A DNA stretch of 64,000 nucleotides from an uncultured archaeon (GCA_964363635.1 CAYIIU010000002.1:768-64767); one strand, 5' to 3'; counted from the stretch's first letter, positions 1 to 64,000 are shown. The notes: a model not told the origin generated them from the letters alone. Made by a program: numbers and translations.

Positions 1-700
1 CTGGAGAGAGAACCCTGCCCACTTTTAGTGGGCAAATGAATCTCTCTCTTTTTTCTTCTTTGATTTTGTTTCTTTTTTGCCAAAAGAGTCTCTGATCCGG
101 CGCGACCCGTGCGGGTCGCGCCTTACAAAAGTAGTTGTATTAGCGGTCGCTTTCGCTTTTAATAGGAGGTGGTTTTGGCAGGACGCGTGATACGTTTATG
201 GTTGATTTATTCTTGTTTCATGATTGTCATTCGGTTGGCGAAGCCAACCTGCATTTGCAGTTTACTCCAAAGTATCGGAGAATGTTGTTCTCTGATGAAG
301 TTCTTCGCACCGCGTGCGAAGAACTAATGAAGGGAATCGCGAAGAGTTTGGGAGTCGGTCTGGCTGGAATTGGTTTTGGTCCGGATCACGTTCACTTGTT
401 TGTGAGTGGATGGAAGAATTATTCGATAGCCAAGCTGTCGAAACGCTTCAAGGGAAGCGTTTCCCGATTACTGAGAAAGAACTATTTTGATCGAATCAAG
501 CCTTTCCTTTGGGGAAAATCGTTCTGGACCGGAGGATATTTTTACCGCACCGTAGGTGCGGTAAACCGAGAGACCATGCTAAAGTATGTAACCGAGTCAC
601 AGTCTCATCACTGGAAAGAGCAAACCGTTTCACCCGTTAATCAGCAGACAACTCTACTCCAATATTGAGCAGGACGCTGGGGGCTTCAGCCCCCAGTAGT
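1..700 (+). mobile_element. IS200/IS605-family insertion sequence, tnpA-only. Boundaries are approximate and the left end may lie outside the window.
   Basis: A Y1/HUH transposase ORF is flanked by stem-loops and has no terminal inverted repeats. Upstream: GCCCAC-TTTTA-GTGGGC (17-33) and GGCGCGACCC-GTGC-GGGTCGCGCC (99-122). Downstream: CTGGGGGC-TTCA-GCCCCCAG (677-696). Confidence 0.6.
198..668 (+). CDS. tnpA: IS200-type Y1 (HUH) transposase TnpA
   Basis: HUH motif PDHVHLFVS, catalytic-Tyr region GGYFYRTVG, and the roughly 155 aa size typical of IS200 TnpA. Confidence 0.85.
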   Translation: MVDLFLFHDCHSVGEANLHLQFTPKYRRMLFSDEVLRTACEELMKGIAKSLGVGLAGIGFGPDHVHLFVSGWKNYSIAKLSKRFKGSVSRLLRKNYFDRIKPFLWGKSFWTGGYFYRTVGAVNRETMLKYVTESQSHHWKEQTVSPVNQQTTLLQY

Positions 701-917
701 TCACAAATTCTTCTCGATTCATTTGTAAATCGTGTTTGATGATTTTGTTTAGCAGTCCACGGTCGACTTTTTCACCTGGGTGATTTGGAACCGTAGTAGT
801 TCTTCCATCGGGGTGTTCGAAGAACATATGGCTCCCATGCTGACGTTTTAATGTAAAACCAAGCCTTTCGAGCGCTTTGGCGATCTCCAATCCCGTTAGT
901 AGGGGAATTTTAGACAA
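654..917 (-). CDS. hicA: HicA-family mRNA interferase toxin. Its last ~14 codons are encoded by the IS200 end sequence.
   Basis: LTGLEIAKALERLGFTLKRQHGSHMFFEHPDGRTTTVPNHPGE is the YcfA/HicA pattern (GSH..., TVP.H). It lies directly downstream of a HicB-like gene. Confidence 0.8.
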   Translation of the reverse strand: MSKIPLLTGLEIAKALERLGFTLKRQHGSHMFFEHPDGRTTTVPNHPGEKVDRGLLNKIIKHDLQMNREEFVNYWGLKPPASCSILE

Positions 918-922
918 GGAGG

Positions 923-1141
923 TTACACCTCGACTTGCTGGAGACTCACAAATTTTGTTTCAATCTTCAAAGGCTTTTTAGCAGCATCCAAATAGAGTTG
1001 AATCACTTCTTTGGTACGCTTAATCAGCTCATCATAAGTCTTTGCCTGTGTGTGGCAACCGGGCAATTCAACGACATCCGAAATTAGATATCCATCTTCG
1101 CCTTTTTCGACTACTACATTGAATGTTTGTGTCATACTCAT
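923..1141 (-). CDS. hicB: HicB-family antitoxin (UPF0150-like)
   Basis: FNVVVEKGEDGYLISDVVELPGCHTQAKTYDEL matches the HicB N-terminal fold signature. It sits 5 nt upstream of hicA on the same strand. Confidence 0.7.
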   Translation of the reverse strand: MSMTQTFNVVVEKGEDGYLISDVVELPGCHTQAKTYDELIKRTKEVIQLYLDAAKKPLKIETKFVSLQQVEV

Positions 1142-1301
1142 ATCTAGCCCTCCTAGAGTTTATATATTCGAATCAAAATCTTCGGTTTTCCTTCATTAAA
1201 ATCAACCAATTTTATTAACTCGAACAGTATCCTTCTGATTCATAAAAAGGCATCGAAAAAAAAGCGTATGAACCCCGGAAGTGACTCGCTCACTCCGTGT
1301 A

Positions 1302-2291
1302 TCATTCAGATTTCAAGCGTTTTCCCGTTTTGAGAGTATGTTGCTTGATCACTTCCTGAGCCAAAAATAGTGTAAACGATTTATGATCATTCTTATTGGC
1401 TGCCGCTTGCGTTTTCATGTAAGTGCTTCGTCTGGCCAATGGAATATTGGTAAATGGATACGTTTTTTGTTGAAGAATGTAATTCATGAATAGTCTAGCG
1501 AGGCGCCCGTTCCCGTCGGCAAAAGGGTGAATGCTGGTGAATTGGGTGTGGAATTTGGCCGCTAATTCGACGGGATGAATGAGGTTTTCATTTTCATGAT
1601 ACCATTCCATGAGCTTTTTCATCAAGCTGGGAACCATTTCCGGTGCAGGGAACTCGTGCGTGGACCCGCGAATATATACTTGTACGGGTCGATAAATGCC
1701 TTGATATTTGAGCGTGCGTTCAATTTTCTGCAGTAGAATGCAGTGTTGTTGCAGAATCATTTTTTCGGAAATAGGAGTATTGGACTGCAGATACTTATCA
1801 TAACGGTCTAGACATTCATTGAGATTCAATGCCTCTTGCTCTTCGACACCCATTCCCGTAATTAGATAATTTTTCTTTTTCTGTAATCGCTTTTCTTGTG
1901 CAATCACTTCTTCCGTCGTGTGATACGTTAGTGAGCTTCCTTCAATGGCATTCGATTCGGTAATGAATTTAATCCGCTCCCGGTGTGTGAATTCTTCTCG
2001 TTGAGCAGGTGTTAGTTTCTTCAAGAAATGAATCTTTTCTTTTCGAGCTTCTTCGAGTTTTCGAGAAGTGATTCCGGTGATATATTCAGTCAGCGGGGGC
2101 GTGAGGACAATATGTTTTTTGTGTTCACACTTCTGCTTTAATTCGTCAAATGCCCCCAGCAGCGTATCATTCGTTGGCTTTTCATTTCCTAAATAAATAC
2201 TTTCTTTGGTCCATTTTTTCCCTACTTTGAATGATTCTTCCAAATAATAGTAGGGGGCTCCCTTTACGGTTCGATGCTGTAGGAAGCTCAT
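1302..2291 (-). CDS. Fic/DOC-family protein (AMPylase-type motif)
   Basis: HPFADGNGRLARL matches HxFx(D/E)GNGRxxR. I trimmed the start to ATG at 2291 (MSFLQHRTVKGAPYYYLEES...). The upstream 105 codons of the track ORF overlap the neighbouring gene and the repeat array. Confidence 0.85.
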   Translation of the reverse strand: MSFLQHRTVKGAPYYYLEESFKVGKKWTKESIYLGNEKPTNDTLLGAFDELKQKCEHKKHIVLTPPLTEYITGITSRKLEEARKEKIHFLKKLTPAQREEFTHRERIKFITESNAIEGSSLTYHTTEEVIAQEKRLQKKKNYLITGMGVEEQEALNLNECLDRYDKYLQSNTPISEKMILQQHCILLQKIERTLKYQGIYRPVQVYIRGSTHEFPAPEMVPSLMKKLMEWYHENENLIHPVELAAKFHTQFTSIHPFADGNGRLARLFMNYILQQKTYPFTNIPLARRSTYMKTQAAANKNDHKSFTLFLAQEVIKQHTLKTGKRLKSE

Positions 2292-2436
2292 ACTAAAGTT
2301 ATCCCTGAAACAACTATATAATAGTATACCAAGGATAACTGTTATCCCTGAAATGGGGCCATTTTGAGAAGGGAGTAACAACTTTGAAGTTATCCCTGAG
2401 AATAACAATACCATTTTTCTAGGGATAACTCTCTCG
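2292..2436. promoter_or_regulatory. Intergenic operator-like repeat array plus TATA box between the two Fic genes
   Basis: (A)GTTATCCCTGA occurs directly at 2296-2308, 2341-2351 and 2387-2399. Inverted copies are AGGGATAAC (2421-2429) and GGATAAC (2333-2339), the latter forming the palindrome GGATAACTGTTATCC (2333-2347). On the minus strand, TTATATAG (about 2314-2322) lies roughly 25 nt upstream of ATG 2291. Confidence 0.6.
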
Positions 2437-3432
2437 TTAAAGAAAAATATTCCAGTAACTATCCAGTAGCTCATCGGCGATGAACTGAATAAGTTTTTCA
2501 TAGTGTTTGGGAGCCGATTTGAATAATTCTTCTTTATCCGCTTCTTGCAGTGCGTCAATATACGATGACCTATTTTTTCGACGGATAATCCCGGGCGGAT
2601 AATCATTTTTCAACAGGATATAATTAAACAAAATCCTCCCCGTTCTGCCATTTCCATCCATAAAAGGGTGAATTTTTTCAAACTTATGATGAAATAAAGC
2701 GGCTAAAGCAAATGGATGAAGTTTATTATTCTCAAAATACCATTTTAGCAATAGTTCCATATCGGTTTTAACATATGGAGCGGGAGTGGACTTGAAATTA
2801 GTTTTTGTCACACGCACATCATGCACCCTATACCCTGTACGCGAGTCAATGTTTTCTAATAGTTGAGCGTGAATCCGCTGGATAAACTCGTGACTCAGTT
2901 CTTCATCAGAATCTTGTATCTTCATGAACACTTTTTCTGAATTCTGTAAATCGTAAATTTCGCGCAAACTCTTATTTTTGGGCGTGAGTCCTTCTTCTAG
3001 CAAGTTCCGTGCTTCCGCGAGCGTGATAGTGTTTCCTTCAATAGCGGCCGTGTTAAATGAAAACTCCACAATGAAGTTTTTCCATGCTTCCTGTTTCGTT
3101 AAAGAGTCCAATTTATTGAAATCAGTGTTGAAGTGAAGTTTAGATGCTTCAATCGCCAGTAGTTTTTCTCTCAAATAGGAATCATGCTTTGGTTTCATTC
3201 CTTTTACTTTTTCCAAAAAACGATTGGATTCGAGAAAATGATGAATGGTGCGATAGGACTTACGAATAGCCGCGCGGTGCGCAGGTAATCGCTCCAGTGC
3301 CTCTTTCACCTCACTGGGAGCAGTTCCTAAATAGGCAACATCCTTGACTACCAGTTTGCCACTCGTACGTGTGGAAACGCGCAAGTAATAGTATGATTTA
3401 TTTCCCACCTTCTTCTGATAGATGTAAACCAT
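2437..3432 (-). CDS. Fic/DOC-family protein, paralog of 1302..2291
   Basis: HPFMDGNGRTGRI Fic motif. Its N-terminus KKVGNKSYYYLRVSTRTSGKLVVKDVAYLG resembles the N-terminus of the downstream Fic protein (KGAPYYYLEESFKVGKKWTKESIYLG). Confidence 0.85.
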   Translation of the reverse strand: MVYIYQKKVGNKSYYYLRVSTRTSGKLVVKDVAYLGTAPSEVKEALERLPAHRAAIRKSYRTIHHFLESNRFLEKVKGMKPKHDSYLREKLLAIEASKLHFNTDFNKLDSLTKQEAWKNFIVEFSFNTAAIEGNTITLAEARNLLEEGLTPKNKSLREIYDLQNSEKVFMKIQDSDEELSHEFIQRIHAQLLENIDSRTGYRVHDVRVTKTNFKSTPAPYVKTDMELLLKWYFENNKLHPFALAALFHHKFEKIHPFMDGNGRTGRILFNYILLKNDYPPGIIRRKNRSSYIDALQEADKEELFKSAPKHYEKLIQFIADELLDSYWNIFL

Positions 3433-3594
3433 ACCATAACATGAAATAAGGAAAATATAAATCTACCCTTTACATAGTTTTTAATAGCAAGTAAAGGGCA
3501 GATTTGGCATTGGCCACAGTTCGCGAAGGAAAAACAATACTCTACTGGAAATCGCCCCACTCATTTATAGCAAAAAGCCTAATTATTTGAACAG

Positions 3595-3852
3595 TTGACA
3601 GGCTTTTTGCATATAGCAAATTGCCCAATAACTGTTCAAGAACAAAACCAATTTGCTATAAAAGCATGGTCTTCCCAAAGAGTTTTTTCAGAGAAACCAA
3701 ACTTTAGAAAGTTGTATCCGAGAGGAGCTTTTTGGAGCGGATACGAGCACCATCAGAGCTTCGGCGTAGACGAAGCCAAAGCACTAGCGTACATTCGTGA
3801 ACAACAAGAACACCACAGAGTAGAAATAGTAGCAGACGTACCCGCGTCATAA
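3595..3852 (+). pseudogene. Degenerate fragment of an IS200-type TnpA (C-terminal part only)
   Basis: GAFWSGYEHHQSFGVDEAKALAYIREQQEHH parallels SFWTGGYFYRTVGAVNRETMLKYVTESQSHH of TnpA at 198..668. There is no HUH region and the ORF starts on TTG. Confidence 0.5.
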
Positions 3853-3930
3853 AAAAAGGATACCGCGCGGCCCGAGAGGGCCCGCGGAGAACATGCGTGG
3901 GGTCATAGGGGCAAAGCCCCTATTGTCATT
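3853..3930 (+). mobile_element. Right-end-like terminus of the decayed IS200-type element
   Basis: GGATACC (3858-3864) is followed by the hairpin GCGCGGCCC-GAGA-GGGCCCGCG (3865-3887), then GAGAAC..., a second hairpin ATAGGGGC-AAA-GCCCCTAT (3905-3923), and TGTCATT ending at 3930. The 150-nt MITE right ends have the same GGATACC-hairpin-GGAG...TCATT architecture. Confidence 0.45.
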
Positions 3931-6508
3931 CAATTACTTTCGGAGGCGAGGCTGAGGTCTCCGGAACGGCGATTCCCACTCCACCATCTACGTATCCTCC
4001 TCCGTAGTACACGCCGCCCAGCCCCGTGTAGTTTCGAATGGCATTGAGGAAGGGCTGAATTTCCTTGACTTTCATTCCGGCTTCCATTCGGATTGTTTTG
4101 GTGGTGGTTTCATCGGTGATGGTAATCGTTTCCACGCTCTCATCCGCACAGCCGGGGCATCCGAGTGTGTCGTCGAGCGCTTTGAATGCGGTCCAATCTA
4201 AGTTCTCCACAACGTCATCGTATTGCGAGTACGCGGGGTTCTCATACGAATTCAAATAACCCAGTTCTCCTCCCGTGAATGTGGTTTGCTTAATTTTTGT
4301 CTTCGTTAATTCCACTTCTTGATACCCGCACGGGCCTGCGCAGAAGCTTCCCTCCACGCGTGAAACTATTTTCAGGTTGGAAGGAATGACCACGTACGGA
4401 ATGGCCTTGATTTCGTGCAAGTCCGTTAAGTCGTTCGCCTTGATCATTTTGTCAGAGATGGTGTACAACACATTCCCGATGAACAAGGAACGCTTGACTT
4501 GGTATTGCCAATCCAAATAATAGCCGGATTTCAAATCGATTTCATCATCGATATGGGTAATGCGTCCGCGCTCTTTGAAACCATCTTCCAGCGTGACGTT
4601 GTACACAAAGGCACCTTGGAACGTGGGTTCACCGTACGCGGGCCAATCTCTCCAGTCTCCAATACCCTTCGTGATTTGGTCTTTTTGGGCGTCGGAGATT
4701 TCATGCAAATAAATGGGCAGCACTAACAGTTCCTTCTCTTTGTCATACAAGAACGCGTGATGGTCCTGCAGGGCAAATGAATCCGTGCCTCGGTCTCCAA
4801 TGATGAGGGAATGCATCTGCACGGGGTTTTCCACATCGCTCACATCAAAGATAGCGAGTTTCATCCCCAAATAGTAGGCGAAGTCTCCCGATTTGCTGGT
4901 TTCGGTGTCCTTTCCAACTCCAATGATGTGCGTGTCATCGATGGGGTGCAAATAGTTTGAATATCCGGGGATTTTGAGTTTTCCTAATACTTTGGGATCG
5001 GCCGGATTGCTCAAATCTAATACAAATAATGGATCAATTTGTCGGAACGTCACCAAGTATGCGCGCTCACCCATGAATCGGGCCGAATAAATTCGCTCGC
5101 CGGGAGCTAAGTCTTCCAGCGCGCCCACTTGTTTCATTTCTTCATTGAACACGTACACGCTATTCATTGACTTCGTGTTGGTGTTTGTTTGAGGATTCCA
5201 TTGTTCATTAACCGTGGTGGCTATTCTGAAGTTTCCCGCGTATTCGTCCATGGAGAACTGGTTGAGCACGTGTCCTAATGCAGTGGCCTTTCCTAAATAT
5301 TCCACGTCTCCACTTTTCAAGGCGAATTTGTGAATGATTGTTTTAGGTGTGTTGTCTTGCGGGTTTGGTAATGGTGGCACCGTGTTGGCTGTTCCAGCAT
5401 CAATACCAACTTTGGTAGTGCCGGTTGTTGTTACCACCGTGTCTCCTTCTCGCTGCGCGATAAGGGGCTTGAGTATGCTGTAGTAATAATTATACTGCGT
5501 GTGGGCCAAATACAAATTTTCCTGCGAAGCATACACGGTTTCCGCACTCCCAACAATGGTTTCCTTGTTCAATTCTTTCGTGCCCACATTCAGCGAGGCA
5601 ATCGTCACAAAGCTCTGCGCATAAATGGGGCGCAAATACCCAATATCCGTTGGAGCGGCTAGGGGCTTCTCGACTCCGTCCTCAAAATAAGGGGGAATGA
5701 TGGACTCGCTGGCGTTTTTGGTTTCGCTGTTCAAAATTTGATAGTCCGGATACGTCTGCATGACGAAATACACATTGTTTCCAACCATGCGCGAAGAAAC
5801 ATAGTTTCCCGCAAAGGCGAGTTCTTTTTCCAGTTTAGGATTAGAAGGATTGGAAATGTCGTACATGTTCACAATCGACTTGGAGTAGCTCCAATATGGA
5901 GAGTAAATGTACCCGCCTTCCCATCCGGGCGCGGCTATTTTGTTTTGGGTGTAGACATCGTTGTACGTGTACGAGGTGCCAAACAGCACGAGCTTGTTTC
6001 CATTAATGAATAATTGCGAAGGAGTAATCGTGTCCAAGTTGAGCGTCTTCACGACACGGGCATCCTCCGCAGGATAGGCGAGGGTGATGACCAGTTTATT
6101 TTTGTAAAAAGCATAAATGTATTTCCCATCCGTTTTAACGATATCCGCCTCATCCACGCCTTGGACTTGGACGTTGGTGTTGGAATAGGCTGGAGCAGGA
6201 GTGGCGCTTGCGCCCCCGCTCGCGTCGGATTTGGATTCGCCAATCGAAGCGGATGCGGGAGTCAACACGTTATCGCGTATCGCATACTGCCCAAGGCCGC
6301 TCTGCTGGGCCTGCGTGAACGTGGCGATGATCTCTTGCTCGCTCGTGAAGCGGGGAATCGTAGCGTCGAGGGTCATGTCGGGAGTGAAAATGGGAATAGT
6401 AGTATTGGGCGCGTTGGCCTGCAACAATGCAAAAATGAATGCCGCTCCTATGATTACGAGGCCGAGGCCCAGCATTGGAATAACCCCTTTGGTCGCTTTA
6501 GTACTCAT
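3926..6508 (-). CDS. Secreted or membrane-anchored beta-propeller domain protein (PF09826-like) with a Cys-rich C-terminal extension
   Basis: It has an N-terminal TM helix. ERIYSARFMGERAYLVTFRQIDPLFVLDLSNPADPKVLGKLKIPGYSNYLHPIDDTHIIGVG is the hallmark block of the Beta_propel family. The C-terminal part carries CAGPCGY and LGCPGCADES. Confidence 0.8.
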   Translation of the reverse strand: MSTKATKGVIPMLGLGLVIIGAAFIFALLQANAPNTTIPIFTPDMTLDATIPRFTSEQEIIATFTQAQQSGLGQYAIRDNVLTPASASIGESKSDASGGASATPAPAYSNTNVQVQGVDEADIVKTDGKYIYAFYKNKLVITLAYPAEDARVVKTLNLDTITPSQLFINGNKLVLFGTSYTYNDVYTQNKIAAPGWEGGYIYSPYWSYSKSIVNMYDISNPSNPKLEKELAFAGNYVSSRMVGNNVYFVMQTYPDYQILNSETKNASESIIPPYFEDGVEKPLAAPTDIGYLRPIYAQSFVTIASLNVGTKELNKETIVGSAETVYASQENLYLAHTQYNYYYSILKPLIAQREGDTVVTTTGTTKVGIDAGTANTVPPLPNPQDNTPKTIIHKFALKSGDVEYLGKATALGHVLNQFSMDEYAGNFRIATTVNEQWNPQTNTNTKSMNSVYVFNEEMKQVGALEDLAPGERIYSARFMGERAYLVTFRQIDPLFVLDLSNPADPKVLGKLKIPGYSNYLHPIDDTHIIGVGKDTETSKSGDFAYYLGMKLAIFDVSDVENPVQMHSLIIGDRGTDSFALQDHHAFLYDKEKELLVLPIYLHEISDAQKDQITKGIGDWRDWPAYGEPTFQGAFVYNVTLEDGFKERGRITHIDDEIDLKSGYYLDWQYQVKRSLFIGNVLYTISDKMIKANDLTDLHEIKAIPYVVIPSNLKIVSRVEGSFCAGPCGYQEVELTKTKIKQTTFTGGELGYLNSYENPAYSQYDDVVENLDWTAFKALDDTLGCPGCADESVETITITDETTTKTIRMEAGMKVKEIQPFLNAIRNYTGLGGVYYGGGYVDGGVGIAVPETSASPPKVIE

Positions 6509-6625
6509 GGATGATCAACTCCCCTTTCATGCTTATTCTTCGCTCAGGGAGTTTAAATACCACTTTCAATGCGAAGGGAAAGGGCTTCGAACTTTTTTTT
6601 TACCATGAAGTTGATCAAAACCCGC

Positions 6626-6853
6626 CTACTCTTCGGCCGGCATGGAGCGGATGAGGTGTTTGGAGCGGGAGTACGCCCAGAGGATCCCCACCAAGCATGC
6701 GGTGGCGATAAGATAGTATACAAGCGAATCGACGAGGCCGCGGTTCAGCTGCGAAATAATCCCTTCGATGAGGGTGAATGTGAACACCGCCAAAAGGATG
6801 AGGGTACTCGTGAGAAGCAGGATGACCTTGACCGAATCCATGAACTCAGACAT
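6626..6853 (-). CDS. Small two-TM membrane protein
   Basis: 75 aa with two hydrophobic helices. It shares strand and spacing with the pilin-like cluster. Confidence 0.45.
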   Translation of the reverse strand: MSEFMDSVKVILLLTSTLILLAVFTFTLIEGIISQLNRGLVDSLVYYLIATACLVGILWAYSRSKHLIRSMPAEE

Positions 6854-6919
6854 ATGTCCAACAAACCCGCAAGAGTATAAAAAGCATCCCCCGTGGTGGT
6901 GCAGGAATAAATGCCATAT

Positions 6920-7954
6920 TTACCCGCCGTACGTCCAAATGGTATTTGTATCAATGTTCATATCGCTTCCCCGGATAGTAGTGTTGATGTCATACCCCGC
7001 GCGCGTTCCATTGGCGTCGTTGGGCATGGCATATGTGATTGAGTACGTCCAAGGGACGGTGGGTGCTCCGGAGATGGATGTGCCAAACCATTCCGGGTCA
7101 ACTGACGTATCTTCAGAAACGCCTACTTCTAGGCGCTTTACTACCGTGACTCCATTTACATCATATGAGGCGTGAATATTATATCCGCCAATATTTACCG
7201 CGTAACTTTGGTATGTGATATTATGATCGGCATTTACATCCGTGTAATTAATCGTTAAATATACGGCCGCAGGCGGCAACTGCAATATTCCAAGGTCTAC
7301 GTTTGCTGCAACCGACGTGTAGGCAAGTTCTGAATAAATATTTATAGTAATAGAAATGGGATTGAAATTTATATCTGGAGGAAACACGCGAAAACGATTG
7401 TTGTCTGTTCCTTCGCGCCATTGCAATCCGCGGTTGGTTCGTCCCCACAACTTTCCATCTGCGATGGTTTGGTTTAAATCCAAAAAAATGGATGTGTTGG
7501 TGTCTCTTCCAAAACGGAATAAATTTGTTTGATAGCGGAGGAGATTGTCTTCAGTGGAAAGAACATTCGGCCTCTTTCCTGAAAGGGTAATAATGGCCGT
7601 GCCGCTGTTCTGGTCAATGGCAATCGTTTGCCCCGTGAGGGTGTTGAAGTCAAGGGCGATGTCTCGTAACACGCGTGCGGGTGTGGAAATCTGATGAATG
7701 TCGCTCGCATCCAATTGCAGGGTTTGCAAGTGCGAGTATTGCAGCTGCGCGAAAACAACGAGAAAAATGGCAAGGGCAAATGTGGAAAAACTAAGGACAA
7801 AACCCCTCGGTTTTTTTCTAGGACTTGCCTGCCCTTGCGAAGCAACGGGCAGTCCGCCGAACGACCATCGACCTTTTAGAAAAAGGTCGATCAAAAGACC
7901 GAGGGCCCGCATGGAATCGGGCATGGATAATTTGGTCATGGAGAGCCGGGCCAT
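6920..7954 (-). CDS. Hypothetical secreted protein, possibly pilin-like (start uncertain)
   Basis: KKPRGFVLSFSTFALAIFLVVFAQLQ resembles a class III signal peptide (RG|F followed by a hydrophobic helix). It overlaps the upstream pilin-like gene by 19 nt. Confidence 0.5.
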   Translation of the reverse strand: MARLSMTKLSMPDSMRALGLLIDLFLKGRWSFGGLPVASQGQASPRKKPRGFVLSFSTFALAIFLVVFAQLQYSHLQTLQLDASDIHQISTPARVLRDIALDFNTLTGQTIAIDQNSGTAIITLSGKRPNVLSTEDNLLRYQTNLFRFGRDTNTSIFLDLNQTIADGKLWGRTNRGLQWREGTDNNRFRVFPPDINFNPISITINIYSELAYTSVAANVDLGILQLPPAAVYLTINYTDVNADHNITYQSYAVNIGGYNIHASYDVNGVTVVKRLEVGVSEDTSVDPEWFGTSISGAPTVPWTYSITYAMPNDANGTRAGYDINTTIRGSDMNIDTNTIWTYGG

Positions 7955-8364
7955 GTCGTCACCTCCATCACATACATATTAGCATCCGGTGGAGAGGCCA
8001 CGATGAATGTGTGGCGCACGCGCTCGGTTTGAGGGGATTGGATGGAGCAGCCGCTCTTGGTGACGATAAACAGGGGCGTATTCACATCCGGGGAGGGGAA
8101 TGCCGAGACGCTCCCGCAAATGGAAGTGGGCCAGCCATTGATGAATGTCCGCACATCCGTGGTGTTATTTAGAATGACCGCGCGGCTGAGGATGCGGCTC
8201 TGCTCCAGTGTTAATGCCGCATTTTCGGCAAAATTTTGGAGAACCATTTCTTGACGGATGTTCGTTCCTTTATTGGTTGATGCATTGAATGCAAGCGTGA
8301 CAATGACGAATAATACGGTGAGAGCGAGCAATGCATCAATGGCAATCACAAAACCGCGGTGCAT
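7936..8364 (-). CDS. Small archaeal type IV pilin-like protein (class III signal peptide)
   Basis: I trimmed the start to ATG 8364, giving MHRGFVIAIDALLALTVLFVIVTLAF (RG|F, acidic residue, hydrophobic helix). Confidence 0.6.
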   Translation of the reverse strand: MHRGFVIAIDALLALTVLFVIVTLAFNASTNKGTNIRQEMVLQNFAENAALTLEQSRILSRAVILNNTTDVRTFINGWPTSICGSVSAFPSPDVNTPLFIVTKSGCSIQSPQTERVRHTFIVASPPDANMYVMEVTTWPGSP

Positions 8365-8365
8365 A

Positions 8366-8920
8366 CTAATCACTATACACCTGCAGCGTGGCGATAGCGC
8401 CCTGCGACTCATACACGACGGGGAACGTGACCACACTCACTTGATTTTTGTCCACGGGGCTTATTCCAGCGCGTGTTAAAATATTTTTATTAGCATCCGA
8501 AATACTAATGAAAAAATTAAGGTCCTCTATTCCCAATCGACGGGCCAAATCCGGGTAATTAGTGGCATTCCAATCCAAAAAAGCATTCCACTTTTGGGGA
8601 GAGATTTCGACACCATTGTCGGAGACCCCCACGCTCCACACCCCATTTCGATCGGTGTTGGTGTCCCAATACGCAGGGTTTCCGGGACTGCTGAATAATG
8701 TAATGGCCGTGCGGACGGCACGCTGCGTAGTCAAATAATTTTGATGCTCATCCGCGGATTGGTTTTGCAATTGCTGCGTGAGAGCGGAAATAATGGTCAT
8801 GACAAAAAGGAAAATGACAATCGAGAGGAGGGCATCCGTTGAATAGAGCTGTCCCCGCGTGTGAATACGATGCGAATGAGCGGGCGGTGTTGGGATATGA
8901 TTTGGTGGATGGCAGTTCAT
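8366..8920 (-). CDS. Archaeal type IV pilin-like protein (start uncertain)
   Basis: It contains RGQLYSTDALLSIVIFLFVMTIISAL. Its stop at 8366 abuts the next start at 8364. Confidence 0.6.
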   Translation of the reverse strand: MNCHPPNHIPTPPAHSHRIHTRGQLYSTDALLSIVIFLFVMTIISALTQQLQNQSADEHQNYLTTQRAVRTAITLFSSPGNPAYWDTNTDRNGVWSVGVSDNGVEISPQKWNAFLDWNATNYPDLARRLGIEDLNFFISISDANKNILTRAGISPVDKNQVSVVTFPVVYESQGAIATLQVYSD

Positions 8921-9354
8921 GGCTGCACCGCCTGAACGACTAATGAACCATTAGCATCTTTTTGAATCGTAAAAAAGTTTCCGTCGTATAACGGGGGAGT
9001 GGACCATTCCAAATAGGGGATGCGTGACGAAGCATACCCTCGCGCGCTTTGCGCTTCGACGAGACCGTTGCGCAATTGAATAGTCTGCGTTTCCGTTCCT
9101 GCGGGAATAAACAATTGCATTTTGCTCCCAATGGGGGCGCGGGACATTTCAATAATGCCATTAGCCAAAATTTCAGCCGAACGCTCCACGGACTGCTGAG
9201 ATCGAATAGAATCTGAAATAATCATCTGCTGGGCGAAAATGGAGAGGGATATTGAGAGAATAATGAGGAGCAGAGGCAGAATGATCATTATTTCTACTGT
9301 GGCTTGTCCGCGCTTCAAAAATAGTTGTACGGGAATCATCGTTCGTTCCTTCAT
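8917..9354 (-). CDS. Archaeal type IV pilin-like protein
   Basis: KRGQATVEIMIILPLLLIILSISLSIF matches the [KR]GQxxxE class III signal pattern (PF04021-like). It has 4-nt overlaps with both neighbours. Confidence 0.7.
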   Translation of the reverse strand: MKERTMIPVQLFLKRGQATVEIMIILPLLLIILSISLSIFAQQMIISDSIRSQQSVERSAEILANGIIEMSRAPIGSKMQLFIPAGTETQTIQLRNGLVEAQSARGYASSRIPYLEWSTPPLYDGNFFTIQKDANGSLVVQAVQP

Positions 9355-11591
9355 GCCCCATTTTGGTCAAAAATCAAATTCATGTCTGTGAAACCGGTGA
9401 ACCAGTCAATGTACAAGTGAGTGGAATTGGGAATGTTGATGTATGACCCATTATAGCGGTACTCGGAATTGATAAGAGCGGTGGAGAGCATGTCGAGTGT
9501 TCCTGTCATGGGCGCATTAGGATTGACCTGATATTGAGGCGACATTCCCGGAACTCCGGGAACATTGTTTGCCGGATACCAAATGCGAAGGTCATTGGCG
9601 CGCGTGCTTCCTGAGACGGCGCCAATGGCAATAATCCATGCGTTGGAGCTGTTCAAGTCATCTGCGACGCGCAAATACACATTTCGGTCCCCGCTTCCCG
9701 CAAAGCTGCGGAGTTTGAATTCATTCACATCGGTTTGTCCAGCCGAGGGATTGGGCCGTGAGAATGCGAAAGGGGAGATGTTGAAGTCGCCGAGTAAATA
9801 ATTAAACGTATTGCGCGGCCTTGCATGAGCGGATGGGGGAACCGCACTTCTATTTCCATTCGTGTCTAAAAATTCGATGGAAAAATAGTAGGTATATCCC
9901 ACATTCAAATTATCAATGAGCTGCGATGAGGTATTTCCCGCAGAGAAAATGCTTCCCGTGTATGTTGCACTGGCCGCCGCGTCAAAAGCTGTTTGCGTGT
10001 TGATGTCGGTGGTTGCATAGCGAATGTCAACACTGGAAACGGTCCCCGTCTGATTATCATCTCCGGGGAAAGTGAATGAAACCACTATCGATTCGGCGCT
10101 GGGCCCCCCGGCGGCGGAAAAACTGGTCGGAAGGCCGGGTGGAATAGCATCCCCAATGCATCCGTTTCCCAAAACGGGACCGACATACGTGGAACCATCT
10201 TCGAATGTGAGAGCGGGTTGAAACTGCTCGTTGTTATCCGAAATGTTTCCTGAAAAAATGAGCAGGTTGTTCGAACTAATGATAGTTGCGGAAGGAATAT
10301 TATAATCGATGATATTGATATTCGCATCGTCCGCTGCGCTTCCGCTCGAATAAACAAAGCTCCCTCCGAATTTAATGTCAGTCAGGAGAGAATCGTTTTG
10401 GTCGCACTTGGACCAGCCTTTGACGGACATGGAATTGACGGTAATGCTTTTTGTCGGATGCGCGTTTTCCAGCGAAAAATCGAGAAGCTGCGTGCCGGAA
10501 GTATAGGCATTATCCCATGACCAAATGAAATAATTATTCATCATTCGAACATTGGAAGTGAGGCCCAAGATGGTATTATTGGCCCCCGTGTAATCGGAAA
10601 TGGCCAAGGAACCAGTGTACGTTCCTGCCGCAGTACTGGCCGGGACGGCCAGCGTGACATTCACATCCATGCACGATGAACCATCGAGCTGTGAAATGGT
10701 TGAAACGGCAGGATTAATCCACGTGCCGGGGGCATATGAAGAAGGGGTGAACGATATGGATTTGATGGGGGTGCTGCCCGTGTTGCACAATTGAATGGAT
10801 TGCGTGTTGGTGTCCACCCCCAGCGTGTTAAACTCGAGAGCAGATGGGATGACGGTCAGCAAGGCTTGTCCCGCTGAAAATACTTCCACGTTGATAGGAA
10901 TGGTCAGTTGTTCGATGCTCCCACCCAAATTGCTTGAAACCAAAAGGTTTCCCACATAATTTCCCTGAGCGGTCCCTCCAGCACTAAGATTGATATCCAG
11001 CGAATAACTCCCCCCCGATGTAATGACTTTATTGGAAAGGGGGAGGGATGCCCCAACCAGTGTATGCGTCCACGCCAGCGAAAAATTGACATCTGCACTG
11101 TTGGAGCCGGTATTAGTGAATGTCACTCGTGTAGATGTGTTGGAATCGCGCGCCATGGCGACGTAAATGCTTTCTTTGTCACTGACGAGCGAAACCAAGC
11201 TAATGACTACGTAGTTCGAATACGAAATAAGACGGATGCGCTGCAATCCTTCTGATGTGGGGACACCCCCTTGAAGCGATGGCACAGCAGTGGCCGAAAT
11301 GTCGCTTCCGTACAATCGAAGAATAATAGACGTGTTTTGCAACCGCGAATTAGCCTCATCAATTCCTGCGGGAAATGGAAGAATTATTTCACGCACATTC
11401 CCCGGGCCCGAGCGATACACGAGGTTGATTTCCCTCACGAGGCGGTTGAGGCTATTTTGGGCCAAATGAATGGCTTGCTCTTTCTGCAGATTGGAAACGT
11501 GCTCGGTGGTAAAATTAACCAATGCAGCTAAAATAGCGAGGGAAATGGCAAGAACCATCAACAATTCCACACTCGACTGGCCTCGTTTCAT
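9351..11591 (-). CDS. Giant (746 aa) pilin-like adhesin with a class III signal peptide
   Basis: The N-terminus is MKRGQSSVELLMVLAISLAILAALVNF. Beta-sandwich-like segments follow (VTFTNTGSN, QLCNTGSTPIKSISFTPS) and an Fn3-like block (FTFPGDDNQTGTVSSVDIRYA...GYTYYFSIEFLDTNGNRS). It is a paralog of 11691..13997. Confidence 0.8.
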   Translation of the reverse strand: MKRGQSSVELLMVLAISLAILAALVNFTTEHVSNLQKEQAIHLAQNSLNRLVREINLVYRSGPGNVREIILPFPAGIDEANSRLQNTSIILRLYGSDISATAVPSLQGGVPTSEGLQRIRLISYSNYVVISLVSLVSDKESIYVAMARDSNTSTRVTFTNTGSNSADVNFSLAWTHTLVGASLPLSNKVITSGGSYSLDINLSAGGTAQGNYVGNLLVSSNLGGSIEQLTIPINVEVFSAGQALLTVIPSALEFNTLGVDTNTQSIQLCNTGSTPIKSISFTPSSYAPGTWINPAVSTISQLDGSSCMDVNVTLAVPASTAAGTYTGSLAISDYTGANNTILGLTSNVRMMNNYFIWSWDNAYTSGTQLLDFSLENAHPTKSITVNSMSVKGWSKCDQNDSLLTDIKFGGSFVYSSGSAADDANINIIDYNIPSATIISSNNLLIFSGNISDNNEQFQPALTFEDGSTYVGPVLGNGCIGDAIPPGLPTSFSAAGGPSAESIVVSFTFPGDDNQTGTVSSVDIRYATTDINTQTAFDAAASATYTGSIFSAGNTSSQLIDNLNVGYTYYFSIEFLDTNGNRSAVPPSAHARPRNTFNYLLGDFNISPFAFSRPNPSAGQTDVNEFKLRSFAGSGDRNVYLRVADDLNSSNAWIIAIGAVSGSTRANDLRIWYPANNVPGVPGMSPQYQVNPNAPMTGTLDMLSTALINSEYRYNGSYINIPNSTHLYIDWFTGFTDMNLIFDQNGA

Positions 11592-11610
11592 GAGTACACA
11601 AAAAACAAGA

Positions 11611-11625
11611 CTCTTTATATTTCAC
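11611..11625 (-). promoter_or_regulatory. TATA-like box for the 746-aa pilin-like gene
   Basis: The minus strand reads GTGAAATATAAAGAG, centred about 26 nt upstream of ATG 11591, consistent with a leaderless archaeal promoter. Confidence 0.45.
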
Positions 11626-11690
11626 TCGACCTTTTTAGAAAAAAGCCTGGAGAGAGGCCATTTGGATGGGTTTGCGTACTGGCATTGCCT

Positions 11691-13997
11691 TTATGAAGAA
11701 GGCCCCTCCATTATCTCATCGCCGAACGAGTTGTTGAAAACGATGTTGAAATCGGTGATTCCATCCAGAATATCGATGTACACGTGGTTGGGCCGGCGCA
11801 TCAGCACTCGATTACCCCCGATCCGATAACCTGAGTTGAATACATCCGTATCCAAGAGGTCGAAGTGGCCGGACGTGGAAAAGGATGAGTTTCCATCGTA
11901 TTGGGGGGTGGCCGCTGGAATTCCACTAGCATTTCCAGCCGGATACCATATGCGCGAGCGGCTCATGGTGTAGAGGCCGGTCCCGCCGTTTTGGGTGAAT
12001 GTAATCGCTCCAATCCAGGAATGATCGGTGTTGTAATCATCCACGATCCGGATCACCATATTATTATCCGCTCCCGCAGCGGCCACCGAAAAAATGTTCA
12101 AATCGAATTGAGTGATATCGGCAACGTCTATTGGTGCAGGGGTTGGTATTTCCGGAGAAAAATTGACAAAATTAAAATCGTTTCCCGACCATGAAAAACG
12201 ATTCCATGCGACTGAATTCGGCGAATTCGAATAACCACTATTATTGTCCACGTTGTCGAAAAAGAGGGCGTAAAAATAATATTTCATCCCCACGTTCAAA
12301 TCCGAAAAAACCCAACTAACAGGGGTGCCTCCGGGAACGATCCCTTGGTTGGGGTCAGTGTAATAGACATCCGGATAAATCACGACTGAATTTTGATCGG
12401 GAATGGGTGATTGCGTGAGAGAATAGTTGAATACGTATGACGTGGCGAGACCGGAATAATTATCATCCCCCGGAATCGTGAACTGAAGCTGAACGGATTG
12501 GGGTTCCGGACCGGGATTCGCCGTCAAGTTAAGGATGGTTGCAGGAAATGTATTGTCATCGTCGCAGGATCCTCCAAACGTACTGGTCGTGAATTGCGTC
12601 CCATCCGAAAAATTTACATCGGCCACGAAGGGCTCATTCTGATCCTGAATGTTATTGCTGAACGAAAGGGCATTGTCCGCGTAGCTGGTCAAAATAGGAA
12701 TATTAAAGTCGGTGATGTCTGCGGTGTTTCCATCTTGGAGCGAACCGATGAAGCGGCTGGTGTTGTTCACAACTAGGCTGTTCCACAATGAATGCTGCGA
12801 ATCGCACGACCACCATCCTCTCAGCGTGACGGCAGAAATTTGAATGGGTTTTCGTCCGCGATTGGAAAGAGTAAAGTCGTAAATGGATTGCACGCTCCGG
12901 ATGGCGGGGCTCCAGTCCCATGAAAATACGCTGCTCATTCCCAACACATTGATGGTTACGGGAACGGAAATTGCATTCGCGCCCGTGTAATCCGAAATGG
13001 ACAATGACCCCGCAAAAGGGCTGATGGAATTGGTGGGCACGGACACGTTTACATCAATCGTCCGGCAAGTTTGTGCATTCAGCGAATCGATGGTGGAAAA
13101 AGAATTCAACCATGAACCGGGGGCGCCGGACGATGGAGTGATAGAAATGGTCTTGATGGGGGTGGTGCCGACATTGCATAGTTGAAACGTCGTGGAGTTG
13201 GTGTCGATGCCGAATGTGCTCATGGAAATGGACGAGGGGAAAGCCACCAAATTAGGAGAAGAGCCGACGTTCACATTGACTTGAATGGGAATGATGAGCG
13301 TTTCCACTTTAGAAGGAAATGCTGCCGTCACCGTAATTTTTCCGGCGTACGTTCCCACGGCGGAAGCGCTGGCGAAAAAATTTACATCAAATGGCAAAGC
13401 GTCTGCTGCGTCAAGTATCCCAGAACTCGGACTGATAACAATGTTCACATCGGGGTATGACCAATTGGAGGCAATGGCAATGCTTGCTTGGTTGGCCGGA
13501 ATATCATTCGTCAAATGATTCGTGAGAATGACCGTCGTGCTCGAACTCGTGTTTCGGTCAAGAGAGGAAAAGATAGAAGTGGGATTTGAACTAATGTCTA
13601 ATTCTCCAATCATGACAAAACCATCAAAGGCGCGCACGCGGATATTCTGCAAGCCCGAATTGGTTGGGAGTGTTCCCACCAAGTTTGGAATGGCCGTTCC
13701 CGAAATATACGACCCATACACATTCACAATGATAGAGTGGTCTTCAATCCGTGTTCCAGTCGTTTCAACCCCCTCCGGCCACGTCAATTGCAAAAACCTC
13801 GTCGCCCCCGGACCCTGCGTGTACAATTCATCCGCCGCGTCGATAAGCATTTGAACGGACAACTCGGCCGTTTTGGCGGCACGCTGTTTTTCAATATAAT
13901 TCACTTGCTCTGCGGTAAAATTGACTAAAACGGCAAGAACAATGAGCGCAACGGCAACGATAGTCATTAATTCTATGGTGGACTGCCCTTTATCCAT
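11691..13997 (-). CDS. Giant (768 aa) pilin-like adhesin with a class III signal peptide
   Basis: The N-terminus is MDKGQSTIELMTIVAVALIVLAVLVNF. Blocks shared with the 746-aa paralog include QLCNVGTTPIKTISITPSSGAPGSW, SLSISDYTGANA, FTIPGDDNYSG and RIWYPAGNASGIPAATPQY. Confidence 0.8.
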   Translation of the reverse strand: MDKGQSTIELMTIVAVALIVLAVLVNFTAEQVNYIEKQRAAKTAELSVQMLIDAADELYTQGPGATRFLQLTWPEGVETTGTRIEDHSIIVNVYGSYISGTAIPNLVGTLPTNSGLQNIRVRAFDGFVMIGELDISSNPTSIFSSLDRNTSSSTTVILTNHLTNDIPANQASIAIASNWSYPDVNIVISPSSGILDAADALPFDVNFFASASAVGTYAGKITVTAAFPSKVETLIIPIQVNVNVGSSPNLVAFPSSISMSTFGIDTNSTTFQLCNVGTTPIKTISITPSSGAPGSWLNSFSTIDSLNAQTCRTIDVNVSVPTNSISPFAGSLSISDYTGANAISVPVTINVLGMSSVFSWDWSPAIRSVQSIYDFTLSNRGRKPIQISAVTLRGWWSCDSQHSLWNSLVVNNTSRFIGSLQDGNTADITDFNIPILTSYADNALSFSNNIQDQNEPFVADVNFSDGTQFTTSTFGGSCDDDNTFPATILNLTANPGPEPQSVQLQFTIPGDDNYSGLATSYVFNYSLTQSPIPDQNSVVIYPDVYYTDPNQGIVPGGTPVSWVFSDLNVGMKYYFYALFFDNVDNNSGYSNSPNSVAWNRFSWSGNDFNFVNFSPEIPTPAPIDVADITQFDLNIFSVAAAGADNNMVIRIVDDYNTDHSWIGAITFTQNGGTGLYTMSRSRIWYPAGNASGIPAATPQYDGNSSFSTSGHFDLLDTDVFNSGYRIGGNRVLMRRPNHVYIDILDGITDFNIVFNNSFGDEIMEGPSS

Positions 13998-14170
13998 AGC
14001 CGAAGCACCCTTTTGGGGCTTTTAACCGTGATGCTAAAATGAGCACATATCAAATTACATTTTTCGACTATTTTCTATCCTTTTTTTCTTTTCGGGTTTC
14101 GAAAGATAATTTTCGTTTGACACAATCGGCCGGCCTAATTCTTGTTCAGTTTCTTTCCGCGCATTGCCCG

Positions 14171-15037
14171 CTATTCTGCCTCCCGTTTCGCGGCATGTTC
14201 CAATTTTGGAAATCCGCGCGCATCTTCATTCCGCGTGATTTCGGTTGTGACCCGTTCTCCCAGCATATTGAAGATGAGCTCTAAATCATTCGGCCTTTTT
14301 AGAAAAAAGGCCGGCGAAAAAGGTTGATACCTCGCCCTTTAGGGCGACCTTTGTCGCCCATTGTTTGGCGAGCGAGCGCGCGAGCAAGTGACGTTCTTGC
14401 CCATATGGATACCGTGGCCTTTAGGCCACGGAGGAAGTCATTCATGTGGTCGCGCACGTTTTCTTTTTTCAGTCCTTTGAAATCCCTGTATTCGTTGTGT
14501 GTCATCCCAAATGTCGCTTTTGAAATCTCCGCCGTGAGGATGGCGAAATCTCTTCCTTCTTCCACTCCTCGTTTTTTTCCACTCGCTGGTTAATTCATCC
14601 CGGACCACGATGCCCCTCACTCTCTTTTCGATCCAATCTTCTGAATACCCCTTTGCGCGGTACGTTTCTCGTATCCGTTTTTGGGCCAGTTCCGGATCTT
14701 CAATCTCCTGCACGCGTTCGTATCCCACTTTTGCCAGCCATCGCTTGAAGGGTTCAGCTTTGGGAGATGGAATGGATTGGATGATGCGAAACATATTCTG
14801 AGTGTTGGCACAGTCCGTTTCGTATAATTTACCATCCGAAGAGGGCAATTTCAGTTGTAAACAAAATGTTAACAACTGAGTTTCCCGTCCTTTGAGAACA
14901 CCCCAATACTGTCGCGGGGATGGGCTTTCAGTCAAAGCCTCTACTACATCTACCACCGAAAAATGCCATTCTTTGTTGTGCCAAACCCTTCGAATTTTTT
15001 TATCCTGAAAAACAACCAGTGCGCTTTCTTGAGTCAT
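14171..15037 (-). pseudogene. dinD: dinD-like (DNA-damage-inducible protein D / Bro-N domain) gene, disrupted twice
   Basis: N-terminal VVFQDKKIRRVWHNKEWHFSVVDVV...IQSIPSPKAEPFKRWLAKVGYERVQEIEDPE is DinD-like. The frame breaks at the T7/A7 run 14572-14578, and one fewer A restores EWKKRGVEEGRDFAILTAEISKATFG. A 152-nt element (14291-14442) splits DHMND|LELIFNMLGE, and the remaining ORF continues to a TAG at 14171. Confidence 0.75.
14291..14442 (+). mobile_element. MITE copy A (about 150 nt, hairpin-ended, TCATT-flanked; IS200/IS605-derived PATE-like)
   Basis: The left flank is TCATT. The element reads CGGCCTTTTTAGAAAAAAGGCCG, then GATACC-TCGCCC-TTTA-GGGCGA, then GATACC-GTGGCC-TTTA-GGCCAC-GGAGGAAGTCATT. 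Near-identical copies lie at 24584-24736 and 33000-33154. Removing the element plus one TCATT restores the dinD frame. Confidence 0.75.
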
Positions 15038-15326
15038 ACAACCACCCCGCGATCATGATATGTACTTGGTTGAAGGGAATAAAAACACGCGGAAGCCAAA
15101 CCGCCGAAAATGGGTATTACCCCTATCTGGGTCGATTTAGGCCAGTCTTTTATAAAACGCTCGAACCCCAAATGGTCTAGAAGACTAATTTAGAGCTTTG
15201 AAAAAGGGTTCCAGACCTTCAAACTTTTTAGAAAAGTTTGATCAAAAACGGTTTTGATGAACCTTCATTGCAAACCTAAAGGCTTGCGATGCCAGCAACG
15301 AAAGTTTGCTTGGTTTTCAAAAGTTT

Positions 15327-15341
15327 GCAGCGATGGCGGAG
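15327..15341 (+). repeat. Duplicate of the first 15 nt of tRNA-Ser
   Basis: GCAGCGATGGCGGAG is identical to 15420-15434. It is directly preceded by TTTTCAAAAGTTT, the same palindromic element that abuts the 5' ends of tRNA-Arg and tRNA-Leu. Confidence 0.8.
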
Positions 15342-15419
15342 CAGTCCGGCAGCCTTTTAGGAAAAGGCTGGCGAAAACTGGGGAAAACCCCGGGGAAAAC
15401 TGTGATGCAATTGCTGAAT

Positions 15420-15503
15420 GCAGCGATGGCGGAGTGGTCTAACGCGCCGGTCTGGAAAGCCGGTCTCCTCACGGAGGCACGAGTTCAAATCTCGTTCGCT
15501 GCG
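15420..15503 (+). tRNA. tRNA-Ser (anticodon GGA), class II, CCA not encoded
   Basis: Manual cloverleaf: acceptor GCAGCGA/TCGCTGC, 3-bp D stem GCG/CGC, anticodon stem CCGGT/GCCGG with loop CTGGAAA, long variable arm CTCC-TCAC-GGAG, and T arm ACGAG-TTCAAAT-CTCGT. Confidence 0.9.
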
Positions 15504-15616
15504 TCACTCCTTTTTCTTTTTGAGAAAAAGAAAAAGTGTGCGGCCAGTCAAAAAGAAAAACGAGGGGTATTTCTTTGAAATACCCCGATCTCGGTGTAGC
15601 CGGACGAAAACGGCTG

Positions 15617-15638
15617 TTCTAAATCTCGTTCGCTGCGT
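15617..15638 (+). repeat. Partial duplicate of the tRNA-Ser 3' end (T loop to discriminator)
   Basis: TTCTAAATCTCGTTCGCTGCGT compares with TTCAAATCTCGTTCGCTGCGT at the genuine tRNA 3' end. Confidence 0.8.
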
Positions 15639-15804
15639 ATCAAATAGAAATCAAACGCACTCGAAGCCTTTTTATCCAACCGAAGAGGATTGAACGATAT
15701 GCACGAAGACACATTATACCACAAAGACTTTCAACAGAGCCCTTTCAACAGAGCCGTGGATTCGAGTTTGTAATAAATTGCGTAATCGTCTCACTATACT
15801 CAAA

Positions 15805-16416
15805 TTATCTTTTGCGTGTTCTTTGATAACCCCTCCGATGGATCGTTATTTTGGAAGGGGTTGGTGCTCTTGACCATCGAGCCAGTTTATCTATTAACTT
15901 TTCGACTGCTCGTGCTCGCCGCATTCGTTCCGTGCTTGATTCTGGATTTTCTCCTTTTCGTGAAAAACCAACTTCAGCAAAATTACCTTCTTTCATAAAA
16001 CCATCAAACGTTGCTTGCTCTTCTCCTGATAATCTTTCTCGCATTTGAGAAGCCCATTCGTGGTCTTCCAATTGTTGAAAACCCCCATCTGTCGAAATAT
16101 TTCTCACACGCTTCAGTGGAACAGCTCGCGATGCAATCTTTCTTGATACAATCCTTCTTTTTTGACGAAGTGTTCTAAAGGTATTAATCACCGCCCGCTT
16201 GATGTAGGTCTCTCGGTCAGCAGCGGTCTCTCCTCGCATGCCCGATTGTAATAATCGCAGGCTTGTTTGTTGAGCTAAATCCTGCCATGCTACCTTTCGG
16301 CTCCCTGTTTGATTATTAGTCACACGTTGAGCATAATCAAGAATGAATGGGAAATATTCTTCTATGCGCTTTCGTGTATCTGGAAGAATGGGTGTTCGAA
16401 CTTTTGAAGTTGGCAT
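15805..16416 (-). CDS. ECF sigma-70-like protein (region 2 plus region 4 signatures)
   Basis: Region-2-like: WQDLAQQTSLRLLQS...ETYIKRAVINTFRTLRQKRR. Region-4-like: LSGEEQATFDGFMKEGNFAEVGFSRKGENPESSTERMRRARAVEKL. Confidence 0.6.
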   Translation of the reverse strand: MPTSKVRTPILPDTRKRIEEYFPFILDYAQRVTNNQTGSRKVAWQDLAQQTSLRLLQSGMRGETAADRETYIKRAVINTFRTLRQKRRIVSRKIASRAVPLKRVRNISTDGGFQQLEDHEWASQMRERLSGEEQATFDGFMKEGNFAEVGFSRKGENPESSTERMRRARAVEKLIDKLARWSRAPTPSKITIHRRGYQRTRKR

Positions 16417-16718
16417 ATTTCAGTCAGGAGACGGAAGAATAAAAAACAGAGCTAAAACGACTATTTGTTTAATCTGAGGAATTAAACTCAAGAAGAAGGC
16501 ATTATCGCCCAATTAATTTGGTGTGGAGCGCGGATAAAGCTCCGTTTGACCAAACCAAAGCTAAATCGAGGAGTTTTCTTCCAAGGAATAGAGAGATATT
16601 CAGACTCTGTCAGATAGAACTTTTCGCGGTAGATGGTCATTTCAGTTGTAAACAAAATGTGTACAACTGATTTTCGTTCCCTTTGAGGACTCAATACCTA
16701 TATGTAGGAGGACGTTGC

Positions 16719-17462
16719 TTATAACTTTTGAAGCAGGTCAATCACTTTATTTGGGTCTGTTTTTAGCATGGTAGATGCATTGCTAATCGTTCCGTCGATG
16801 GTGAATCGTTCTAATTTCTCTTTGAATTTTTGCACTGCTTTTTTGTTTAACCCTTTGGTTCGTATTCGATGCCCATTTTCGATGAGCCAGCTACGGGGGT
16901 CGCTGTTGAGCAGTGCATAAAGGTCAGCAATATCTTTCGTGCGCTTGAAACTGTCTCGTCGTTCGGGGGTTGATTTTAGTTTCATTTGGATTAGAATTTT
17001 GGACGAGGGCACCATAATCTGAATATCGTTGATTTGGATATAGGCTCGTTCTTTTTCAAAGACTTTCTTAAGCAGCGGTTCAGGCATCACATGTTCCATT
17101 TTGATAGGAGTTGCAATGTCCACGTAGATAATTGAAGTAAAGTGAAAAGGATGAGTTTTGGTTTCGATCAAACTCAATTCTCTTTCGGTTTCACTGTCAA
17201 AGTATCGTGCCCACCGAAAGGTGGAATGGGGATGAAAACCCATTCTCCTTAGTTTTTCCTCAACGGAACGGAGGGTTATTTTGGTTGGATCAAAGAAAAT
17301 ATCAATATCACGAGAACCCATATGTTCCACTCCATTATTTTTTAGGGTGTAATGGACGGCCCACCCTCCCATAAGACCAATGTCTTTCCTTTCTTCCGAG
17401 TTTAGACTCTGGAAGAACACGTAGAGCAGTTCATCGGACTTTTCAATCATCAACTTTTCCAT
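16719..17462 (-). CDS. Nucleotidyltransferase-fold protein (AbiEii-like putative toxin)
   Basis: GLMGGWAVHYTL...GSRDIDIFFDP is a G(G/S)...DxD NTase motif. A C-terminal KRTKDIADLYALL follows. It is 7 nt downstream of a wHTH-like partner. Confidence 0.55.
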   Translation of the reverse strand: MEKLMIEKSDELLYVFFQSLNSEERKDIGLMGGWAVHYTLKNNGVEHMGSRDIDIFFDPTKITLRSVEEKLRRMGFHPHSTFRWARYFDSETERELSLIETKTHPFHFTSIIYVDIATPIKMEHVMPEPLLKKVFEKERAYIQINDIQIMVPSSKILIQMKLKSTPERRDSFKRTKDIADLYALLNSDPRSWLIENGHRIRTKGLNKKAVQKFKEKLERFTIDGTISNASTMLKTDPNKVIDLLQKL

Positions 17463-17469
17463 GTGAACA

Positions 17470-18219
17470 TCACAACCGGTTGTTTAACCATTTTTCGATG
17501 AGAAAATGGGCATGCTCTTCCGCCAATCCCCCAAAACTTAGTAGGTCGGCTAATAGAATGGGGGCAGGGGCCACTGAAAAACCCTTTAACTTTGTTGCAT
17601 TCCGGAAGAAAGATTCTTGGGATGACGATAAGAGAGGAATAAGGAAAAGGTTTGCTTGGTTTTTGGATGCCTTCAGGAATTTCTGGGAGAGGAGGTACTT
17701 ATTCCAGTTTTCTTCCTCGTCCTTGTGGATATAGGTATGTACTTGATCGGTTTTCACGTAGGGGTGATAGAGTTCGCTTCCAGCGAAAAGAGTGAACGCG
17801 TAAGGAAGTTTAGATGCGTGAATCACTTTCAAGGTCTTTGAAAAATCGTGAGGCGAATAATAATTGTTCGTCTTCAAACTGGCGAATGGTCGAGCCAATG
17901 AAATGAGTTTGAGAATGTCATTTACCTTTGTCACGCGATACTCAGTAGTTTTGCTATCCTTTACTACGTGTCCATTTTTCTCCAGCTCTTTTACAAATGT
18001 AAAAGTGGGGCCATACGTCAAGGCCTTATCCTGGTCAGAAAAGGAAGCCTTTTTGGAAACGTGGCTCTTTTCCTTACGATTCCCTTCGGCTGCTTTCTTT
18101 TGTAGCTCGTAAATACTCCACTTTTTCTCCTTATTCTTCAGCATCCACAAGAGAGATGCCAATCGCTTTTCGGTAAGCTCGAGCATACTATATTCGTTTA
18201 ACGAATAGTATATAAACAT
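17470..18219 (-). CDS. Putative wHTH partner (AbiEi-like antitoxin or regulator) of the NTase
   Basis: The N-terminal SLLWMLKNKEKKWSIYELQKKAA...NGHVVKDSKTTEYRVTKV has a winged-helix-like pattern, and the gene is operonic with 16719..17462. Confidence 0.4.
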   Translation of the reverse strand: MFIYYSLNEYSMLELTEKRLASLLWMLKNKEKKWSIYELQKKAAEGNRKEKSHVSKKASFSDQDKALTYGPTFTFVKELEKNGHVVKDSKTTEYRVTKVNDILKLISLARPFASLKTNNYYSPHDFSKTLKVIHASKLPYAFTLFAGSELYHPYVKTDQVHTYIHKDEEENWNKYLLSQKFLKASKNQANLFLIPLLSSSQESFFRNATKLKGFSVAPAPILLADLLSFGGLAEEHAHFLIEKWLNNRL

Positions 18220-18288
18220 AGCGAATACCTCATTTTGATCCTATTTCACAATAGGATGGAATTATTAAGTCTAACCAGTTGTATTATT

Positions 18289-18352
18289 CAACGATAAAAA
18301 GGCATCGAAAAACAAGCTTTCGAATTCTATTTGGGAGGCGCGTTCGCTGCGT
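18289..18352 (+). repeat. Islet junction repeat ending in the tRNA-Ser 3'-end core
   Basis: CAACGATAAAAAGGCATCGAAAAACAAGCTTTCGAATTCTATTTGGGAGGCGCGTTCGCTGCGT has a near-identical copy at 19213-19276. Its start, ATAAAAAGGCATCGAAAAA, also occurs at 1242-1260. Confidence 0.8.
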
Positions 18353-18365
18353 TTCCCTTTTCTTT

Positions 18366-18764
18366 TCAGACTTCCACCATTTGTATTTCTATTCCGTCCA
18401 AATCGGTTTGGGGTAGTACGGTTTGTTTGTTTTTCTTGAGTTCGATGAGTCGTCTGCCGGATAGGTAGTGTAAGTCTCGGCTGATAGCTTCGGTTTTTCG
18501 GTCTAATTGTTTGGCAATCTCGCTCACACCTTTCGTTTGCTTTTGATGCTTCAACTGTATCAAATAGCGCAAGAGATCAAGACGGGCGGGTGAGAGCATC
18601 TGATGTAATTGCTCATACGAATCCACGTACACCATTTTTTGGGGTTGGAGAATGGCTTTATCAGGATTCTCGAAAAATTCCATCTCATCCTTTTCCATGT
18701 CTCCTCCAATGACTATCGTCAAGAGATTTTTCTTGTTCATCTTTTCACTTTTCTTCATAGACAA
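18366..18764 (-). CDS. Winged-helix DNA-binding protein
   Basis: LSPARLDLLRYLIQLKHQKQTKGVSEIAKQLDRKTEAISRDLHYLSGRRLIELKK is an ArsR/MarR-type wHTH pattern. Confidence 0.6.
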   Translation of the reverse strand: MSMKKSEKMNKKNLLTIVIGGDMEKDEMEFFENPDKAILQPQKMVYVDSYEQLHQMLSPARLDLLRYLIQLKHQKQTKGVSEIAKQLDRKTEAISRDLHYLSGRRLIELKKNKQTVLPQTDLDGIEIQMVEV

Positions 18765-18806
18765 TTACTTAACTTTAAAGTTAATAAACCTATTGGGCAA
18801 CTGCCA

Positions 18807-19166
18807 TTAAGGTTTATCGGTAAGATATTTTTGGATATAACGTTCTCGATAGTTTAGCCAGTTTTCGAGAATATCCTTTCGGCAACGGCGAACGAGGTCT
18901 GGGGTAATGGGTTCATCACTGTCAATCACTTTGGCATGGGGTCCCTCATAGTAATTATGCACGTGATATTTTCCGTGCGCACAATCGTGCTTCTTGACTT
19001 CGTAAACAACCCCTTCAAAGTCATACCACTGAATCACCACGAATTTGATGACCTGCTTGGTTTCGGTGTCCAACTGAACTTCCGTAAAAATATGGTCGTC
19101 TGTTGCCCTTGGTAATAACTTGGTCTTTTGATGCCAAACAAAACCCATTTCCAAACACCTTTGCAA
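18807..19166 (-). CDS. Hypothetical 119-aa protein with a His-rich core, upstream partner of the wHTH gene (possible TA-like pair)
   Basis: It contains KKHDCAHGKYHVHNYYEGPH and has a two-gene arrangement with 18366..18764. The family assignment is not secure. Confidence 0.4.
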   Translation of the reverse strand: MQRCLEMGFVWHQKTKLLPRATDDHIFTEVQLDTETKQVIKFVVIQWYDFEGVVYEVKKHDCAHGKYHVHNYYEGPHAKVIDSDEPITPDLVRRCRKDILENWLNYRERYIQKYLTDKP

Positions 19167-19212
19167 CTGAGAATCAACGATAGGATTATTAAGAATAAGG
19201 AAAATAATTTCT

Positions 19213-19276
19213 CAACGATAAAAAAGCATCGAAAAACAAGCTTTCAAATTCTATTTTGGAAGCGCGTTCGCTGCGT
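19213..19276 (+). repeat. Second copy of the islet junction repeat ending in the tRNA-Ser 3'-end core
   Basis: CAACGATAAAAAAGCATCGAAAAACAAGCTTTCAAATTCTATTTTGGAAGCGCGTTCGCTGCGT. Composition becomes more G+C-rich immediately after it. Confidence 0.8.
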
Positions 19277-19339
19277 ACCGATTAGGCAATAATTACATTT
19301 CACCCGCTCGCTTTTATACTTCGCCAATTTAACTATCTG

Positions 19340-19882
19340 ATGACCACGTCTCCTGGTAATGGACCGCGATTTAATTCACGGCGCAAAGGAATGCGGCGCG
19401 TTGGATTATCGAATACTAATCACCCTGTTGGACCCTTTCGTCCTGTAAAAGAAGAAGCGCGTTTAAGTGTCGGACTCGAAGAAAGAGTGACATCCCACAT
19501 TCGAAGGAGCAAGAGGCGTTTTTTTGGGAGATTAGGTTTATTGTTTGGAGCGGGTGTTGCAGGCACATCCGCCACGCTCATGATTAAAGACCGGGAATTG
19601 GCTGAAAAAGTTCGTATGGCAATAGGTATACTCTATACGGTTGGATCAGCCAGCTTTCTCCATTCATCTATTTCCAAACAGCAACGCGGAAAAGAAGTAG
19701 AAGAAATCACCCGCGCTTTAAACGAGGAGGCGCGCCGCAACAAAAAATTATCCGAAATGGCAGAACAATACGCGTATGTAGCTATTAACAAAAATGGAAA
19801 AATGTGGGGGACGAATCACCCGAAGTTAGCCATGGCTCTGCGCGATGCCCTTGTCATCTCAAGCGGAAAAATACTTTCCTAG
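19340..19882 (+). CDS. Hypothetical protein with one predicted TM segment
   Basis: 180-aa ORF with an ATG start, a basic N-terminus and the hydrophobic stretch LGLLFGAGVAGTSATLMI. Confidence 0.5.
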   Translation: MTTSPGNGPRFNSRRKGMRRVGLSNTNHPVGPFRPVKEEARLSVGLEERVTSHIRRSKRRFFGRLGLLFGAGVAGTSATLMIKDRELAEKVRMAIGILYTVGSASFLHSSISKQQRGKEVEEITRALNEEARRNKKLSEMAEQYAYVAINKNGKMWGTNHPKLAMALRDALVISSGKILS

Positions 19883-19942
19883 GCAAAGTAGATCATCCAT
19901 TAAACCAACCATTTATTATCAGCTAACAAATGAAATAGTATC

Positions 19943-20353
19943 ATGCTAACCAGCTGCATCTTTTGCCAAATCGTCTCGGGAAAAACCCCTTGCCACAAGA
20001 TTTACGAGGACAAAAAATATCTCGCATTTTTGGACATCCGTCCGATTGCTCCCGGCCACGTTTTAGTGGTGCCCAAAAAACATTCGCAGGATTTGCTGCA
20101 TGCTGCTCCCACCGAGCAAAAAGGACTGCTTGAAATAGCAGTCAAAATTGCGCCGGCCATTTTGCGTGCAACGGGCGCGAGCGCGTTCAACATCGGAATC
20201 AACACGGGAAAAGAATCCGGACAGGTTGTTTTTCACACGCACGTGCACATCATTCCGCGTACGGCCAAAGATGGAATAAAATCATGGGAAAATCTTTCAA
20301 GTAAAACACTTGATTTAGCTAGAATTGCCGAGCAAATACGTCTGAAAATGTAA
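19943..20353 (+). CDS. HIT-family (histidine triad) protein
   Basis: It has CIFCQI near the N-terminus and the triad HTHVHIIPR. Confidence 0.9.
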   Translation: MLTSCIFCQIVSGKTPCHKIYEDKKYLAFLDIRPIAPGHVLVVPKKHSQDLLHAAPTEQKGLLEIAVKIAPAILRATGASAFNIGINTGKESGQVVFHTHVHIIPRTAKDGIKSWENLSSKTLDLARIAEQIRLKM

Positions 20354-20389
20354 ATTCTTTTTAAGGTTGAGAACCCTACCCTGCGTCAG

Positions 20390-20941
20390 ATGGCCGAAAA
20401 GTCGTTTAATTGCCAAATGGACATTGCGTTCGCACACACACGGGATGGCCGGCCGGAACTGTACGACTTTTTGTGGGAACACTTGCCCAACCTCATGAGC
20501 ACGCTTCACGAGAAAAAAATAACGGTAAAAATTCAACCCCCAGGTTTGATGGGGGCGTGGGCCAAACTTTCCGGAATGAAACGAGAAGAAGTGAATCACT
20601 TGATTCAAAAAGTAGTGGAGGATAAACGCTTCCATGCGGACGCTCAAATCATTCATGGGCCGGCTTCCTCCGCGCTTGAACTGAATGTGCGCGCCGACCA
20701 ATTGGACCACTTGCTTAATGCATACAATGTCCTGCTCGAACGATTACTCCCTTATTTGACTGTGGAAGGAAAAAATATTCGAATTGATTTTTCGCCGACC
20801 GAAAAAAATGCAGTAAAATGCTATTCCACTTCGGCAGACAAACCGCTTATCAACACTTTTTTAGTTCGAAACTTTCCCCGCGCCCCGCGCGTACGGAGCA
20901 TTGTGTTTGCCACTCTAGACGAGCGAAGGCGGGTGCGTTGA
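20390..20941 (+). CDS. Hypothetical protein
   Basis: 183-aa ORF with coding-like composition. No motif was recognised. Confidence 0.45.
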   Translation: MAEKSFNCQMDIAFAHTRDGRPELYDFLWEHLPNLMSTLHEKKITVKIQPPGLMGAWAKLSGMKREEVNHLIQKVVEDKRFHADAQIIHGPASSALELNVRADQLDHLLNAYNVLLERLLPYLTVEGKNIRIDFSPTEKNAVKCYSTSADKPLINTFLVRNFPRAPRVRSIVFATLDERRRVR

Positions 20942-20976
20942 ACGTGTACGTGAATGGAAACCGGACTACCGCATTG

Positions 20977-21456
20977 ATGCATCTGCTCACGCTCAACGAA
21001 TTGCACCGGATGCGCGTGAATGGAGTGTGGCCGATCGTCCGTATGAGTAGCGAAGAATCTGTTTTGCTGCACGCGGGAAGGCAGACCCCCAAAGAAGGAA
21101 AGTTTGATTTTTTGGTGGAAACGCCCCAAAAAAGAATTGGATTTGAAGTGCTGACACGTCCGAGCAAAGGAAAGATATTGAAAAAGTTTGCGTACCGCGA
21201 TGAAGTGGACCAATTTGTTTTTGTGATCCCCCACGATGCGTTGATGCCCTACCACCGCACCTCCCCCAATCATGGATGGAAAATCAGGCCGCGCTACCTG
21301 CCCGCGTCATTCGGCGAAAAGGGATTGTACACGTGGCTGGTGGATTTGGATAAGCAAGCGATTGTTGCCAAACTTCCTTTTTCTAAAATCTATTACGTGG
21401 AAGAAGAGAAAGCGAATGGAAAAGGGAAAAAACATTCCACCAAAAGAAGACAATAA
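20977..21456 (+). CDS. Hypothetical protein (start trimmed to ATG 20977)
   Basis: The track ORF 20818..21456 overlaps the previous gene. The first in-frame ATG after its stop gives MHLLTLNELHRMRVNG.... The C-terminus is Lys-rich. Confidence 0.45.
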   Translation: MHLLTLNELHRMRVNGVWPIVRMSSEESVLLHAGRQTPKEGKFDFLVETPQKRIGFEVLTRPSKGKILKKFAYRDEVDQFVFVIPHDALMPYHRTSPNHGWKIRPRYLPASFGEKGLYTWLVDLDKQAIVAKLPFSKIYYVEEEKANGKGKKHSTKRRQ

Positions 21457-21682
21457 ATGGCCGCTAACCTGCGGCCGTGCGGAAAAATTTTGAGGGATTG
21501 TAAATCCCTCAAGAAGCTGTCCTGAATTTACGAACGAAACCTTTTTCCAGCCGTTTCTTAAACGTCTAGTGTCAATGGATAATACAAGGCCTGTTTCGGC
21601 AGGCCGCGTCGACAGACTATTATCGAGGGTTTGCCACTGCAAACCCTCATATAGGCTTTTGATCAAACTTTTGCAAAAGTTT

Positions 21683-21760
<78 letters not shown>

Positions 21761-21878
21761 TCATCCATGACCAAATTCCATATGGTCGTTCGGAGTAGGG
21801 TTATTGCTGCTGCAATAACCCATGTTTTTCTTTTGACTGGACGTCTACTTTTCTTTTTATAAAAAAGAAAAGGAGTGT

Positions 21879-21900
21879 GTTCTGAATCCCATCCGGGGTG
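21879..21900 (+). repeat. Degenerate duplicate of the tRNA-Arg 3' end
   Basis: GTTCTGAATCCCATCCGGGGTG compares with GTTCAAATCCCATCCGGGGCG of the tRNA and lies 118 nt downstream of its 3' end. Confidence 0.75.
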
Positions 21901-21946
21901 TTATTGAGTGTACGTCATTTTTATTGCCACTAGCGTTTCTCTTTTC

Positions 21947-22876
21947 ATGAAACGCTACTTCCTCGCGGCCGTTCTTTCCGTGCTGGCGTTCTCCACGATT
22001 GGGCCGTTTGTCAAATTGCTCTCACCGGATTTGCCGCTGCCGCTCATCACATTCGGGCGGGCATTTTTGGGATTCATTTTTGTTTTGTTGATTGTCAAAA
22101 AAGCTCACTTTCGCGTGGAAAAATTCCACTGGAACGATGTGCAGGATTATGCGTTTGTGGGATTCATGCTCGCGATGACGATGAGCTTGTACAATTATGC
22201 ATTCACCCTTTCTCCATTGGCGGATGTGGTGCTGTTGAATTATTCCCACGTGTTCATCGCACCCATCTTCGCATGGTTTTTGCTGCGGGAAAAAATGGAT
22301 GTTCACGCGTGGCTGTTTATCGCCGCGGGATTTATTGGCGTGGCGATTGTCAATCCATTTTCAGGAACGAGTTTGGATGGAAATCTTTCCGCGCTGGGGG
22401 CGGGGTTGACGTATGCTATCATGGCCGTGTACATGCGGAAAGTCGACAAGCACCACGGATTAGGGGATGTGGCGTACTTCTTAGGATTCGCTGCTCTTTT
22501 CCTATTTCCTTGGGCACTAGTTAATTTCGGCGGAACATTCACATGGGAGGGTTTGGCGCTGCTGGTTTTTGCAGGAATCGTGTCAACGGGGCTAGGATAT
22601 TTTTTCTTCAACTATGCATTGGAGGGGCTGCGCGTGCACGTGGTATCCACTCTCGATTTAGCATTGGGAACCGTGGTGGGAGTCATTTTGAGCGTGTATG
22701 CGTATCACGAGCCCCTCACTCCTAACCTCCTGCTGGGCGGCCTTATCATTGTGAGTTCGGGGCTTCTTTTTATGCGCGCTCAACACCTGTTGAACGTGCG
22801 TTTAAAACTTCCGTGGAGTAAGACTGGTATCTATGCTACTGGCTTTTTATCAAAAAAAGTTCGCCGAAAACATTAG
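21947..22876 (+). CDS. EamA/DMT-family transporter
   Basis: It is a roughly 10-TM protein with two EamA-like halves. The preferred start is MKRYFLAAVLSVLAFS at ATG 21947; the track start is GTG 21908. Confidence 0.75.
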   Translation: MKRYFLAAVLSVLAFSTIGPFVKLLSPDLPLPLITFGRAFLGFIFVLLIVKKAHFRVEKFHWNDVQDYAFVGFMLAMTMSLYNYAFTLSPLADVVLLNYSHVFIAPIFAWFLLREKMDVHAWLFIAAGFIGVAIVNPFSGTSLDGNLSALGAGLTYAIMAVYMRKVDKHHGLGDVAYFLGFAALFLFPWALVNFGGTFTWEGLALLVFAGIVSTGLGYFFFNYALEGLRVHVVSTLDLALGTVVGVILSVYAYHEPLTPNLLLGGLIIVSSGLLFMRAQHLLNVRLKLPWSKTGIYATGFLSKKVRRKH

Positions 22877-24557
22877 CCTAGCGCTCTTTGCCCTGCATGC
22901 TGCGCCGGCAGAAGAAACATTGCTTATTTCTACCATGGTTCGCCCCCCCTCCGCAGAGAAGGGAGATTTGTCCATTCCTGTTTTTAGATTCATGCCTGCG
23001 GGACAGAACCCTGCCGCATTTGCACAGGGGCTTGTGCATCACTTGAAAACGGATGATGATTTTTCCAAATTTGAATCGGTGGGGCCGTACGTGAATGCTT
23101 TTTTCAACGCGGAAACGTATGCCAAAAAAATCATCGAAAATGCCGGACAGGCTCCTGCAGTGCCGGGAAAAGACTCTCCCTTAGTGATGGTGGAGTATGC
23201 CTCTCCCAACACGAACAAACCCTTGCATGTGGGTCATTTGCGCAACCTTGCATTAGCCAAAAGCATCATTCGTTTGTTTGAACACGAAGGAAATCGTGTC
23301 GTGAAAGTGCAGGTGATTAATGATAGAGGAGTGCATATCTGCAAAAGTATGTTAGCGTACCAAAAGTGGGGACGCGGAACTACGCCTGAAAAAGAAAAGA
23401 TGAAATCCGACCATTTAGTCGGGAAGTTTTACACGGAATTCACGCTGCGTGCGGTCGTGGAACCGATGCTTGAAGACGAAGCTCAAGCCATGTTAGTCAA
23501 GTGGGAAAACGGCGATGTGGAAACGAGAAAGATTTGGCGCTTGATGAATGATTGGGCCGAAAAAGGGTTGTTTGAAACGTACGCGGCATTCGGCTCCGAA
23601 TTTGACAAAAATTATTACGAGAGCGAATTTTATTCCAAAGGAAAAGAAGTGGTGATGAAAGCGTTTGCGGAAGGAAAATTGGAAAAAGCCGAGAATGGGG
23701 CGATTATGGTTCCACTGAAGAAATACAACTTGCCGGACAAGCCCGTGATTCGCGGGGATGGAACGAGCTTGTATTTCACGCAGGATATTTACCTCGCGAT
23801 GAAGCGATTCGAAGAGTATCCTGATTTGGACCGCATCGTGTACATCGTTGCCAGCGAGCAGGAGATGCATTTTAGGCAATTGTTTGCGACGCTGGATCTT
23901 TTGGGCGTGGAGCAGGCCGAGAAGTGCTATCATTTAGGGTATAATTTACTTACGCTTCCCACCGGGAAGATGTCCTCGCGCCACGGAAATGTGGTGAACG
24001 CGGACGATTTGATGGGCGAGTTAGAAGAGCTGGCCGTGAACGAGTATGATATACGCAATCCTGAATTAGGAGATGAGGAAATTGCCCGCCGCGCCAAAGT
24101 CATTTCCCTTTCGGCGCTGAAATTTTTCCTCGTGAAGCAGGACGCGAAAAAGGAATTGATTTTTGACCCAAAAGAAAGTCTCTCGTTCGAGGGGCAGACC
24201 GGGCCGTATTTGCTGTACACGACCGCACGCATACTATCAATTTTGCGCAAATCATTGCACACACCTGATTTGTCGCTGGCAAAATTGCTCATCACCCCGC
24301 TGGAAAAAGAATTGCTTACGCTGCTTTCTCAAAAGGAAGAGATGATCGCCGATTCATTAAAGCATTATTCCCCGCACATTTTAGGACATTATCTTTTGAA
24401 TTTGGCGAACACGTTCAACACGTACTACCACGAAACCAAAATCATTCAGGAGAATGAAGACTTGGAAAAAGCCCGCCTCGCGCTGGTGAACGCCGTGCGT
24501 CAAGTGTTGGAAGAGGGGCTGTATTTGCTCGGCGTGGAAACGCTGCGCGAGATGTGA
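22833..24557 (+). CDS. argS: Arginyl-tRNA synthetase
   Basis: Class I HIGH region SPNTNKPLHVGHLRN, a KMSK-like GKMSSRHGN, and a C-terminal anticodon-binding domain ending ...LGVETLREM. Confidence 0.9.
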   Translation: MLLAFYQKKFAENISLALFALHAAPAEETLLISTMVRPPSAEKGDLSIPVFRFMPAGQNPAAFAQGLVHHLKTDDDFSKFESVGPYVNAFFNAETYAKKIIENAGQAPAVPGKDSPLVMVEYASPNTNKPLHVGHLRNLALAKSIIRLFEHEGNRVVKVQVINDRGVHICKSMLAYQKWGRGTTPEKEKMKSDHLVGKFYTEFTLRAVVEPMLEDEAQAMLVKWENGDVETRKIWRLMNDWAEKGLFETYAAFGSEFDKNYYESEFYSKGKEVVMKAFAEGKLEKAENGAIMVPLKKYNLPDKPVIRGDGTSLYFTQDIYLAMKRFEEYPDLDRIVYIVASEQEMHFRQLFATLDLLGVEQAEKCYHLGYNLLTLPTGKMSSRHGNVVNADDLMGELEELAVNEYDIRNPELGDEEIARRAKVISLSALKFFLVKQDAKKELIFDPKESLSFEGQTGPYLLYTTARILSILRKSLHTPDLSLAKLLITPLEKELLTLLSQKEEMIADSLKHYSPHILGHYLLNLANTFNTYYHETKIIQENEDLEKARLALVNAVRQVLEEGLYLLGVETLREM

Positions 24558-24583
24558 CGGTTGAAAAAGTATTATTCATTATT

Positions 24584-24736
24584 CGGGCTTTTTAGAAAAA
24601 AGCCCGGGGAAAAAGGTTAATACCTCGCCCTTTAGGGCGACATGCGTCGCCCCATTGTTTGGCGAGCGAGAACGCGAGCAAGTGACGTTCATGCACTATT
24701 GGATACCCCGGCCTTTAGGCCGGGGAGGAAGTCATT
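24584..24736 (+). mobile_element. MITE copy B
   Basis: It has the same architecture as copy A: CGGGCTTTTTAGAAAAAAGCCCG ... GATACC-TCGCCC-TTTA-GGGCGA ... GATACC-CCGGCC-TTTA-GGCCGG-GGAGGAAGTCATT. It sits between the argS stop (24557) and the stop of the convergent gene (24740). Confidence 0.75.
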
Positions 24737-24739
24737 TTT

Positions 24740-25123
24740 TTAATTTCGTAAATCATTTGCAATGGCGATGCACTTGTTGCTAACACATTGCGCCGCCGCG
24801 TTGGTTGGTTCCCCGCAATAAATCGCAAGGCAGACAATCCCTCCGTCTCTTTCGCTGACGTAACTGCAATACGTTTGTTTTTGGAATTCAAATTGCTTTG
24901 ATGCGACGCTGTTGTTCAACGCAATCATGGGGCACGAACAACAATTAGGTGTAGTAATTATTTTACAATCCGAATCAGCTTGGCAGAATGTCATTTCGGG
25001 CGTGACCACGGGCATGGTTGGTGCGGGTGACCCGCTGAAGAAAAGGAGATACCCTGCGAGGCTGACGATAACAACGGCTAAAATCATGAATGCAGGGGAA
25101 TGAACATTTTTTTGTTTTGGCAT
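24740..25123 (-). CDS. Membrane-anchored Cys-rich hypothetical protein
   Basis: An N-terminal TM helix is followed by an extracytoplasmic domain with about 10 Cys (CQADSDCKIITTPNCCSCP...). Confidence 0.55.
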   Translation of the reverse strand: MPKQKNVHSPAFMILAVVIVSLAGYLLFFSGSPAPTMPVVTPEMTFCQADSDCKIITTPNCCSCPMIALNNSVASKQFEFQKQTYCSYVSERDGGIVCLAIYCGEPTNAAAQCVSNKCIAIANDLRN

Positions 25124-25182
25124 TATTTATTTGGATTATTGGGCTTTAAAATCGCCGTTGTTTCTGAAATAGTCTGCCAAAA

Positions 25183-27828
25183 TTATTCCAAATAAATTGC
25201 GGGGCGGCCTTTCACGGCTTTGGACATTTTTTCCAGTGGATCGTGGGCGTCGTTAATGGAAATGGTGAATTGGGTGTGTTTGGCCAACGCGTCGCGGGCA
25301 CTCTCCAGCCATTGGGTTTCCTTCTCATCCTTGGAATAAATAAAACCTATTTTGGGCTGTTTTCCGCGTACAAGCTTGCGAACGTGCTCCAAATCCTGTA
25401 AAACGCTTTCGATGAACACCACTTGCTCTTCAATGGCCTGATTGGGCTTTCCGTGTGGTTTGGAAATAATCATCGTGCTTACGAGCTTTCCAAATTTGGC
25501 TTTCTCTCCCAATTCTTCGGCAAGGAATGGAGTGATGGGGGAAATAAGGAGAACCCATTCTTTCAGCATTTTTTTCACAGCAGGCGCTTCGTCAATGCCA
25601 AACACTTTCTTGAAACGCTTCACTTCGTTGAGGGTTTCAAAAAATGCTTTCTGCGCAGCGTACATGTATTCGAATTTCTCGTACGCCTCGTACGCTTCGC
25701 ACAATCGTACACGCAAACTCTCCACCAGCCATTCATGGGCGGGCAATAATTTTTCATCGGTGGATTCAATCGCGTGCGCGAGAGTGCGTTCCACTTCATT
25801 CAGCTTGCTCCGCACTTGAGGAACTTGGTTGTCTTTCCAGTCCGCAACCCGCTCAAAACTGGCCGATGAAACGGTAAATAATCGCACCAAGTCCGCGGAG
25901 AATTCATTCACGGCATTTTGGAGCGGAATGACATTTCCTTTGGACTTGGACATTTTTTGCCCGTTGCGCACCAACATTTCATTGAATGAAAGTCCGCCCG
26001 GCCAAAATTCTTTTGGAAACAAAAGGGTATGTGTGAAGAGAAAAAAAGAAATATGATTGGAGATGTGCGCGGGCGCCGTGTGCCTCAAATCATTGGGGTA
26101 CCAATACTTCACTTCCGAGAAAATTTTGTTTGTGATTTCCATGCGCGTATCATTCGAGGGTAATTTTTTTCCCAAGATGGCGGCATCGTAGAATGCTTCA
26201 TCCAACTGTGCTATACTCAATTTCGCTCCGCGAATGTGGGTAATGGCGATGTAGAAAACCATGTAAATAGTTGAATCGGAGAGCGGTTCAATCATCCACT
26301 CATCACCTTCTACGAGGGGGAATTTGGTGCCGAGACCGCGTTTGCGGATACAGGGGCGTTTTTCCAGCCAGTCAATGGCCTCGTGAATGGATTTCTTGAA
26401 ATACGCAGGATAGACGGGGATTTTGTCCAAAAGCGCATGGGTTTTTTGCTTCCACTCTTTTGATGAATAATCCAAGAACCACTGGTCCTCCAACACGGCC
26501 ACTGCAATAGGATTTCCCGCGCGTGTAAATGCACGGCGCGAGGGTTCGTGCAGCGTGTCGCTGCGATTTTTTTCGTGGAGTGTTTTGAGAATCTTTTCTT
26601 TGGCGGCCTGCACACTCATACCCACTAAGAAACCATTCTTGAGGTTCATTTTTCCTTCATAGAATTCCTTTTTGTAGATTTCTTCGGTCGCGGTTTGCAA
26701 CCCTTCACGGTGTTTCAAACTCGTGGCTTTCTTCTCGGCGAGCAAATGTTCAATTCCCTCAAAGCCGGGCGTGTCGATGATGAAAATAGGGTTAATTTTT
26801 TCCGTACCGGGATACTTTTGCAGTTTCAACTCATATAAGGCAATAAAATCGAAGGGAGCGTGGCCCGGTACAGAGTACACGACGCCGGTTCCTTTCTCGG
26901 CGGAAACGAAACCTGCCGGAAGGATGGGAATTTTTATTTTTTCATCTAATGGGTTGCTTGCATTTTTGTCGATTAGAATTTGTCCGGAAATTTTTTCGAT
27001 GATTTCAAACTTTTTTCCCTGCAGGGCGAGTTTTTCCAACGCCTTTTCGGCAACAATCCATTCTTCATTGTTCCAGCGCGCACGGACATATTCGACTTGC
27101 GGATTCACCCACAAATTGGTGCAACCGTAAAGGGTTTCAGGCCTGAGGGTGGATGCGACGAGGAACGTGTTGGGTTTGTCAAACGGAAACTTAATGAGTG
27201 AAAATTCTTGAATTTGGACTTTTTCGGTGTCCCCATCCTTGATGTCGTCTTCTCCCACGGCGTTCTTGTCTACGGGAGAATAAAGGATGGGGTATTTTCC
27301 TTTGACTAATACGCCCTTTGCGTAGAGTTTGCGGAATTGCCACTGGACAAATTTTTGATACTCGCTATCCATGGTCGTGAACACGGGGCGCCAGTCAATC
27401 GAACAACCTAACTTGTCCAAGTCCTCGCGCACGTGCGCAGCGAAATACGTTGCCACGTTCGCCGGATTGACAAACGATTGGATGATGCCGGGAATTTTGG
27501 TTTTGTCTTTTTCATAAATGCCCAAATATTCGGTGTAGAGTTTTATCATTTCGACATCATTGCGCTTAATCGAATCGCTAATCGCCAATACGGGAGTTCC
27601 CGTCACGTGAAAGCCCATGGGCCAAAAAACATTCTCTCCTTTCAAGCGGTGGAAGCGCGCGGTCACATCTCCATTTGTATAGGTGCGGCCGTGTCCCACG
27701 TGCAAGGGTCCTGTAGGATACGCATACGGCACGGTGAAAAAGAACTTTTTTTCGTTGGAAAGGGAAGAGGGTTCAAACACGCCTGACGCGTGCCATTTTT
27801 GGATCCATTTTTGTTCGCGCGAGTCCAT
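25183..27828 (-). CDS. leuS: Leucyl-tRNA synthetase (archaeal/eukaryal type)
   Basis: HVGHGRTY (HIGH) and KMSKSKGN (KMSKS) motifs. I trimmed the start to MDSREQKWIQKWHASGVFEP (ATG 27828). Confidence 0.9.
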   Translation of the reverse strand: MDSREQKWIQKWHASGVFEPSSLSNEKKFFFTVPYAYPTGPLHVGHGRTYTNGDVTARFHRLKGENVFWPMGFHVTGTPVLAISDSIKRNDVEMIKLYTEYLGIYEKDKTKIPGIIQSFVNPANVATYFAAHVREDLDKLGCSIDWRPVFTTMDSEYQKFVQWQFRKLYAKGVLVKGKYPILYSPVDKNAVGEDDIKDGDTEKVQIQEFSLIKFPFDKPNTFLVASTLRPETLYGCTNLWVNPQVEYVRARWNNEEWIVAEKALEKLALQGKKFEIIEKISGQILIDKNASNPLDEKIKIPILPAGFVSAEKGTGVVYSVPGHAPFDFIALYELKLQKYPGTEKINPIFIIDTPGFEGIEHLLAEKKATSLKHREGLQTATEEIYKKEFYEGKMNLKNGFLVGMSVQAAKEKILKTLHEKNRSDTLHEPSRRAFTRAGNPIAVAVLEDQWFLDYSSKEWKQKTHALLDKIPVYPAYFKKSIHEAIDWLEKRPCIRKRGLGTKFPLVEGDEWMIEPLSDSTIYMVFYIAITHIRGAKLSIAQLDEAFYDAAILGKKLPSNDTRMEITNKIFSEVKYWYPNDLRHTAPAHISNHISFFLFTHTLLFPKEFWPGGLSFNEMLVRNGQKMSKSKGNVIPLQNAVNEFSADLVRLFTVSSASFERVADWKDNQVPQVRSKLNEVERTLAHAIESTDEKLLPAHEWLVESLRVRLCEAYEAYEKFEYMYAAQKAFFETLNEVKRFKKVFGIDEAPAVKKMLKEWVLLISPITPFLAEELGEKAKFGKLVSTMIISKPHGKPNQAIEEQVVFIESVLQDLEHVRKLVRGKQPKIGFIYSKDEKETQWLESARDALAKHTQFTISINDAHDPLEKMSKAVKGRPAIYLE

Positions 27829-27862
27829 AGGGGGTGCTTTCCTTTGATAAAGGAATTTAGCC

Positions 27863-28300
27863 TCAAAAAGGATTTTTAATGAACCCATGCAAATCGGGAA
27901 AAATGCTCGTTTGTCGGCCCAGTTTCCGATAGTGTTCATCCACTTTTGCCCGTGTCACGTACGGGTGGTGCTGGCGAAAGCCCCCGTTGAACGAATGGGG
28001 GATGTGGAGGAGTTCGTGAATAATCGTTTTCGTCTGCTCCTCTTCATTTTGCCGGTCGAATTTCTCCGAGACGAGTTCAATGGCGTAAAAAGGAGGTTGG
28101 TTTATTCCAAGCTGAATGATTTTGGGCATCGTGTGGATGCGTGCGATTACTCTGCGGGACTTGGATCCCTCGCTCTTGAAACAAACGACACGGTCTTCCA
28201 TAATATGTTTGAAATCAAGCTTGCGAATGACTTCAACCGTTTTCGTTGTCCATTCGGGAGAGGGGGTGTATTTCATACGCTCAACAAGGACGGATGCCAA
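27863..28300 (-). CDS. Predicted zinc metallopeptidase (HExxH)
   Basis: IIHELLHIPHSFNGGF contains HELLH plus a downstream His. The roughly 145-aa size fits small archaeal predicted metallopeptidases. Confidence 0.55.
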   Translation of the reverse strand: MASVLVERMKYTPSPEWTTKTVEVIRKLDFKHIMEDRVVCFKSEGSKSRRVIARIHTMPKIIQLGINQPPFYAIELVSEKFDRQNEEEQTKTIIHELLHIPHSFNGGFRQHHPYVTRAKVDEHYRKLGRQTSIFPDLHGFIKNPF

Positions 28301-28312
28301 TAAATAGCTTCG

Positions 28313-29332
28313 TTAAATTTTGAAAAAACTTCGCTCACTGAACCTTTTGCTAAAAGGTTCATCAAAACCTCTCTCACTTGCCTTTAACGTGTCTTGTTCC
28401 AGCGAGCGTTTGTCGAAGAGCAATTCCAGCAAGGACATTCGCACAAATAATCCATTTCTCGCCTGCCTAAAATACGCCGCACGTGGATCGTGATCAATTT
28501 CGGGGGAAATTTCCCCCACTCTTGGCAAGGGGTGCATGATTATGGTATGTGGGGGAAGACGCGAGAGTAAATCTCCATTCACGTTGCAGCAATTCTTGAC
28601 CAATTCATACTCGTTCGCGTTTGCGAATCGTTCCTTTTGGATGCGCGTAACGTATAACACGTCCACTTTGGACAAATCCTCGGGAAGCTGTTCCACTTCA
28701 TCAAACAAAATGTTTTTTTCCCGAAGGATTTGCGCATACCCATCGGGCAATTTCAACGAAGATGGAGAAACGAGGAGGATGCGATTGTTTTCAAAACTTG
28801 AAAGCAATTGCACGAGTGAATGGACGGTGCGTCCGTACAGCATGTCGCCCAGCATCACCACGTTCAACGAGTTCATTCTCCCATGTTCGCGCCAAATGGT
28901 GTACATGTCCAACAAGGCTTGCGTGGGGTGCTCGCCCGCGCCATCTCCCGCGTTAATCACCGGCACACTTGAAACGGACGCGGCTTTCTCCGCAGCTCCT
29001 TTTTCCGAGTGTCGGAGGACAATCACATCGGAATACCCCCCCACGATTCGAATCGTATCTTCGAGGGTTTCTCCTTTTGTCACAGAAGAAAACTGCCCCG
29101 CGGCCTCGGTGGAAATCACACGCCCCCCTAACCGATTCATCGCCGATTCAAACGAAAAACGAGTTCGAGTAGAAGGTTCATAGAAAAGGGCAGCCATGAC
29201 CTTTCCATTCAATATGGGAAAGAGCTTCTCATTCTTGACATTCTTTTCCATTTCAAGGGAGAGTTCGAATAAACGCTGGAGGATAGAGGGGTCGGAAAAC
29301 TGTTTGGTGGATAGTACATGACTTAATTTCAT
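28313..29332 (-). CDS. pyrB: Aspartate carbamoyltransferase catalytic subunit
   Basis: It carries the STRTRFSFE, GEHPTQALLD and HPLPRV motifs. No pyrI is adjacent. Confidence 0.9.
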   Translation of the reverse strand: MKLSHVLSTKQFSDPSILQRLFELSLEMEKNVKNEKLFPILNGKVMAALFYEPSTRTRFSFESAMNRLGGRVISTEAAGQFSSVTKGETLEDTIRIVGGYSDVIVLRHSEKGAAEKAASVSSVPVINAGDGAGEHPTQALLDMYTIWREHGRMNSLNVVMLGDMLYGRTVHSLVQLLSSFENNRILLVSPSSLKLPDGYAQILREKNILFDEVEQLPEDLSKVDVLYVTRIQKERFANANEYELVKNCCNVNGDLLSRLPPHTIIMHPLPRVGEISPEIDHDPRAAYFRQARNGLFVRMSLLELLFDKRSLEQDTLKASERGFDEPFSKRFSERSFFKI

Positions 29333-29390
29333 TCAAAAACACTCAAGGGTTTTTGGACTATTTAACTCTCCCCTTTTTTTGGGAAAATAA

Positions 29391-30407
29391 CTATGGGTGC
29401 GGTATTGCTTCCAAAGGATTAATGGCTGTGTTGAGCGTCAATTGCACCACAACAAAAACGACATACAAACCAATGAGCGCGATTCCATCTCGCCGCGTGA
29501 GCTGGTGCTCGGAGTCAAGGAATGTGGTGAGCATCAGCGCTGAAAAAACCATGAATACTGCGGCAATGCCAATGACACCCAACTGAATGTCAAACGGAAC
29601 AATCAGCGCCATCGCACCAATGGAAAAAGTAGAATCCAACACGACGTTGCCCAAAATGTCTCCCAGCGCAATGCTTTTGTGCCGGGCCATGAGCGCCTGC
29701 ACGGAAAAAGTAAGCTCGGGAAGCGCGGCACCAATGGAAATCAAAATCAATCCCGCGAGAATCTCTGGAAAACCGATTAAGTCCGCAACCGCAACACCGG
29801 ACGTGACCACAAAATGAGAGGAAACAAACATGAGCACGACCATGATGCCGAATTGAATAAAATCGGGGAGCATTTCTTTTATTGAAACGAGTTTTTTGGT
29901 TTTTTCGCGCAGGGGCTGGTTGTACAGCATCCACGTGAAATAAATCGCAGCTGTGATAAGGAGCAATGCTCCATCTATACGAGAAAGATTACCGTCCAGC
30001 ATAAGACCAAGGGGCAAACTGATTGCCACCAAAAAACCGGGAGAAGAAACTTTGTTCGTCCGCTGCGCGGGAATGGTTTTTCCTAAAATAGCTACGATTC
30101 CAATGACTAGCGTGAGGTCGACGATGTTGTTTCCAATCAACGTTCCAATGCCCACGTGCGGAACCCCTCCAATGGCGGAATTGACTCCCACAAAAAACTC
30201 CGGCAAAATAGAAACAAACCCCGCGATGAGGAACGAACTCACGAATTGGGAAATGCGGAAAATTTTGGCCAAATTGACAACGTGTTTTACGGCCAACGAA
30301 GCCGCTTTGATGAGGATTATCGAAAAAATGATGAAAAGAGCCAATTGCAGGGGGAGCGTGGATTCGATGCCGAAAATCTCGTGAAACGCCGGAACGGGAT
30401 AGGCCAT
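29391..30407 (-). CDS. Sodium/calcium exchanger (CaCA) family membrane protein
   Basis: Two alpha-repeat signatures are present: GTLIGNNIVDLTLVIG and LGDILGNVVLDSTFSIG. I trimmed the start to MAYPVPAF (ATG 30407). Confidence 0.8.
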   Translation of the reverse strand: MAYPVPAFHEIFGIESTLPLQLALFIIFSIILIKAASLAVKHVVNLAKIFRISQFVSSFLIAGFVSILPEFFVGVNSAIGGVPHVGIGTLIGNNIVDLTLVIGIVAILGKTIPAQRTNKVSSPGFLVAISLPLGLMLDGNLSRIDGALLLITAAIYFTWMLYNQPLREKTKKLVSIKEMLPDFIQFGIMVVLMFVSSHFVVTSGVAVADLIGFPEILAGLILISIGAALPELTFSVQALMARHKSIALGDILGNVVLDSTFSIGAMALIVPFDIQLGVIGIAAVFMVFSALMLTTFLDSEHQLTRRDGIALIGLYVVFVVVQLTLNTAINPLEAIPHP

Positions 30408-30457
30408 TCGTGTCAAAGAAAAAACCCGCTTAAAAGGATTCCCAAAGGGGTTGAGAT

Positions 30458-31663
30458 ATGAACAGTCATTTACCCACTGGAAAATACTCCCTTTCACGCA
30501 TGTGTCTGCATTTGGATGTGTGCGCGGGCTGCCCCATCATGCCCATTTCATACGTGCAGCAACTGGATTCAAAAAAAAACGTGTTGAAAAATCTCCTGAT
30601 GTATTTTGCGCCGGAATTTGAAATTGTCCCCTCGCCTCAAATCCAATTTCACCGAAATCGAGCGGATTTTTGGTACTCTCCACAAAAACAACTGGGTTTC
30701 CGCAGCAAAAATAACCGGTTTGAAGGAATATCCATTCCGTCATGCCAGCTTATCTCGCCGCGCGCCCAGCACGCCTACCAATTTCTGGAAAAGTATGTGA
30801 AAGAAAACAATTTTCCCCCATATTCGGTGCTCGAACACACGGGCTTCCTACGTTACATTACGTTTCGCGAGTCGAAGACGAATGGACAATTAATTATCAT
30901 GCTCAATACGTTCACCAACACAAACGAAGATAATAAAATGATTGAACCGCTTGCCAGCGAATTGATTTCCGATAAACATGCCGATGGGGTAGTGTGGGTG
31001 CACAATCCCATCTTGAATGATACGGTGCAGGGAGAGATTTTCAAGCAATGGGGCAGCACCATTCTTACGGAAAAAATGGGGGATGTAGTGTTGCAATACG
31101 ATGCGAATTGCTTCTTTCAAACCAACCCGCGCTCGGCGGAAAACGCTCAACGATACGTCGTGGATTTGATTCACGAAGCAAACCCGAAAGCTACGGTACT
31201 CGATTTGTATTGCGGCGTGGGGCTTTTTTCACTCCCGCTCTCGATGAAAGGGCATTTCGTCAAAGGGATTGAATTATCCAAGGACGCCATCATTTGGGCG
31301 CGGAAGAATGCGCACAATTTAGGACTGGACGAGGTGGCGTTCGAAATAGGTGATGTGCCAGCTAAAATCAAGGAAATGGAAAAAGCCAATGAGAAATTCG
31401 ATACCATCCTTCTGGACCCTCCGCGCAGCGGTCTTTCCAAAAAAATCTGGCGACGCATTCTGCGCCAAAATCCTCAACAGATTATTTATGTTTCGTGTAA
31501 CCCCGCTGCTTTGAAACGTGACCTAGAATGGTTGTCCGAATACGCGGAATATCACATTGAAAATGCCCGCGCCTTCGACTTCTTCCCGCATTCGGAACAC
31601 GTGGAAATGGTCGTGGACATTCGCGTGGAAAAAATCAAAGAATTCAAGATGGGCGGGTTTTAA
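30458..31663 (+). CDS. RumA/TrmA-family RNA (uracil-5)-methyltransferase (start uncertain; alternative ATG at 30500)
   Basis: It has a Cys cluster CLHLDVCAGCP, SAM motif DLYCGVGLFSLPL, DPPRSG, and the catalytic region YVSCNPA. Confidence 0.8.
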   Translation: MNSHLPTGKYSLSRMCLHLDVCAGCPIMPISYVQQLDSKKNVLKNLLMYFAPEFEIVPSPQIQFHRNRADFWYSPQKQLGFRSKNNRFEGISIPSCQLISPRAQHAYQFLEKYVKENNFPPYSVLEHTGFLRYITFRESKTNGQLIIMLNTFTNTNEDNKMIEPLASELISDKHADGVVWVHNPILNDTVQGEIFKQWGSTILTEKMGDVVLQYDANCFFQTNPRSAENAQRYVVDLIHEANPKATVLDLYCGVGLFSLPLSMKGHFVKGIELSKDAIIWARKNAHNLGLDEVAFEIGDVPAKIKEMEKANEKFDTILLDPPRSGLSKKIWRRILRQNPQQIIYVSCNPAALKRDLEWLSEYAEYHIENARAFDFFPHSEHVEMVVDIRVEKIKEFKMGGF

Positions 31664-31687
31664 TAAGATTAGAAAGAATGCGTACAA

Positions 31688-32242
31688 GTGCCTAACATAA
31701 AGGGTGTTTTATTCGACTTGGGTGGAGTTCTAGTTGAAAATCCATTGTATGCAGATTTGTGGAAAAATAAGAAAGGGAATAAACGATTACGCACTCAATT
31801 CGGAATGAGACAAATTGGTCTTCAAGAATATATCCGTCATGGTGCAAAAATCCTTGGTTGTTCACAAAAGGAATTTTATAGAAAAACAAAAAAAGCATAC
31901 CGTCATGGTAAACTCATTCGACCCGTTTTCTCTATTTTTAAGAAAATTAAAATATCGAAATATATTTTCTCTAACTCAAATCCTATTCATCTTGAATACG
32001 TAAAAAAGAATTTTTCCTTTGTCCTTGCACTCACTAAAGCAAATTTTTTCACTTTGCGAAAGGAACGACTTGTCTCGTTTAGAAAGGTAATCCGATTAAT
32101 AGGAATTAAACCCACAGAGGTAATTTTTATTGATGATAAAAAAGAAATGATTGATCGAGCAAAAAAGATTGGAATGAAAGCAATTTTATATAAAAATTCC
32201 ATCCAACTGGAAAAAGAATTGAGAAAGTTCAATGTAATCTAG
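31688..32242 (+). CDS. HAD-superfamily hydrolase
   Basis: Motif I is VLFDLGGVL, and a C-terminal IFIDDKKEMIDRAKKIGM (DD motif) is present. The start is GTG. Confidence 0.7.
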   Translation: MPNIKGVLFDLGGVLVENPLYADLWKNKKGNKRLRTQFGMRQIGLQEYIRHGAKILGCSQKEFYRKTKKAYRHGKLIRPVFSIFKKIKISKYIFSNSNPIHLEYVKKNFSFVLALTKANFFTLRKERLVSFRKVIRLIGIKPTEVIFIDDKKEMIDRAKKIGMKAILYKNSIQLEKELRKFNVI

Positions 32243-32340
32243 ATTTTCATCAGCGCGGAATCAATTCTATCCTATCCGAACTAATCAATTTAACCTGCCC
32301 ATTTTTTCGCTTCCAATCCGCTTCTTTTAGCGTTTCAGAC
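32239..32340 (-). repeat. Decayed duplicate of the alaS 3' end
   Basis: The minus strand reads ...ATTGATTCCGCGCTGATGAAAATCTAG (IDSALMKI*). This matches the true alaS end ATCGATTCCGCGCTGATGAAATTGTAA (IDSALMKL*) at 33155-33181. Similarity fades over roughly the next 80 nt. Confidence 0.65.
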
Positions 32341-32406
32341 TTTGTCAGTGTTCCCGGCGATTCGCTTTCAAAACCATTATATATTAGTTAGACTCTAAGT
32401 ATCACT

Positions 32407-32619
32407 ATGGTTGATACGATTACTACGAAAGCGAAGAAATGGGGCCATTCCATCAGTGTGATTGTGGATAGCAGCGTCGTCAAAAAACAAGGGATTCTCC
32501 CTATGGACCAATTGATTATAAGCGTGCAAAAAGTAGACGATATTCGTACGCTGCGCGGAACTTTTCCAAAGAAACGCTCTACTCAAGAGATTGTTGATGA
32601 GAACAAAAAGGGATGGTAA
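32407..32619 (+). CDS. vapB: AbrB/SpoVT-family antitoxin (VapB-like)
   Basis: 70 aa. KAKKWGHSISVIVDSSVVKKQGI is a swapped-hairpin AbrB-type pattern. It overlaps the downstream PIN gene by 7 nt. Confidence 0.7.
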   Translation: MVDTITTKAKKWGHSISVIVDSSVVKKQGILPMDQLIISVQKVDDIRTLRGTFPKKRSTQEIVDENKKGW

Positions 32620-32993
32620 CCATGAAATATTTCGCCGACACTTATGCGATTATCGAATATTTGAAAAATAATCCAAGATTCATTTCCTATTTTGAAAAAC
32701 ACCAAATTCTGACGACTCGCCTTAATTTGATGGAACTTTTCTATTCGTCGTTAAAAGACGCTGGAGAGGAGCTGGCGGAACGTCATTACAATAGTTTTCT
32801 TTCCCGCATAACTGAGATAACCGATCTCCAGTTCAAAGCTGCCGCCAAAATGCGCTTGCGGTACAAACAGAATAATTTATCCTATATCGATTGTTTGGGC
32901 TACTCCATTGCGCTCGATGAGAAAGCAAAATTTCTTACGGGAGACAAGGAATTTCATGAGATGAAAAATGTCGAGTGGGTCAGCGCGACCTAA
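32613..32993 (+). CDS. vapC: PIN-domain ribonuclease toxin (VapC-like)
   Basis: It has the N-terminal acidic residue in KYFADTYAIIEYL, then ...IDCLGYSIAL...FLTGDKEF, and the roughly 125-aa size typical of VapC. Confidence 0.7.
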   Translation: MVTMKYFADTYAIIEYLKNNPRFISYFEKHQILTTRLNLMELFYSSLKDAGEELAERHYNSFLSRITEITDLQFKAAAKMRLRYKQNNLSYIDCLGYSIALDEKAKFLTGDKEFHEMKNVEWVSAT

Positions 32994-32999
32994 ATCATT

Positions 33000-33154
33000 C
33001 GAACTTTTTAGAAAAAAGTTCGATCAAAAAGGTTGGATACCCCGCCCTTTAGGGCGACATGCGTCGCCCATTGTTTGGCGAGCGAGCACGCGAGCCGAGT
33101 GACGTTCTTGTACTATGTGGATACCCCGGCCTTTAGGCCGGGGAGGAGATCATT
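33000..33154 (+). mobile_element. MITE copy C
   Basis: The left flank is TCATT. The element reads CGAACTTTTTAGAAAAAAGTTCG ... GATACC-CCGCCC-TTTA-GGGCGA ... GATACC-CCGGCC-TTTA-GGCCGG-GGAGGAGATCATT. It nearly fills the gap between the vapC stop (32993) and the alaS stop (33155). Confidence 0.75.
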
Positions 33155-35887
33155 TTACAATTTCATCAGCGCGGAATCGATTCCATCGGTGCTCAACAGC
33201 TTCGCCTGTCCAACCTTTTCCGAACCGCCGCCGCTGCCTTTGGCATACGCAAGAATATTCTGAATGGCCAGTTTGGCGTTGAAAGACGAGGCTGGGCCGC
33301 TCATTGCCACGACAAACTTTGCAACATCCGAAACCAATACCACAGAAAATGTGGAATTTTGATTAACTAATAGTTGGGCAAGTTTCATTGTGTCTTCCTG
33401 TGAATAAGCGACATGGGCAATAATCTTACTGCCTTTTGCATGGCTCTTCAATTCAATTGATTTGTTTTGCAGTTCAGCTTCCATGAACATTTCAACCTGC
33501 TTGCGCAAAAGCTTATTGCTTTCCATAACATTCTGCGCAGCCTTTTCCAAATCTTGTTCTGTCGTATTGAGGATTTGAGTCACGCGCGCCAGTTTTTCTT
33601 CGCGCTCCTGCACCCACTTCAGCGCGGGCTGTCCCGTGGTGTATGTGATGCGTTCGATTCCATCTTGAATGCTTTCCACTTTCATCACCTTGAAGAAACC
33701 AATCTCTTCGGTATTATTAATATGGGTGCCGCCGCAGGCCTGGATGTCCACTCCCTCGATTTGGACGAGGCGAAGTTCTTTTCCGGGGACGAAACCCCCT
33801 TGGTAGATGCGGAAGCCATACTTCTGCTCCGCCTCCGTTCGCGAAACCGTGAATTTGTGTACGGGAATCTTTTTGCGAACGTGCTCTTCGACTAATTCTT
33901 CTATTTTTTTGATTTCCTCATCGGTGATTTTCTTGTAGTGAGTAACATCCAAGTGCGCCTTGTCGGGACTCTTCTGCGCGCCCGCTTGCCAAATGTGGTT
34001 GCCCAACACGCGGCGGCACATGGCGTTCAACAAGTGCGTCGCGGTGTGGTTGTGCATCAAGTTTGCTCGGCGTTCACGGTCGATATGGCCTTTAATTTCT
34101 TGGCTGACACTAAATTGAGTAACATCCTCAACATAGTGTAATATCCATTTTTTGCTTTTTATTACATCGATTACTGGACTGTCATTAATGGTGCCAACAT
34201 CGTGGTCTTGGCCACCACCTGTTGGATAAAATAATGTTTTGTCAAGTATAACATAGCCATCCGTTGCATTTGCAAGTGGTTTAATTATTTTCAATACTTT
34301 GGCTACAAAATTATCTGTATATAATTGGTCATAATATAGTTGTTCTGATGCTGGAATATTTTCACTTTCTGCGAGAGCCCAAAAATCAGTTTTATTCTTT
34401 TCTTTTTTCTTTTCATTCTTCACACTCACCTGATCATAGAAATCAAACACTTCTTCGACTTGGATGCCGTTTTTCTTTCCTAAATCCACGGCCATCTCAT
34501 AGGGGATTCCGTGGGACTCGTACATCATGACTAATTCCTTCTTTTCGAGCGGTTTGTTTTCGCGCTTGAGCTTGTCAATAATAATACGCATCTTTTTTTG
34601 ACCAGTTTCTTGTAATGCATTAAACTTTTTTTGTTCTTCATGCATAACATCGATGGCGGTAGGCAATCCTTCGCTCAAAGAATCGTCAAATCCTTTCAAT
34701 TCATTTACATGATCTTGCAAAATTTTATCATAGCTCAAATTGAATGCAAATTCGGAATTAAATCCGAATACGCGGCGCAAAAGAAGGCGCAAATTGTATC
34801 CTCCGCCCCCATTGGAAGGGAGCTGTCCGTCTGTGCACGTGTATAGGATTGTTTTCAAGTGGTCTGCCATCGCGTAGAGGGCTTGCAGCGAGGCGATTCG
34901 GGTGAAGAGTTCTTTCTCGTCCATTCCTAATTGTTTGGCAATCTCCCCGCGTTTCTCTTTCACCCCTTTGTCTTCCATGTTTAGTGGGCCGGATATTTTT
35001 GCGTAGCGGAGAAAGAGATCATCGTCCAAGTGCACGCCCGTGCTGCGCTTCATGTTTACCATGACTTTTCCAAACGCCGAATCATAGCTCGTGGCTTTCC
35101 CATTCGTATACCACGCTAAACGTTCAAGACCCGCTCCCATGTCAATGACTTTTGTTTTCAGTTCGCGCACGCTTCCATCGTCTAACTCTTCGTATTGCAT
35201 GAAGACGCAGTTTCCCAACTCCGCACCATTGGCCGCATATTCGATGGATGGACCAAACGTTCCGCCGCCTGCCCACACTTCTTCTTGAAACGTCAAATCT
35301 TCGGGTTTGACACCGATGATTTGGGTGAGATATTGGTAATCATGTTCAAGCGCTTCATTTTTCCAATAAAATAATCCCGTTTTTTCCGTGTTGAACGCGT
35401 GCTGGCCGAACATGGTGAAGCTCGTGTGATGGCGGCCGGTGACTCCTACATTCGCGACATCGTTGAAGCGCAAACATGCTTGGGGGACAATGAGTGGATT
35501 GGCAGGGGGCTCTACTTCCCCCGTTACAACATATGGTTGAAAATCGATTATACTTGCGTTCGTGAAATACAAGTCATCTCTCCAGCGTGAAACGACAGGA
35601 AAGCGCTTGATTTCCGTATGCGTGATGGGGGCGTTTTTGGTGAAATATTCTGACACTTTTTTCCACGTTTCAACGTAAGAATAATCATTGGTTTTTTTTC
35701 CGATAAATTCGTAGCCCATACAATCGGAATCGGCGCACGTCGTCCGTTCAAGGTTGAGCGTCCAAAAGAATCGCTTGCATGCGGCGCACGGTTTTCGCAC
35801 GAATCCTTTTTGAGTAAGCGCGTCGATTTGGTAGTGCTTCTCCCACTCGCGCGTAAATTGGGTTCTTAACGCGGTTTTATCAGCCAT
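33155..35887 (-). CDS. alaS: Alanyl-tRNA synthetase (archaeal type)
   Basis: The archaeal N-terminus is GFVRKPCAACKRFFWT...CADSDC...RFPVVSRWRDDLYFTNASIIDFQPYV...PPANPL. An editing-domain HxxxH (HNHTATHLL) and CGGTH are present. Confidence 0.92.
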   Translation of the reverse strand: MADKTALRTQFTREWEKHYQIDALTQKGFVRKPCAACKRFFWTLNLERTTCADSDCMGYEFIGKKTNDYSYVETWKKVSEYFTKNAPITHTEIKRFPVVSRWRDDLYFTNASIIDFQPYVVTGEVEPPANPLIVPQACLRFNDVANVGVTGRHHTSFTMFGQHAFNTEKTGLFYWKNEALEHDYQYLTQIIGVKPEDLTFQEEVWAGGGTFGPSIEYAANGAELGNCVFMQYEELDDGSVRELKTKVIDMGAGLERLAWYTNGKATSYDSAFGKVMVNMKRSTGVHLDDDLFLRYAKISGPLNMEDKGVKEKRGEIAKQLGMDEKELFTRIASLQALYAMADHLKTILYTCTDGQLPSNGGGGYNLRLLLRRVFGFNSEFAFNLSYDKILQDHVNELKGFDDSLSEGLPTAIDVMHEEQKKFNALQETGQKKMRIIIDKLKRENKPLEKKELVMMYESHGIPYEMAVDLGKKNGIQVEEVFDFYDQVSVKNEKKKEKNKTDFWALAESENIPASEQLYYDQLYTDNFVAKVLKIIKPLANATDGYVILDKTLFYPTGGGQDHDVGTINDSPVIDVIKSKKWILHYVEDVTQFSVSQEIKGHIDRERRANLMHNHTATHLLNAMCRRVLGNHIWQAGAQKSPDKAHLDVTHYKKITDEEIKKIEELVEEHVRKKIPVHKFTVSRTEAEQKYGFRIYQGGFVPGKELRLVQIEGVDIQACGGTHINNTEEIGFFKVMKVESIQDGIERITYTTGQPALKWVQEREEKLARVTQILNTTEQDLEKAAQNVMESNKLLRKQVEMFMEAELQNKSIELKSHAKGSKIIAHVAYSQEDTMKLAQLLVNQNSTFSVVLVSDVAKFVVAMSGPASSFNAKLAIQNILAYAKGSGGGSEKVGQAKLLSTDGIDSALMKL

Positions 35888-35957
35888 ACGTGAAATCGTA
35901 GAGGGAAAGCCTATAAAAGAAGGACTTCTCGTTGAACGTCGAGGAGGCGATTATTGC

Positions 35958-36374
35958 ATGATGTTAGCTATATCGGTAAATTACGTTGCTGTGATTGTGG
36001 CAGCCATTGCCGCTTTTGCCGCCGGAATGATTTGGTATTCTCCCGCTGTGATGGGAAAGAAATACATGAAAGTCATGGGCAAAACGGAGAAAGACATGAA
36101 GAAAGAAATGAAAGGAATGCAGGGACCGATGATCAAGGGTCTCGTCATGAACCTCATCATGGCCTACGTTCTCGCCAACATTTTGGGAGTAACGGGCGCA
36201 TGGACGATCATGGATGGCGTTCAAGGAGCATTCTGGCTCTGGCTCGGATTCGTCGCGACCATATTGTACGGCGCGGTCATCTGGGAAAAGAAAACCATGG
36301 ATTGGTTCATCATCTCCGCAGGACACTATCTCGTGTCAATGCTCGTGATGGGAATCGTATTAGTCATCATGTAA
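35958..36374 (+). CDS. DUF1761-like membrane protein
   Basis: 138 aa with 4 TM helices. The N-terminus NYVAVIVAAIAAFAAGMIWYSPAVMGKKYM is typical of DUF1761. Confidence 0.65.
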   Translation: MMLAISVNYVAVIVAAIAAFAAGMIWYSPAVMGKKYMKVMGKTEKDMKKEMKGMQGPMIKGLVMNLIMAYVLANILGVTGAWTIMDGVQGAFWLWLGFVATILYGAVIWEKKTMDWFIISAGHYLVSMLVMGIVLVIM

Positions 36375-36494
36375 GGGCCTTTTTAGAAAAAGATCCAAAA
36401 AAATTAAGTACAAAACGCGGCTGGGAACAGCCCGTTTCTTTTTTTTATGTGTTTTTGTATCAATTCTTTTAAGAGGCGTGTGCGTTATTCGAGC

Positions 36495-37310
36495 ATGCCC
36501 ACGCTCAATGTTAAAAAAACGCGCAAACAAGCCGTGCGTTCACTGGCCTACCGTTTGCGTGGAAAAGACCCAGTCGCATTTCGGAGAGGACGACTATTTG
36601 AGGGTGAACCCAAGCCTATTCGGCGTTGGTTCCGCCGGCAGAAACGAACAATCCCCATTCGTGTTCGAATGGCCATCAATGAACGGATTTGGAAACAACC
36701 CACTCCATGGATGTGGAATCCAACTCTCCGACGCGAGCCCAAAATGGTGCGTGTGGTCCGAAAGAATATTGAAAACGAAGCAGCTAAAAAATATTTACTG
36801 GATTCGAGCTTTTTGCTGTCGCAATCAGTCTATACTAAATTATTGAATGAACTTCATGTTGTCAGCGCACGAGTCTCTCGCATGTCGAACGAATACATCA
36901 AAAACGGAATGCTTGATATGGATACACTCCCACTCAAATGGAGGAAACTTCATATTCGATTGGAAATATTGGATGGTAAAATCGACCAAATCATCACAAA
37001 CGCGATGAGTATATATTTAGGAGTACGTGAAAATATTGCTCGGGCGCGTGCGATTGAGTGGACACTCAACCGAATGGGTTACCCCGTTTCGCAGCAGTAT
37101 TTAATTGTGCAAAAATTATTTTCTTTTGCAAATCGGGCCGGTCGAGAAGAGGTGGGAAATGCTCAATTTCAGGAATGCGTGAGAGCTGCATTCAAAAACG
37201 CCAAACAGGCGAAACTTTTTCTGAAATATTATCCTGAAGTTCGTCAGCAATTACAACTGAAAGAACGACCAGAGTCCATTGTGATTGATTTGCTCGAAAA
37301 TAATGCTTGA
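36495..37310 (+). CDS. Hypothetical basic protein (start trimmed to ATG 36495)
   Basis: The ORF begins MPTLNVKKTRKQAV... and is Arg/Lys-rich. No motif was recognised. Confidence 0.5.
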   Translation: MPTLNVKKTRKQAVRSLAYRLRGKDPVAFRRGRLFEGEPKPIRRWFRRQKRTIPIRVRMAINERIWKQPTPWMWNPTLRREPKMVRVVRKNIENEAAKKYLLDSSFLLSQSVYTKLLNELHVVSARVSRMSNEYIKNGMLDMDTLPLKWRKLHIRLEILDGKIDQIITNAMSIYLGVRENIARARAIEWTLNRMGYPVSQQYLIVQKLFSFANRAGREEVGNAQFQECVRAAFKNAKQAKLFLKYYPEVRQQLQLKERPESIVIDLLENNA

Positions 37311-37320
37311 GAAAAAGGGC

Positions 37321-37339
37321 ATGCAGGAGGGCGGATTCA
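37321..37339 (-). repeat. Partial duplicate of the tRNA-Leu 3' end
   Basis: The plus strand ATGCAGGAGGGCGGATT (37321-37337) is identical to 37441-37457, the antisense of the tRNA-Leu T stem and acceptor 3' strand. Confidence 0.8.
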
Positions 37340-37441
37340 ATACCAAATTTTTGCAAAAAATTTGATTAAAAGCCTACATGAGGGTTTGCCGTTGCAAACC
37401 CTCTATAGTAGTCTGTCGGCGCCGCCGGACGAAAACGGCGA

Positions 37442-37525
37442 TGCAGGAGGGCGGATTTGAACCGCCGAAGACACTAAGTCACTGGAACCTCAATCCAGCC
37501 CGGTAGACCGCTGCGGCACTCCTGC
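37442..37525 (-). tRNA. tRNA-Leu (anticodon GAG), class II, CCA not encoded
   Basis: On the minus strand: acceptor GCAGGAG/CTCCTGC, D stem CCG/CGG, anticodon stem CTGGA/TCCAG with loop TTGAGGT, a long variable arm, T arm GGCGG-TTCAAAT-CCGCC, and discriminator A. Confidence 0.9.
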
Positions 37526-37723
37526 AAACTTTTTAAGAAAAAGTTTGATCAAAAAACCCTTGGGGGAACTCTGACTCTTTCTCTTATAGGCTAATTTCGG
37601 CTGGAATTGACATATAAATAAATCGTCTTTTTCGGGTTTTGATCAAACTTCCAAGTAAAACGAAAGGTTTTACGGGCCACGCAGAACAAGGTTCTGCTAG
37701 GTTCTCAAAAGTTTGAGCTGGAA

Positions 37724-38236
37724 ATGGCATATAAAGAAATAGGCTCCCATCAGGGTATGACTCCTTTGCGTGTAGCCGTTGTGCGACAGACGAGAAATGC
37801 TTGCGCCCCTGCCACGATGCGAATGGCCTTGGCACGGTATCGGGTGCACGTTCCGGAGCGTGAACTCAAGCGGGGGATGCGCTGGAATAGGCGAGACGGA
37901 GTATGGGACTCTAAACAGATGCTCAATGCCCTTCCTCCCGGAATGGCAGGGTGGAAGATGGACCCTTCTTCTCTCCATGACATTGCTGCCCAACTGCGCT
38001 TGCACCGTTCAGTTATGGTGAATTGGATGAAAGGACGACTTGGGCATCTTTCTCTCGTCGTGCATCTCGACCGACAAAATATTTATCTCGCTGATCCGGA
38101 AGAGAGGAAAATTGTTGGGATGCAGCGAGGGGAGTTTGTGCAGCGCTGGATGGGCGTGCGAGGAAATGTTATTCGTTCCCCGAAAGATATTGTTCGACGG
38201 CGAATGTTGGTGGTATATCCCATTCCTAAAAAATAA
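37724..38236 (+). CDS. Papain-like (C39-like) cysteine peptidase domain protein
   Basis: VRQTRNACAPATMRMAL looks like a catalytic Cys context, and a downstream GHLSLVVHLD supplies a His. The assignment is tentative. Confidence 0.5.
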   Translation: MAYKEIGSHQGMTPLRVAVVRQTRNACAPATMRMALARYRVHVPERELKRGMRWNRRDGVWDSKQMLNALPPGMAGWKMDPSSLHDIAAQLRLHRSVMVNWMKGRLGHLSLVVHLDRQNIYLADPEERKIVGMQRGEFVQRWMGVRGNVIRSPKDIVRRRMLVVYPIPKK

Positions 38237-38237
38237 T

Positions 38238-39086
38238 TCATTTTTTTGTTTTGAGTTGAAAGTACCCGTCTTTGAACACATATCCCGGCATGGGAGTTTG
38301 GCGGATGTGCAAGCCTATTTTTTGCAGGTCTTTAATGTTTTTTTCCAAGCGAAGATACGTTGCATACGAGGCATTTTGGAGGCTCATTTGGTGGGTGCGG
38401 TAGAGGCTTTTCATTACTTGGTCGTATTTTTTTCTTTCGTCGGATGGAAATATTCTTTCGCGCAATATTCGGTCGAGTTTTTTTCCAATCAAGAGGGTGT
38501 AGTATCCCTGGACTTCTCCTTTCGGGGAAATAACAGCAATGTGGGAAAATTTTAATTTAGGAGAAGATTTTTTTCGGGCGTATTTCCTTAGCAGGTTAAA
38601 AATGTCAAGCGCTGATGGACTGGTTGATATCTTTATCTCGATGGGGTCATTAGCATTCCAGATGGGGTGGGTGTGCAGCATAGACCGGGTTTCACTATCC
38701 GGGGATAATCCATCGTAAAAATCAAATGACCGTGTAAGGGTCGCCGGGCGTATTTCGCCGGGTGTTTTTTTATGGAAACCAATTTCTTGGCTGTGAATAA
38801 ATGGAATTCCTTCCAGCGCTTTTTTGACTGAACGCCCGGACCGCAAGGAAGTAATTAAGGGCGGTTCCGCGCGAACCCTTCGCATCTTATCCAGAACGAC
38901 AATCTGCTCTTCCGTTAGCGGCGCGGTGCGGCAACCGATAATACTTCCTGCAATAACTGCACTCGTTCCGAATACGAATGCGCGGCGAGAGAGATTGGGC
39001 CACTGTTTGAAATGGCCGCGTTTCTCTTCGCTGCGGCGAGACCATCGCTCTTTGATGCGGTGAAAAGTATTCCATTTCATCTTCAA
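38238..39086 (-). CDS. Hypothetical exported protein (Tat-like signal)
   Basis: SRRAFVFGTSAVIAGSIIGC resembles a twin-arginine lipobox-type signal. No other motif was seen. Confidence 0.5.
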   Translation of the reverse strand: MKMKWNTFHRIKERWSRRSEEKRGHFKQWPNLSRRAFVFGTSAVIAGSIIGCRTAPLTEEQIVVLDKMRRVRAEPPLITSLRSGRSVKKALEGIPFIHSQEIGFHKKTPGEIRPATLTRSFDFYDGLSPDSETRSMLHTHPIWNANDPIEIKISTSPSALDIFNLLRKYARKKSSPKLKFSHIAVISPKGEVQGYYTLLIGKKLDRILRERIFPSDERKKYDQVMKSLYRTHQMSLQNASYATYLRLEKNIKDLQKIGLHIRQTPMPGYVFKDGYFQLKTKK

Positions 39087-39314
39087 AAATAGTTTTCATG
39101 GATTAAAGAAGTGTATGTTAAACTTTTCGAACCAAGCAAACTAAACTTTTTAGAAAAAGTTTAATCAAAAAATACCATCGGTTTGCTGGCATGACAAACT
39201 TTTGGGTTTACCATGAAGTTTGATCAACGGCCTTTTGAAAAAAGGCCGGCGAAAAACTAGGGGTTATCGTTCGCAACGATAACCCGTTTTCCGAACACCC
39301 ATATGGAATTTGGG

Positions 39315-39582
39315 CGTGTACGTCGCCGGCCGTAAGCGGCCTTCTGTTTTATCCACATTCGCCTGAGCGTCTACTGAGAGACTTGCACGCTCCCGGCGGA
39401 AGCCCGTTTCAATGCCCTGCACGCAACGTCCGTTCTTCACTTCATCCTGCGCGTGCACGCAGACCGTTTCTGTGCTTCCGCAGCCGTTTCCACGGCGTCG
39501 GGATTTTTACTGCGTGGGCCGACTTTCCTCAGCGCGGGGAATTGCACCCCGTACCGTCAGTGGACCACCGGCGACGTACAAA
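39315..39582 (-). ncRNA. rnpB: RNase P RNA (compact, type-A-like)
   Basis: On the minus strand, the P1 helix pairs GTACGTCGCCGG (5') with CCGGCGACGTAC (3'). CR-I is GAGGAAAGTCGGCC, CR-II/III-like is AGCACAGAAACGG, and CR-IV/V is AAAACAGAAGGCCGCTTACGG. A TATA-like TTAATAAA lies about 25-30 nt upstream. The ends are accurate to within a few nt. Confidence 0.8.
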
Positions 39583-39631
39583 AGGAAAGGGGATGGCCGG
39601 CCTTTATTAAGGGCAGGGAATTTTCTCGTTC

Positions 39632-40003
39632 ATGGGACTCTCTGAATGGTTAGGAAGGCGCGTCAAGAGCTGGACGACCAAACCATTTTCGGAAGGAATG
39701 CCGGCTGCGACTCCAGCAAGCAAGGATGCTAAACCAAAAACGGCAGATGAAAAACTACCTTCCATTTCATCCACTTCCGTTCCATCTAATTCAACTCCCT
39801 CATCGAGTGAAAATTCCCCGGCGGCCGCTCAACCTGCTGTCTCGAATGGTACTCCCGAAGAAATCGCCGAGAAAATAATGATTCTCATCCCGTACATCAA
39901 ACAGTATCGTTCGCAAGGAATGTTAGATGAGGAAATTGTGGCGTTTTTAATCGAACATTCGTGGCCGGAATACATTGTGAAGCGCGCGATAAAGAATGCC
40001 TAG
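39632..40003 (+). CDS. Hypothetical protein with a low-complexity Ser/Pro-rich linker and a small C-terminal helical domain
   Basis: 123-aa ORF. The C-terminus reads EEIAEKIMILIPYIKQYRSQGMLDEEIVAFLIEHSWPEYIVKRAIKNA. Confidence 0.45.
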   Translation: MGLSEWLGRRVKSWTTKPFSEGMPAATPASKDAKPKTADEKLPSISSTSVPSNSTPSSSENSPAAAQPAVSNGTPEEIAEKIMILIPYIKQYRSQGMLDEEIVAFLIEHSWPEYIVKRAIKNA

Positions 40004-40041
40004 TTTAAACAAATTCATTTCTTATTCTTCTTTCAGTACTG

Positions 40042-40740
40042 TTATTTTCCAAATCGCCTTTCGCGTGCATCAAATTCTTTCACGGCGACATTCAAGTCTT
40101 CGCGGGAGAATTCGGGCCAGAATTTGTTGGTGAAGTACAATTCGGAATAAACGCTCTGATACGTCAAGAATCCCGATAAGCGCTGGGTTTTTCCCGTGCG
40201 CACAATCATGTCGGGGTCCGAGAAATTGGAATACAAATAATTCTTGAATGAATTTTCATCAATTGAATTCACATTAATCTTTTTGTCTGCCACATCCTGC
40301 GCCAGCTTTTTGGCGGCATCCACAATCTCGGTGCGGCCGTTGTATCCTATGGCGACGTTAATGACGCGTTTGGCGTAATCCTGGCTTTTCTCTTGGATGA
40401 GATTCATTTTTTGGCGCAAATGAAGAGGAAATTTTTCGAGTCTTCCCAAAAACTTGATGGCAAACTCACTTGATTTGTACACTTCGTCTTTCAAAATCTT
40501 ATCAGCTTCCTCTTCGAAAATAGAAAACAAGATGCTCATTTCCGTGCTTGAACGGGTGATGTTTTCCAAGGAGAGCGTGTAGAATGATGCGACTTTGATC
40601 GAAGGGTATTCGCCCAGCCACTGCATGACATCCCAAGAGCGCTGCGTACCCAATTTGTATGCTTCCGCAATGTTCATGTTCGCTTGAGCGGCAAAACGTC
40701 TGTTTCCGTCGGGAATGAATGCGATAGAGGAGAGGGTCAT
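40042..40740 (-). CDS. uppS: cis-Prenyltransferase (undecaprenyl diphosphate synthase family)
   Basis: IAFIPDGNRRFA near the N-terminus, ...IGYNGRTEIVDA..., and RTGKTQRLSGFL with ELYFTNKFWPEF. Confidence 0.9.
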   Translation of the reverse strand: MTLSSIAFIPDGNRRFAAQANMNIAEAYKLGTQRSWDVMQWLGEYPSIKVASFYTLSLENITRSSTEMSILFSIFEEEADKILKDEVYKSSEFAIKFLGRLEKFPLHLRQKMNLIQEKSQDYAKRVINVAIGYNGRTEIVDAAKKLAQDVADKKINVNSIDENSFKNYLYSNFSDPDMIVRTGKTQRLSGFLTYQSVYSELYFTNKFWPEFSREDLNVAVKEFDARERRFGK

Positions 40741-40813
40741 GGTTTCACGTCAGGGGCCGGAGACAAGTGTAGATGAGGTAAGATACTTCCGTTAATATTT
40801 AAAGGCCCATCCC

Positions 40814-41203
40814 GTGAACAAGGTACAACCCTCTGATGGTGCCCCTATGCCCGTAATCGATGAATTGGACTCTCCCGACGCGGGAAAGTGGCTTTCGCCC
40901 GAAGACAAGGCCAAGCTCATTCGAGAGTTGAAAGAACGTTTGAAAGAAATTGAGCGACTCAAACGTGAATTGGGAATGGCCGTGCAGGCGACGCAGGAAA
41001 ATTCTTCCGCCAATTCTTCACCATCAACATCTTCTTCACCGCCCTCAACTGATGATTCTTCGCCTGCGATGGAAGATGATTCATCCCACCCCGTTTCTGC
41101 CGGAAGAGTGGCGGAGGAAGTGGAAGAACTGCACGTTCCCGCGCTGGAAATTCTGGAAGACAAACCTTTTCAAAAGAAAAAGAAAGCGGGAAATGTCACA
41201 TGA
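40814..41203 (+). CDS. Hypothetical acidic, Ser-rich protein
   Basis: 129-aa ORF with a coiled-coil-like KAKLIRELKERLKEIERLKREL and a 4-nt overlap with the next gene. An antisense ORF of similar length exists, so the strand call is tentative. Confidence 0.4.
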   Translation: MNKVQPSDGAPMPVIDELDSPDAGKWLSPEDKAKLIRELKERLKEIERLKRELGMAVQATQENSSANSSPSTSSSPPSTDDSSPAMEDDSSHPVSAGRVAEEVEELHVPALEILEDKPFQKKKKAGNVT

Positions 41204-41592
41204 TTATGAACGAAAAAGCGGGAAAAATGAGGAAAATTATTTCCATCATGGAAAAAAATAAAACGATTCGTTTGCTGCACGTCAAACACGCACGAACATT
41301 TGGGGAACGATTCAAAGGACTTTTAGGTGTGTCGCCGCGCGAGCATGACTATGCGTTAGTGTTTCACATGGCTGAAGAAAGCGCCCTCGGCGCGAGCATT
41401 CACATGCTTTTCATGCAGATGCCCATTGACGTGCTTTGGCTCAATGAAAAAAAAGAAGTGGTTGATTTTGCCGCTCTGAAACCTTGGACATTCAATTACA
41501 CGCCCGCAAAACCCGCGAAATATGTGGTGGAACTTCCCGCACGCACGTTGAATTGGAAAATAAAGATTGGAATGAAATTAACGTGGGCTTGA
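41200..41592 (+). CDS. DUF192-domain protein
   Basis: RLLHVKHARTFGERFKGLLG...MQMPIDVLWLNEKKEVVDF...YVVELPA matches the DUF192 pattern. Confidence 0.7.
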   Translation: MIMNEKAGKMRKIISIMEKNKTIRLLHVKHARTFGERFKGLLGVSPREHDYALVFHMAEESALGASIHMLFMQMPIDVLWLNEKKEVVDFAALKPWTFNYTPAKPAKYVVELPARTLNWKIKIGMKLTWA

Positions 41593-41604
41593 CGGCAATT
41601 TGTT

Positions 41605-41663
41605 CTTTCTTTTTTGAGTGGGAGGGCCGCGTTTCGCGGGCCAACCCATTTGCCTTTTTTTTC
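41605..41663 (+). terminator. Putative terminator: T-runs flanking a hairpin
   Basis: CTTTCTTTTTT (41605-41615), then the hairpin GGGCCGCG-TTTC-GCGGGCC (41624-41642), then a T8 run (41655-41662). Confidence 0.4.
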
Positions 41664-41930
41664 GATAGTTACCCGAAACAAATGAGGGGTGAGACGGAGA
41701 ACCATATTGAACGGAGCGCGCGTCTAGTTAATCGTGCGTCCGACGGTTTTGAACCTTGAATGGAAAAATTTCTAGGAAACCAAATAATTACTACATAAGG
41801 CGGTTTTCTCTATTCTTTAAACCCTTCCGGGGGCGTTCGACGTATGGCTTCTACGTTGGCAGGGCAATCCCTTTCTCCGCTGGGGTGGGGGGTTCTACGC
41901 ACTCAAACGCTGTTCGAGGGGTGCTGGCCT

Positions 41931-42851
41931 ATGCTTTCGCGCGAGGAGAATGAACTCGTATGCGGTGTGCTTGAATTATTTTACCAGCTGGATGCAGAAA
42001 AGCAAACCGAGATCGATTTGAGTCGGATGTTGGAGGGGTATTGCACCGCGCATCATGTTCGACTGGATGATGACCAGCGGACGTACGTGCTTTCTATCCT
42101 TGACCAGCATGCGCTGCAAGCCGGGCCATTGACACCGCTGCTCGCCAATCCACACTTGGAGGAAATTACCATCGGTGGGGTTGGACGTGAACACCCGGTG
42201 CGCGTGTACCACATTGAATGCGGGTGGGTGGACACACCCTTGTATTTCTCCGATGAAAACGTGCTCATCACTTTGCTCAACCGACTCGTACTCGCGAGCG
42301 GAAAACGATTGAGTGCGCACACGCCTATTTTGAACGCGCAACTGGGGGGCGGGCATCGCTTGCACGCGTCTATTTCCCCCGTGTGTGCGTCGCGCGTGGA
42401 AGCGAGCATTCGAAAGTATGTGGTGCGTGCTCTCCGTCCGCGTGATTTGCTTTCGACGGGAGTTATTTCTCCCGATGCGTTAGCGTATGTCGTGTTGGCA
42501 TTGCAATCCGATTGCAATTTGTTGATTGTAGGAAACACGGGAAGCGGGAAGACTACTACTCTCAACGCGTTGTTGGGATGCCTTTCTCCGCGTGAAAGGG
42601 TTATTTTGGTTGAAGAAACCCCCGAGCTGCATGTTTCACACGAACACGTGGTGCGACTGACTCCCTCTGCACATGAAAACACATCCATGTCCGTGCTGAT
42701 CCGCGAAACATTGCGCATGCGACCCGATCGTGTCGTGGTGGGGGAGATTCGATTTCCAGAGGAAGCAAGGGCATTCATGGAATCCGTGCTCGCGGGGCAG
42801 GGAAAGGGAACATACACGGGGTTTATGTCAAGTAAAAACCCGTCTTTTTGA
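41931..42851 (+). pseudogene. Type II/IV secretion-family ATPase (FlaI/PilB/VirB11-like), apparently 3'-truncated
   Basis: Walker A is LLIVGNTGSGKTTTLNAL, Asp box ILVEETPEL, Walker B region RMRPDRVVVGEIR. The ORF stops about 25 aa after this (..AGQGKGTYTGFMSSKNPSF*), where homologs continue for a further C-terminal lobe. Composition shifts immediately downstream. Confidence 0.6.
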
Positions 42852-42995
42852 TTCAAAGTACGGTATAAAAAAAAGCACAAGTTTGATGTAATTGGAGAAT
42901 TTATAGATTACTTTCCTGATTGTCATGTACATAAATCCGATCTTTTAATCCTCTTGATTCTGAACTAAAGACGATTATCCGTCTATCATCATTTT

Positions 42996-43139
42996 TTATT
43001 TATTCTCTTCTGGGATGGAGTGGCGAATAATATCCAAATTACATGACTGGTGGGTACTGCACCATTTGTTACATTTCTTTACCCACTTTTTTTCTTTATA
43101 GTATAATTTGCATTCCATGCATTGATATTTTTTGGTCAT
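42996..43139 (-). CDS. Small Cys-rich protein (47 aa), not in the ORF track
   Basis: My own translation is MTKKYQCMECKLYYKEKKWVKKCNKWCSTHQSCNLDIIRHSIPEENK. It has a CxxC plus three further Cys and one His, and begins 5 nt after the multicopper oxidase stop. Confidence 0.45.
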   Translation of the reverse strand: MTKKYQCMECKLYYKEKKWVKKCNKWCSTHQSCNLDIIRHSIPEENK

Positions 43140-43143
43140 CCGT

Positions 43144-44745
43144 TCACTCTACCATGACGGAAGTCATCATTTCTGAGGAAAGGTGCTCTGCAATGTGGCA
43201 GTGGAGCATCCATTCTCCCGGGTTGGTGAATTCTACGAGCAATTCTACTTCTTCTCCTTGTGGAATTAAGACCGTGTCTTTCCAAACCAAGTGCTGATTT
43301 GTTTTCCCATTTTGGGTTAATACGAGAAATCTGTTTCCGTGTAAGTGAATGGGGTGTTGCATGGGGTGAGAGGATTCGGACAAATTTTTGATACGAATTT
43401 TTTTGATGTCTCCTTTTTTTACGTTCCAATTAAAATCCATGTTTTCTTTTTTTGTTTTTTCGTCTCGAATAATCCATGTGACTTCTTCATTTGTGGTAAT
43501 GGCATTTACTCCTTCCATTTCGTCTTCCCATTCGATCGTGCTTTGTTCCGTGTGCCCCATTCCTTGTTTCATTTCCATTCCGCCGTGCTGCATATTTTTC
43601 ATCATTGTATCCATGACCGGCCAACGAATCGTTAATTCGTATGTTTGGGCAACGGGATCATCAAAATATTCCCTATATTGTTCAATGTCAGCCTGAGCTT
43701 CAAGATTTGCCTCGAGATTCAGCGTTTGATTTTCGCCGCTATTTTCCTTTATTTGGAATTTTGCCAATATTGTTTTGGCAACCGGTGTATCATTTGTCAA
43801 CATATACTCTCCTGGATTTTGGAATACCACATCAATAATAGCTCTTTCCGATGGTGCCAAAATAATTTCGTTTGTTAAAAATGGTTGGCCGAATTTTCCA
43901 ACATCTGCACCAACAGATTTTATTTTAGCACCCGAAATGGTTAATCGGTAGGGGCGAACATTGCTTGTGTTCAACAAGTATAGTCTATTTATCGTATTTG
44001 CGTTCAGGGATAAGGAATAATCCGTTTTTCCATTTACTAGAAACGTGTTGCCGAATCGGCCCATTACTGCAAAATTGGTTTCCTTTTCTGGAAAGGGGGC
44101 AATTTGATTATTTTCCATGCGAATATCATCAATCACGAGAACGTTTTCAGTGTAGACGGGCTCGCCTTCTGCTGACGAAACGAGGATGGCCCCATATAAC
44201 CCCAGTTCCTGCTGCATGTCTTCCCGCACATGAGGGTGGTACCAAAATAATCCTTCATCGGGAAAATCGAGCGTGTACGTGAAGGATTCTCCCGGCAAAA
44301 CTTCTTCCTGTGTGACCCCGGGGACACCGTCGTTTTTATTTTCCAATCGGAGACCATGCCAGTGAACGGTGGTAGGTTTGTCAATGTTGTTCGTGAATTG
44401 GACCGTTATTCGGTCTCCTTTTTTTACTTTGATGAGGGGCCCGGGAATTTGTTGGTTATACGCATAACCGTAAACCGTTTTTCCGCCAATTTCATATTGC
44501 ACGATTTCCGCACTCAAGGCAAATGTGGAACCGGTTTCCAGTTTGGCCTCTCTTGCCGGGAGAAGTTCAACGTATTTTCCAGGCAAATATACGTCCCCAA
44601 CGTTATATCCTGGATAAGGGTCATTGGATTGATTGACAATCGGTGTTTGGTTATTGAGAAAAAAGAATGCAGCGATTCCAATCAGCAATACTCCTGCCAG
44701 AATTATCGGCCATTGGCTTGGTAGTGTTTTCAATTCGTGCTTCAT
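43144..44745 (-). CDS. Multicopper oxidase (CopA/CueO-like)
   Basis: Copper-ligand motifs are TVHWHGLRL, WYHPHV, HPIHLHG and HCHIAEHLSSEMM. An N-terminal TM or signal segment is present. Confidence 0.9.
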   Translation of the reverse strand: MKHELKTLPSQWPIILAGVLLIGIAAFFFLNNQTPIVNQSNDPYPGYNVGDVYLPGKYVELLPAREAKLETGSTFALSAEIVQYEIGGKTVYGYAYNQQIPGPLIKVKKGDRITVQFTNNIDKPTTVHWHGLRLENKNDGVPGVTQEEVLPGESFTYTLDFPDEGLFWYHPHVREDMQQELGLYGAILVSSAEGEPVYTENVLVIDDIRMENNQIAPFPEKETNFAVMGRFGNTFLVNGKTDYSLSLNANTINRLYLLNTSNVRPYRLTISGAKIKSVGADVGKFGQPFLTNEIILAPSERAIIDVVFQNPGEYMLTNDTPVAKTILAKFQIKENSGENQTLNLEANLEAQADIEQYREYFDDPVAQTYELTIRWPVMDTMMKNMQHGGMEMKQGMGHTEQSTIEWEDEMEGVNAITTNEEVTWIIRDEKTKKENMDFNWNVKKGDIKKIRIKNLSESSHPMQHPIHLHGNRFLVLTQNGKTNQHLVWKDTVLIPQGEEVELLVEFTNPGEWMLHCHIAEHLSSEMMTSVMVE

Positions 44746-45173
44746 TTCACCACCTCAATCGTCCCTTTAAACATTTTCATCGAGCAATGAAAAGGAAATT
44801 TTCCTGATTTATCGGGAGTAAACTCGATGAGAGTTTCTCCTTGCGCGGGTGCTAGTTTTCGAACCTTGTATTCGGGAAAAATTATTTCATGACCGCACGC
44901 GGCACCCGCGTCGACTGAAAAGTGAATCCGAACCGGAATTCCTTTCTTTACCGTCAAAAAGTTTGGTTCGTATGTTCCAAATTCGGTTGCTTTGAGAAAA
45001 ACATCCTGCTTGCCATCTACAATAGGAGGAAGGGATAAAACGCCGTTGGAAGAAGGGGTTGTTTTTTCGGTCGTTTTTCCCGTTGGAGTAGCTGTTGCAC
45101 TTATCATTAAGAATATCCCAATAATGATGGCAATTCCCATTCCGATTACGATTTGTTTTTGGTCCATCCGCAT
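44742..45173 (-). CDS. Cupredoxin-like domain protein
   Basis: It has an N-terminal TM helix and the C-terminal FPFHCSMKMFKGTIEVV plus an upstream GAACGHE, a type-1 copper-like ligand pattern. A 4-nt overlap links it to the MCO gene. Confidence 0.75.
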   Translation of the reverse strand: MRMDQKQIVIGMGIAIIIGIFLMISATATPTGKTTEKTTPSSNGVLSLPPIVDGKQDVFLKATEFGTYEPNFLTVKKGIPVRIHFSVDAGAACGHEIIFPEYKVRKLAPAQGETLIEFTPDKSGKFPFHCSMKMFKGTIEVVK

Positions 45174-45180
45174 TCCTCCA

Positions 45181-45663
45181 TTATTTATTCACGTTATACT
45201 CGTTTACTTTCTTCGACTTGAAAAAACCAAGCGTTGGTAATCGGATACACTTTTTGGTCCATTGAAAATAAAAAAAGAGTAAAAACAATCCAATGGAAAC
45301 GATTCCTAAAAAAGGTCGCAAAGGTTCAATCGTTGAAAGGATGAAAGGGAAACCCAACGCGGCGACCAATAGATAATTACAGATGGGGCATGCAAAGGAT
45401 ATGAATCCAGCAACCGAAGCAACGCCAATCGGAAGATTTGTTTTAGGTTGGTTTGAAAAAGATAGGTAAAACGCTAGTAACCCGCTTATGATTACTAAAA
45501 ACGCATAATCAAGCAGGGTAGCCGGAACCATTCTCACATACTGAATAATGGGATTGGGTATGAGCGCTGTCGGAGTTCCAAATAATAAGACAAGTCCAAT
45601 CCAAAGCGCAAAAAAAACAAGGAACGGCTTCATTTTTTCCAATAAAAAAGGAGTTGATTTCAT
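45181..45663 (-). CDS. Polytopic membrane protein with an intramembrane CxxC
   Basis: About 5 TM helices. It contains FACPICNYLLVAALGFPF and is a distant paralog of 46276..46731 (VAQCPACASLGALFLPL). Confidence 0.6.
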   Translation of the reverse strand: MKSTPFLLEKMKPFLVFFALWIGLVLLFGTPTALIPNPIIQYVRMVPATLLDYAFLVIISGLLAFYLSFSNQPKTNLPIGVASVAGFISFACPICNYLLVAALGFPFILSTIEPLRPFLGIVSIGLFLLFFYFQWTKKCIRLPTLGFFKSKKVNEYNVNK

Positions 45664-46283
45664 GCAGACTCTTCTATAGTTTCGAGTCGAATCGTGTATT
45701 TGTCTCCCTCACGGATAACTCGGTTTTCAAATTCCGTGTTTTCTTTTCCGTTCACTAAAAAGACCATTTTGGTTAATGTTTCTCCATTTGCACACGTGTC
45801 TCCAATCTTTTTTCCATTAAATTCATTGGCATTGAAAGTCGTTCCAAGTCGTTGAATAAACTTTCCCAACGTAATCTGTTCAGGGGTGGCCGCTGCACCC
45901 TCGACATGAATTCGCTGATCATCATGCGTGTGTAGGAGGTGGTCAACGATGGGGGCATTGGGAATAATGTACGGTTGGCCGCACACGCTGGCTTCTAAGT
46001 CCGCGTGCCAATGCACGTTTCCGGTTGGAAACTGCATTCCTTCAATATTGAGCAATGTTTTAGGAGTATTGCCATTTGCATTTAGAATTCCGCTGGCAAG
46101 CACGGCAACACCGAGACCCAGAATCAAAACGATAAGGATAGGAATTTTCCATTTCGTTAAAATGGGGTTAGGTTGTCTTTCCGCGGGCATTGTTTCCGGG
46201 TGCTTGGCCTTCCGATGCATGGAAAGCGCGTCCGCGTTGGAGAATGATTTTTGGCACTTGTCACAGCTGTTTTCTTCACTCAT
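45660..46283 (-). CDS. C2H2 zinc-finger - TM - extracytoplasmic HWHA-domain protein
   Basis: CDKCQKSFSNADALSMHRKAKH fits C-x2-C-x12-H-x4-H. It is followed by the TM helix IPILIVLILGLGVAVLASGIL and the domain VHWHADLEASVCGQPY...HTHDDQRIHVEG, which is shared with 48548..49459. Confidence 0.65.
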   Translation of the reverse strand: MSEENSCDKCQKSFSNADALSMHRKAKHPETMPAERQPNPILTKWKIPILIVLILGLGVAVLASGILNANGNTPKTLLNIEGMQFPTGNVHWHADLEASVCGQPYIIPNAPIVDHLLHTHDDQRIHVEGAAATPEQITLGKFIQRLGTTFNANEFNGKKIGDTCANGETLTKMVFLVNGKENTEFENRVIREGDKYTIRLETIEESA

Positions 46284-46731
46284 TTTTGAATGCTCCCAAA
46301 TAGTTCAACGTGAAAACGAGCAAGACGATGCTGGCAAGTGTAATGTATGTTCCATAGGTGGCTAAGAAATTTATTGCGGATAGAGGGAGGAATAATGCGC
46401 CTAAGGATGCGCATGCCGGACATTGAGCGACTAAAAAAGTTCCCATGGTTCCAAATCCAGTGGTTCCCGTTCCAACCATTCGTTCATTGGTTGAACATGT
46501 ACCTGGTTTTTTCCATAAACTGATTTGATACGATAACGTGACTCCGAATAATAGTGAAAAGAGCATGGTTAATGCTAAATTTAGTGGAGGAACCGATGCA
46601 AACCACACTCCCAAATTTTCTATAATCCCCAATACTTGAGTATAGGTATAGAGAGCAAACATGGTCAGACTAGCGAGGAGGGCGATTCCCGCGTAACGCG
46701 GATGGGCGAGTACGCGGAATAATCTAACCAT
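46276..46731 (-). CDS. Polytopic membrane protein with an intramembrane CxxC
   Basis: About 4-5 TM helices with FLVAQCPACASLGALFLPL. Confidence 0.6.
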   Translation of the reverse strand: MVRLFRVLAHPRYAGIALLASLTMFALYTYTQVLGIIENLGVWFASVPPLNLALTMLFSLLFGVTLSYQISLWKKPGTCSTNERMVGTGTTGFGTMGTFLVAQCPACASLGALFLPLSAINFLATYGTYITLASIVLLVFTLNYLGAFKNE

Positions 46732-46749
46732 GTTTTACTCCCTAAAGCA

Positions 46750-47562
46750 TCATTCGAGCGACTGGATGGCCTGTTGAAATACCGTGTACGGTTGGGCTCC
46801 CACGATGAGTTTTCCAGTTCCATCGGCTTTTCCTAGGAAAAACCCGGGTGTTCCCGTTATTCCAACGCTGCCGCCTTCACTGAAGTTGGCCTGAATTTCA
46901 TTGGAGTATTTGTTATCGCCCACGCACTGGTCGAACGTTGTCGAGTTGAGACCAATTTCGGCACCCCATTTCTTGATGTCCGTTGCCGTGTAATCTTGGA
47001 CGGTTCCTTGTCCTTTCTTGTCTTGTTCGACAAAGATTTTGTCGTGCATTTCCCAATATTTTCCTTGGTCGCTCGCGCAGCGTGCCGCGTTTGCGTAAGG
47101 GATAGCCATCGGATGAAAACTAAGCGGGAAGTCCTTGTAGACCAGTTTTACTTTTCCAGTATCAATGTAATCCTTTTGTAAATTTCCTTTTACATCGTTA
47201 AACCATTTCCTACAAAAGGGACACTGATAATCTGAATATTCTACGAGAACAATTGGCGCATCCGATTTTCCAAGTGTTGCGGCCGCATTTTTGACTAACT
47301 CACTCATTTGAGCGGTTGGTGCGGGTGCGGATGGCGGATTTAAATTGCCAGATGGAGCCGTTGGAAGATTGTTTCCCCCCGTGTTTCCTCCGCCTTGAAT
47401 GCTTAAACCATTTAGCCCAGTAGTGAGCGCGCTCGCGGCAGTTATCATTGAATACCCTACAACCACGGCGGCCAGGAGGATGCTCATGGATAGAATTATT
47501 TCAGGTGATATCGTGTTTTCCTTTTTGTGATGAATGGGTGCTAATCCCTCATGTTCAGTCAT
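46750..47562 (-). CDS. DsbA-family thiol:disulfide oxidoreductase (membrane-anchored)
   Basis: The thioredoxin active site is YSDYQCPFCRKW. There is an N-terminal TM helix and a C-terminal GTPGFFLG. Confidence 0.85.
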   Translation of the reverse strand: MTEHEGLAPIHHKKENTISPEIILSMSILLAAVVVGYSMITAASALTTGLNGLSIQGGGNTGGNNLPTAPSGNLNPPSAPAPTAQMSELVKNAAATLGKSDAPIVLVEYSDYQCPFCRKWFNDVKGNLQKDYIDTGKVKLVYKDFPLSFHPMAIPYANAARCASDQGKYWEMHDKIFVEQDKKGQGTVQDYTATDIKKWGAEIGLNSTTFDQCVGDNKYSNEIQANFSEGGSVGITGTPGFFLGKADGTGKLIVGAQPYTVFQQAIQSLE

Positions 47563-47843
47563 TTAGTATCTCCCTCCATGGGTTGACAAATTAAAGTGCA
47601 CTTTACATTGTTTGGTCCAACTTTGTTTTCAGAAAAACTGATGGTCATTCCACTGGAAGAGGATACTTCTGTGGTGGGTTTGTATTCTAGAAAAACGGTG
47701 CTCGATTCATGGTTATCGAGCGATACCATTATTTTAGTCATTGAATTATCTGTCGGGTTTGAAGTGAGTCCTAATCCGATAGCCATGATTGCAAGAACGA
47801 GTACACTCAGTATGCCAATGGGGAGATAATTTTCGGGTTCCAT
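47559..47843 (-). CDS. Small membrane-anchored hypothetical protein
   Basis: 94 aa with an N-terminal TM helix and a 4-nt overlap with the dsbA-like gene. Confidence 0.45.
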   Translation of the reverse strand: MEPENYLPIGILSVLVLAIMAIGLGLTSNPTDNSMTKIMVSLDNHESSTVFLEYKPTTEVSSSSGMTISFSENKVGPNNVKCTLICQPMEGDTK

Positions 47844-47918
47844 ACCAAATCTAATGTAACCTTAATGTATCCATATATTTAACTCTTATGGTGGCTTGAT
47901 AGGAATAGGTGATCTTGA

Positions 47919-48215
47919 ATGGCACTGCCACTATTATTTTGGGTGACCACATTATTCTTTGTCGTGGCGCTTTATCTTACGTTTAAACTTTCGCGTGAGG
48001 TGAAAGGGGAACATTACTGGATTTTCTTTTCGGTGGGCATTATTGGCTTTGCCATCACACACTTTGCCACTGTCCCAGGGTTATTGGGATTGAGTGCAGA
48101 TACCTTGGATACACTGCATGAACTTGGGGAAATTGTTGGGGCATTCGCTCTAGCGTACGCGAGCTACGGATTGTATTCTTCGCTTAAGCACATTCGGAAA
48201 CGATTGGCGGAGTAA
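47919..48215 (+). CDS. Three-TM hypothetical membrane protein
   Basis: 98 aa with three hydrophobic helices, upstream of a wHTH gene. Confidence 0.5.
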   Translation: MALPLLFWVTTLFFVVALYLTFKLSREVKGEHYWIFFSVGIIGFAITHFATVPGLLGLSADTLDTLHELGEIVGAFALAYASYGLYSSLKHIRKRLAE

Positions 48216-48224
48216 AAGTTTCAC

Positions 48225-48491
48225 ATGAAGTCCGTTCTTTTCTATTGGGGAAAAGGCGCCGATACCCGCGTTGCCATCATCAAAACAATTGGTGTATGTA
48301 ACGAACGAAAGGAGCCGTGTTTTCTCAATCAGATTGCCCAAGCCAATAATCTATCGCACGTCGCAATAATGAAACATTTGTCCCTGTTGATGGAGGAAGG
48401 GTACGTGCGAGAGCTCAACCCGGACGGAAAACCAATATATCTTGAGTTGACTGAAAATGGGAAAAAAATTCTGCGAGAATTCACCAAATAA
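48225..48491 (+). CDS. ArsR-like winged-helix regulator
   Basis: NQIAQANNLSHVAIMKHLSLLMEEGYVRELNPDGKPIYLELTENG. Confidence 0.65.
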   Translation: MKSVLFYWGKGADTRVAIIKTIGVCNERKEPCFLNQIAQANNLSHVAIMKHLSLLMEEGYVRELNPDGKPIYLELTENGKKILREFTK

Positions 48492-48547
48492 TCCTTTTTG
48501 GTAGCTGAAACGAGTCTCTAACGAAGCACCATGTTTTTAAGGAACGG

Positions 48548-49459
48548 TTGGGCATGGGGATGAGTTCATTCGGAAAAAATATTATGAGAAACAATATTCC
48601 AAGCATCGGATTGATTTTAGTTGCTATCCTTTTCATTGGTATAGCCACTAACATGACGTTTGCTCATGAAGGCGAAGAAGACGAAAATGGAATGGAAATA
48701 ATCGAGGAAAACACAACGGCCGCAGCCATCCCTCATCTTGCTGAGCAGTTGAAAGAATGGTCACTGGAAGTAGCCATTGTCGCACTTATCCTCATTATCC
48801 TTCTCGCAGAGTATGCTGTTAAAAAAAATCCACGAAAAGAAAAAGTAAAACGACTATTATTTGGAAGCATGATTGGTATAGGAATTATTTCCACTGTCTT
48901 TTTGGCGGGGGGAACCATTTACTTGAACATTGTTTCCGCGACTAGCGGTCCCGTTCACTGGCATGCCGATTATGAAGTGTGGAATTGCAATGAGCGACTT
49001 GACTTGATTGACCCGGAAGGGTTTTCCAACAAACAGGGAGAAGAAACGATTCATGAACACAACGATGATCGTGCGCACGTGGAAGGAGTGCTCATCGATT
49101 TGCACGATGCCAGTTATCATCGTTATTTTGAGATAATTGGAGCCAAAATGGACGCACGCGGAATGACCTATCCAGCCAACACGGGAGACGTTTTCATGCC
49201 TCGAAAGGGAACCTGTAATGGAGAGCCGGCGGAAATCCAGGGATTTTTATTTCGAGTCAAAAATCCTGAAGAGGCCCAAAAATGGGAATATGAACAAACA
49301 AAAATACCCTACCCCTACAAAGAAATTGTTTCGCCATATGGAAATGTTCCACCGGGGGACTGCCTAATCATCGAATACGGGCCCCTAAAAGAAAAAACCG
49401 AGCACATCTGCGCCTCCTACAAAGTAGCCGAGCAACGGGGGGACCTAAATGGCCGTTGA
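48548..49459 (+). CDS. Membrane protein with an extracytoplasmic HWHA domain (paralog of the 45660..46283 C-terminal domain)
   Basis: PVHWHADYEVWNCNERLDL...ETIHEHNDDRAHVEGV follows TM helices and an acidic HEGEEDENG segment. Confidence 0.6.
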   Translation: MGMGMSSFGKNIMRNNIPSIGLILVAILFIGIATNMTFAHEGEEDENGMEIIEENTTAAAIPHLAEQLKEWSLEVAIVALILIILLAEYAVKKNPRKEKVKRLLFGSMIGIGIISTVFLAGGTIYLNIVSATSGPVHWHADYEVWNCNERLDLIDPEGFSNKQGEETIHEHNDDRAHVEGVLIDLHDASYHRYFEIIGAKMDARGMTYPANTGDVFMPRKGTCNGEPAEIQGFLFRVKNPEEAQKWEYEQTKIPYPYKEIVSPYGNVPPGDCLIIEYGPLKEKTEHICASYKVAEQRGDLNGR

Positions 49460-50159
49460 AGCATTCCTGCCAACCCTTGGAACAGTTGTCGTTACAGCCG
49501 CCATTGATTCCATTAATCCCTGTGCCATCGGAGTATTGATTCTCATGGTTTCCGTTTTGGTCGGAAAAAAGAAAAACACGCGAGAAATGCTATTCTTTGG
49601 AGGAATGTACATTGCGGCAGTATACGTGACCTACCTCCTCGCCGGACTAGGACTAATGTATTTTCTATCCAGCATTCCGCTATGGATATCCGAGTACATC
49701 TCTATCGCTGTCGGTTTAATTGTCATTTTTGCGGGATTCCTTGAGATAAAAGATTTCTTTTGGTATGGAAAAGGATTCTCGCTCCAAATACCACCCCAAT
49801 ATGCGAGTAAAATTAACAAATACGCGGAAAACGTGACACTACCCGGAGTCATATTCTTAGGAGTATTCGTGGCAGGAGTCGAACTACCATGCACGGGAGC
49901 CCCCTACCTTGCCATTATCGCTCTTTTATCTCAAAACTTTGACACCACGGCCTTCCTCTATCTGCTCATATACAATCTTATTTTTGTAGCCCCGCTAATT
50001 TTTATTTTGGTGGCAGTCGCCATGGGACAAAAATTATCGGTGTTCAAAAAGTGGAAACAGGAAAACAGAGGATACATGCGCTTGGCCATTGGAATCATGC
50101 TCATCGCAATGGGTTGGCTGCTTATCCTGATTGCAAACGGGACCATTAACTTGGGGTAA
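49449..50159 (+). CDS. CcdA/DsbD-family transmembrane thiol electron transporter
   Basis: About 6 TM helices with conserved Cys in TM1 (DSINPCAIGVL) and TM4 (VELPCTGAPY). Confidence 0.75.
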   Translation: MAVEAFLPTLGTVVVTAAIDSINPCAIGVLILMVSVLVGKKKNTREMLFFGGMYIAAVYVTYLLAGLGLMYFLSSIPLWISEYISIAVGLIVIFAGFLEIKDFFWYGKGFSLQIPPQYASKINKYAENVTLPGVIFLGVFVAGVELPCTGAPYLAIIALLSQNFDTTAFLYLLIYNLIFVAPLIFILVAVAMGQKLSVFKKWKQENRGYMRLAIGIMLIAMGWLLILIANGTINLG

Positions 50160-50166
50160 TGTAAAA

Positions 50167-50472
50167 ATGACAAAAACTAAATCAAAGCTCCGAAAGTTTG
50201 CCTATCGGCACATCGTCAAACGCCACGGACACTCGGAAAAATTTGACGAGCGAAAAATTTATGCCAGCGTCTATGAAGCCGCACATGTAGCACTGTTATC
50301 CACGAAGCAAGCCGAAAAAATAGCATCCAGCGTTTCCAATCACCTCAAAAAGTTGGTAGAAAAGAAAGATACAGTCAACGCGAAAGAAATACATAAACAA
50401 ACCGTGAAAGAACTCAAAAAACACCATGCGGAAGTCGCATTCATGTATGACACCCACAAAGATATATGCTGA
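50167..50472 (+). CDS. Stand-alone ATP-cone domain protein
   Basis: HIVKRHGHSEKFDERKIYASVYEAA...KEIHKQTVKELKK follows the ATP-cone pattern (V.KR.G..E.F...KI). I trimmed the start to ATG 50167. Confidence 0.55.
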   Translation: MTKTKSKLRKFAYRHIVKRHGHSEKFDERKIYASVYEAAHVALLSTKQAEKIASSVSNHLKKLVEKKDTVNAKEIHKQTVKELKKHHAEVAFMYDTHKDIC

Positions 50473-50486
50473 TATTTCAAAATAGC

Positions 50487-50514
50487 GGATTAATTCGGAT
50501 AGATTTCGGGGAAC
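50487..50514 (+). promoter_or_regulatory. TTCGGA-N-TTCGG motif copy a, upstream of a TATA-like box
   Basis: CGGATTAATTCGGATAGATTTCGGGGAA is followed by TTTTAAAC. Confidence 0.45.
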
Positions 50515-50552
50515 AATTTTAAACAAAAGAAAAATGTCTTAATGTGGAGATT

Positions 50553-50828
50553 ATGAAAACGCATCTACTCGATCCAAAGCAAGTCGCACTCAGTTTAGGA
50601 ATAACGGCAGCAATTGTTCATGCGGTTTGGTCGTTTATTCTTCTAATCGGAGCAGGAAATACGGTGATGAGTACATGGCATCGTCTTTGCTCGTACCAAA
50701 TGCCTTTCCAAGTTCTCCCATTTGATTTGGGAATTGCCATCATTGGATTCATAAGCACGTTAATTCTCTTTGCTGGGCTTGGGTGGTTGTTTGCGTTTGT
50801 TTGGAATTCCATTCAATCAAACCAGTAG
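50553..50828 (+). CDS. Three-TM hypothetical membrane protein
   Basis: I prefer ATG 50553 over the track GTG 50544. A TTTTAAAC box lies about 30 nt upstream. Confidence 0.5.
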   Translation: MKTHLLDPKQVALSLGITAAIVHAVWSFILLIGAGNTVMSTWHRLCSYQMPFQVLPFDLGIAIIGFISTLILFAGLGWLFAFVWNSIQSNQ

Positions 50829-50869
50829 TTAGGAAAGTTGTTTAAGTCGAAACGGGTGAGGAATAGTGC

Positions 50870-51148
50870 GTGACCATTTCAAAACAATTAATGTATTGGC
50901 TGATTGCCAGCTCGAAAGGAGGATTAAACCGAACCAGAATCATTTTAGCCCTGAAAGAAAAACCAATGAATCTCCATCAACTCGCCGAAAAAATGAATGT
51001 GCACTATACCACGATACAACATCACGTGGAATTGTTGGTCAAGCACGGTTTTCTGGTAGGGACAGGCGGAGAATATGGAAAAGCGTATTTTTTATCACAA
51101 GACTTAGAGGATGCTTATCATGAATTCAAAAAAATCACTAACCAATAA
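50870..51148 (+). CDS. ArsR-family winged-helix regulator
   Basis: RTRIILALKEKPMNLHQLAEKMNVHYTTIQHHVELLVKHGFLV. Confidence 0.7.
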   Translation: MTISKQLMYWLIASSKGGLNRTRIILALKEKPMNLHQLAEKMNVHYTTIQHHVELLVKHGFLVGTGGEYGKAYFLSQDLEDAYHEFKKITNQ

Positions 51149-51551
51149 GAATGAAACAACAAGTGGAAACGCGGCCTTTCAAGCGCTTGCGATAGCCGTT
51201 TTACTTGGCCTCGCCATTTTCTGGGCATCCATCTTTCTCGGATTTAACAAGCCTCATTTGTGGCTCATGCACCAACAATACATCCTCATCGAAATAATCA
51301 TCTCAAGCATCAATACCATTTTACTCGTTTATTTGCTGTCCAATTATTTAGAAATATATTCAACGGCTAAAACAAATTTTACCATTGGACTAATCATCCT
51401 AGCCGCAGGATTGCTCGCCCATTCGATTACAGCCAATCCCCTCTTTTACATGCACTTAGGTTACATGCCAATGAGCGGACCCTTCATGTTCGTCCCCTCC
51501 ATTTTCACGTTTATCGCAGTAATGGCCCTCACCTATCTCACCAAACAATGA
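51111..51551 (+). CDS. Four-TM hypothetical membrane protein
   Basis: 146 aa with four hydrophobic helices. It overlaps the end of the arsR-like gene. Confidence 0.5.
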   Translation: MLIMNSKKSLTNKNETTSGNAAFQALAIAVLLGLAIFWASIFLGFNKPHLWLMHQQYILIEIIISSINTILLVYLLSNYLEIYSTAKTNFTIGLIILAAGLLAHSITANPLFYMHLGYMPMSGPFMFVPSIFTFIAVMALTYLTKQ

Positions 51552-51565
51552 ACCGTAACTCTTTT

Positions 51566-51597
51566 TCGGATTAATTTCGGACATACCTCGGAAAAAA
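51566..51597 (+). promoter_or_regulatory. TTCGGA-N-TCGG motif copy b
   Basis: TCGGATTAATTTCGGACATACCTCGGAAAAAA is followed by CTAATTAAAAC. Confidence 0.45.
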
Positions 51598-51639
51598 CTA
51601 ATTAAAACAATCAACAACACGTTGTCGAGGTGATTTGAA

Positions 51640-51753
51640 ATGAAAATTATTCAAGTGATTCGAGCTGGAGGGTTGGAAGACCCCCATGAATATTTGAAAT
51701 ACGTCAATCGCAAAGTCAGATTGGAACGCACTTCCCGATCTGGTTTAGCGTAG
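51640..51753 (+). CDS. Possible 37-aa small protein (not in the ORF track)
   Basis: My translation is MKIIQVIRAGGLEDPHEYLKYVNRKVRLERTSRSGLA. It is preceded by GAGGTGAT 5 nt upstream and by a TAATTAAAAC box. Confidence 0.25.
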   Translation: MKIIQVIRAGGLEDPHEYLKYVNRKVRLERTSRSGLA

Positions 51754-51762
51754 GAGAAAAAA

Positions 51763-51960
51763 ATGGACATGAAACCTGAAAAAATAATTCTATGGTCGCT
51801 AGTGGTCATTGCCATTCTCGCATTAACTTACTTTGTAGACAGTCGATTTTCCTATTTACTTTTCACATTCGCCATGTTCGTAGGATGTATGGGCATGCAT
51901 GGGAGCCATTCTCATGAGAAAACGACTCAAATAGAAAAAGAAAATCAACACCAACACTAA
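51763..51960 (+). CDS. Small membrane protein with a His-rich tail
   Basis: Two TM helices, then CMGMHGSHSHEKTTQIEKENQHQH. Confidence 0.5.
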   Translation: MDMKPEKIILWSLVVIAILALTYFVDSRFSYLLFTFAMFVGCMGMHGSHSHEKTTQIEKENQHQH

Positions 51961-51970
51961 AAAAATTGGT

Positions 51971-51994
51971 GAATTTCGGATTGTTTTCGGAAAA
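51971..51994 (+). promoter_or_regulatory. TTCGGA-N-TTCGG motif copy c
   Basis: GAATTTCGGATTGTTTTCGGAAAA is followed by CTCTTTAAACC. Confidence 0.45.
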
Positions 51995-52092
51995 TGCTCT
52001 TTAAACCAAAAAAAGAAAGGAGTATTTTACCAAAAAGGGAGGTGGTTTATATGAGAAAAGAAAAAAGAAAAACAGGAGGTGAACCGTGGAAA

Positions 52093-52335
52093 ATGAAACC
52101 GTGGGTTCCACTTGGGATAATCGGATTGCTCGCGATTGCAGCTACTTTCGCGTACGCTCAAACTCCAGGGTCCGACAACTCAACGGATTGGACAACCATG
52201 CACGCCTACATGCAAAAGGCCATGAACAGCCCGCAAGAAATGCAAAAAATGATGGAAGCATGCGAAAATGAAATGGGCGACCATTCGAACCAATCCAATG
52301 ACAAAACCCCCAACAATCACATGGGAATGATGTAG
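52093..52335 (+). CDS. Secreted Met/His-rich small protein (putative metal-binding)
   Basis: The start is chosen after AGGAGGTGA. The signal peptide is MKPWVPLGIIGLLAIAATFAYAQ, and the mature part is rich in Met and His (MHAYMQKAM..QEMQKMMEACENEMGDH..NNHMGMM). Confidence 0.55.
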   Translation: MKPWVPLGIIGLLAIAATFAYAQTPGSDNSTDWTTMHAYMQKAMNSPQEMQKMMEACENEMGDHSNQSNDKTPNNHMGMM

Positions 52336-52488
52336 AAAAAAGGCTCACCAGAAAAAGGAAAGATGGACAGCGTCCCCCTCGTCCGACCAACTGCCCATCT
52401 CCCCTCTTATCATAAAAAGACTCGGCGAGAAGTGATACGCAATGGCTATTGGGAAAAAACTCGAAAAAATGCAACCCCATCACAGTCA

Positions 52489-52977
52489 TCAAGTGATTAA
52501 TCGTACGTCTAACATTGCGTCAACGAAATTATCGAGTTGTTCGATGGGGATTACGATTCCCCCTATGGGTTCCGAGTGTTCGTGTTGGTCTTTTAGAAGT
52601 TCCTGAATGAGAACCATATGTCCATTTTCGTTTTTGATTTCAGTAAAGCAGTAGGTTTTGTTTCCAATTTCTTTTTCTCTAATATCAATAATGTCTTTGA
52701 TTTTGAGGAATTGTTCGTACATCGTTACTTCCCCAACTTGGAAGGCGTGAACGCTGCGGATTGAAACGAGATAGTCTAAGTGGGGTTGTATGATCTCAAT
52801 GGGCATATCGGCCGCCGCATGGCTGATTTGACTTATGGATAACGCTGGATTTCGAGTCAAAATAGAATGAAGAATGACCAAAACATATTCCCATTTCTGA
52901 TCGACCGACATTCGTTCGTATTCTCCTTGTACAAAAATGTATGTGGATAGGCCTGCTGAAATATTTTTAGAGGGCAT
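52489..52977 (-). CDS. Hypothetical protein (possible wHTH N-terminus)
   Basis: 162-aa ORF. ILHSILTRNPALSISQISHAAADMPIEIIQPHLDYLVS is wHTH-like. Confidence 0.45.
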   Translation of the reverse strand: MPSKNISAGLSTYIFVQGEYERMSVDQKWEYVLVILHSILTRNPALSISQISHAAADMPIEIIQPHLDYLVSIRSVHAFQVGEVTMYEQFLKIKDIIDIREKEIGNKTYCFTEIKNENGHMVLIQELLKDQHEHSEPIGGIVIPIEQLDNFVDAMLDVRLIT

Positions 52978-53027
52978 GATGGAACTCCTTTAGCAAGGTA
53001 TAAACGGCTATGTTCAATAATGCCTAA

Positions 53028-53168
53028 TTATTCAGTGCTGGGCATATCCGTTTTTCGCTTCAATTCCTGGTATTTCTCGTACTCTTCCAAAAAGTACAAG
53101 AAAGTCTTGGAATGCAATTTCTTGAAATCCGCTAAATCTTTCTTTACACGTTGAGTTTGTATCTGCAT
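53028..53168 (-). CDS. Possible 46-aa small protein (not in the ORF track)
   Basis: My translation is MQIQTQRVKKDLADFKKLHSKTFLYFLEEYEKYQELKRKTDMPSTE, preceded by GAGGTGAT. Confidence 0.25.
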   Translation of the reverse strand: MQIQTQRVKKDLADFKKLHSKTFLYFLEEYEKYQELKRKTDMPSTE

Positions 53169-53224
53169 TGGCAAAGCCAATCACCTCAACTAAACGCACT
53201 GTTGTCAGGCGGTTAATATATGTT

Positions 53225-53267
53225 TTGTCCGATTTGTCTGGATTTTTCGGACAAAAACCATATAAGC
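53225..53267 (+). promoter_or_regulatory. Inverted repeat plus TATA-like box upstream of the VirB2-like gene (motif copy d)
   Basis: TTGTCCGA-N14-TCGGACAA (53225-53255) contains ...GGATTTTTCGGACAAAAA and is followed by CCATATAAGC. A second box, TTAATATATG, lies at 53213-53222. Confidence 0.45.
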
Positions 53268-53315
53268 AACCTCCAAAGGGTGTGAATTAGAGAAACTTAT
53301 TGGGAGGAAAAAAAG

Positions 53316-53615
53316 ATGAAGAAAAATCTAGGAATAATGTTAGCAGTATTGTTGCTCGGTTCGTTTGTGGCTGCGCAAACACCAGGGAATATTACCACCA
53401 TTACGGAGCCCATCAATCGAATCTATGATTTAGTCAAAGCTGTCGTATCCATTTTGGGAATCATCGCCATTACTATCGCTGGAGCCCACTATATGTTTTC
53501 GGGAAGCAATATTCAGACCCGTGAAAACGCCAAATCGATGGCATCGTATGCGGTCGTAGGATTAGTGCTGGTATGGGTTGCCCCGTTAGTTGTAACCTAT
53601 CTCACCGCCCCCTAG
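53316..53615 (+). CDS. TrbC/VirB2-like conjugative pilin candidate
   Basis: 99 aa. The signal peptide is MKKNLGIMLAVLLLGSFVAAQ, followed by two hydrophobic helices separated by a short polar loop (YMFSGSNIQTRENAKS). It is the first gene of the T4SS-like cluster. Confidence 0.6.
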   Translation: MKKNLGIMLAVLLLGSFVAAQTPGNITTITEPINRIYDLVKAVVSILGIIAITIAGAHYMFSGSNIQTRENAKSMASYAVVGLVLVWVAPLVVTYLTAP

Positions 53616-53619
53616 GGAG

Positions 53620-54660
53620 ATGATCCGGTCTATGAAAAAACTCTACGAAATCCTACTCCCACTCTTCATTACCGGACTTCTCTTCGTCACGCCCAGCGTA
53701 CACGCCCAAGGAGGTGGAAGCGGTGGTGGAGTCATCAACATTAACATCGATGTACAGGGAATTATCAATGCGATCAATGGTCTCGGCTTCGGATTAGGCG
53801 GAACACTCGGAAATATTCCAAGTCAAGTGCTGGGTATTTTTGGGAACGCATTCAAAGGTTCATTAATCTCATTCAACGATCCGCTCATGCAATTCTCCCA
53901 AACATTACTTACATCCAACCCCGACCCAAACGGACTTTATCCATGGTGGCAATCGACCATCTTAGTCATTTCATCGTTCTATCTCTTGCTCTTCCTTGTG
54001 ATTGGATTCATGTTTCTCTTTTCGTCCATCAATCCCGAGAAACGAATGGAAGCGAAAGAGTGGCTCAAGAATGCCTTCGTGATGATTGTTCTCGTCAATT
54101 TGTCCTTCGTATTGTATTCGTTAATCTTGGAATTAGCGACTGCCATTACCCAATTCATGTGGATTAGCGGTTTCCAAAACTTTTTCGACCCACAAGTATT
54201 TTCCAACATGGGCGCCGGAATGTTGCTGACATACGGTTTAGCGGTTTTACTTACTGCCGTAACATTATTCCTTCGACACATTTTCCTTCTCATTGGAGTC
54301 GTTCTCTTTCCCATCGCCATTTTCCTCTACTTTGTTCCTCCACTAAAAGTTTGGGGCCGAATGATATTCAACCTCATCGGCATCGCACTATTCACACAAT
54401 TTATTGACGTAGTCATTTTTGTTGCGAGCAATCAAGCCATGATTCAATTTGCAGGAAACGCGGGCGCAAATAGTGTTCCCGCTCTCGCATTCATTCTCAT
54501 CTTCATTGTGAATGTTCTTCTCATGGTTTACGCCGTGCTGAAATCTGTTTTCAGTATGACTGAAAATTCTAAAGTGTTAGGATATGCGGTTGGCGTCATG
54601 TCCGGGCAAATTAGTACGGCACTATCTGGCCTAAAGTTGGGCGCGGGGAGCGCGAAGTAG
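53620..54660 (+). CDS. VirB6/TrbL/CedA-like polytopic membrane protein
   Basis: 346 aa with a signal-like N-terminus, a Gly-rich exposed segment (QGGGSGGGVININ...), and about 6-7 TM helices. Confidence 0.55.
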   Translation: MIRSMKKLYEILLPLFITGLLFVTPSVHAQGGGSGGGVININIDVQGIINAINGLGFGLGGTLGNIPSQVLGIFGNAFKGSLISFNDPLMQFSQTLLTSNPDPNGLYPWWQSTILVISSFYLLLFLVIGFMFLFSSINPEKRMEAKEWLKNAFVMIVLVNLSFVLYSLILELATAITQFMWISGFQNFFDPQVFSNMGAGMLLTYGLAVLLTAVTLFLRHIFLLIGVVLFPIAIFLYFVPPLKVWGRMIFNLIGIALFTQFIDVVIFVASNQAMIQFAGNAGANSVPALAFILIFIVNVLLMVYAVLKSVFSMTENSKVLGYAVGVMSGQISTALSGLKLGAGSAK

Positions 54661-54673
54661 TTGGAGGCGTCCT

Positions 54674-55528
54674 ATGTCGTATGAAATCCCCAAAAACATT
54701 CGTTACCAAGAAAAAGTCGTCTTCAACCTCAGCTTCGAACAATCATTCTGGGTGGCCCTTTTTGGCATCCTAACCTTCACCGTATTCTTCAAACTTCCCC
54801 TTATTTTTGAAGTCCGAATAGCCATCAGCATCTTTTTCGTTATTCTCGCGGTAGGATTTGCCTTTTTTGATTTTCGCACCCGCGCAACCAATTTGTATGC
54901 TTTCATCTCAACCCCACGAGAAATGGGTTATATGGACCCTAAAATGGCCAAATTTTTAGAAATAAATAGAATCGAAAATGACACGGTTTACTTGAATAAT
55001 GGTAGCCTAAAATCCCTCATTCACGTCCAACCCATCAATTTCCACATCCTATCCGTGCGACAAAAGCAAGCCATTATCGCGGCGTACAAAGACTTCCTCA
55101 ACAGCCTAGACTTTCCCATCCAAATCGTCATGCGAACCGTGAGCCTAAACCTAGACGATTACCTCAAGCAACTCGAACTAAAGGTTCGAAAGCAGAAAAA
55201 ACCTCACTTAATCAACCAGTTCGTAGACTTTGAAGCCTTCATGCGAAAATACATCGAAGAAAACAGCGTCAAAAATAGACTATTTTACATCGTCATCCCT
55301 TACACTTCAAGCAAAAATCCCCTTGAAGCCAAAACGAATCCACTCGAACAATTAGAAATTCGCGTGAAACTCTGCCAAGAAAAACTAAAACATTGCAACC
55401 TCATAACGAAAAGACTCTCCACCAACGAACTGACTTCCCTATTAGCATCATACTTTGAAGGATTCATCGAAGCAGAAAACGAATACCAAAAGACACTCGT
55501 TGTTTTACAAAAGGAGGTAGCCAAATGA
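54674..55528 (+). CDS. PrgI/VirB3-like membrane protein with an extended C-terminal domain
   Basis: MSYEIPKNIRYQEKVVFNLSFEQSFWVALFG matches the PrgI-family N-terminus (..P..I....K.v.gLt..Q). Two TM helices follow. A 4-nt overlap links it to the VirB4-like gene. Confidence 0.6.
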   Translation: MSYEIPKNIRYQEKVVFNLSFEQSFWVALFGILTFTVFFKLPLIFEVRIAISIFFVILAVGFAFFDFRTRATNLYAFISTPREMGYMDPKMAKFLEINRIENDTVYLNNGSLKSLIHVQPINFHILSVRQKQAIIAAYKDFLNSLDFPIQIVMRTVSLNLDDYLKQLELKVRKQKKPHLINQFVDFEAFMRKYIEENSVKNRLFYIVIPYTSSKNPLEAKTNPLEQLEIRVKLCQEKLKHCNLITKRLSTNELTSLLASYFEGFIEAENEYQKTLVVLQKEVAK

Positions 55529-57774
55529 AGAACTTAGTTGAGTTGCTAAAACCGTCGTACATTCATAATCAAGCCGATTCTATTCAAGTGAATGAACAAT
55601 TTAACCGTATCATTATGGCTGTAGGCTATCCTCGTGCGATTCGAGAAGGATGGTTAGATTCAATCATTGCGAGTGAGGGAAACTTTGATCTAAGCCTGCA
55701 CATTACTCCCTCAAATGTTGAATCCATTTTAACACAGCTCAATCAAGAGTTAGTCAAGCAAGAAGCCGATTTGATGGGTGCTCAAATGAAGGGAATTGTG
55801 AACCCTTCACTACGATTACAACACCAAGACACGCTGAATGTTTTAGAAAAACTCCAAAAAGGAGAAGAAAAGTTATTCAATCTGTCTCTTTACCTCAATG
55901 CACGAGCCTACACGAAAGACAAGCTCGAATTGCTTACACGAAAAGTTATCACTGAACTCAATTCGATTCTCATTATCCCCAAAATGCCTTTTTTGCGAAT
56001 GTATGATGGACTCAAATCCATTTTTCCCATTCAAGAAGACAAACTAAAAATCACGCGAAACATTCCGAGCGATGCTTTAAGCGCTTGTTTCCCTTTCACT
56101 ACCGCCTTCCTCAATCTGGACAGCGAGGGAATCCTATTCGGGCTAAATAAATCTAACAACATCCCCATTATTCTTGACCCGTACCGTTTTGCCAACTACA
56201 ACGGACTCATTTTAGGAACGTCCGGCAGCGGAAAAAGCGTTACCGCCAAACTATTCATCCTCCGAAACCTATTACGAGGCGTAAAAACAATGATTATTGA
56301 CCCGCAAGGAGAATACGTCGAACTAACCCAAAAATACAATGGTCAAGTCGTCGAAATTTCTCGAGAAAGTGAAACCATCATCAATCCTTTTGATTTAATG
56401 GATCAAGATTTGGGAGAAAAAATGCTCTCCCTAATGGATTTATTCAAAATCATGTGCGGGGACCTCACGGAAGTCCAAAAAAATATTTTAGATAAAGCTA
56501 TGCAGAAAGTGTACGAACAAAAAGGAATCATTTACAACAATCCCGAAACGTGGAACAAAACTCCTCCAATTATGGAAGACTTGTATACCGAGCTTTTGCG
56601 TGAGAAAAAAACAGCCACGAAACAAGAACGAATGACATACGAAGCGTTAGAGAATCGTATCCGCATCTATGCCAAAGGAACGTTTTCATTCATCAACAAG
56701 CAGACAAACCTCGATTTGTCTAATGATTTAATTTGCTTCAACATCGCCCAAATGCCCAACCAAATCAAACCAGTCATGATGTACCTCGTCATGGACTTTG
56801 TTCACAAAAAAATGCAAAAAGACCGAGAGAGAAAAGCGCTCATCATCGACGAAGCATGGACACTTTTACGCTTCGCCGAACACTCCAAACACATTTTCGA
56901 ATTAATTAAAACCGCCCGAAAATTTGGATTAGGAATACTCATCCTCACTCAAGAAGTAGGGGACTTGATTTCGAGCGAAGCGGGAAAAACAATTCTTGCG
57001 AACACCAGCTGGAAGTTTTTAGCGAGACAAGAACCAACCGTCATCGAAGAATTAAGTCAAAAATTCAACCTCAACAGCGAAGAACAAAACTATTTACTGA
57101 CAGCTATGCCTGGAGAAGGATTACTGTTTGCGATGAACGACCACATCCCCCTCAAAGTGGTTCCCTCCCCAAGCGAATACGAACTTATCACCACGAATCC
57201 GGATGAAGTAAAAGCTCGCGAGTTAAAATTCAAAAAGTTAGGTGAGAAAGAGCCGGAGAATATGCATCCATACCAGAAAGAAAAGAAATATTATTTGAAA
57301 AAAGAACTTACGATTGATCAAATAGAGTTTCTCAAGCAAAACGACTACCATGAAATACGATTATGCGGGTTGGACAATTTTTCGCAATGGTATTTAGTCA
57401 AAAAACCAGACTCTAGCGAAAGTTTGGAACACCAATTCATGGTACAAATTATCGCAGATGAAATTCTAAAGCACACGCAAGAAATCAGCATATATGCTAG
57501 CACGGGACCCGACATTCTCGTATGGGTCCCCAAAAAAGATAATCCTGATTTTGGCGAGTCCATTGCTATCGAAATCGAAACAGGTACCCAACTCAAAACA
57601 CCTGGAGATTTAGCGAATAAGGTCGCTCAAAATAACTTCCAAAAATACAAGGAATGGTGGTTTGTCGTAACGAACAAGGATGACAAGAAAGAATACGAAA
57701 AATACCACCAAACCATGACTCGAACAGAGATTAAGCCTTTTTTGGAGCGATTATTTAATGGTAAACCAACATAG
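55525..57774 (+). CDS. VirB4/TraE/CedB-class conjugation ATPase with a C-terminal PD-(D/E)xK-like domain
   Basis: Walker A is LILGTSGSGKSVTAKL and Walker B is KALIIDEAWTLL. GLGILILTQEVGDL is also present. The C-terminal ~140 aa carry ESLEHQF...GPDILVWV...IAIEIETG. Confidence 0.85.
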   Translation: MKNLVELLKPSYIHNQADSIQVNEQFNRIIMAVGYPRAIREGWLDSIIASEGNFDLSLHITPSNVESILTQLNQELVKQEADLMGAQMKGIVNPSLRLQHQDTLNVLEKLQKGEEKLFNLSLYLNARAYTKDKLELLTRKVITELNSILIIPKMPFLRMYDGLKSIFPIQEDKLKITRNIPSDALSACFPFTTAFLNLDSEGILFGLNKSNNIPIILDPYRFANYNGLILGTSGSGKSVTAKLFILRNLLRGVKTMIIDPQGEYVELTQKYNGQVVEISRESETIINPFDLMDQDLGEKMLSLMDLFKIMCGDLTEVQKNILDKAMQKVYEQKGIIYNNPETWNKTPPIMEDLYTELLREKKTATKQERMTYEALENRIRIYAKGTFSFINKQTNLDLSNDLICFNIAQMPNQIKPVMMYLVMDFVHKKMQKDRERKALIIDEAWTLLRFAEHSKHIFELIKTARKFGLGILILTQEVGDLISSEAGKTILANTSWKFLARQEPTVIEELSQKFNLNSEEQNYLLTAMPGEGLLFAMNDHIPLKVVPSPSEYELITTNPDEVKARELKFKKLGEKEPENMHPYQKEKKYYLKKELTIDQIEFLKQNDYHEIRLCGLDNFSQWYLVKKPDSSESLEHQFMVQIIADEILKHTQEISIYASTGPDILVWVPKKDNPDFGESIAIEIETGTQLKTPGDLANKVAQNNFQKYKEWWFVVTNKDDKKEYEKYHQTMTRTEIKPFLERLFNGKPT

Positions 57775-57816
57775 GTTTATATTACAATATTCCTATTATG
57801 GGATAATAGTGATATA

Positions 57817-58449
57817 ATGAGTTATTCGTTGCTAGTCCGAAAACTTCTCGGTCGAGAAAATCGATACATCCCAGACGATGAATTAGCCGCATATTGCAAA
57901 TCGATTGGAATAACCTACACGAAGGCGGTCAATTACTTGGGAAAATACCATTACATTGACCGTATCCTTCGAGGATTCTTCTATATTCCAAGCATCGAAG
58001 AACGAAAACTAAAATCGGGTTTCCCAAACCCTTATGAAGCGATTGCCAAAGCAATGGAATATAAGAAAGTCAAAAACTGGTACTTCGGACTCGAAACGGG
58101 CATTAAACTCAATAACATTACTCATGAATCGTTTACTGTCGACTACGTGGTTTCCGACACAATTTTTCGTCCAAAACCAATTACTATCCTGGGTCGAAAA
58201 GTAAAGTTTGTCAAACTGAAAAAAAATCTCTTTAGCTTCGGCATCATTGAAAACGGAAGCTGGCGTTACTCCGATCTTGAAAAAAGCCTGCTCGACATCA
58301 TTCACATCCGAAAATATAACGGAAAAAGCGACAAAGCCATCATTGACGAGCTCATTGAATGGGGAGAACACGCGTCAAAGAAGAAGCTTAAAGAATATGC
58401 GAAACACTATCCACTATTTGTCCGCAAGGTCGCAGGTGAACTTAGATGA
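57817..58449 (+). CDS. AbiEi-like antitoxin / transcriptional regulator (type IV TA)
   Basis: 210 aa with a 4-nt overlap with the AbiEii-like gene. The N-terminal DDELAAYCKSIGITYTKAVNYLGKYHYIDRILRGFFYIP is wHTH-like. Confidence 0.55.
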   Translation: MSYSLLVRKLLGRENRYIPDDELAAYCKSIGITYTKAVNYLGKYHYIDRILRGFFYIPSIEERKLKSGFPNPYEAIAKAMEYKKVKNWYFGLETGIKLNNITHESFTVDYVVSDTIFRPKPITILGRKVKFVKLKKNLFSFGIIENGSWRYSDLEKSLLDIIHIRKYNGKSDKAIIDELIEWGEHASKKKLKEYAKHYPLFVRKVAGELR

Positions 58450-59474
58450 TTGAAAAAGGACTCATTGACTGGATATCTCGGGACAAGGGGATTGTGAACC
58501 GCGAATTAATCGAAAAAGACCTATTACTCCAAGGATTACTGGTTAGCCTTGCTAAATCCGATTATTTCAAGCGCAATTATGCATTCAAAGGGGGAACCTG
58601 TCTTACCAAAGCCTATTTCGGATACTATCGCTTTTCCGAAGATCTCGATTTTACCTGGATGCACCCCCAAATGTTCGAAAACCTTTCAGGAAAAGGCGTG
58701 AGAAAAAAATTAACCCAAGAAGTCAACCAAATACTAGCCCTACTAGAAACAAGTGCTAAAGAAGTAGGACTCGATTTCAAACCCGAAAAATCAAATGACC
58801 ATTATACTCAATTTGGAGGCGGAAAACGATTCGCCACCTTCAAATGCTGGTACAAATCAACGACTACTGAAAGCGAATCGTTCATCAAAATCCAAATCAA
58901 TTTTGTTGAATTGCTCATATATTCCCCAAAAATAATGGATATAAAACCACTTTACTCTCGGGGATCCCGAGAATTGGAAGTATTATATCCCGATAATAGC
59001 GGCTTAGCAACTCGCCGCGCCGAATTATTTGTATATGACATACGAGAAATAGCAGCTGAAAAAATTCGGGCCATACTCACCCGAAAAGGGATCAAAGCAC
59101 GCGATTATATCGATTTATACATCCTTGACCAAAAGCAGACCCCTATTTCGAGTGTTTTAGAAGCTGCCATGAAAAAGACCCTCTTTATGCTCGACTACGA
59201 AAAATATGCTCAAAACCTTTTTGAAAAGAAATTCGACCAAAAAACAGAATTAGGAAAGGAAGAAAATCTCCTGATAAACCCAGTCGAAAAAGGCTTTCCA
59301 ATCTATACTGAAAAAGCCCAAAAAATACTCGCCAACGCGGCGGAAACCCTGCGAAATGAATACACGAAAACTAAATCATGGAGCGAACTAACCAAACCAT
59401 TGAAAAGAGCCAAAAAGAAAGTACGAGAAGAAGATGTCGTGGATTTAGTTCATCGAATAAGAAAAGAAAAATGA
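58446..59474 (+). CDS. AbiEii/AbiGii-family nucleotidyltransferase toxin
   Basis: YAFKGGTCLTKAYFGYYRFSEDLDFTW is the GG...(S/T)EDLDF NTase core, and a downstream KIRAILTRKGIKARDYIDLY is present. Confidence 0.8.
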   Translation: MIEKGLIDWISRDKGIVNRELIEKDLLLQGLLVSLAKSDYFKRNYAFKGGTCLTKAYFGYYRFSEDLDFTWMHPQMFENLSGKGVRKKLTQEVNQILALLETSAKEVGLDFKPEKSNDHYTQFGGGKRFATFKCWYKSTTTESESFIKIQINFVELLIYSPKIMDIKPLYSRGSRELEVLYPDNSGLATRRAELFVYDIREIAAEKIRAILTRKGIKARDYIDLYILDQKQTPISSVLEAAMKKTLFMLDYEKYAQNLFEKKFDQKTELGKEENLLINPVEKGFPIYTEKAQKILANAAETLRNEYTKTKSWSELTKPLKRAKKKVREEDVVDLVHRIRKEK

Positions 59475-59486
59475 GATGAGAAATAA

Positions 59487-59837
59487 TCATTCAATGTGAA
59501 TAAAACTCTTAATTTTTTCATTCATCTGCAACTTTTTACGAAGAACGACCTCGACTTGATCCAAATATCCTTTTTCTAACTCTAATTGCTCGCGAGTGTA
59601 AGATAGCCGCGGATAAAATTGGAAAACAAAATCATTGATACTCTCTTTTCGTTTGCGAATAACCACACAATCATACCTAGACAAATTTTCTTTACTGGTT
59701 TTTGAAAAAACCTCGAAAAATGAGTCCAAAAAATAGCGACAGGTGATTTGAGTGTGGGAGCGAATCTCCTCTTTAGAGGGTTTTGGATTATTGAAGAGAT
59801 AACCGACTTCCAAATATACGACATTTTCAGATGCCAT
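59487..59837 (-). CDS. Hypothetical protein
   Basis: 116-aa ORF with no recognised motif. Confidence 0.4.
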   Translation of the reverse strand: MASENVVYLEVGYLFNNPKPSKEEIRSHTQITCRYFLDSFFEVFSKTSKENLSRYDCVVIRKRKESINDFVFQFYPRLSYTREQLELEKGYLDQVEVVLRKKLQMNEKIKSFIHIE

Positions 59838-59945
59838 GCCCGTGATAGAAACTCATTCTTAATAAAACTGGAGTTTACGAATTATGCAGGTTAAATAGTC
59901 GAATACTAGCGAAGCTATAAAAATATGATAATGTGATAATTAAGT

Positions 59946-60917
59946 ATGTTCACCAAAAAAATTTTGGCAGTTGCAGTCATCACAAGTCTCTTTTCTGTTG
60001 GTCTATTGCTGGTTGCTTTTGCCCCATCTATTGAAGCTCAAAGCACATTAACAGCCCAATTGATAATCGCGCTAATTAACAAGCCAAAAATCTATCAAGT
60101 CATTCAAACAGACCCCTATCAAAAAGACGCTTTCTGCAATAAGACAAGGGATGTTTTGCTGTATGCATACTGTGAAGGGAATGAAATAAGTAACATTGCT
60201 TCGCCCGGAAATACTAATCCACTTCGCAAACCAATAATGTTTGACTTTTTTACTGACGGAGAATTTGCTACTAATCCTTGGTGGTATTCGGAAACCCCTT
60301 CAAGCGATTGGAACGTTTTCAATCAAGAATTAACAATGGCCCAACCCAATTCAAATGCCACCCTACACACTGTTCTAGGCCCAAGCGCTGGCCCACTTCC
60401 TTTTACGGATGAAACATTCTGGTCGTTCAAGGCAAAAATAGTCGGACCAAATGGGGCAACTGCCTACTATCGTTTTGTCAAAAATGGAACATTGAGCATA
60501 CCAAAAGGGTATAGTCTTGTTGCAACGATTGGTGGGAATTGGCAACTCATTTACCAAGATTACGTGAATCCAGGAATAATGGTTAGCAGAAACATGATTG
60601 TTTCAAACACCCAAGTATCTTCGGGACAAACCTACAATATGACAATACGCCGTGATAACACTGGACTGTTTTCATGGACCATAGATGGAAACCCTATTGG
60701 AGCTGCGCAAGATAATAACTTTTCGAGCATGAACCTTTTTGGAGTTCAAACAGGGAGTACGCCAGTCGAATTACATTTAGATGATGTCAATATTTCAATC
60801 ACCGATTTTAGCCACATGCCTTCAGGCTTCTTCAATCTGAACGATTGGAACAATTCAAGCGGAGTTCGATGCCAATATCCTGGTACAGCAAGACTGGTTT
60901 GTATAAGCCAAACATAG
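59946..60917 (+). CDS. Secreted hypothetical protein (beta-rich)
   Basis: The signal peptide is MFTKKILAVAVITSLFSVGLLLVAFAPSIEAQ. The mature part has a beta-strand-like composition. Confidence 0.55.
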   Translation: MFTKKILAVAVITSLFSVGLLLVAFAPSIEAQSTLTAQLIIALINKPKIYQVIQTDPYQKDAFCNKTRDVLLYAYCEGNEISNIASPGNTNPLRKPIMFDFFTDGEFATNPWWYSETPSSDWNVFNQELTMAQPNSNATLHTVLGPSAGPLPFTDETFWSFKAKIVGPNGATAYYRFVKNGTLSIPKGYSLVATIGGNWQLIYQDYVNPGIMVSRNMIVSNTQVSSGQTYNMTIRRDNTGLFSWTIDGNPIGAAQDNNFSSMNLFGVQTGSTPVELHLDDVNISITDFSHMPSGFFNLNDWNNSSGVRCQYPGTARLVCISQT

Positions 60918-60995
60918 CCAGCGATCCACCGCCAACTGTTAGCACGAACCGCATAACAGGTCGGCACTTTTAAAGTTCGCCCGCGTGACATTCTC

Positions 60996-61886
60996 ATGGG
61001 TTCTATTAAACGTCCTCGTTCCCGAGGAAAGATTAAGCCGGGAATGGTGGCGGTTGGAGGCGTTTTATTTCGGCGGGGTGAACCGCGCGAGAATGTGATT
61101 GCCTATTTCTTGAAGCGTTACGGAAGTGAACTTGGGATTACAACTTTCGATCAAATGGAACGCGTCTTGTTTGTGAAAACGAGGGGCAGTCATCCTAATT
61201 TCGCTGAACTATTTGAAAATAAGTCAAGGGATGACGTTACCAAAAGTTATCACGAATGGGTGCGAAAAAGAGAAGAACGAGCCGCAAACATTCGAGCGTC
61301 AATAGCCAAACGATTGTCTGATCCACTTGTGCGTCAAACTGTCAGCGACCGCTCGAAAAGGGTCATGGGAGAATTACACCGCGACCCAACCTTTGTGTCA
61401 AAACAATCGGCCAGCGCCTCAAAAACGTTGAAACTATGGCGAAATGATCCAGAAGGGAGAAAGCAGTATACACAACACATGCGCGCATTGCGTTCTGACC
61501 CCGGTTGGAATCAAAAACTTTCAGAAAACGTTAGTATGGGCATGCATGAACGATGGTTGGCATCGCGAAAGAAAAAGATGAATGAAATAATAGAAGATGG
61601 CGCGCTTCACGTTGAAGAATTTTCTGGAAACCGATGGGGAAAAAGACGAGCTCGAATCTTAGTAGCCGGGCCCCCTACCACATGGCGAACAACCCAAGAA
61701 GTTCAGCGAGTCCAACGAACACTTACCCGATTAACGGATATTGAACGAGAAGCTATCATCCAACTATTCTTCGACAAGCGTCCCATTTCAAAAGTTGCCA
61801 AAAGCCTCAACCAACCAGAAAAGACTATTTACCAAATCGTGGGGCCTGCCTACAAGAAGATAATGAGAGCATTCAGGGGGCAATAG
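60996..61886 (+). CDS. Basic protein with a sigma-70 region-4-like HTH at the C-terminus
   Basis: LTRLTDIEREAIIQLFFDKRPISKVAKSLNQPEKTIYQIVGPAYKKIMRAF follows the L..re..v..l.y....s..eIA..l......v......A..kl pattern. Confidence 0.55.
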   Translation: MGSIKRPRSRGKIKPGMVAVGGVLFRRGEPRENVIAYFLKRYGSELGITTFDQMERVLFVKTRGSHPNFAELFENKSRDDVTKSYHEWVRKREERAANIRASIAKRLSDPLVRQTVSDRSKRVMGELHRDPTFVSKQSASASKTLKLWRNDPEGRKQYTQHMRALRSDPGWNQKLSENVSMGMHERWLASRKKKMNEIIEDGALHVEEFSGNRWGKRRARILVAGPPTTWRTTQEVQRVQRTLTRLTDIEREAIIQLFFDKRPISKVAKSLNQPEKTIYQIVGPAYKKIMRAFRGQ

Positions 61887-61943
61887 GAGATATTCTGAGA
61901 AATTGTTCAAATAAATCTAATCCAATGGTTTAAACATATTTTC

Positions 61944-62465
61944 TTGATAAAGAATCGTATGAAGAAAGAACCAATCACAATTAATGAATTTGGCCAGATT
62001 TTCAAAAACGAAGCGTTGATGGACGCTACTCTCACAGTGATTTTAAGTATTGTATCAATTGTCAGCTTTGCCATACATCCGCTTCTATCCATTATCCCAC
62101 TAATGATTGAAGGAAAACTTGTTTATGGGATGTCAAAAAAATTTGATCAAAGAAACAGAATTGGAAAAATTTTCGAAGATTTATCCCGAAAAGAAGGAAA
62201 CATTACGCGTGCTGCAATTCAAATATATCAAGCAAAAGAAGAAATTGATAAAACCCGTAAAGAAATAGGAGAAATCAAGGAAAAAATATTTGACGCATTC
62301 AATTCTTCAGGATTTAACCCTATTGAGAAACGAATTGGTAAATTAGAAAAAGAAATGGAAAAGTTTGAAGAAAAAATAATTGGAAGGACTCATTACAGCG
62401 GTTTTCATTCGCTTGCTGAAAGAGTAAAAAATATCGAAGAACAATTGAACAACTTTAGAAGATAA
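61944..62465 (+). CDS. Membrane-anchored coiled-coil protein
   Basis: Two N-terminal TM helices, then heptad-like KEEIDKTRKEIGEIKEKIF...KLEKEMEKFEEKI. Confidence 0.5.
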   Translation: MIKNRMKKEPITINEFGQIFKNEALMDATLTVILSIVSIVSFAIHPLLSIIPLMIEGKLVYGMSKKFDQRNRIGKIFEDLSRKEGNITRAAIQIYQAKEEIDKTRKEIGEIKEKIFDAFNSSGFNPIEKRIGKLEKEMEKFEEKIIGRTHYSGFHSLAERVKNIEEQLNNFRR

Positions 62466-62475
62466 AAAAAATTCA

Positions 62476-63087
62476 TTAATGATTGTTAATCATCCATGGC
62501 TTCAGTTTCGATTGTTCCACCTGTTTGATTTGAACATCAATGGTTCGTCGCATCTCGCGTAACGTAAATTCATCCAAAACCGTTTGGTGACTCTTCTTCG
62601 AAATAAGCCGTTTTTGTCCACCATCTACTTCTACGAGATAGAGTTCTTCGCTCAAGCTGGACGAGTGATTAACCAGTTTACTGATGAGCTCTCTCCCACG
62701 TTTCAGGCGTGCGGAAAGCTGTTGAAAATGGTTTCGATAGGCTGCCTCAGGGTTTTCAGCGAAATAGCTTACGGGCGCGAGGTTCGTTTTCTTGATTAAG
62801 CCCACTTTTAGGAGGTCGTTGAGCACGATGTAGGTGCTGGATCGGGCTATCCCCGCCTCTTTTACGATAATGTCAACGGGGAGGGGCTCTATGTGCCATA
62901 ATAGGCGGTATATTCGGGCGTGATTGCGCGAGAACTCAGGGAAAAAATGTCGAAATAAACTCCACAATTCTTCGGTATTTTCGAGTGTACCCAAGGCAGA
63001 CCTCCCATGTCTGCATAACCAACTAGAATCGGAACAATATAAACATAACGTTGAAAAGAAAACAACTGATTGGTTGAAATTTGGCAA
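62476..63087 (-). CDS. TrmB-family transcriptional regulator (start probably downstream of the track ATG)
   Basis: HARIYRLLWHIEPLPVDIIVKEAGIARSSTYIVLNDLLKVGLIKK is the TrmB N-terminal wHTH pattern. Confidence 0.65.
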   Translation of the reverse strand: MPNFNQSVVFFSTLCLYCSDSSWLCRHGRSALGTLENTEELWSLFRHFFPEFSRNHARIYRLLWHIEPLPVDIIVKEAGIARSSTYIVLNDLLKVGLIKKTNLAPVSYFAENPEAAYRNHFQQLSARLKRGRELISKLVNHSSSLSEELYLVEVDGGQKRLISKKSHQTVLDEFTLREMRRTIDVQIKQVEQSKLKPWMINNH

Positions 63088-63140
63088 GTCTAAGTGATTC
63101 TACAAAGTGGGTTTAAAATGCTTATAAACTACTATCTATC

Positions 63141-63989
63141 ATGAATGAATCGCATGAGGAATTACTTTCAATAATTGAGCAGGGAGCTGTCGAGTATTAT
63201 TCAAAATATATTTCGCCAGATACGAAAAATCTGCAAAAGATTTCATTGGACCCTGCCGAATCAAATTATTTCCTGCTAAAGAATTTCTTCTATCGGGGCC
63301 GGTCGGATGAGCTTTCGTATCGCTACGAAAAAATCTGCCTTGAGAAGTTGCGGGAATTTTTTGGGAAAGATTTTTCCAAGTGGATACGTACGCCAAACTG
63401 GGACAATCTCAAAATGGAACTTGAAAAACCAACCCGTTTAACAAAGGAGCAATTCGTTGAAAAATGGGGAAAAAATTATTTTGATATCTTTGGAAAACCC
63501 TTCGCAATAAAAAAAGAAAAAATGGGAATTGATGTAGAATCCGATCGAAAAATGATTTTATCTTTTCTGAAATTTGTCCATAAAAATACTGAAAAATTTG
63601 ATTTTAATGCTATGTTATGGTTACAAAACCAGATTGAGAAAGGAAAAATTATTGAGACCTATGATTTTCTGAAGGAAGAAATTTTCAATGTCGGCGATAA
63701 ATTAGCAGCACTTGGCATACGCGAAACAATGTCATTGTATAATATGGATATTGAAACATATGACGATGAAGTGGCTGAAAAACTATTGCCAATCGATACA
63801 CAAGTAAGAAAAACACTCGGTCCCATGGGGCTCAAGTGGGTCGAAAAAGATGACGATGTTAATCAAATAAGGAGAAAGATTATCCAATTGTGCAAAAACA
63901 AAATGTCTCCTATACGATTCGACCAGGGATTATGGTATCTCGCAAAATTTCATCCCGAAAAAATACCTAAACTGGGAGATAACAAATGA
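63141..63989 (+). CDS. Hypothetical protein
   Basis: 282-aa ORF with coding-like composition and no confident motif. Confidence 0.45.
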   Translation: MNESHEELLSIIEQGAVEYYSKYISPDTKNLQKISLDPAESNYFLLKNFFYRGRSDELSYRYEKICLEKLREFFGKDFSKWIRTPNWDNLKMELEKPTRLTKEQFVEKWGKNYFDIFGKPFAIKKEKMGIDVESDRKMILSFLKFVHKNTEKFDFNAMLWLQNQIEKGKIIETYDFLKEEIFNVGDKLAALGIRETMSLYNMDIETYDDEVAEKLLPIDTQVRKTLGPMGLKWVEKDDDVNQIRRKIIQLCKNKMSPIRFDQGLWYLAKFHPEKIPKLGDNK

Positions 63990-64000
63990 TCTACTCCCAC

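What the first reader, a model, noticed from the sequence alone, without database searches (positions are those of the whole stretch)
57349..57774. VirB4-like ATPase carries an extra C-terminal domain resembling a PD-(D/E)xK nuclease
After the ATPase core, the last ~140 aa read ...DSSESLEHQFMVQIIADEILKH..ISIYASTGPDILVWVPKK...GESIAIEIETGTQL...EWWFVVT. The order is a helix with a conserved E, then a beta strand with PD, then a beta strand with E-x-E/T. That is the topology of restriction-endonuclease-fold domains, although the canonical Lys is replaced (EIET). A nuclease or DNA-recognition module fused to the secretion ATPase could substitute for the missing relaxase or process incoming DNA.
Basis: inference. 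Interest (0 to 1): 0.65.

Follow-up and report, generated by a model that had tools for sequence, protein, structure and literature searches.

The report
Relaxase-like nuclease domain on VirB4
The motor protein of a DNA/protein transfer machine in a tiny (DPANN-type) archaeon carries a conserved DNA-cutting domain at its tail that resembles the unusual BamHI-like "MOBC" relaxases of bacterial plasmids, which could explain how archaea with no known relaxase prepare DNA for transfer.

Summary
ORF 55525-57774 (+) encodes a 749-aa VirB4-type ATPase. Its last ~165 residues form an extra domain with no match in Pfam, NCBIfam, PHROGs or PADLOC.

AlphaFold models (pLDDT 83-88) give a small beta-alpha-beta-beta subdomain followed by the alpha-beta-beta-beta-alpha-beta core of PD-(D/E)xK nucleases. 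The best solved neighbours are BamHI and OkrAI, then Can2, MspJI and VRR-NUC.

The domain defines a family of at least 524 clusters, found almost only in DPANN archaea. H636, D663 and E685 are invariant, and E683 is always E or D. The "missing" Lys is Glu in every member, as in BamHI.

This D-E-E site, a BamHI-like fold and a preceding winged-helix remnant are the published hallmarks of MOBC relaxases. hhalign against a MobC profile gives 81% probability (P=1.3e-5; shuffled controls P>=0.09).

In 91 species genomes the domain is fused to the VirB4 C-terminus 60 times. Otherwise it is free or membrane-tethered, usually right after a tyrosine integrase at tRNA-linked islands.

Best reading, which is an inference: a relaxase-like DNA-processing nuclease built into a minimal, relaxase-less T4SS. 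The fold is well supported. The function is untested.

The parts
55525..57774 (+). Whole gene: VirB4-type T4SS ATPase with extra C-terminal domain (749 aa)
   Evidence: ORF. NCBIfam conju_CD1110 8.7e-95 over residues 8-558 (318.6 bits, cut-off 325), VirB4_plasma 1.6e-82, CedB 6.7e-15. Pfam P-loop_TraG, DUF87 and AAA_10. Walker A (GTSGSGKS) and Walker B (LIIDEAW) are readable in the translation. The identical protein occurs on two ENA Hainich groundwater contigs.
55525..57225 (+). VirB4 N-terminal domain plus P-loop ATPase (residues 1 to ~567)
   Evidence: Profile matches end at residues 558-567.
57277..57405 (+). Small N-terminal subdomain of the tail (residues ~585-627): beta-alpha-beta-beta, probable winged-helix remnant
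   Evidence: AF2 model has strand 14-16, helix 22-30 and strands 33-38 and 46-51 in tail numbering, at pLDDT ~90. The consensus L..E..YL...GY......G....YL.KP is conserved family-wide. hhalign aligns it on the recognition helix and wing of the MobC winged helix.
57406..57771 (+). PD-(D/E)xK-like core (residues 628-749): alpha1-beta1-beta2-beta3-alpha2-beta4-alpha3-beta5-alpha4
   Evidence: Core-only AF2 model has pLDDT 87.8 and pTM 0.81. Foldseek PDB top hits are BamHI (1bam, E=1.1e-2, prob 0.92), OkrAI, Cdn1, VRR-NUC, Avs4, Ecl18kI and EcoO109I. The BFVD search returns restriction endonuclease, VRR-NUC and Mrr-like proteins, best E=2.6e-4.
57418..57432 (+). E632 (92% conserved), S633 and H636 (invariant) at the start of helix alpha1
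   Evidence: Conservation over 131 representatives; coordinates verified. H636 aligns with the invariant H114 of MobC.
57508..57513 (+). P662-D663: 'PD' at the start of strand beta2 (D invariant)
   Evidence: Aligns with the invariant P147-D148 of MOBC relaxases.
57565..57585 (+). A681-I-E683-I-E685-T686-G687: the E-x-E strand beta3 (E685 invariant; E683 is E or D in all)
   Evidence: Aligns with MOBC A159-x-E161-x-E163-R-T. Same Glu-for-Lys substitution as BamHI E111/E113 (PMC3025578).
57619..57621 (+). K699 on helix alpha2 (K 95%, R 5%), a candidate relocated basic residue
   Evidence: Role is inferred only.
54674..55528 (+). PrgI/VirB3-like membrane protein with TraC-like region; overlaps the ATPase start by 4 nt
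   Evidence: Pfam PrgI 4e-8; precomputed PrgI plus TraC-like. In six of the ten longest homologues this module is fused to the N-terminus of VirB4.
53620..54660 (+). VirB6/TrbL-like polytopic membrane protein
   Evidence: Precomputed Pfam TrbL_3. Conserved upstream of VirB4 in 28 of 60 fused loci.
53316..53615 (+). VirB2/TrbC-type T4SS pilin
   Evidence: Pfam T4SS_pilin 1.2e-14 and TrbC 2.1e-9.

Best explanation
The tail of this VirB4 ATPase is a metal-dependent DNA endonuclease domain of the PD-(D/E)xK superfamily. Its active site is of the BamHI type: (E/H)...PD...E-x-E, with no Lys. A remnant of a winged-helix DNA-binding module precedes it. This is the same domain plan and the same D-E-E site as the MOBC class of conjugative relaxases (CloDF13 MobC, pAD1 TraX), to which it is probably distantly related. 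Because it is joined by a short linker to the C-terminal, cytoplasmic ATPase domain, up to six copies would hang under the cytoplasmic entrance of a minimal T4SS (VirB2 pilin, VirB6, VirB3/PrgI, VirB4). That system has no separate relaxase or coupling protein. Proposed mechanism (inferred): the domain binds and cuts or nicks the DNA to be moved, creating the end that the motor feeds into the channel. In effect it is a relaxase built into the motor. The free and membrane-tethered paralogues are encoded directly after tyrosine integrases at tRNA-linked islands. They would do the same job for integrated elements that lack their own T4SS, like the integrase-plus-relaxase modules of bacterial mobilizable elements. 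Shown: the domain, its predicted fold, its conservation, its distribution and its gene neighbourhoods. Inferred: catalysis, the substrate, and the role in transfer.
For: Fold: two AF2 models (pLDDT 82.9 and 87.8) have the alpha-beta-beta-beta-alpha-beta core, with PD at the start of beta2 and E-x-E on beta3. Foldseek's top named hits are nearly all PD-(D/E)xK nucleases in PDB and BFVD. With the core-only model the top six are BamHI entries plus Cdn1, with OkrAI at rank 13.

Active site: H636, D663 and E685 are invariant, E683 is always E or D, E632 is 92% conserved and K699 is 95% conserved, across 131 representatives of 50%-identity clusters. BamHI and OkrAI cut DNA with E...D...E-x-E and two metal ions (PMC3025578).

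MOBC link: the literature describes MOBC relaxases as PD-(D/E)XK enzymes with a D-E-E motif, BamHI-like structure and an N-terminal winged HTH (PMC6736028; PMC12857230). hhalign of the domain profile against a 12-sequence MobC profile gives probability 80.6%, P=1.3e-5, over 91 columns. H, PD and A-x-E-x-E are in register and the N-subdomain falls on the wHTH wing. Core-only gives 56.7% and a 217-sequence profile gives 53.6%. Controls: reversed profile P=0.75; best of 30 column shuffles P=0.09. The HMMER MOBC profile hits domain members at up to 23.4 bits (E=2.9e-7), against 4.7 bits for reversed sequences. The D-to-E spacing has a median of 10 residues in both families.

Context: ten of the ten longest carriers are VirB4. 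In 91 species genomes, 60 copies are fused, always at the C-terminus of VirB4. No relaxase, T4CP or integrase was found among the ORFs scanned in the 40-64 kb part of the window. Free forms: all seven contexts retrieved by exact-protein look-up, and 16 of 24 assessable GTDB contexts, have a tyrosine integrase or its remnant directly upstream on the same strand, often overlapping. Three of the seven also have a tRNA gene just before the integrase. The membrane-tethered forms have two TM helices followed by a K/R-rich segment and a coiled coil, which places the domain in the cytoplasm at the membrane.

Open question addressed: no relaxase is known on archaeal conjugative elements (PMC12857230 section 23; PMC6563490).
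Against: No structural hit in the PDB reaches E<=1e-3 (best 6.5e-3 and 1.1e-2). The fold call therefore rests on the coherence of many weak hits plus topology and motifs.

The MOBC similarity is remote. hhalign probability is 54-81%. The HMMER alignments cover only the ~38-residue beta2-beta3 hairpin. Pfam Replic_Relax does not hit any member at E<0.1. Shared motifs could be convergence within one superfamily.

No oriT-like repeat set was found near the cluster. There is no coupling protein to hand DNA to the channel. It is not known that DPANN T4SS-like systems move DNA at all. Related systems in Patescibacteria are thought to serve host interaction or uptake (PMC12102498; bioRxiv 10.64898/2026.06.21.733656).

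No Tyr equivalent to TraX Y181 could be established: Y724 is 96% Y but F in the rest.

A nuclease permanently attached to a DNA motor could equally degrade DNA. Integrase-adjacent positions are also common sites for defence cargo.
Confidence: 0.45

Rival explanations
1. Entry or scavenging nuclease. The T4SS-like machine imports host nucleic acid (Ced-like import or parasitic feeding). The nuclease at the cytoplasmic mouth cuts or degrades the incoming polymer, either to release one strand or to yield nucleotides for an organism that cannot make them. This would be analogous to membrane-bound EndA/NucA of bacterial competence.
For: The host is an archaeon of DPANN type (RNaseP_arch; relatives are Woese-, Pace-, Nano- and Micrarchaeota). 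The gene set (pilin, VirB6, VirB3, VirB4, no relaxase or T4CP) equals the Ced/Ted import set (PMC9905601). Patescibacterial T4SSs lacking relaxases are proposed to serve uptake or host interaction. The nuclease sits on the cytoplasmic side, where imported DNA would emerge. One member gives a weak Pfam hit to the competence protein CoiA nuclease domain (0.038).
Against: This does not explain why free paralogues are coupled, often by overlapping reading frames, to tyrosine integrases at tRNA-linked islands. The conserved winged-helix remnant and the BamHI/MOBC-type site suggest recognition of specific DNA rather than bulk degradation. No import has been shown for any DPANN T4SS.
Confidence: 0.22
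2. Defence or exclusion nuclease. This would be a restriction-like enzyme carried by mobile elements that destroys incoming foreign DNA at the membrane. When fused to VirB4, it would police DNA arriving through the channel (entry exclusion).
For: The closest solved folds are restriction enzymes and defence nucleases: BamHI, MspJI, McrC, Can2/Card1/Cdn1 and Avs4. The free forms are the first cargo gene after the integrase in accessory islands that also hold Fic, HEPN/Polbeta and MazE genes. An AbiEi/AbiEii pair follows the gene in the window. DNA methyltransferase genes lie near 10 of 60 fused loci.
Against: There are no hits to 5,027 defence-system models apart from one marginal PDC-M15A match for a single member. 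No methyltransferase homologue is present in the window, and most loci have none nearby. A restriction enzyme welded to an essential secretion ATPase has no precedent known to me. The strict same-strand adjacency or overlap with the integrase suggests co-function rather than hitch-hiking cargo.
Confidence: 0.13
3. Non-catalytic module. A degenerate PD-(D/E)xK fold that has lost the catalytic Lys and serves only to bind DNA, to oligomerise, or to dock partner proteins on VirB4.
For: The canonical Lys is absent in every member. Inactive PD-(D/E)xK domains are common (own knowledge; for example the RPB5-type domain that appears among the fold hits, 8q3b_E).
Against: Three acidic residues and a His are invariant or nearly so across >130 divergent representatives. 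That pattern is expected for a metal site, not for a scaffold. The same Glu-for-Lys site is fully active in BamHI and OkrAI, and reverting it to Lys cripples BamHI (PMC3025578).
Confidence: 0.1
4. Recombination accessory factor. The family's primary role would be to assist the neighbouring tyrosine integrase, as a directionality factor or Holliday-junction resolvase. The VirB4 fusion would be a secondary recruitment.
For: Tight integrase-domain gene pairs. One member gives a weak Pfam hit to AHJR-like resolvase-type nucleases (0.025). A Holliday junction resolvase appears among the BFVD fold hits.
Against: Two thirds of sampled copies (60 of 91) are on VirB4, and only 5 of those 60 have an integrase within the 8-kb loci. 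Membrane tethering of many free forms makes no sense for a recombination cofactor.
Confidence: 0.1

Closest known systems
MOBC-family conjugative relaxases (CloDF13 MobC, pAD1 TraX; Pfam PF13814 Replic_Relax)
   Same: Both belong to the PD-(D/E)xK superfamily and have a D-E-E metal site with no Lys. BamHI is the nearest solved structure for both. Both have a DNA-binding winged helix directly N-terminal to the catalytic core. The invariant H...PD...A-x-E-x-E motifs align in register with an identical D-to-E spacing. Both are encoded with T4SS genes or on integrated or mobilizable elements.
   Different: There is no Pfam PF13814 hit for the window's tail, and PF13814 is absent from the listed member hits down to E~0.1. 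Only the last helix and wing of the wHTH are recognisable. E-T-G follows the second Glu instead of E-R-T. The domain is fused to the VirB4 motor or to a 2-TM/coiled-coil anchor, whereas MOBC relaxases are free soluble proteins that work with a coupling protein. It is archaeal (DPANN), not bacterial. No oriT is known.
BamHI / OkrAI type II restriction endonucleases
   Same: They are the top Foldseek PDB hits for the core model. The catalytic pattern is the same: Glu (before or on helix 1), Asp (beta2), and Glu-x-Glu (beta3) in place of (D/E)xK (PMC3025578).
   Different: Sequence identity is 13-16% and E-values are ~1e-2. No cognate methyltransferase is present in the window. The context is a secretion motor or an integrase, not an R-M operon.
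Motor-plus-nuclease machines of the HerA/FtsK and AAA+ world (HerA-NurA, McrBC)
   Same: A hexameric NTPase that handles DNA is combined with a nuclease. VirB4 belongs to the HerA/FtsK superfamily (DUF87/HerA hits). McrC is among the fold hits. HerA-NurA-type resection has been suggested as the source of ssDNA for archaeal Ted import (PMC9905601).
   Different: In those systems the nuclease is a separate subunit (NurA has an RNase H fold), and the machines act in repair or restriction, not at a membrane channel.
Ced/Ted DNA-import systems of Crenarchaeota and the relaxase-less T4SS of Patescibacteria
   Same: The minimal gene set is the same (VirB2-like pilin, VirB6-like channel, VirB4-like ATPase), and there is no relaxase.
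   Different: CedB/TedB and patescibacterial VirB4 are not reported to carry a nuclease domain. CedB matches the window protein only weakly (6.7e-15, 54.7 bits against a cut-off of 700).
Integrative mobilizable elements (integrase + relaxase modules) of bacteria
   Same: The free paralogues form a tRNA | tyrosine integrase | nuclease gene | cargo layout. This mirrors the minimal integrase-plus-relaxase mobilisation module.
   Different: Mobilisation has not been shown. No oriT was identified. The elements are archaeal.
SPEARE giant proteins of nanohaloarchaea
   Same: They are also DPANN proteins containing a VirB4/TraG-like ATPase, and a restriction endonuclease domain was once claimed for them (PMC10266531).
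   Different: That claim was re-examined and rejected (no endonuclease domain found). Here the nuclease-like domain is supported by fold, motif conservation and profile comparison, and it occurs in ordinary-sized VirB4 proteins.

Membership tests
PD-(D/E)xK (restriction-endonuclease-like) superfamily | Core fold alpha-beta-beta-beta-alpha-beta with a mixed sheet | tested here: met
   AF2 models at pLDDT 82.9 and 87.8 show H-E-E-E-H-E in this order. Foldseek's top named hits in PDB and BFVD are PD-(D/E)xK nucleases, though each is weak (best 6.5e-3, 1.1e-2 and 2.6e-4). This is a predicted structure, not an experimental one.
PD-(D/E)xK (restriction-endonuclease-like) superfamily | Acidic residue at the start of beta2 (PD) and acidic residue on beta3 | tested here: met
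   P662 is 86% conserved and D663 100%. E683 is E in 94% and D in 6% of 131 representatives.
PD-(D/E)xK (restriction-endonuclease-like) superfamily | Lys two residues after the beta3 acidic residue ((D/E)xK) | tested here: not met
   Glu (E685) occupies this position in 131 of 131 members. This is the known, rare BamHI/OkrAI/BtsCI variant, which is catalytically active (PMC3025578).
MOBC relaxases (Pfam PF13814 Replic_Relax) | Match to the family's sequence model | tested here: not met
   There is no Pfam hit at E<=1 for the window's tail. PF13814 is not among the listed hits of the 43 scanned members. MobC itself scores 8.2e-22.
MOBC relaxases (Pfam PF13814 Replic_Relax) | Remote homology detectable by profile-profile comparison | tested here: inconclusive
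   hhalign gives probability 80.6% (P=1.3e-5), 56.7% and 53.6% with three query profiles. Controls give P>=0.09. HMMER reaches 23.4 bits against 4.7 bits for reversed sequences. This is above noise but below the level usually taken as proof. No library-wide HHpred ranking was possible.
MOBC relaxases (Pfam PF13814 Replic_Relax) | D-E-E metal-binding motif and invariant His on helix 1 | tested here: met
   Family H636 / D663 / E683 / E685 correspond to MobC H114 / D148 / E161 / E163. All are invariant in their alignments and align in register.
MOBC relaxases (Pfam PF13814 Replic_Relax) | N-terminal winged helix-turn-helix that binds oriT | tested here: inconclusive
   Only a beta-alpha-beta-beta subdomain is present. 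hhalign aligns its helix and hairpin on the last helix and wing of MobC's wHTH. No HTH Pfam hit was found.
MOBC relaxases (Pfam PF13814 Replic_Relax) | Site-specific nicking at an oriT; required for transfer | not testable with these tools
   This needs biochemistry or genetics. The repeat scan of flanking intergenic DNA found nothing convincing.
MOBC relaxases (Pfam PF13814 Replic_Relax) | Works with a type IV coupling protein (VirD4/MobB-like) | tested here: not met
   No T4CP was found among the ORFs scanned in the 40-64 kb part of the window. The domain is fused to VirB4 instead.
VirB4 family T4SS ATPases | VirB4 N-domain plus P-loop ATPase with Walker A/B, encoded with VirB2/VirB3/VirB6 homologues | tested here: met
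   Pfam P-loop_TraG scores 96.2 bits against a cut-off of 25.8. NCBIfam conju_CD1110 scores 318.6 bits, just under its 325 cut-off. Walker motifs are readable. Pilin, TrbL_3-like and PrgI-like genes lie directly upstream.
Type II restriction-modification system | Adjacent cognate DNA methyltransferase | tested here: not met
   The window has no homologue of the methyltransferases seen near some related loci. Only 10 of 60 fused loci have one within 8 kb.
Known anti-phage defence systems (PADLOC-DB) | Match of the domain to a defence-protein model | tested here: not met
   The tail and three of four free paralogues give no hits. One member has a marginal 9.5e-4 hit to PDC-M15A.

The most novel reading that the evidence does not exclude
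This family is the long-sought archaeal conjugative relaxase, in a form never seen in bacteria. It would be a BamHI/MOBC-type nickase welded to the VirB4 motor, so that DNA recognition, cutting and pumping are done by one polypeptide in a four-gene transfer machine. Its free, integrase-coupled copies would define a large, unrecognised population of mobilizable genomic islands in DPANN archaea.
Probability: 0.35. Interest if true: 0.85.

Novelty: new variant of a known kind. Interest (0 to 1): 0.72.

Why it matters
Archaeal conjugative plasmids and ICEs have VirB4 and sometimes VirD4 but no recognisable relaxase. How their DNA is cut and fed into the channel is an acknowledged open question (PMC12857230, PMC6563490). 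DPANN archaea and CPR bacteria carry minimal, relaxase-less T4SS-like clusters whose cargo is unknown.

A conserved, apparently active, MOBC/BamHI-like nuclease physically attached to the motor gives a concrete, testable candidate for the DNA-processing step. It also argues that these machines handle DNA.

The domain is small (~165 aa), and soluble standalone versions exist. Nicking or cleavage assays and crystallography are therefore feasible without cultivating the organism.

The integrase-coupled paralogues offer a marker for finding mobile islands in DPANN genomes. The family deserves a Pfam/arCOG entry: it has at least 524 clusters and currently no annotation at all.

Tried and rejected
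1. Direct sequence searches of the tail against Pfam, NCBIfam, PHROGs, PADLOC and PDB sequences gave nothing. The PDB profile search returned only chance ubiquitin and PCNA matches on the short 'AIEVE' strand.

2. The first k-mer-based homologue search found only four close fragments. The exhaustive profile search was needed.

3. The search for related loci could not derive a search pattern from two alignments. I replaced it with a hand-written degenerate DNA pattern, which samples only about a fifth of the family. Proportions such as 60 of 91 fused therefore describe that sub-sample.

4. I looked for VirB4 or T4SS genes next to the free paralogues and found none within 10 kb. They are not simply split VirB4 genes.

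5. I considered that short family members were all VirB4 fragments. About 33 of 83 are, but roughly 50 have unrelated TM/coiled-coil N-termini.

6. Two apparent 'N-terminal' domain placements (L040, L069) were parsing artefacts.

7. An NJ tree to ask whether fused and free domains are separate clades was unresolved: they interleave and the signal is weak.

8. The repeat search for an oriT near the cluster was not convincing.

9. The CloDF13 reference record (NC_002119) has a frameshifted mobC region. I used a clean relative instead.

10. Iyer et al. 2004 and Francia et al. 2013 are not in the held library. Statements about TraX are taken from papers that cite them.

11. The restriction-modification reading was rejected as the main explanation because the window has no methyltransferase.
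Full report
**1. The observation**

The window holds an ORF at 55525-57774 (+) of 749 aa. Residues 8-558 match VirB4-type conjugation ATPases. NCBIfam conju_CD1110 scores 8.7e-95 (318.6 bits against a cut-off of 325), VirB4_plasma 1.6e-82 and TraC 2e-45. CedB matches only weakly at 6.7e-15. Pfam gives P-loop_TraG 2.2e-27, DUF87 and AAA_10. Walker A (GTSGSGKS) and Walker B (LIIDEAW) are intact in the translation.

The last ~175 residues match nothing in Pfam, NCBIfam, PHROGs, PADLOC or PDB sequences.

The gene is the last of a co-directional cluster:
- a VirB2/TrbC-type pilin (53316-53615);
- a VirB6/TrbL-like membrane protein (53620-54660);
- a PrgI/VirB3-like protein (54674-55528), which overlaps the ATPase start by 4 nt.

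The host is an archaeon, shown by archaeal RNase P RNA at 39321-39576. The identical protein is encoded on two independent contigs from Hainich groundwater filtrates, so the fusion is not an assembly artefact.

**2. What the tail is**

An AlphaFold2 model of residues 576-749 has pLDDT 82.9 and pTM 0.81. It shows a small beta-alpha-beta-beta subdomain followed by alpha-beta-beta-beta-alpha-beta-alpha-beta-alpha. A second model of the core alone (residues 627-749), built on a 37-sequence alignment, has pLDDT 87.8 and the same topology. 'PD' sits at the start of beta2 and 'E-x-E' on beta3, as in restriction-endonuclease-like enzymes.

Foldseek results:
- Whole tail against the PDB: Can2, MspJI, AspBHI, McrC, Card1, Ecl18kI, MUS81, XPF and EcoO109I (best E=6.5e-3, probability 0.96).
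- Whole tail against viral predicted structures: 'restriction endonuclease', VRR-NUC, Mrr-like, Holliday junction resolvase and DUF2726 (best E=2.6e-4).
- Core-only model against the PDB: BamHI entries take six of the top eight places (1bam E=1.1e-2, probability 0.92) and OkrAI is rank 13. Cdn1, VC1899, Avs4, VRR-NUC, Ecl18kI, Kpn2I, EcoO109I and McrC are also listed.

No single PDB hit is strong. The set is coherent, however, and the topology and motif positions agree. Scanning 43 divergent members one by one against Pfam gave only sporadic weak hits. Six of these families are, by my own classification, restriction-endonuclease-like: DUF4143, VRR_NUC, RE_HaeIII, AHJR-like, CoiA_nuc and HSDR_N_2.

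**3. Conservation**

An exhaustive profile search of 1.84 billion cluster representatives found 524 proteins at E<=1e-3 and 300 at E<=1e-10. Conservation across 131 near-full-length representatives, each standing for a 50%-identity cluster:

| Residue | Conservation |
|---|---|
| H636 | 100% |
| D663 | 100% |
| E685 | 100% |
| E683 | 94% E, 6% D |
| E632 | 92% |
| T686 | 92% |
| G687 | 95% |
| K699 | 95% (rest R) |
| F666 | 97% |
| Y724 | 96% |

The position where canonical enzymes have Lys is Glu in every member. This is a known active variant, not a degenerate site. BamHI (E77, D94, E111, E113) and OkrAI use it with two metal ions. Glu at that position is rare among restriction enzymes, and changing it to Lys cripples BamHI (PMC3025578). 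The window's protein has a 7-residue insertion (NPDFGES) in the beta2-beta3 loop that only a few close relatives share.

**4. Distribution and architectures**

The ten longest family members are all VirB4-type ATPases with the domain at the extreme C-terminus. Six also carry an N-terminal PrgI/VirB3 module. About 33 of the 83 shorter members with an N-terminal extension of at least 40 residues are VirB4 fragments. About 50 have an unrelated N-terminus of two hydrophobic helices, a K/R-rich segment and a long charged coiled-coil-like stretch. A further ~40 of the top 150 are standalone proteins of 156-200 aa. By the positive-inside rule the tethered forms place the domain in the cytoplasm at the membrane, which is where the VirB4 C-terminus also sits (the rule and the VirB4 topology are established knowledge).

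A degenerate DNA pattern for PDI[VI]F-x7-AIE[VI]ETG found 91 sites in one-genome-per-species GTDB contigs. All 91 are true members. The organisms are Woese-, Pace-, Nano-, Micr- and Iainarchaeota. Six bins are labelled Methanosarcinales and two are labelled bacterial, and the GC content of those loci is like that of the rest. Sixty of the 91 are fused to VirB4, always C-terminally, with a median of ~13 residues between the two profile matches. No CPR or Ced/Ted carrier was seen. No named annotation exists for any member, and the papers held here do not describe the domain.

**5. Genomic context of the free forms**

Seven free or tethered members on long contigs were looked up. In all seven, the gene lies directly downstream of a ~390-420-aa tyrosine integrase on the same strand, often overlapping it (in one case a 91-aa remnant, matching the integrase profile at E=9e-12). 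No T4SS genes lie within 10 kb. In three of the seven, a tRNA gene lies just upstream of the integrase. This gives the classical tRNA | int | gene | cargo layout of an integrated island.

In the GTDB sample, 16 of 24 assessable free copies have such an integrase or a fragment of one directly upstream. Fused copies keep the pilin and VirB6 genes upstream (28 of 60 loci) and often a ~420-aa secreted protein (19 loci). The window itself has no integrase of this family and no second copy of the domain. No relaxase or coupling protein was found among the ORFs scanned in its 40-64 kb part.

**6. Comparison with MOBC relaxases**

The D-E-E site and BamHI-like fold match what is published for MOBC relaxases. 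They belong to the PD-(D/E)XK superfamily and use a D-E-E motif. TraX of pAD1 is structurally similar to BamHI and carries an N-terminal winged HTH. No covalent DNA intermediate has been detected (PMC6736028; PMC12857230).

I fetched a clean CloDF13-type MobC of 243 aa. PLSDB types its plasmid as MOBC, and it matches Pfam Replic_Relax at 8.2e-22 plus HTH_27. From it I built a 12-sequence MOBC alignment. Its invariant residues are H114, P147-D148 and A159-x-E161-x-E163-R-T.

Results of the comparison:
- hhalign of the 43-sequence domain profile against the MOBC profile: probability 80.6%, P=1.3e-5, 91 columns. H, PD and A-x-E-x-E are in register, and the N-terminal subdomain falls on the last helix and wing of MobC's winged helix.
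- Core-only profile: 56.7%. A 217-sequence profile: 53.6%.
- Controls: the reversed MOBC profile gives P=0.75, and the best of 30 column shuffles gives P=0.09.
- HMMER with the MOBC profile reaches 23.4 bits (E=2.9e-7 in 217 sequences) against 4.7 bits for reversed sequences. The alignments cover only the beta2-beta3 hairpin.
- The D-to-E spacing has a median of 10 residues in both families.

I conclude that the family works like, and is probably distantly related to, MOBC relaxases. It fails the family's own sequence model, so I do not file it as a member.

**7. Most likely mechanism**

*Shown:* a conserved, confidently predicted PD-(D/E)xK-fold domain whose residues match the BamHI/MOBC-type metal site. 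It is tethered to the cytoplasmic end of the T4SS motor or to the membrane, or encoded beside integrases.

*Inferred:* it cuts DNA. In the fused form it supplies the DNA end that the VirB4 motor feeds into a four-component channel lacking relaxase and coupling protein. The free copies do the same for excised islands, by analogy with integrase-plus-relaxase modules of bacterial mobilizable elements. I put this at ~0.45.

*Rivals:* an entry or scavenging nuclease for imported host nucleic acid (0.22); a defence or exclusion nuclease (0.13); a non-catalytic DNA-binding or docking module (0.10); an integrase accessory factor (0.10). The integrase coupling and membrane tethering weigh against scavenging and against an accessory-factor role respectively. 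The absence of methyltransferases and defence-model hits weighs against restriction. The invariant acidic triad weighs against a dead domain.

**8. Novelty and significance**

The PD-(D/E)xK fold and PD-(D/E)xK relaxases are known. New here are an unannotated family of at least 524 clusters, its fusion to VirB4, its membrane-tethered and integrase-coupled forms, and its confinement to DPANN archaea.

[quoted passage not shown] They also note that DNA processing in Ced/Ted is unresolved (PMC9905601). An earlier claim of a restriction endonuclease domain in VirB4-containing nanohaloarchaeal giant proteins was later rejected (PMC10266531). That makes a well-supported nuclease on DPANN VirB4 noteworthy. 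The hypothesis can be tested directly in vitro.

**9. Limits**

- The structures are predictions.
- The Foldseek E-values are weak.
- The MOBC link is remote, and could not be ranked against all families because no HHpred library was available.
- The GTDB survey samples only members that have one exact motif spacing.
- The TM and coiled-coil calls were made by eye and a crude script.
- No oriT was found.
- It is not known what DPANN T4SS-like systems transport.

Noticed in passing
L001 8038-10840; L006 8241-10858; L007 8383-10555; L008 8748-10891; L009 533-2267; L010 8609-10885; L002 9671-10579: Free and membrane-tethered members of the domain family form a conserved two-gene module with a ~390-420-aa tyrosine integrase directly upstream on the same strand (often overlapping; in L002 only a 91-aa remnant). 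In three cases a tRNA gene lies just before the integrase. This looks like the edge of tRNA-integrated islands in DPANN genomes.
   Followed up: partly
window 57817-59474: A complete AbiEi (PADLOC 1e-53) / AbiEii (3.2e-58) toxin-antitoxin or abortive-infection pair starts 42 nt after the ATPase stop. A 13-nt inverted repeat (57787-57815) lies in the spacer and may be the AbiEi operator or a terminator.
   Followed up: partly
window 50001-64000: G+C content drops to 0.37-0.43 in this region, against 0.44-0.49 over most of 4-48 kb, and GC skew changes sign. The T4SS cluster may lie in a foreign or accessory island, but no integrase of the island type was found in the window.
   Followed up: partly
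P0005 (359 aa): This protein joins the VirB4 N-terminal domain (42% identical to window residues 1-193) directly to the nuclease-like domain, with the whole P-loop ATPase missing. It could be a deletion variant or a chimeric assembly.
   Followed up: no
L050 6687-7334, L028 4835-6298 and other fused loci: A small DPPY-motif DNA methyltransferase lies within 8 kb of the VirB4-nuclease gene in 10 of 60 fused loci, and HsdM-like genes in a few more. None is present in the window.
   Followed up: partly
L063 2614-3870 and 18 other fused loci: A ~420-aa N- and T-rich protein with an N-terminal signal-like and a C-terminal hydrophobic segment is conserved upstream of VirB4 in 19 fused loci. It is absent from the window and may be a surface or adhesin component of the machine.
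   Followed up: no
L059, L069, L070, L080, L088, L089 (labelled 'uncultured Methanosarcinales'); L022 (Babeliales); L048 ('bacterium'): Eight family members sit in bins not labelled DPANN. Their GC (0.27-0.47) resembles the DPANN loci. This could be mis-binning, a labelling problem or symbiont-to-host transfer.
   Followed up: partly
window 53207-53272: An imperfect 26-nt inverted repeat (73% complementary, 14-nt loop) lies ~45 nt upstream of the pilin gene, in the only sizeable intergenic region of the cluster. It could be a promoter or operator, or a candidate transfer-origin hairpin.
   Followed up: no
window 41844-42851: A T2SSE-family (PilB/VirB11/FlaI-like) secretion ATPase (Pfam 9.8e-28) lies 11 kb upstream of the T4SS cluster. 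It is unclear whether it belongs to a type IV pilus system or cooperates with the VirB4 machine.
   Followed up: no
window 43144-45173 (-) and 46750-47562 (-): A multicopper oxidase (three Cu-oxidase domains), a cupredoxin-like protein and a DsbA/thioredoxin-like protein form an extracytoplasmic redox gene group unrelated to the finding.
   Followed up: no
window 39321-39576 (-): Archaeal RNase P RNA (Rfam RF00373, 113 bits) identifies the host as an archaeon. tRNA-Ser, tRNA-Arg and tRNA-Leu lie at 15.4, 21.7 and 37.4 kb.
   Followed up: yes
L008 406-4293: A DEAD-box helicase gene near one integrase-nuclease module is interrupted by an intein with a LAGLIDADG endonuclease.
   Followed up: no
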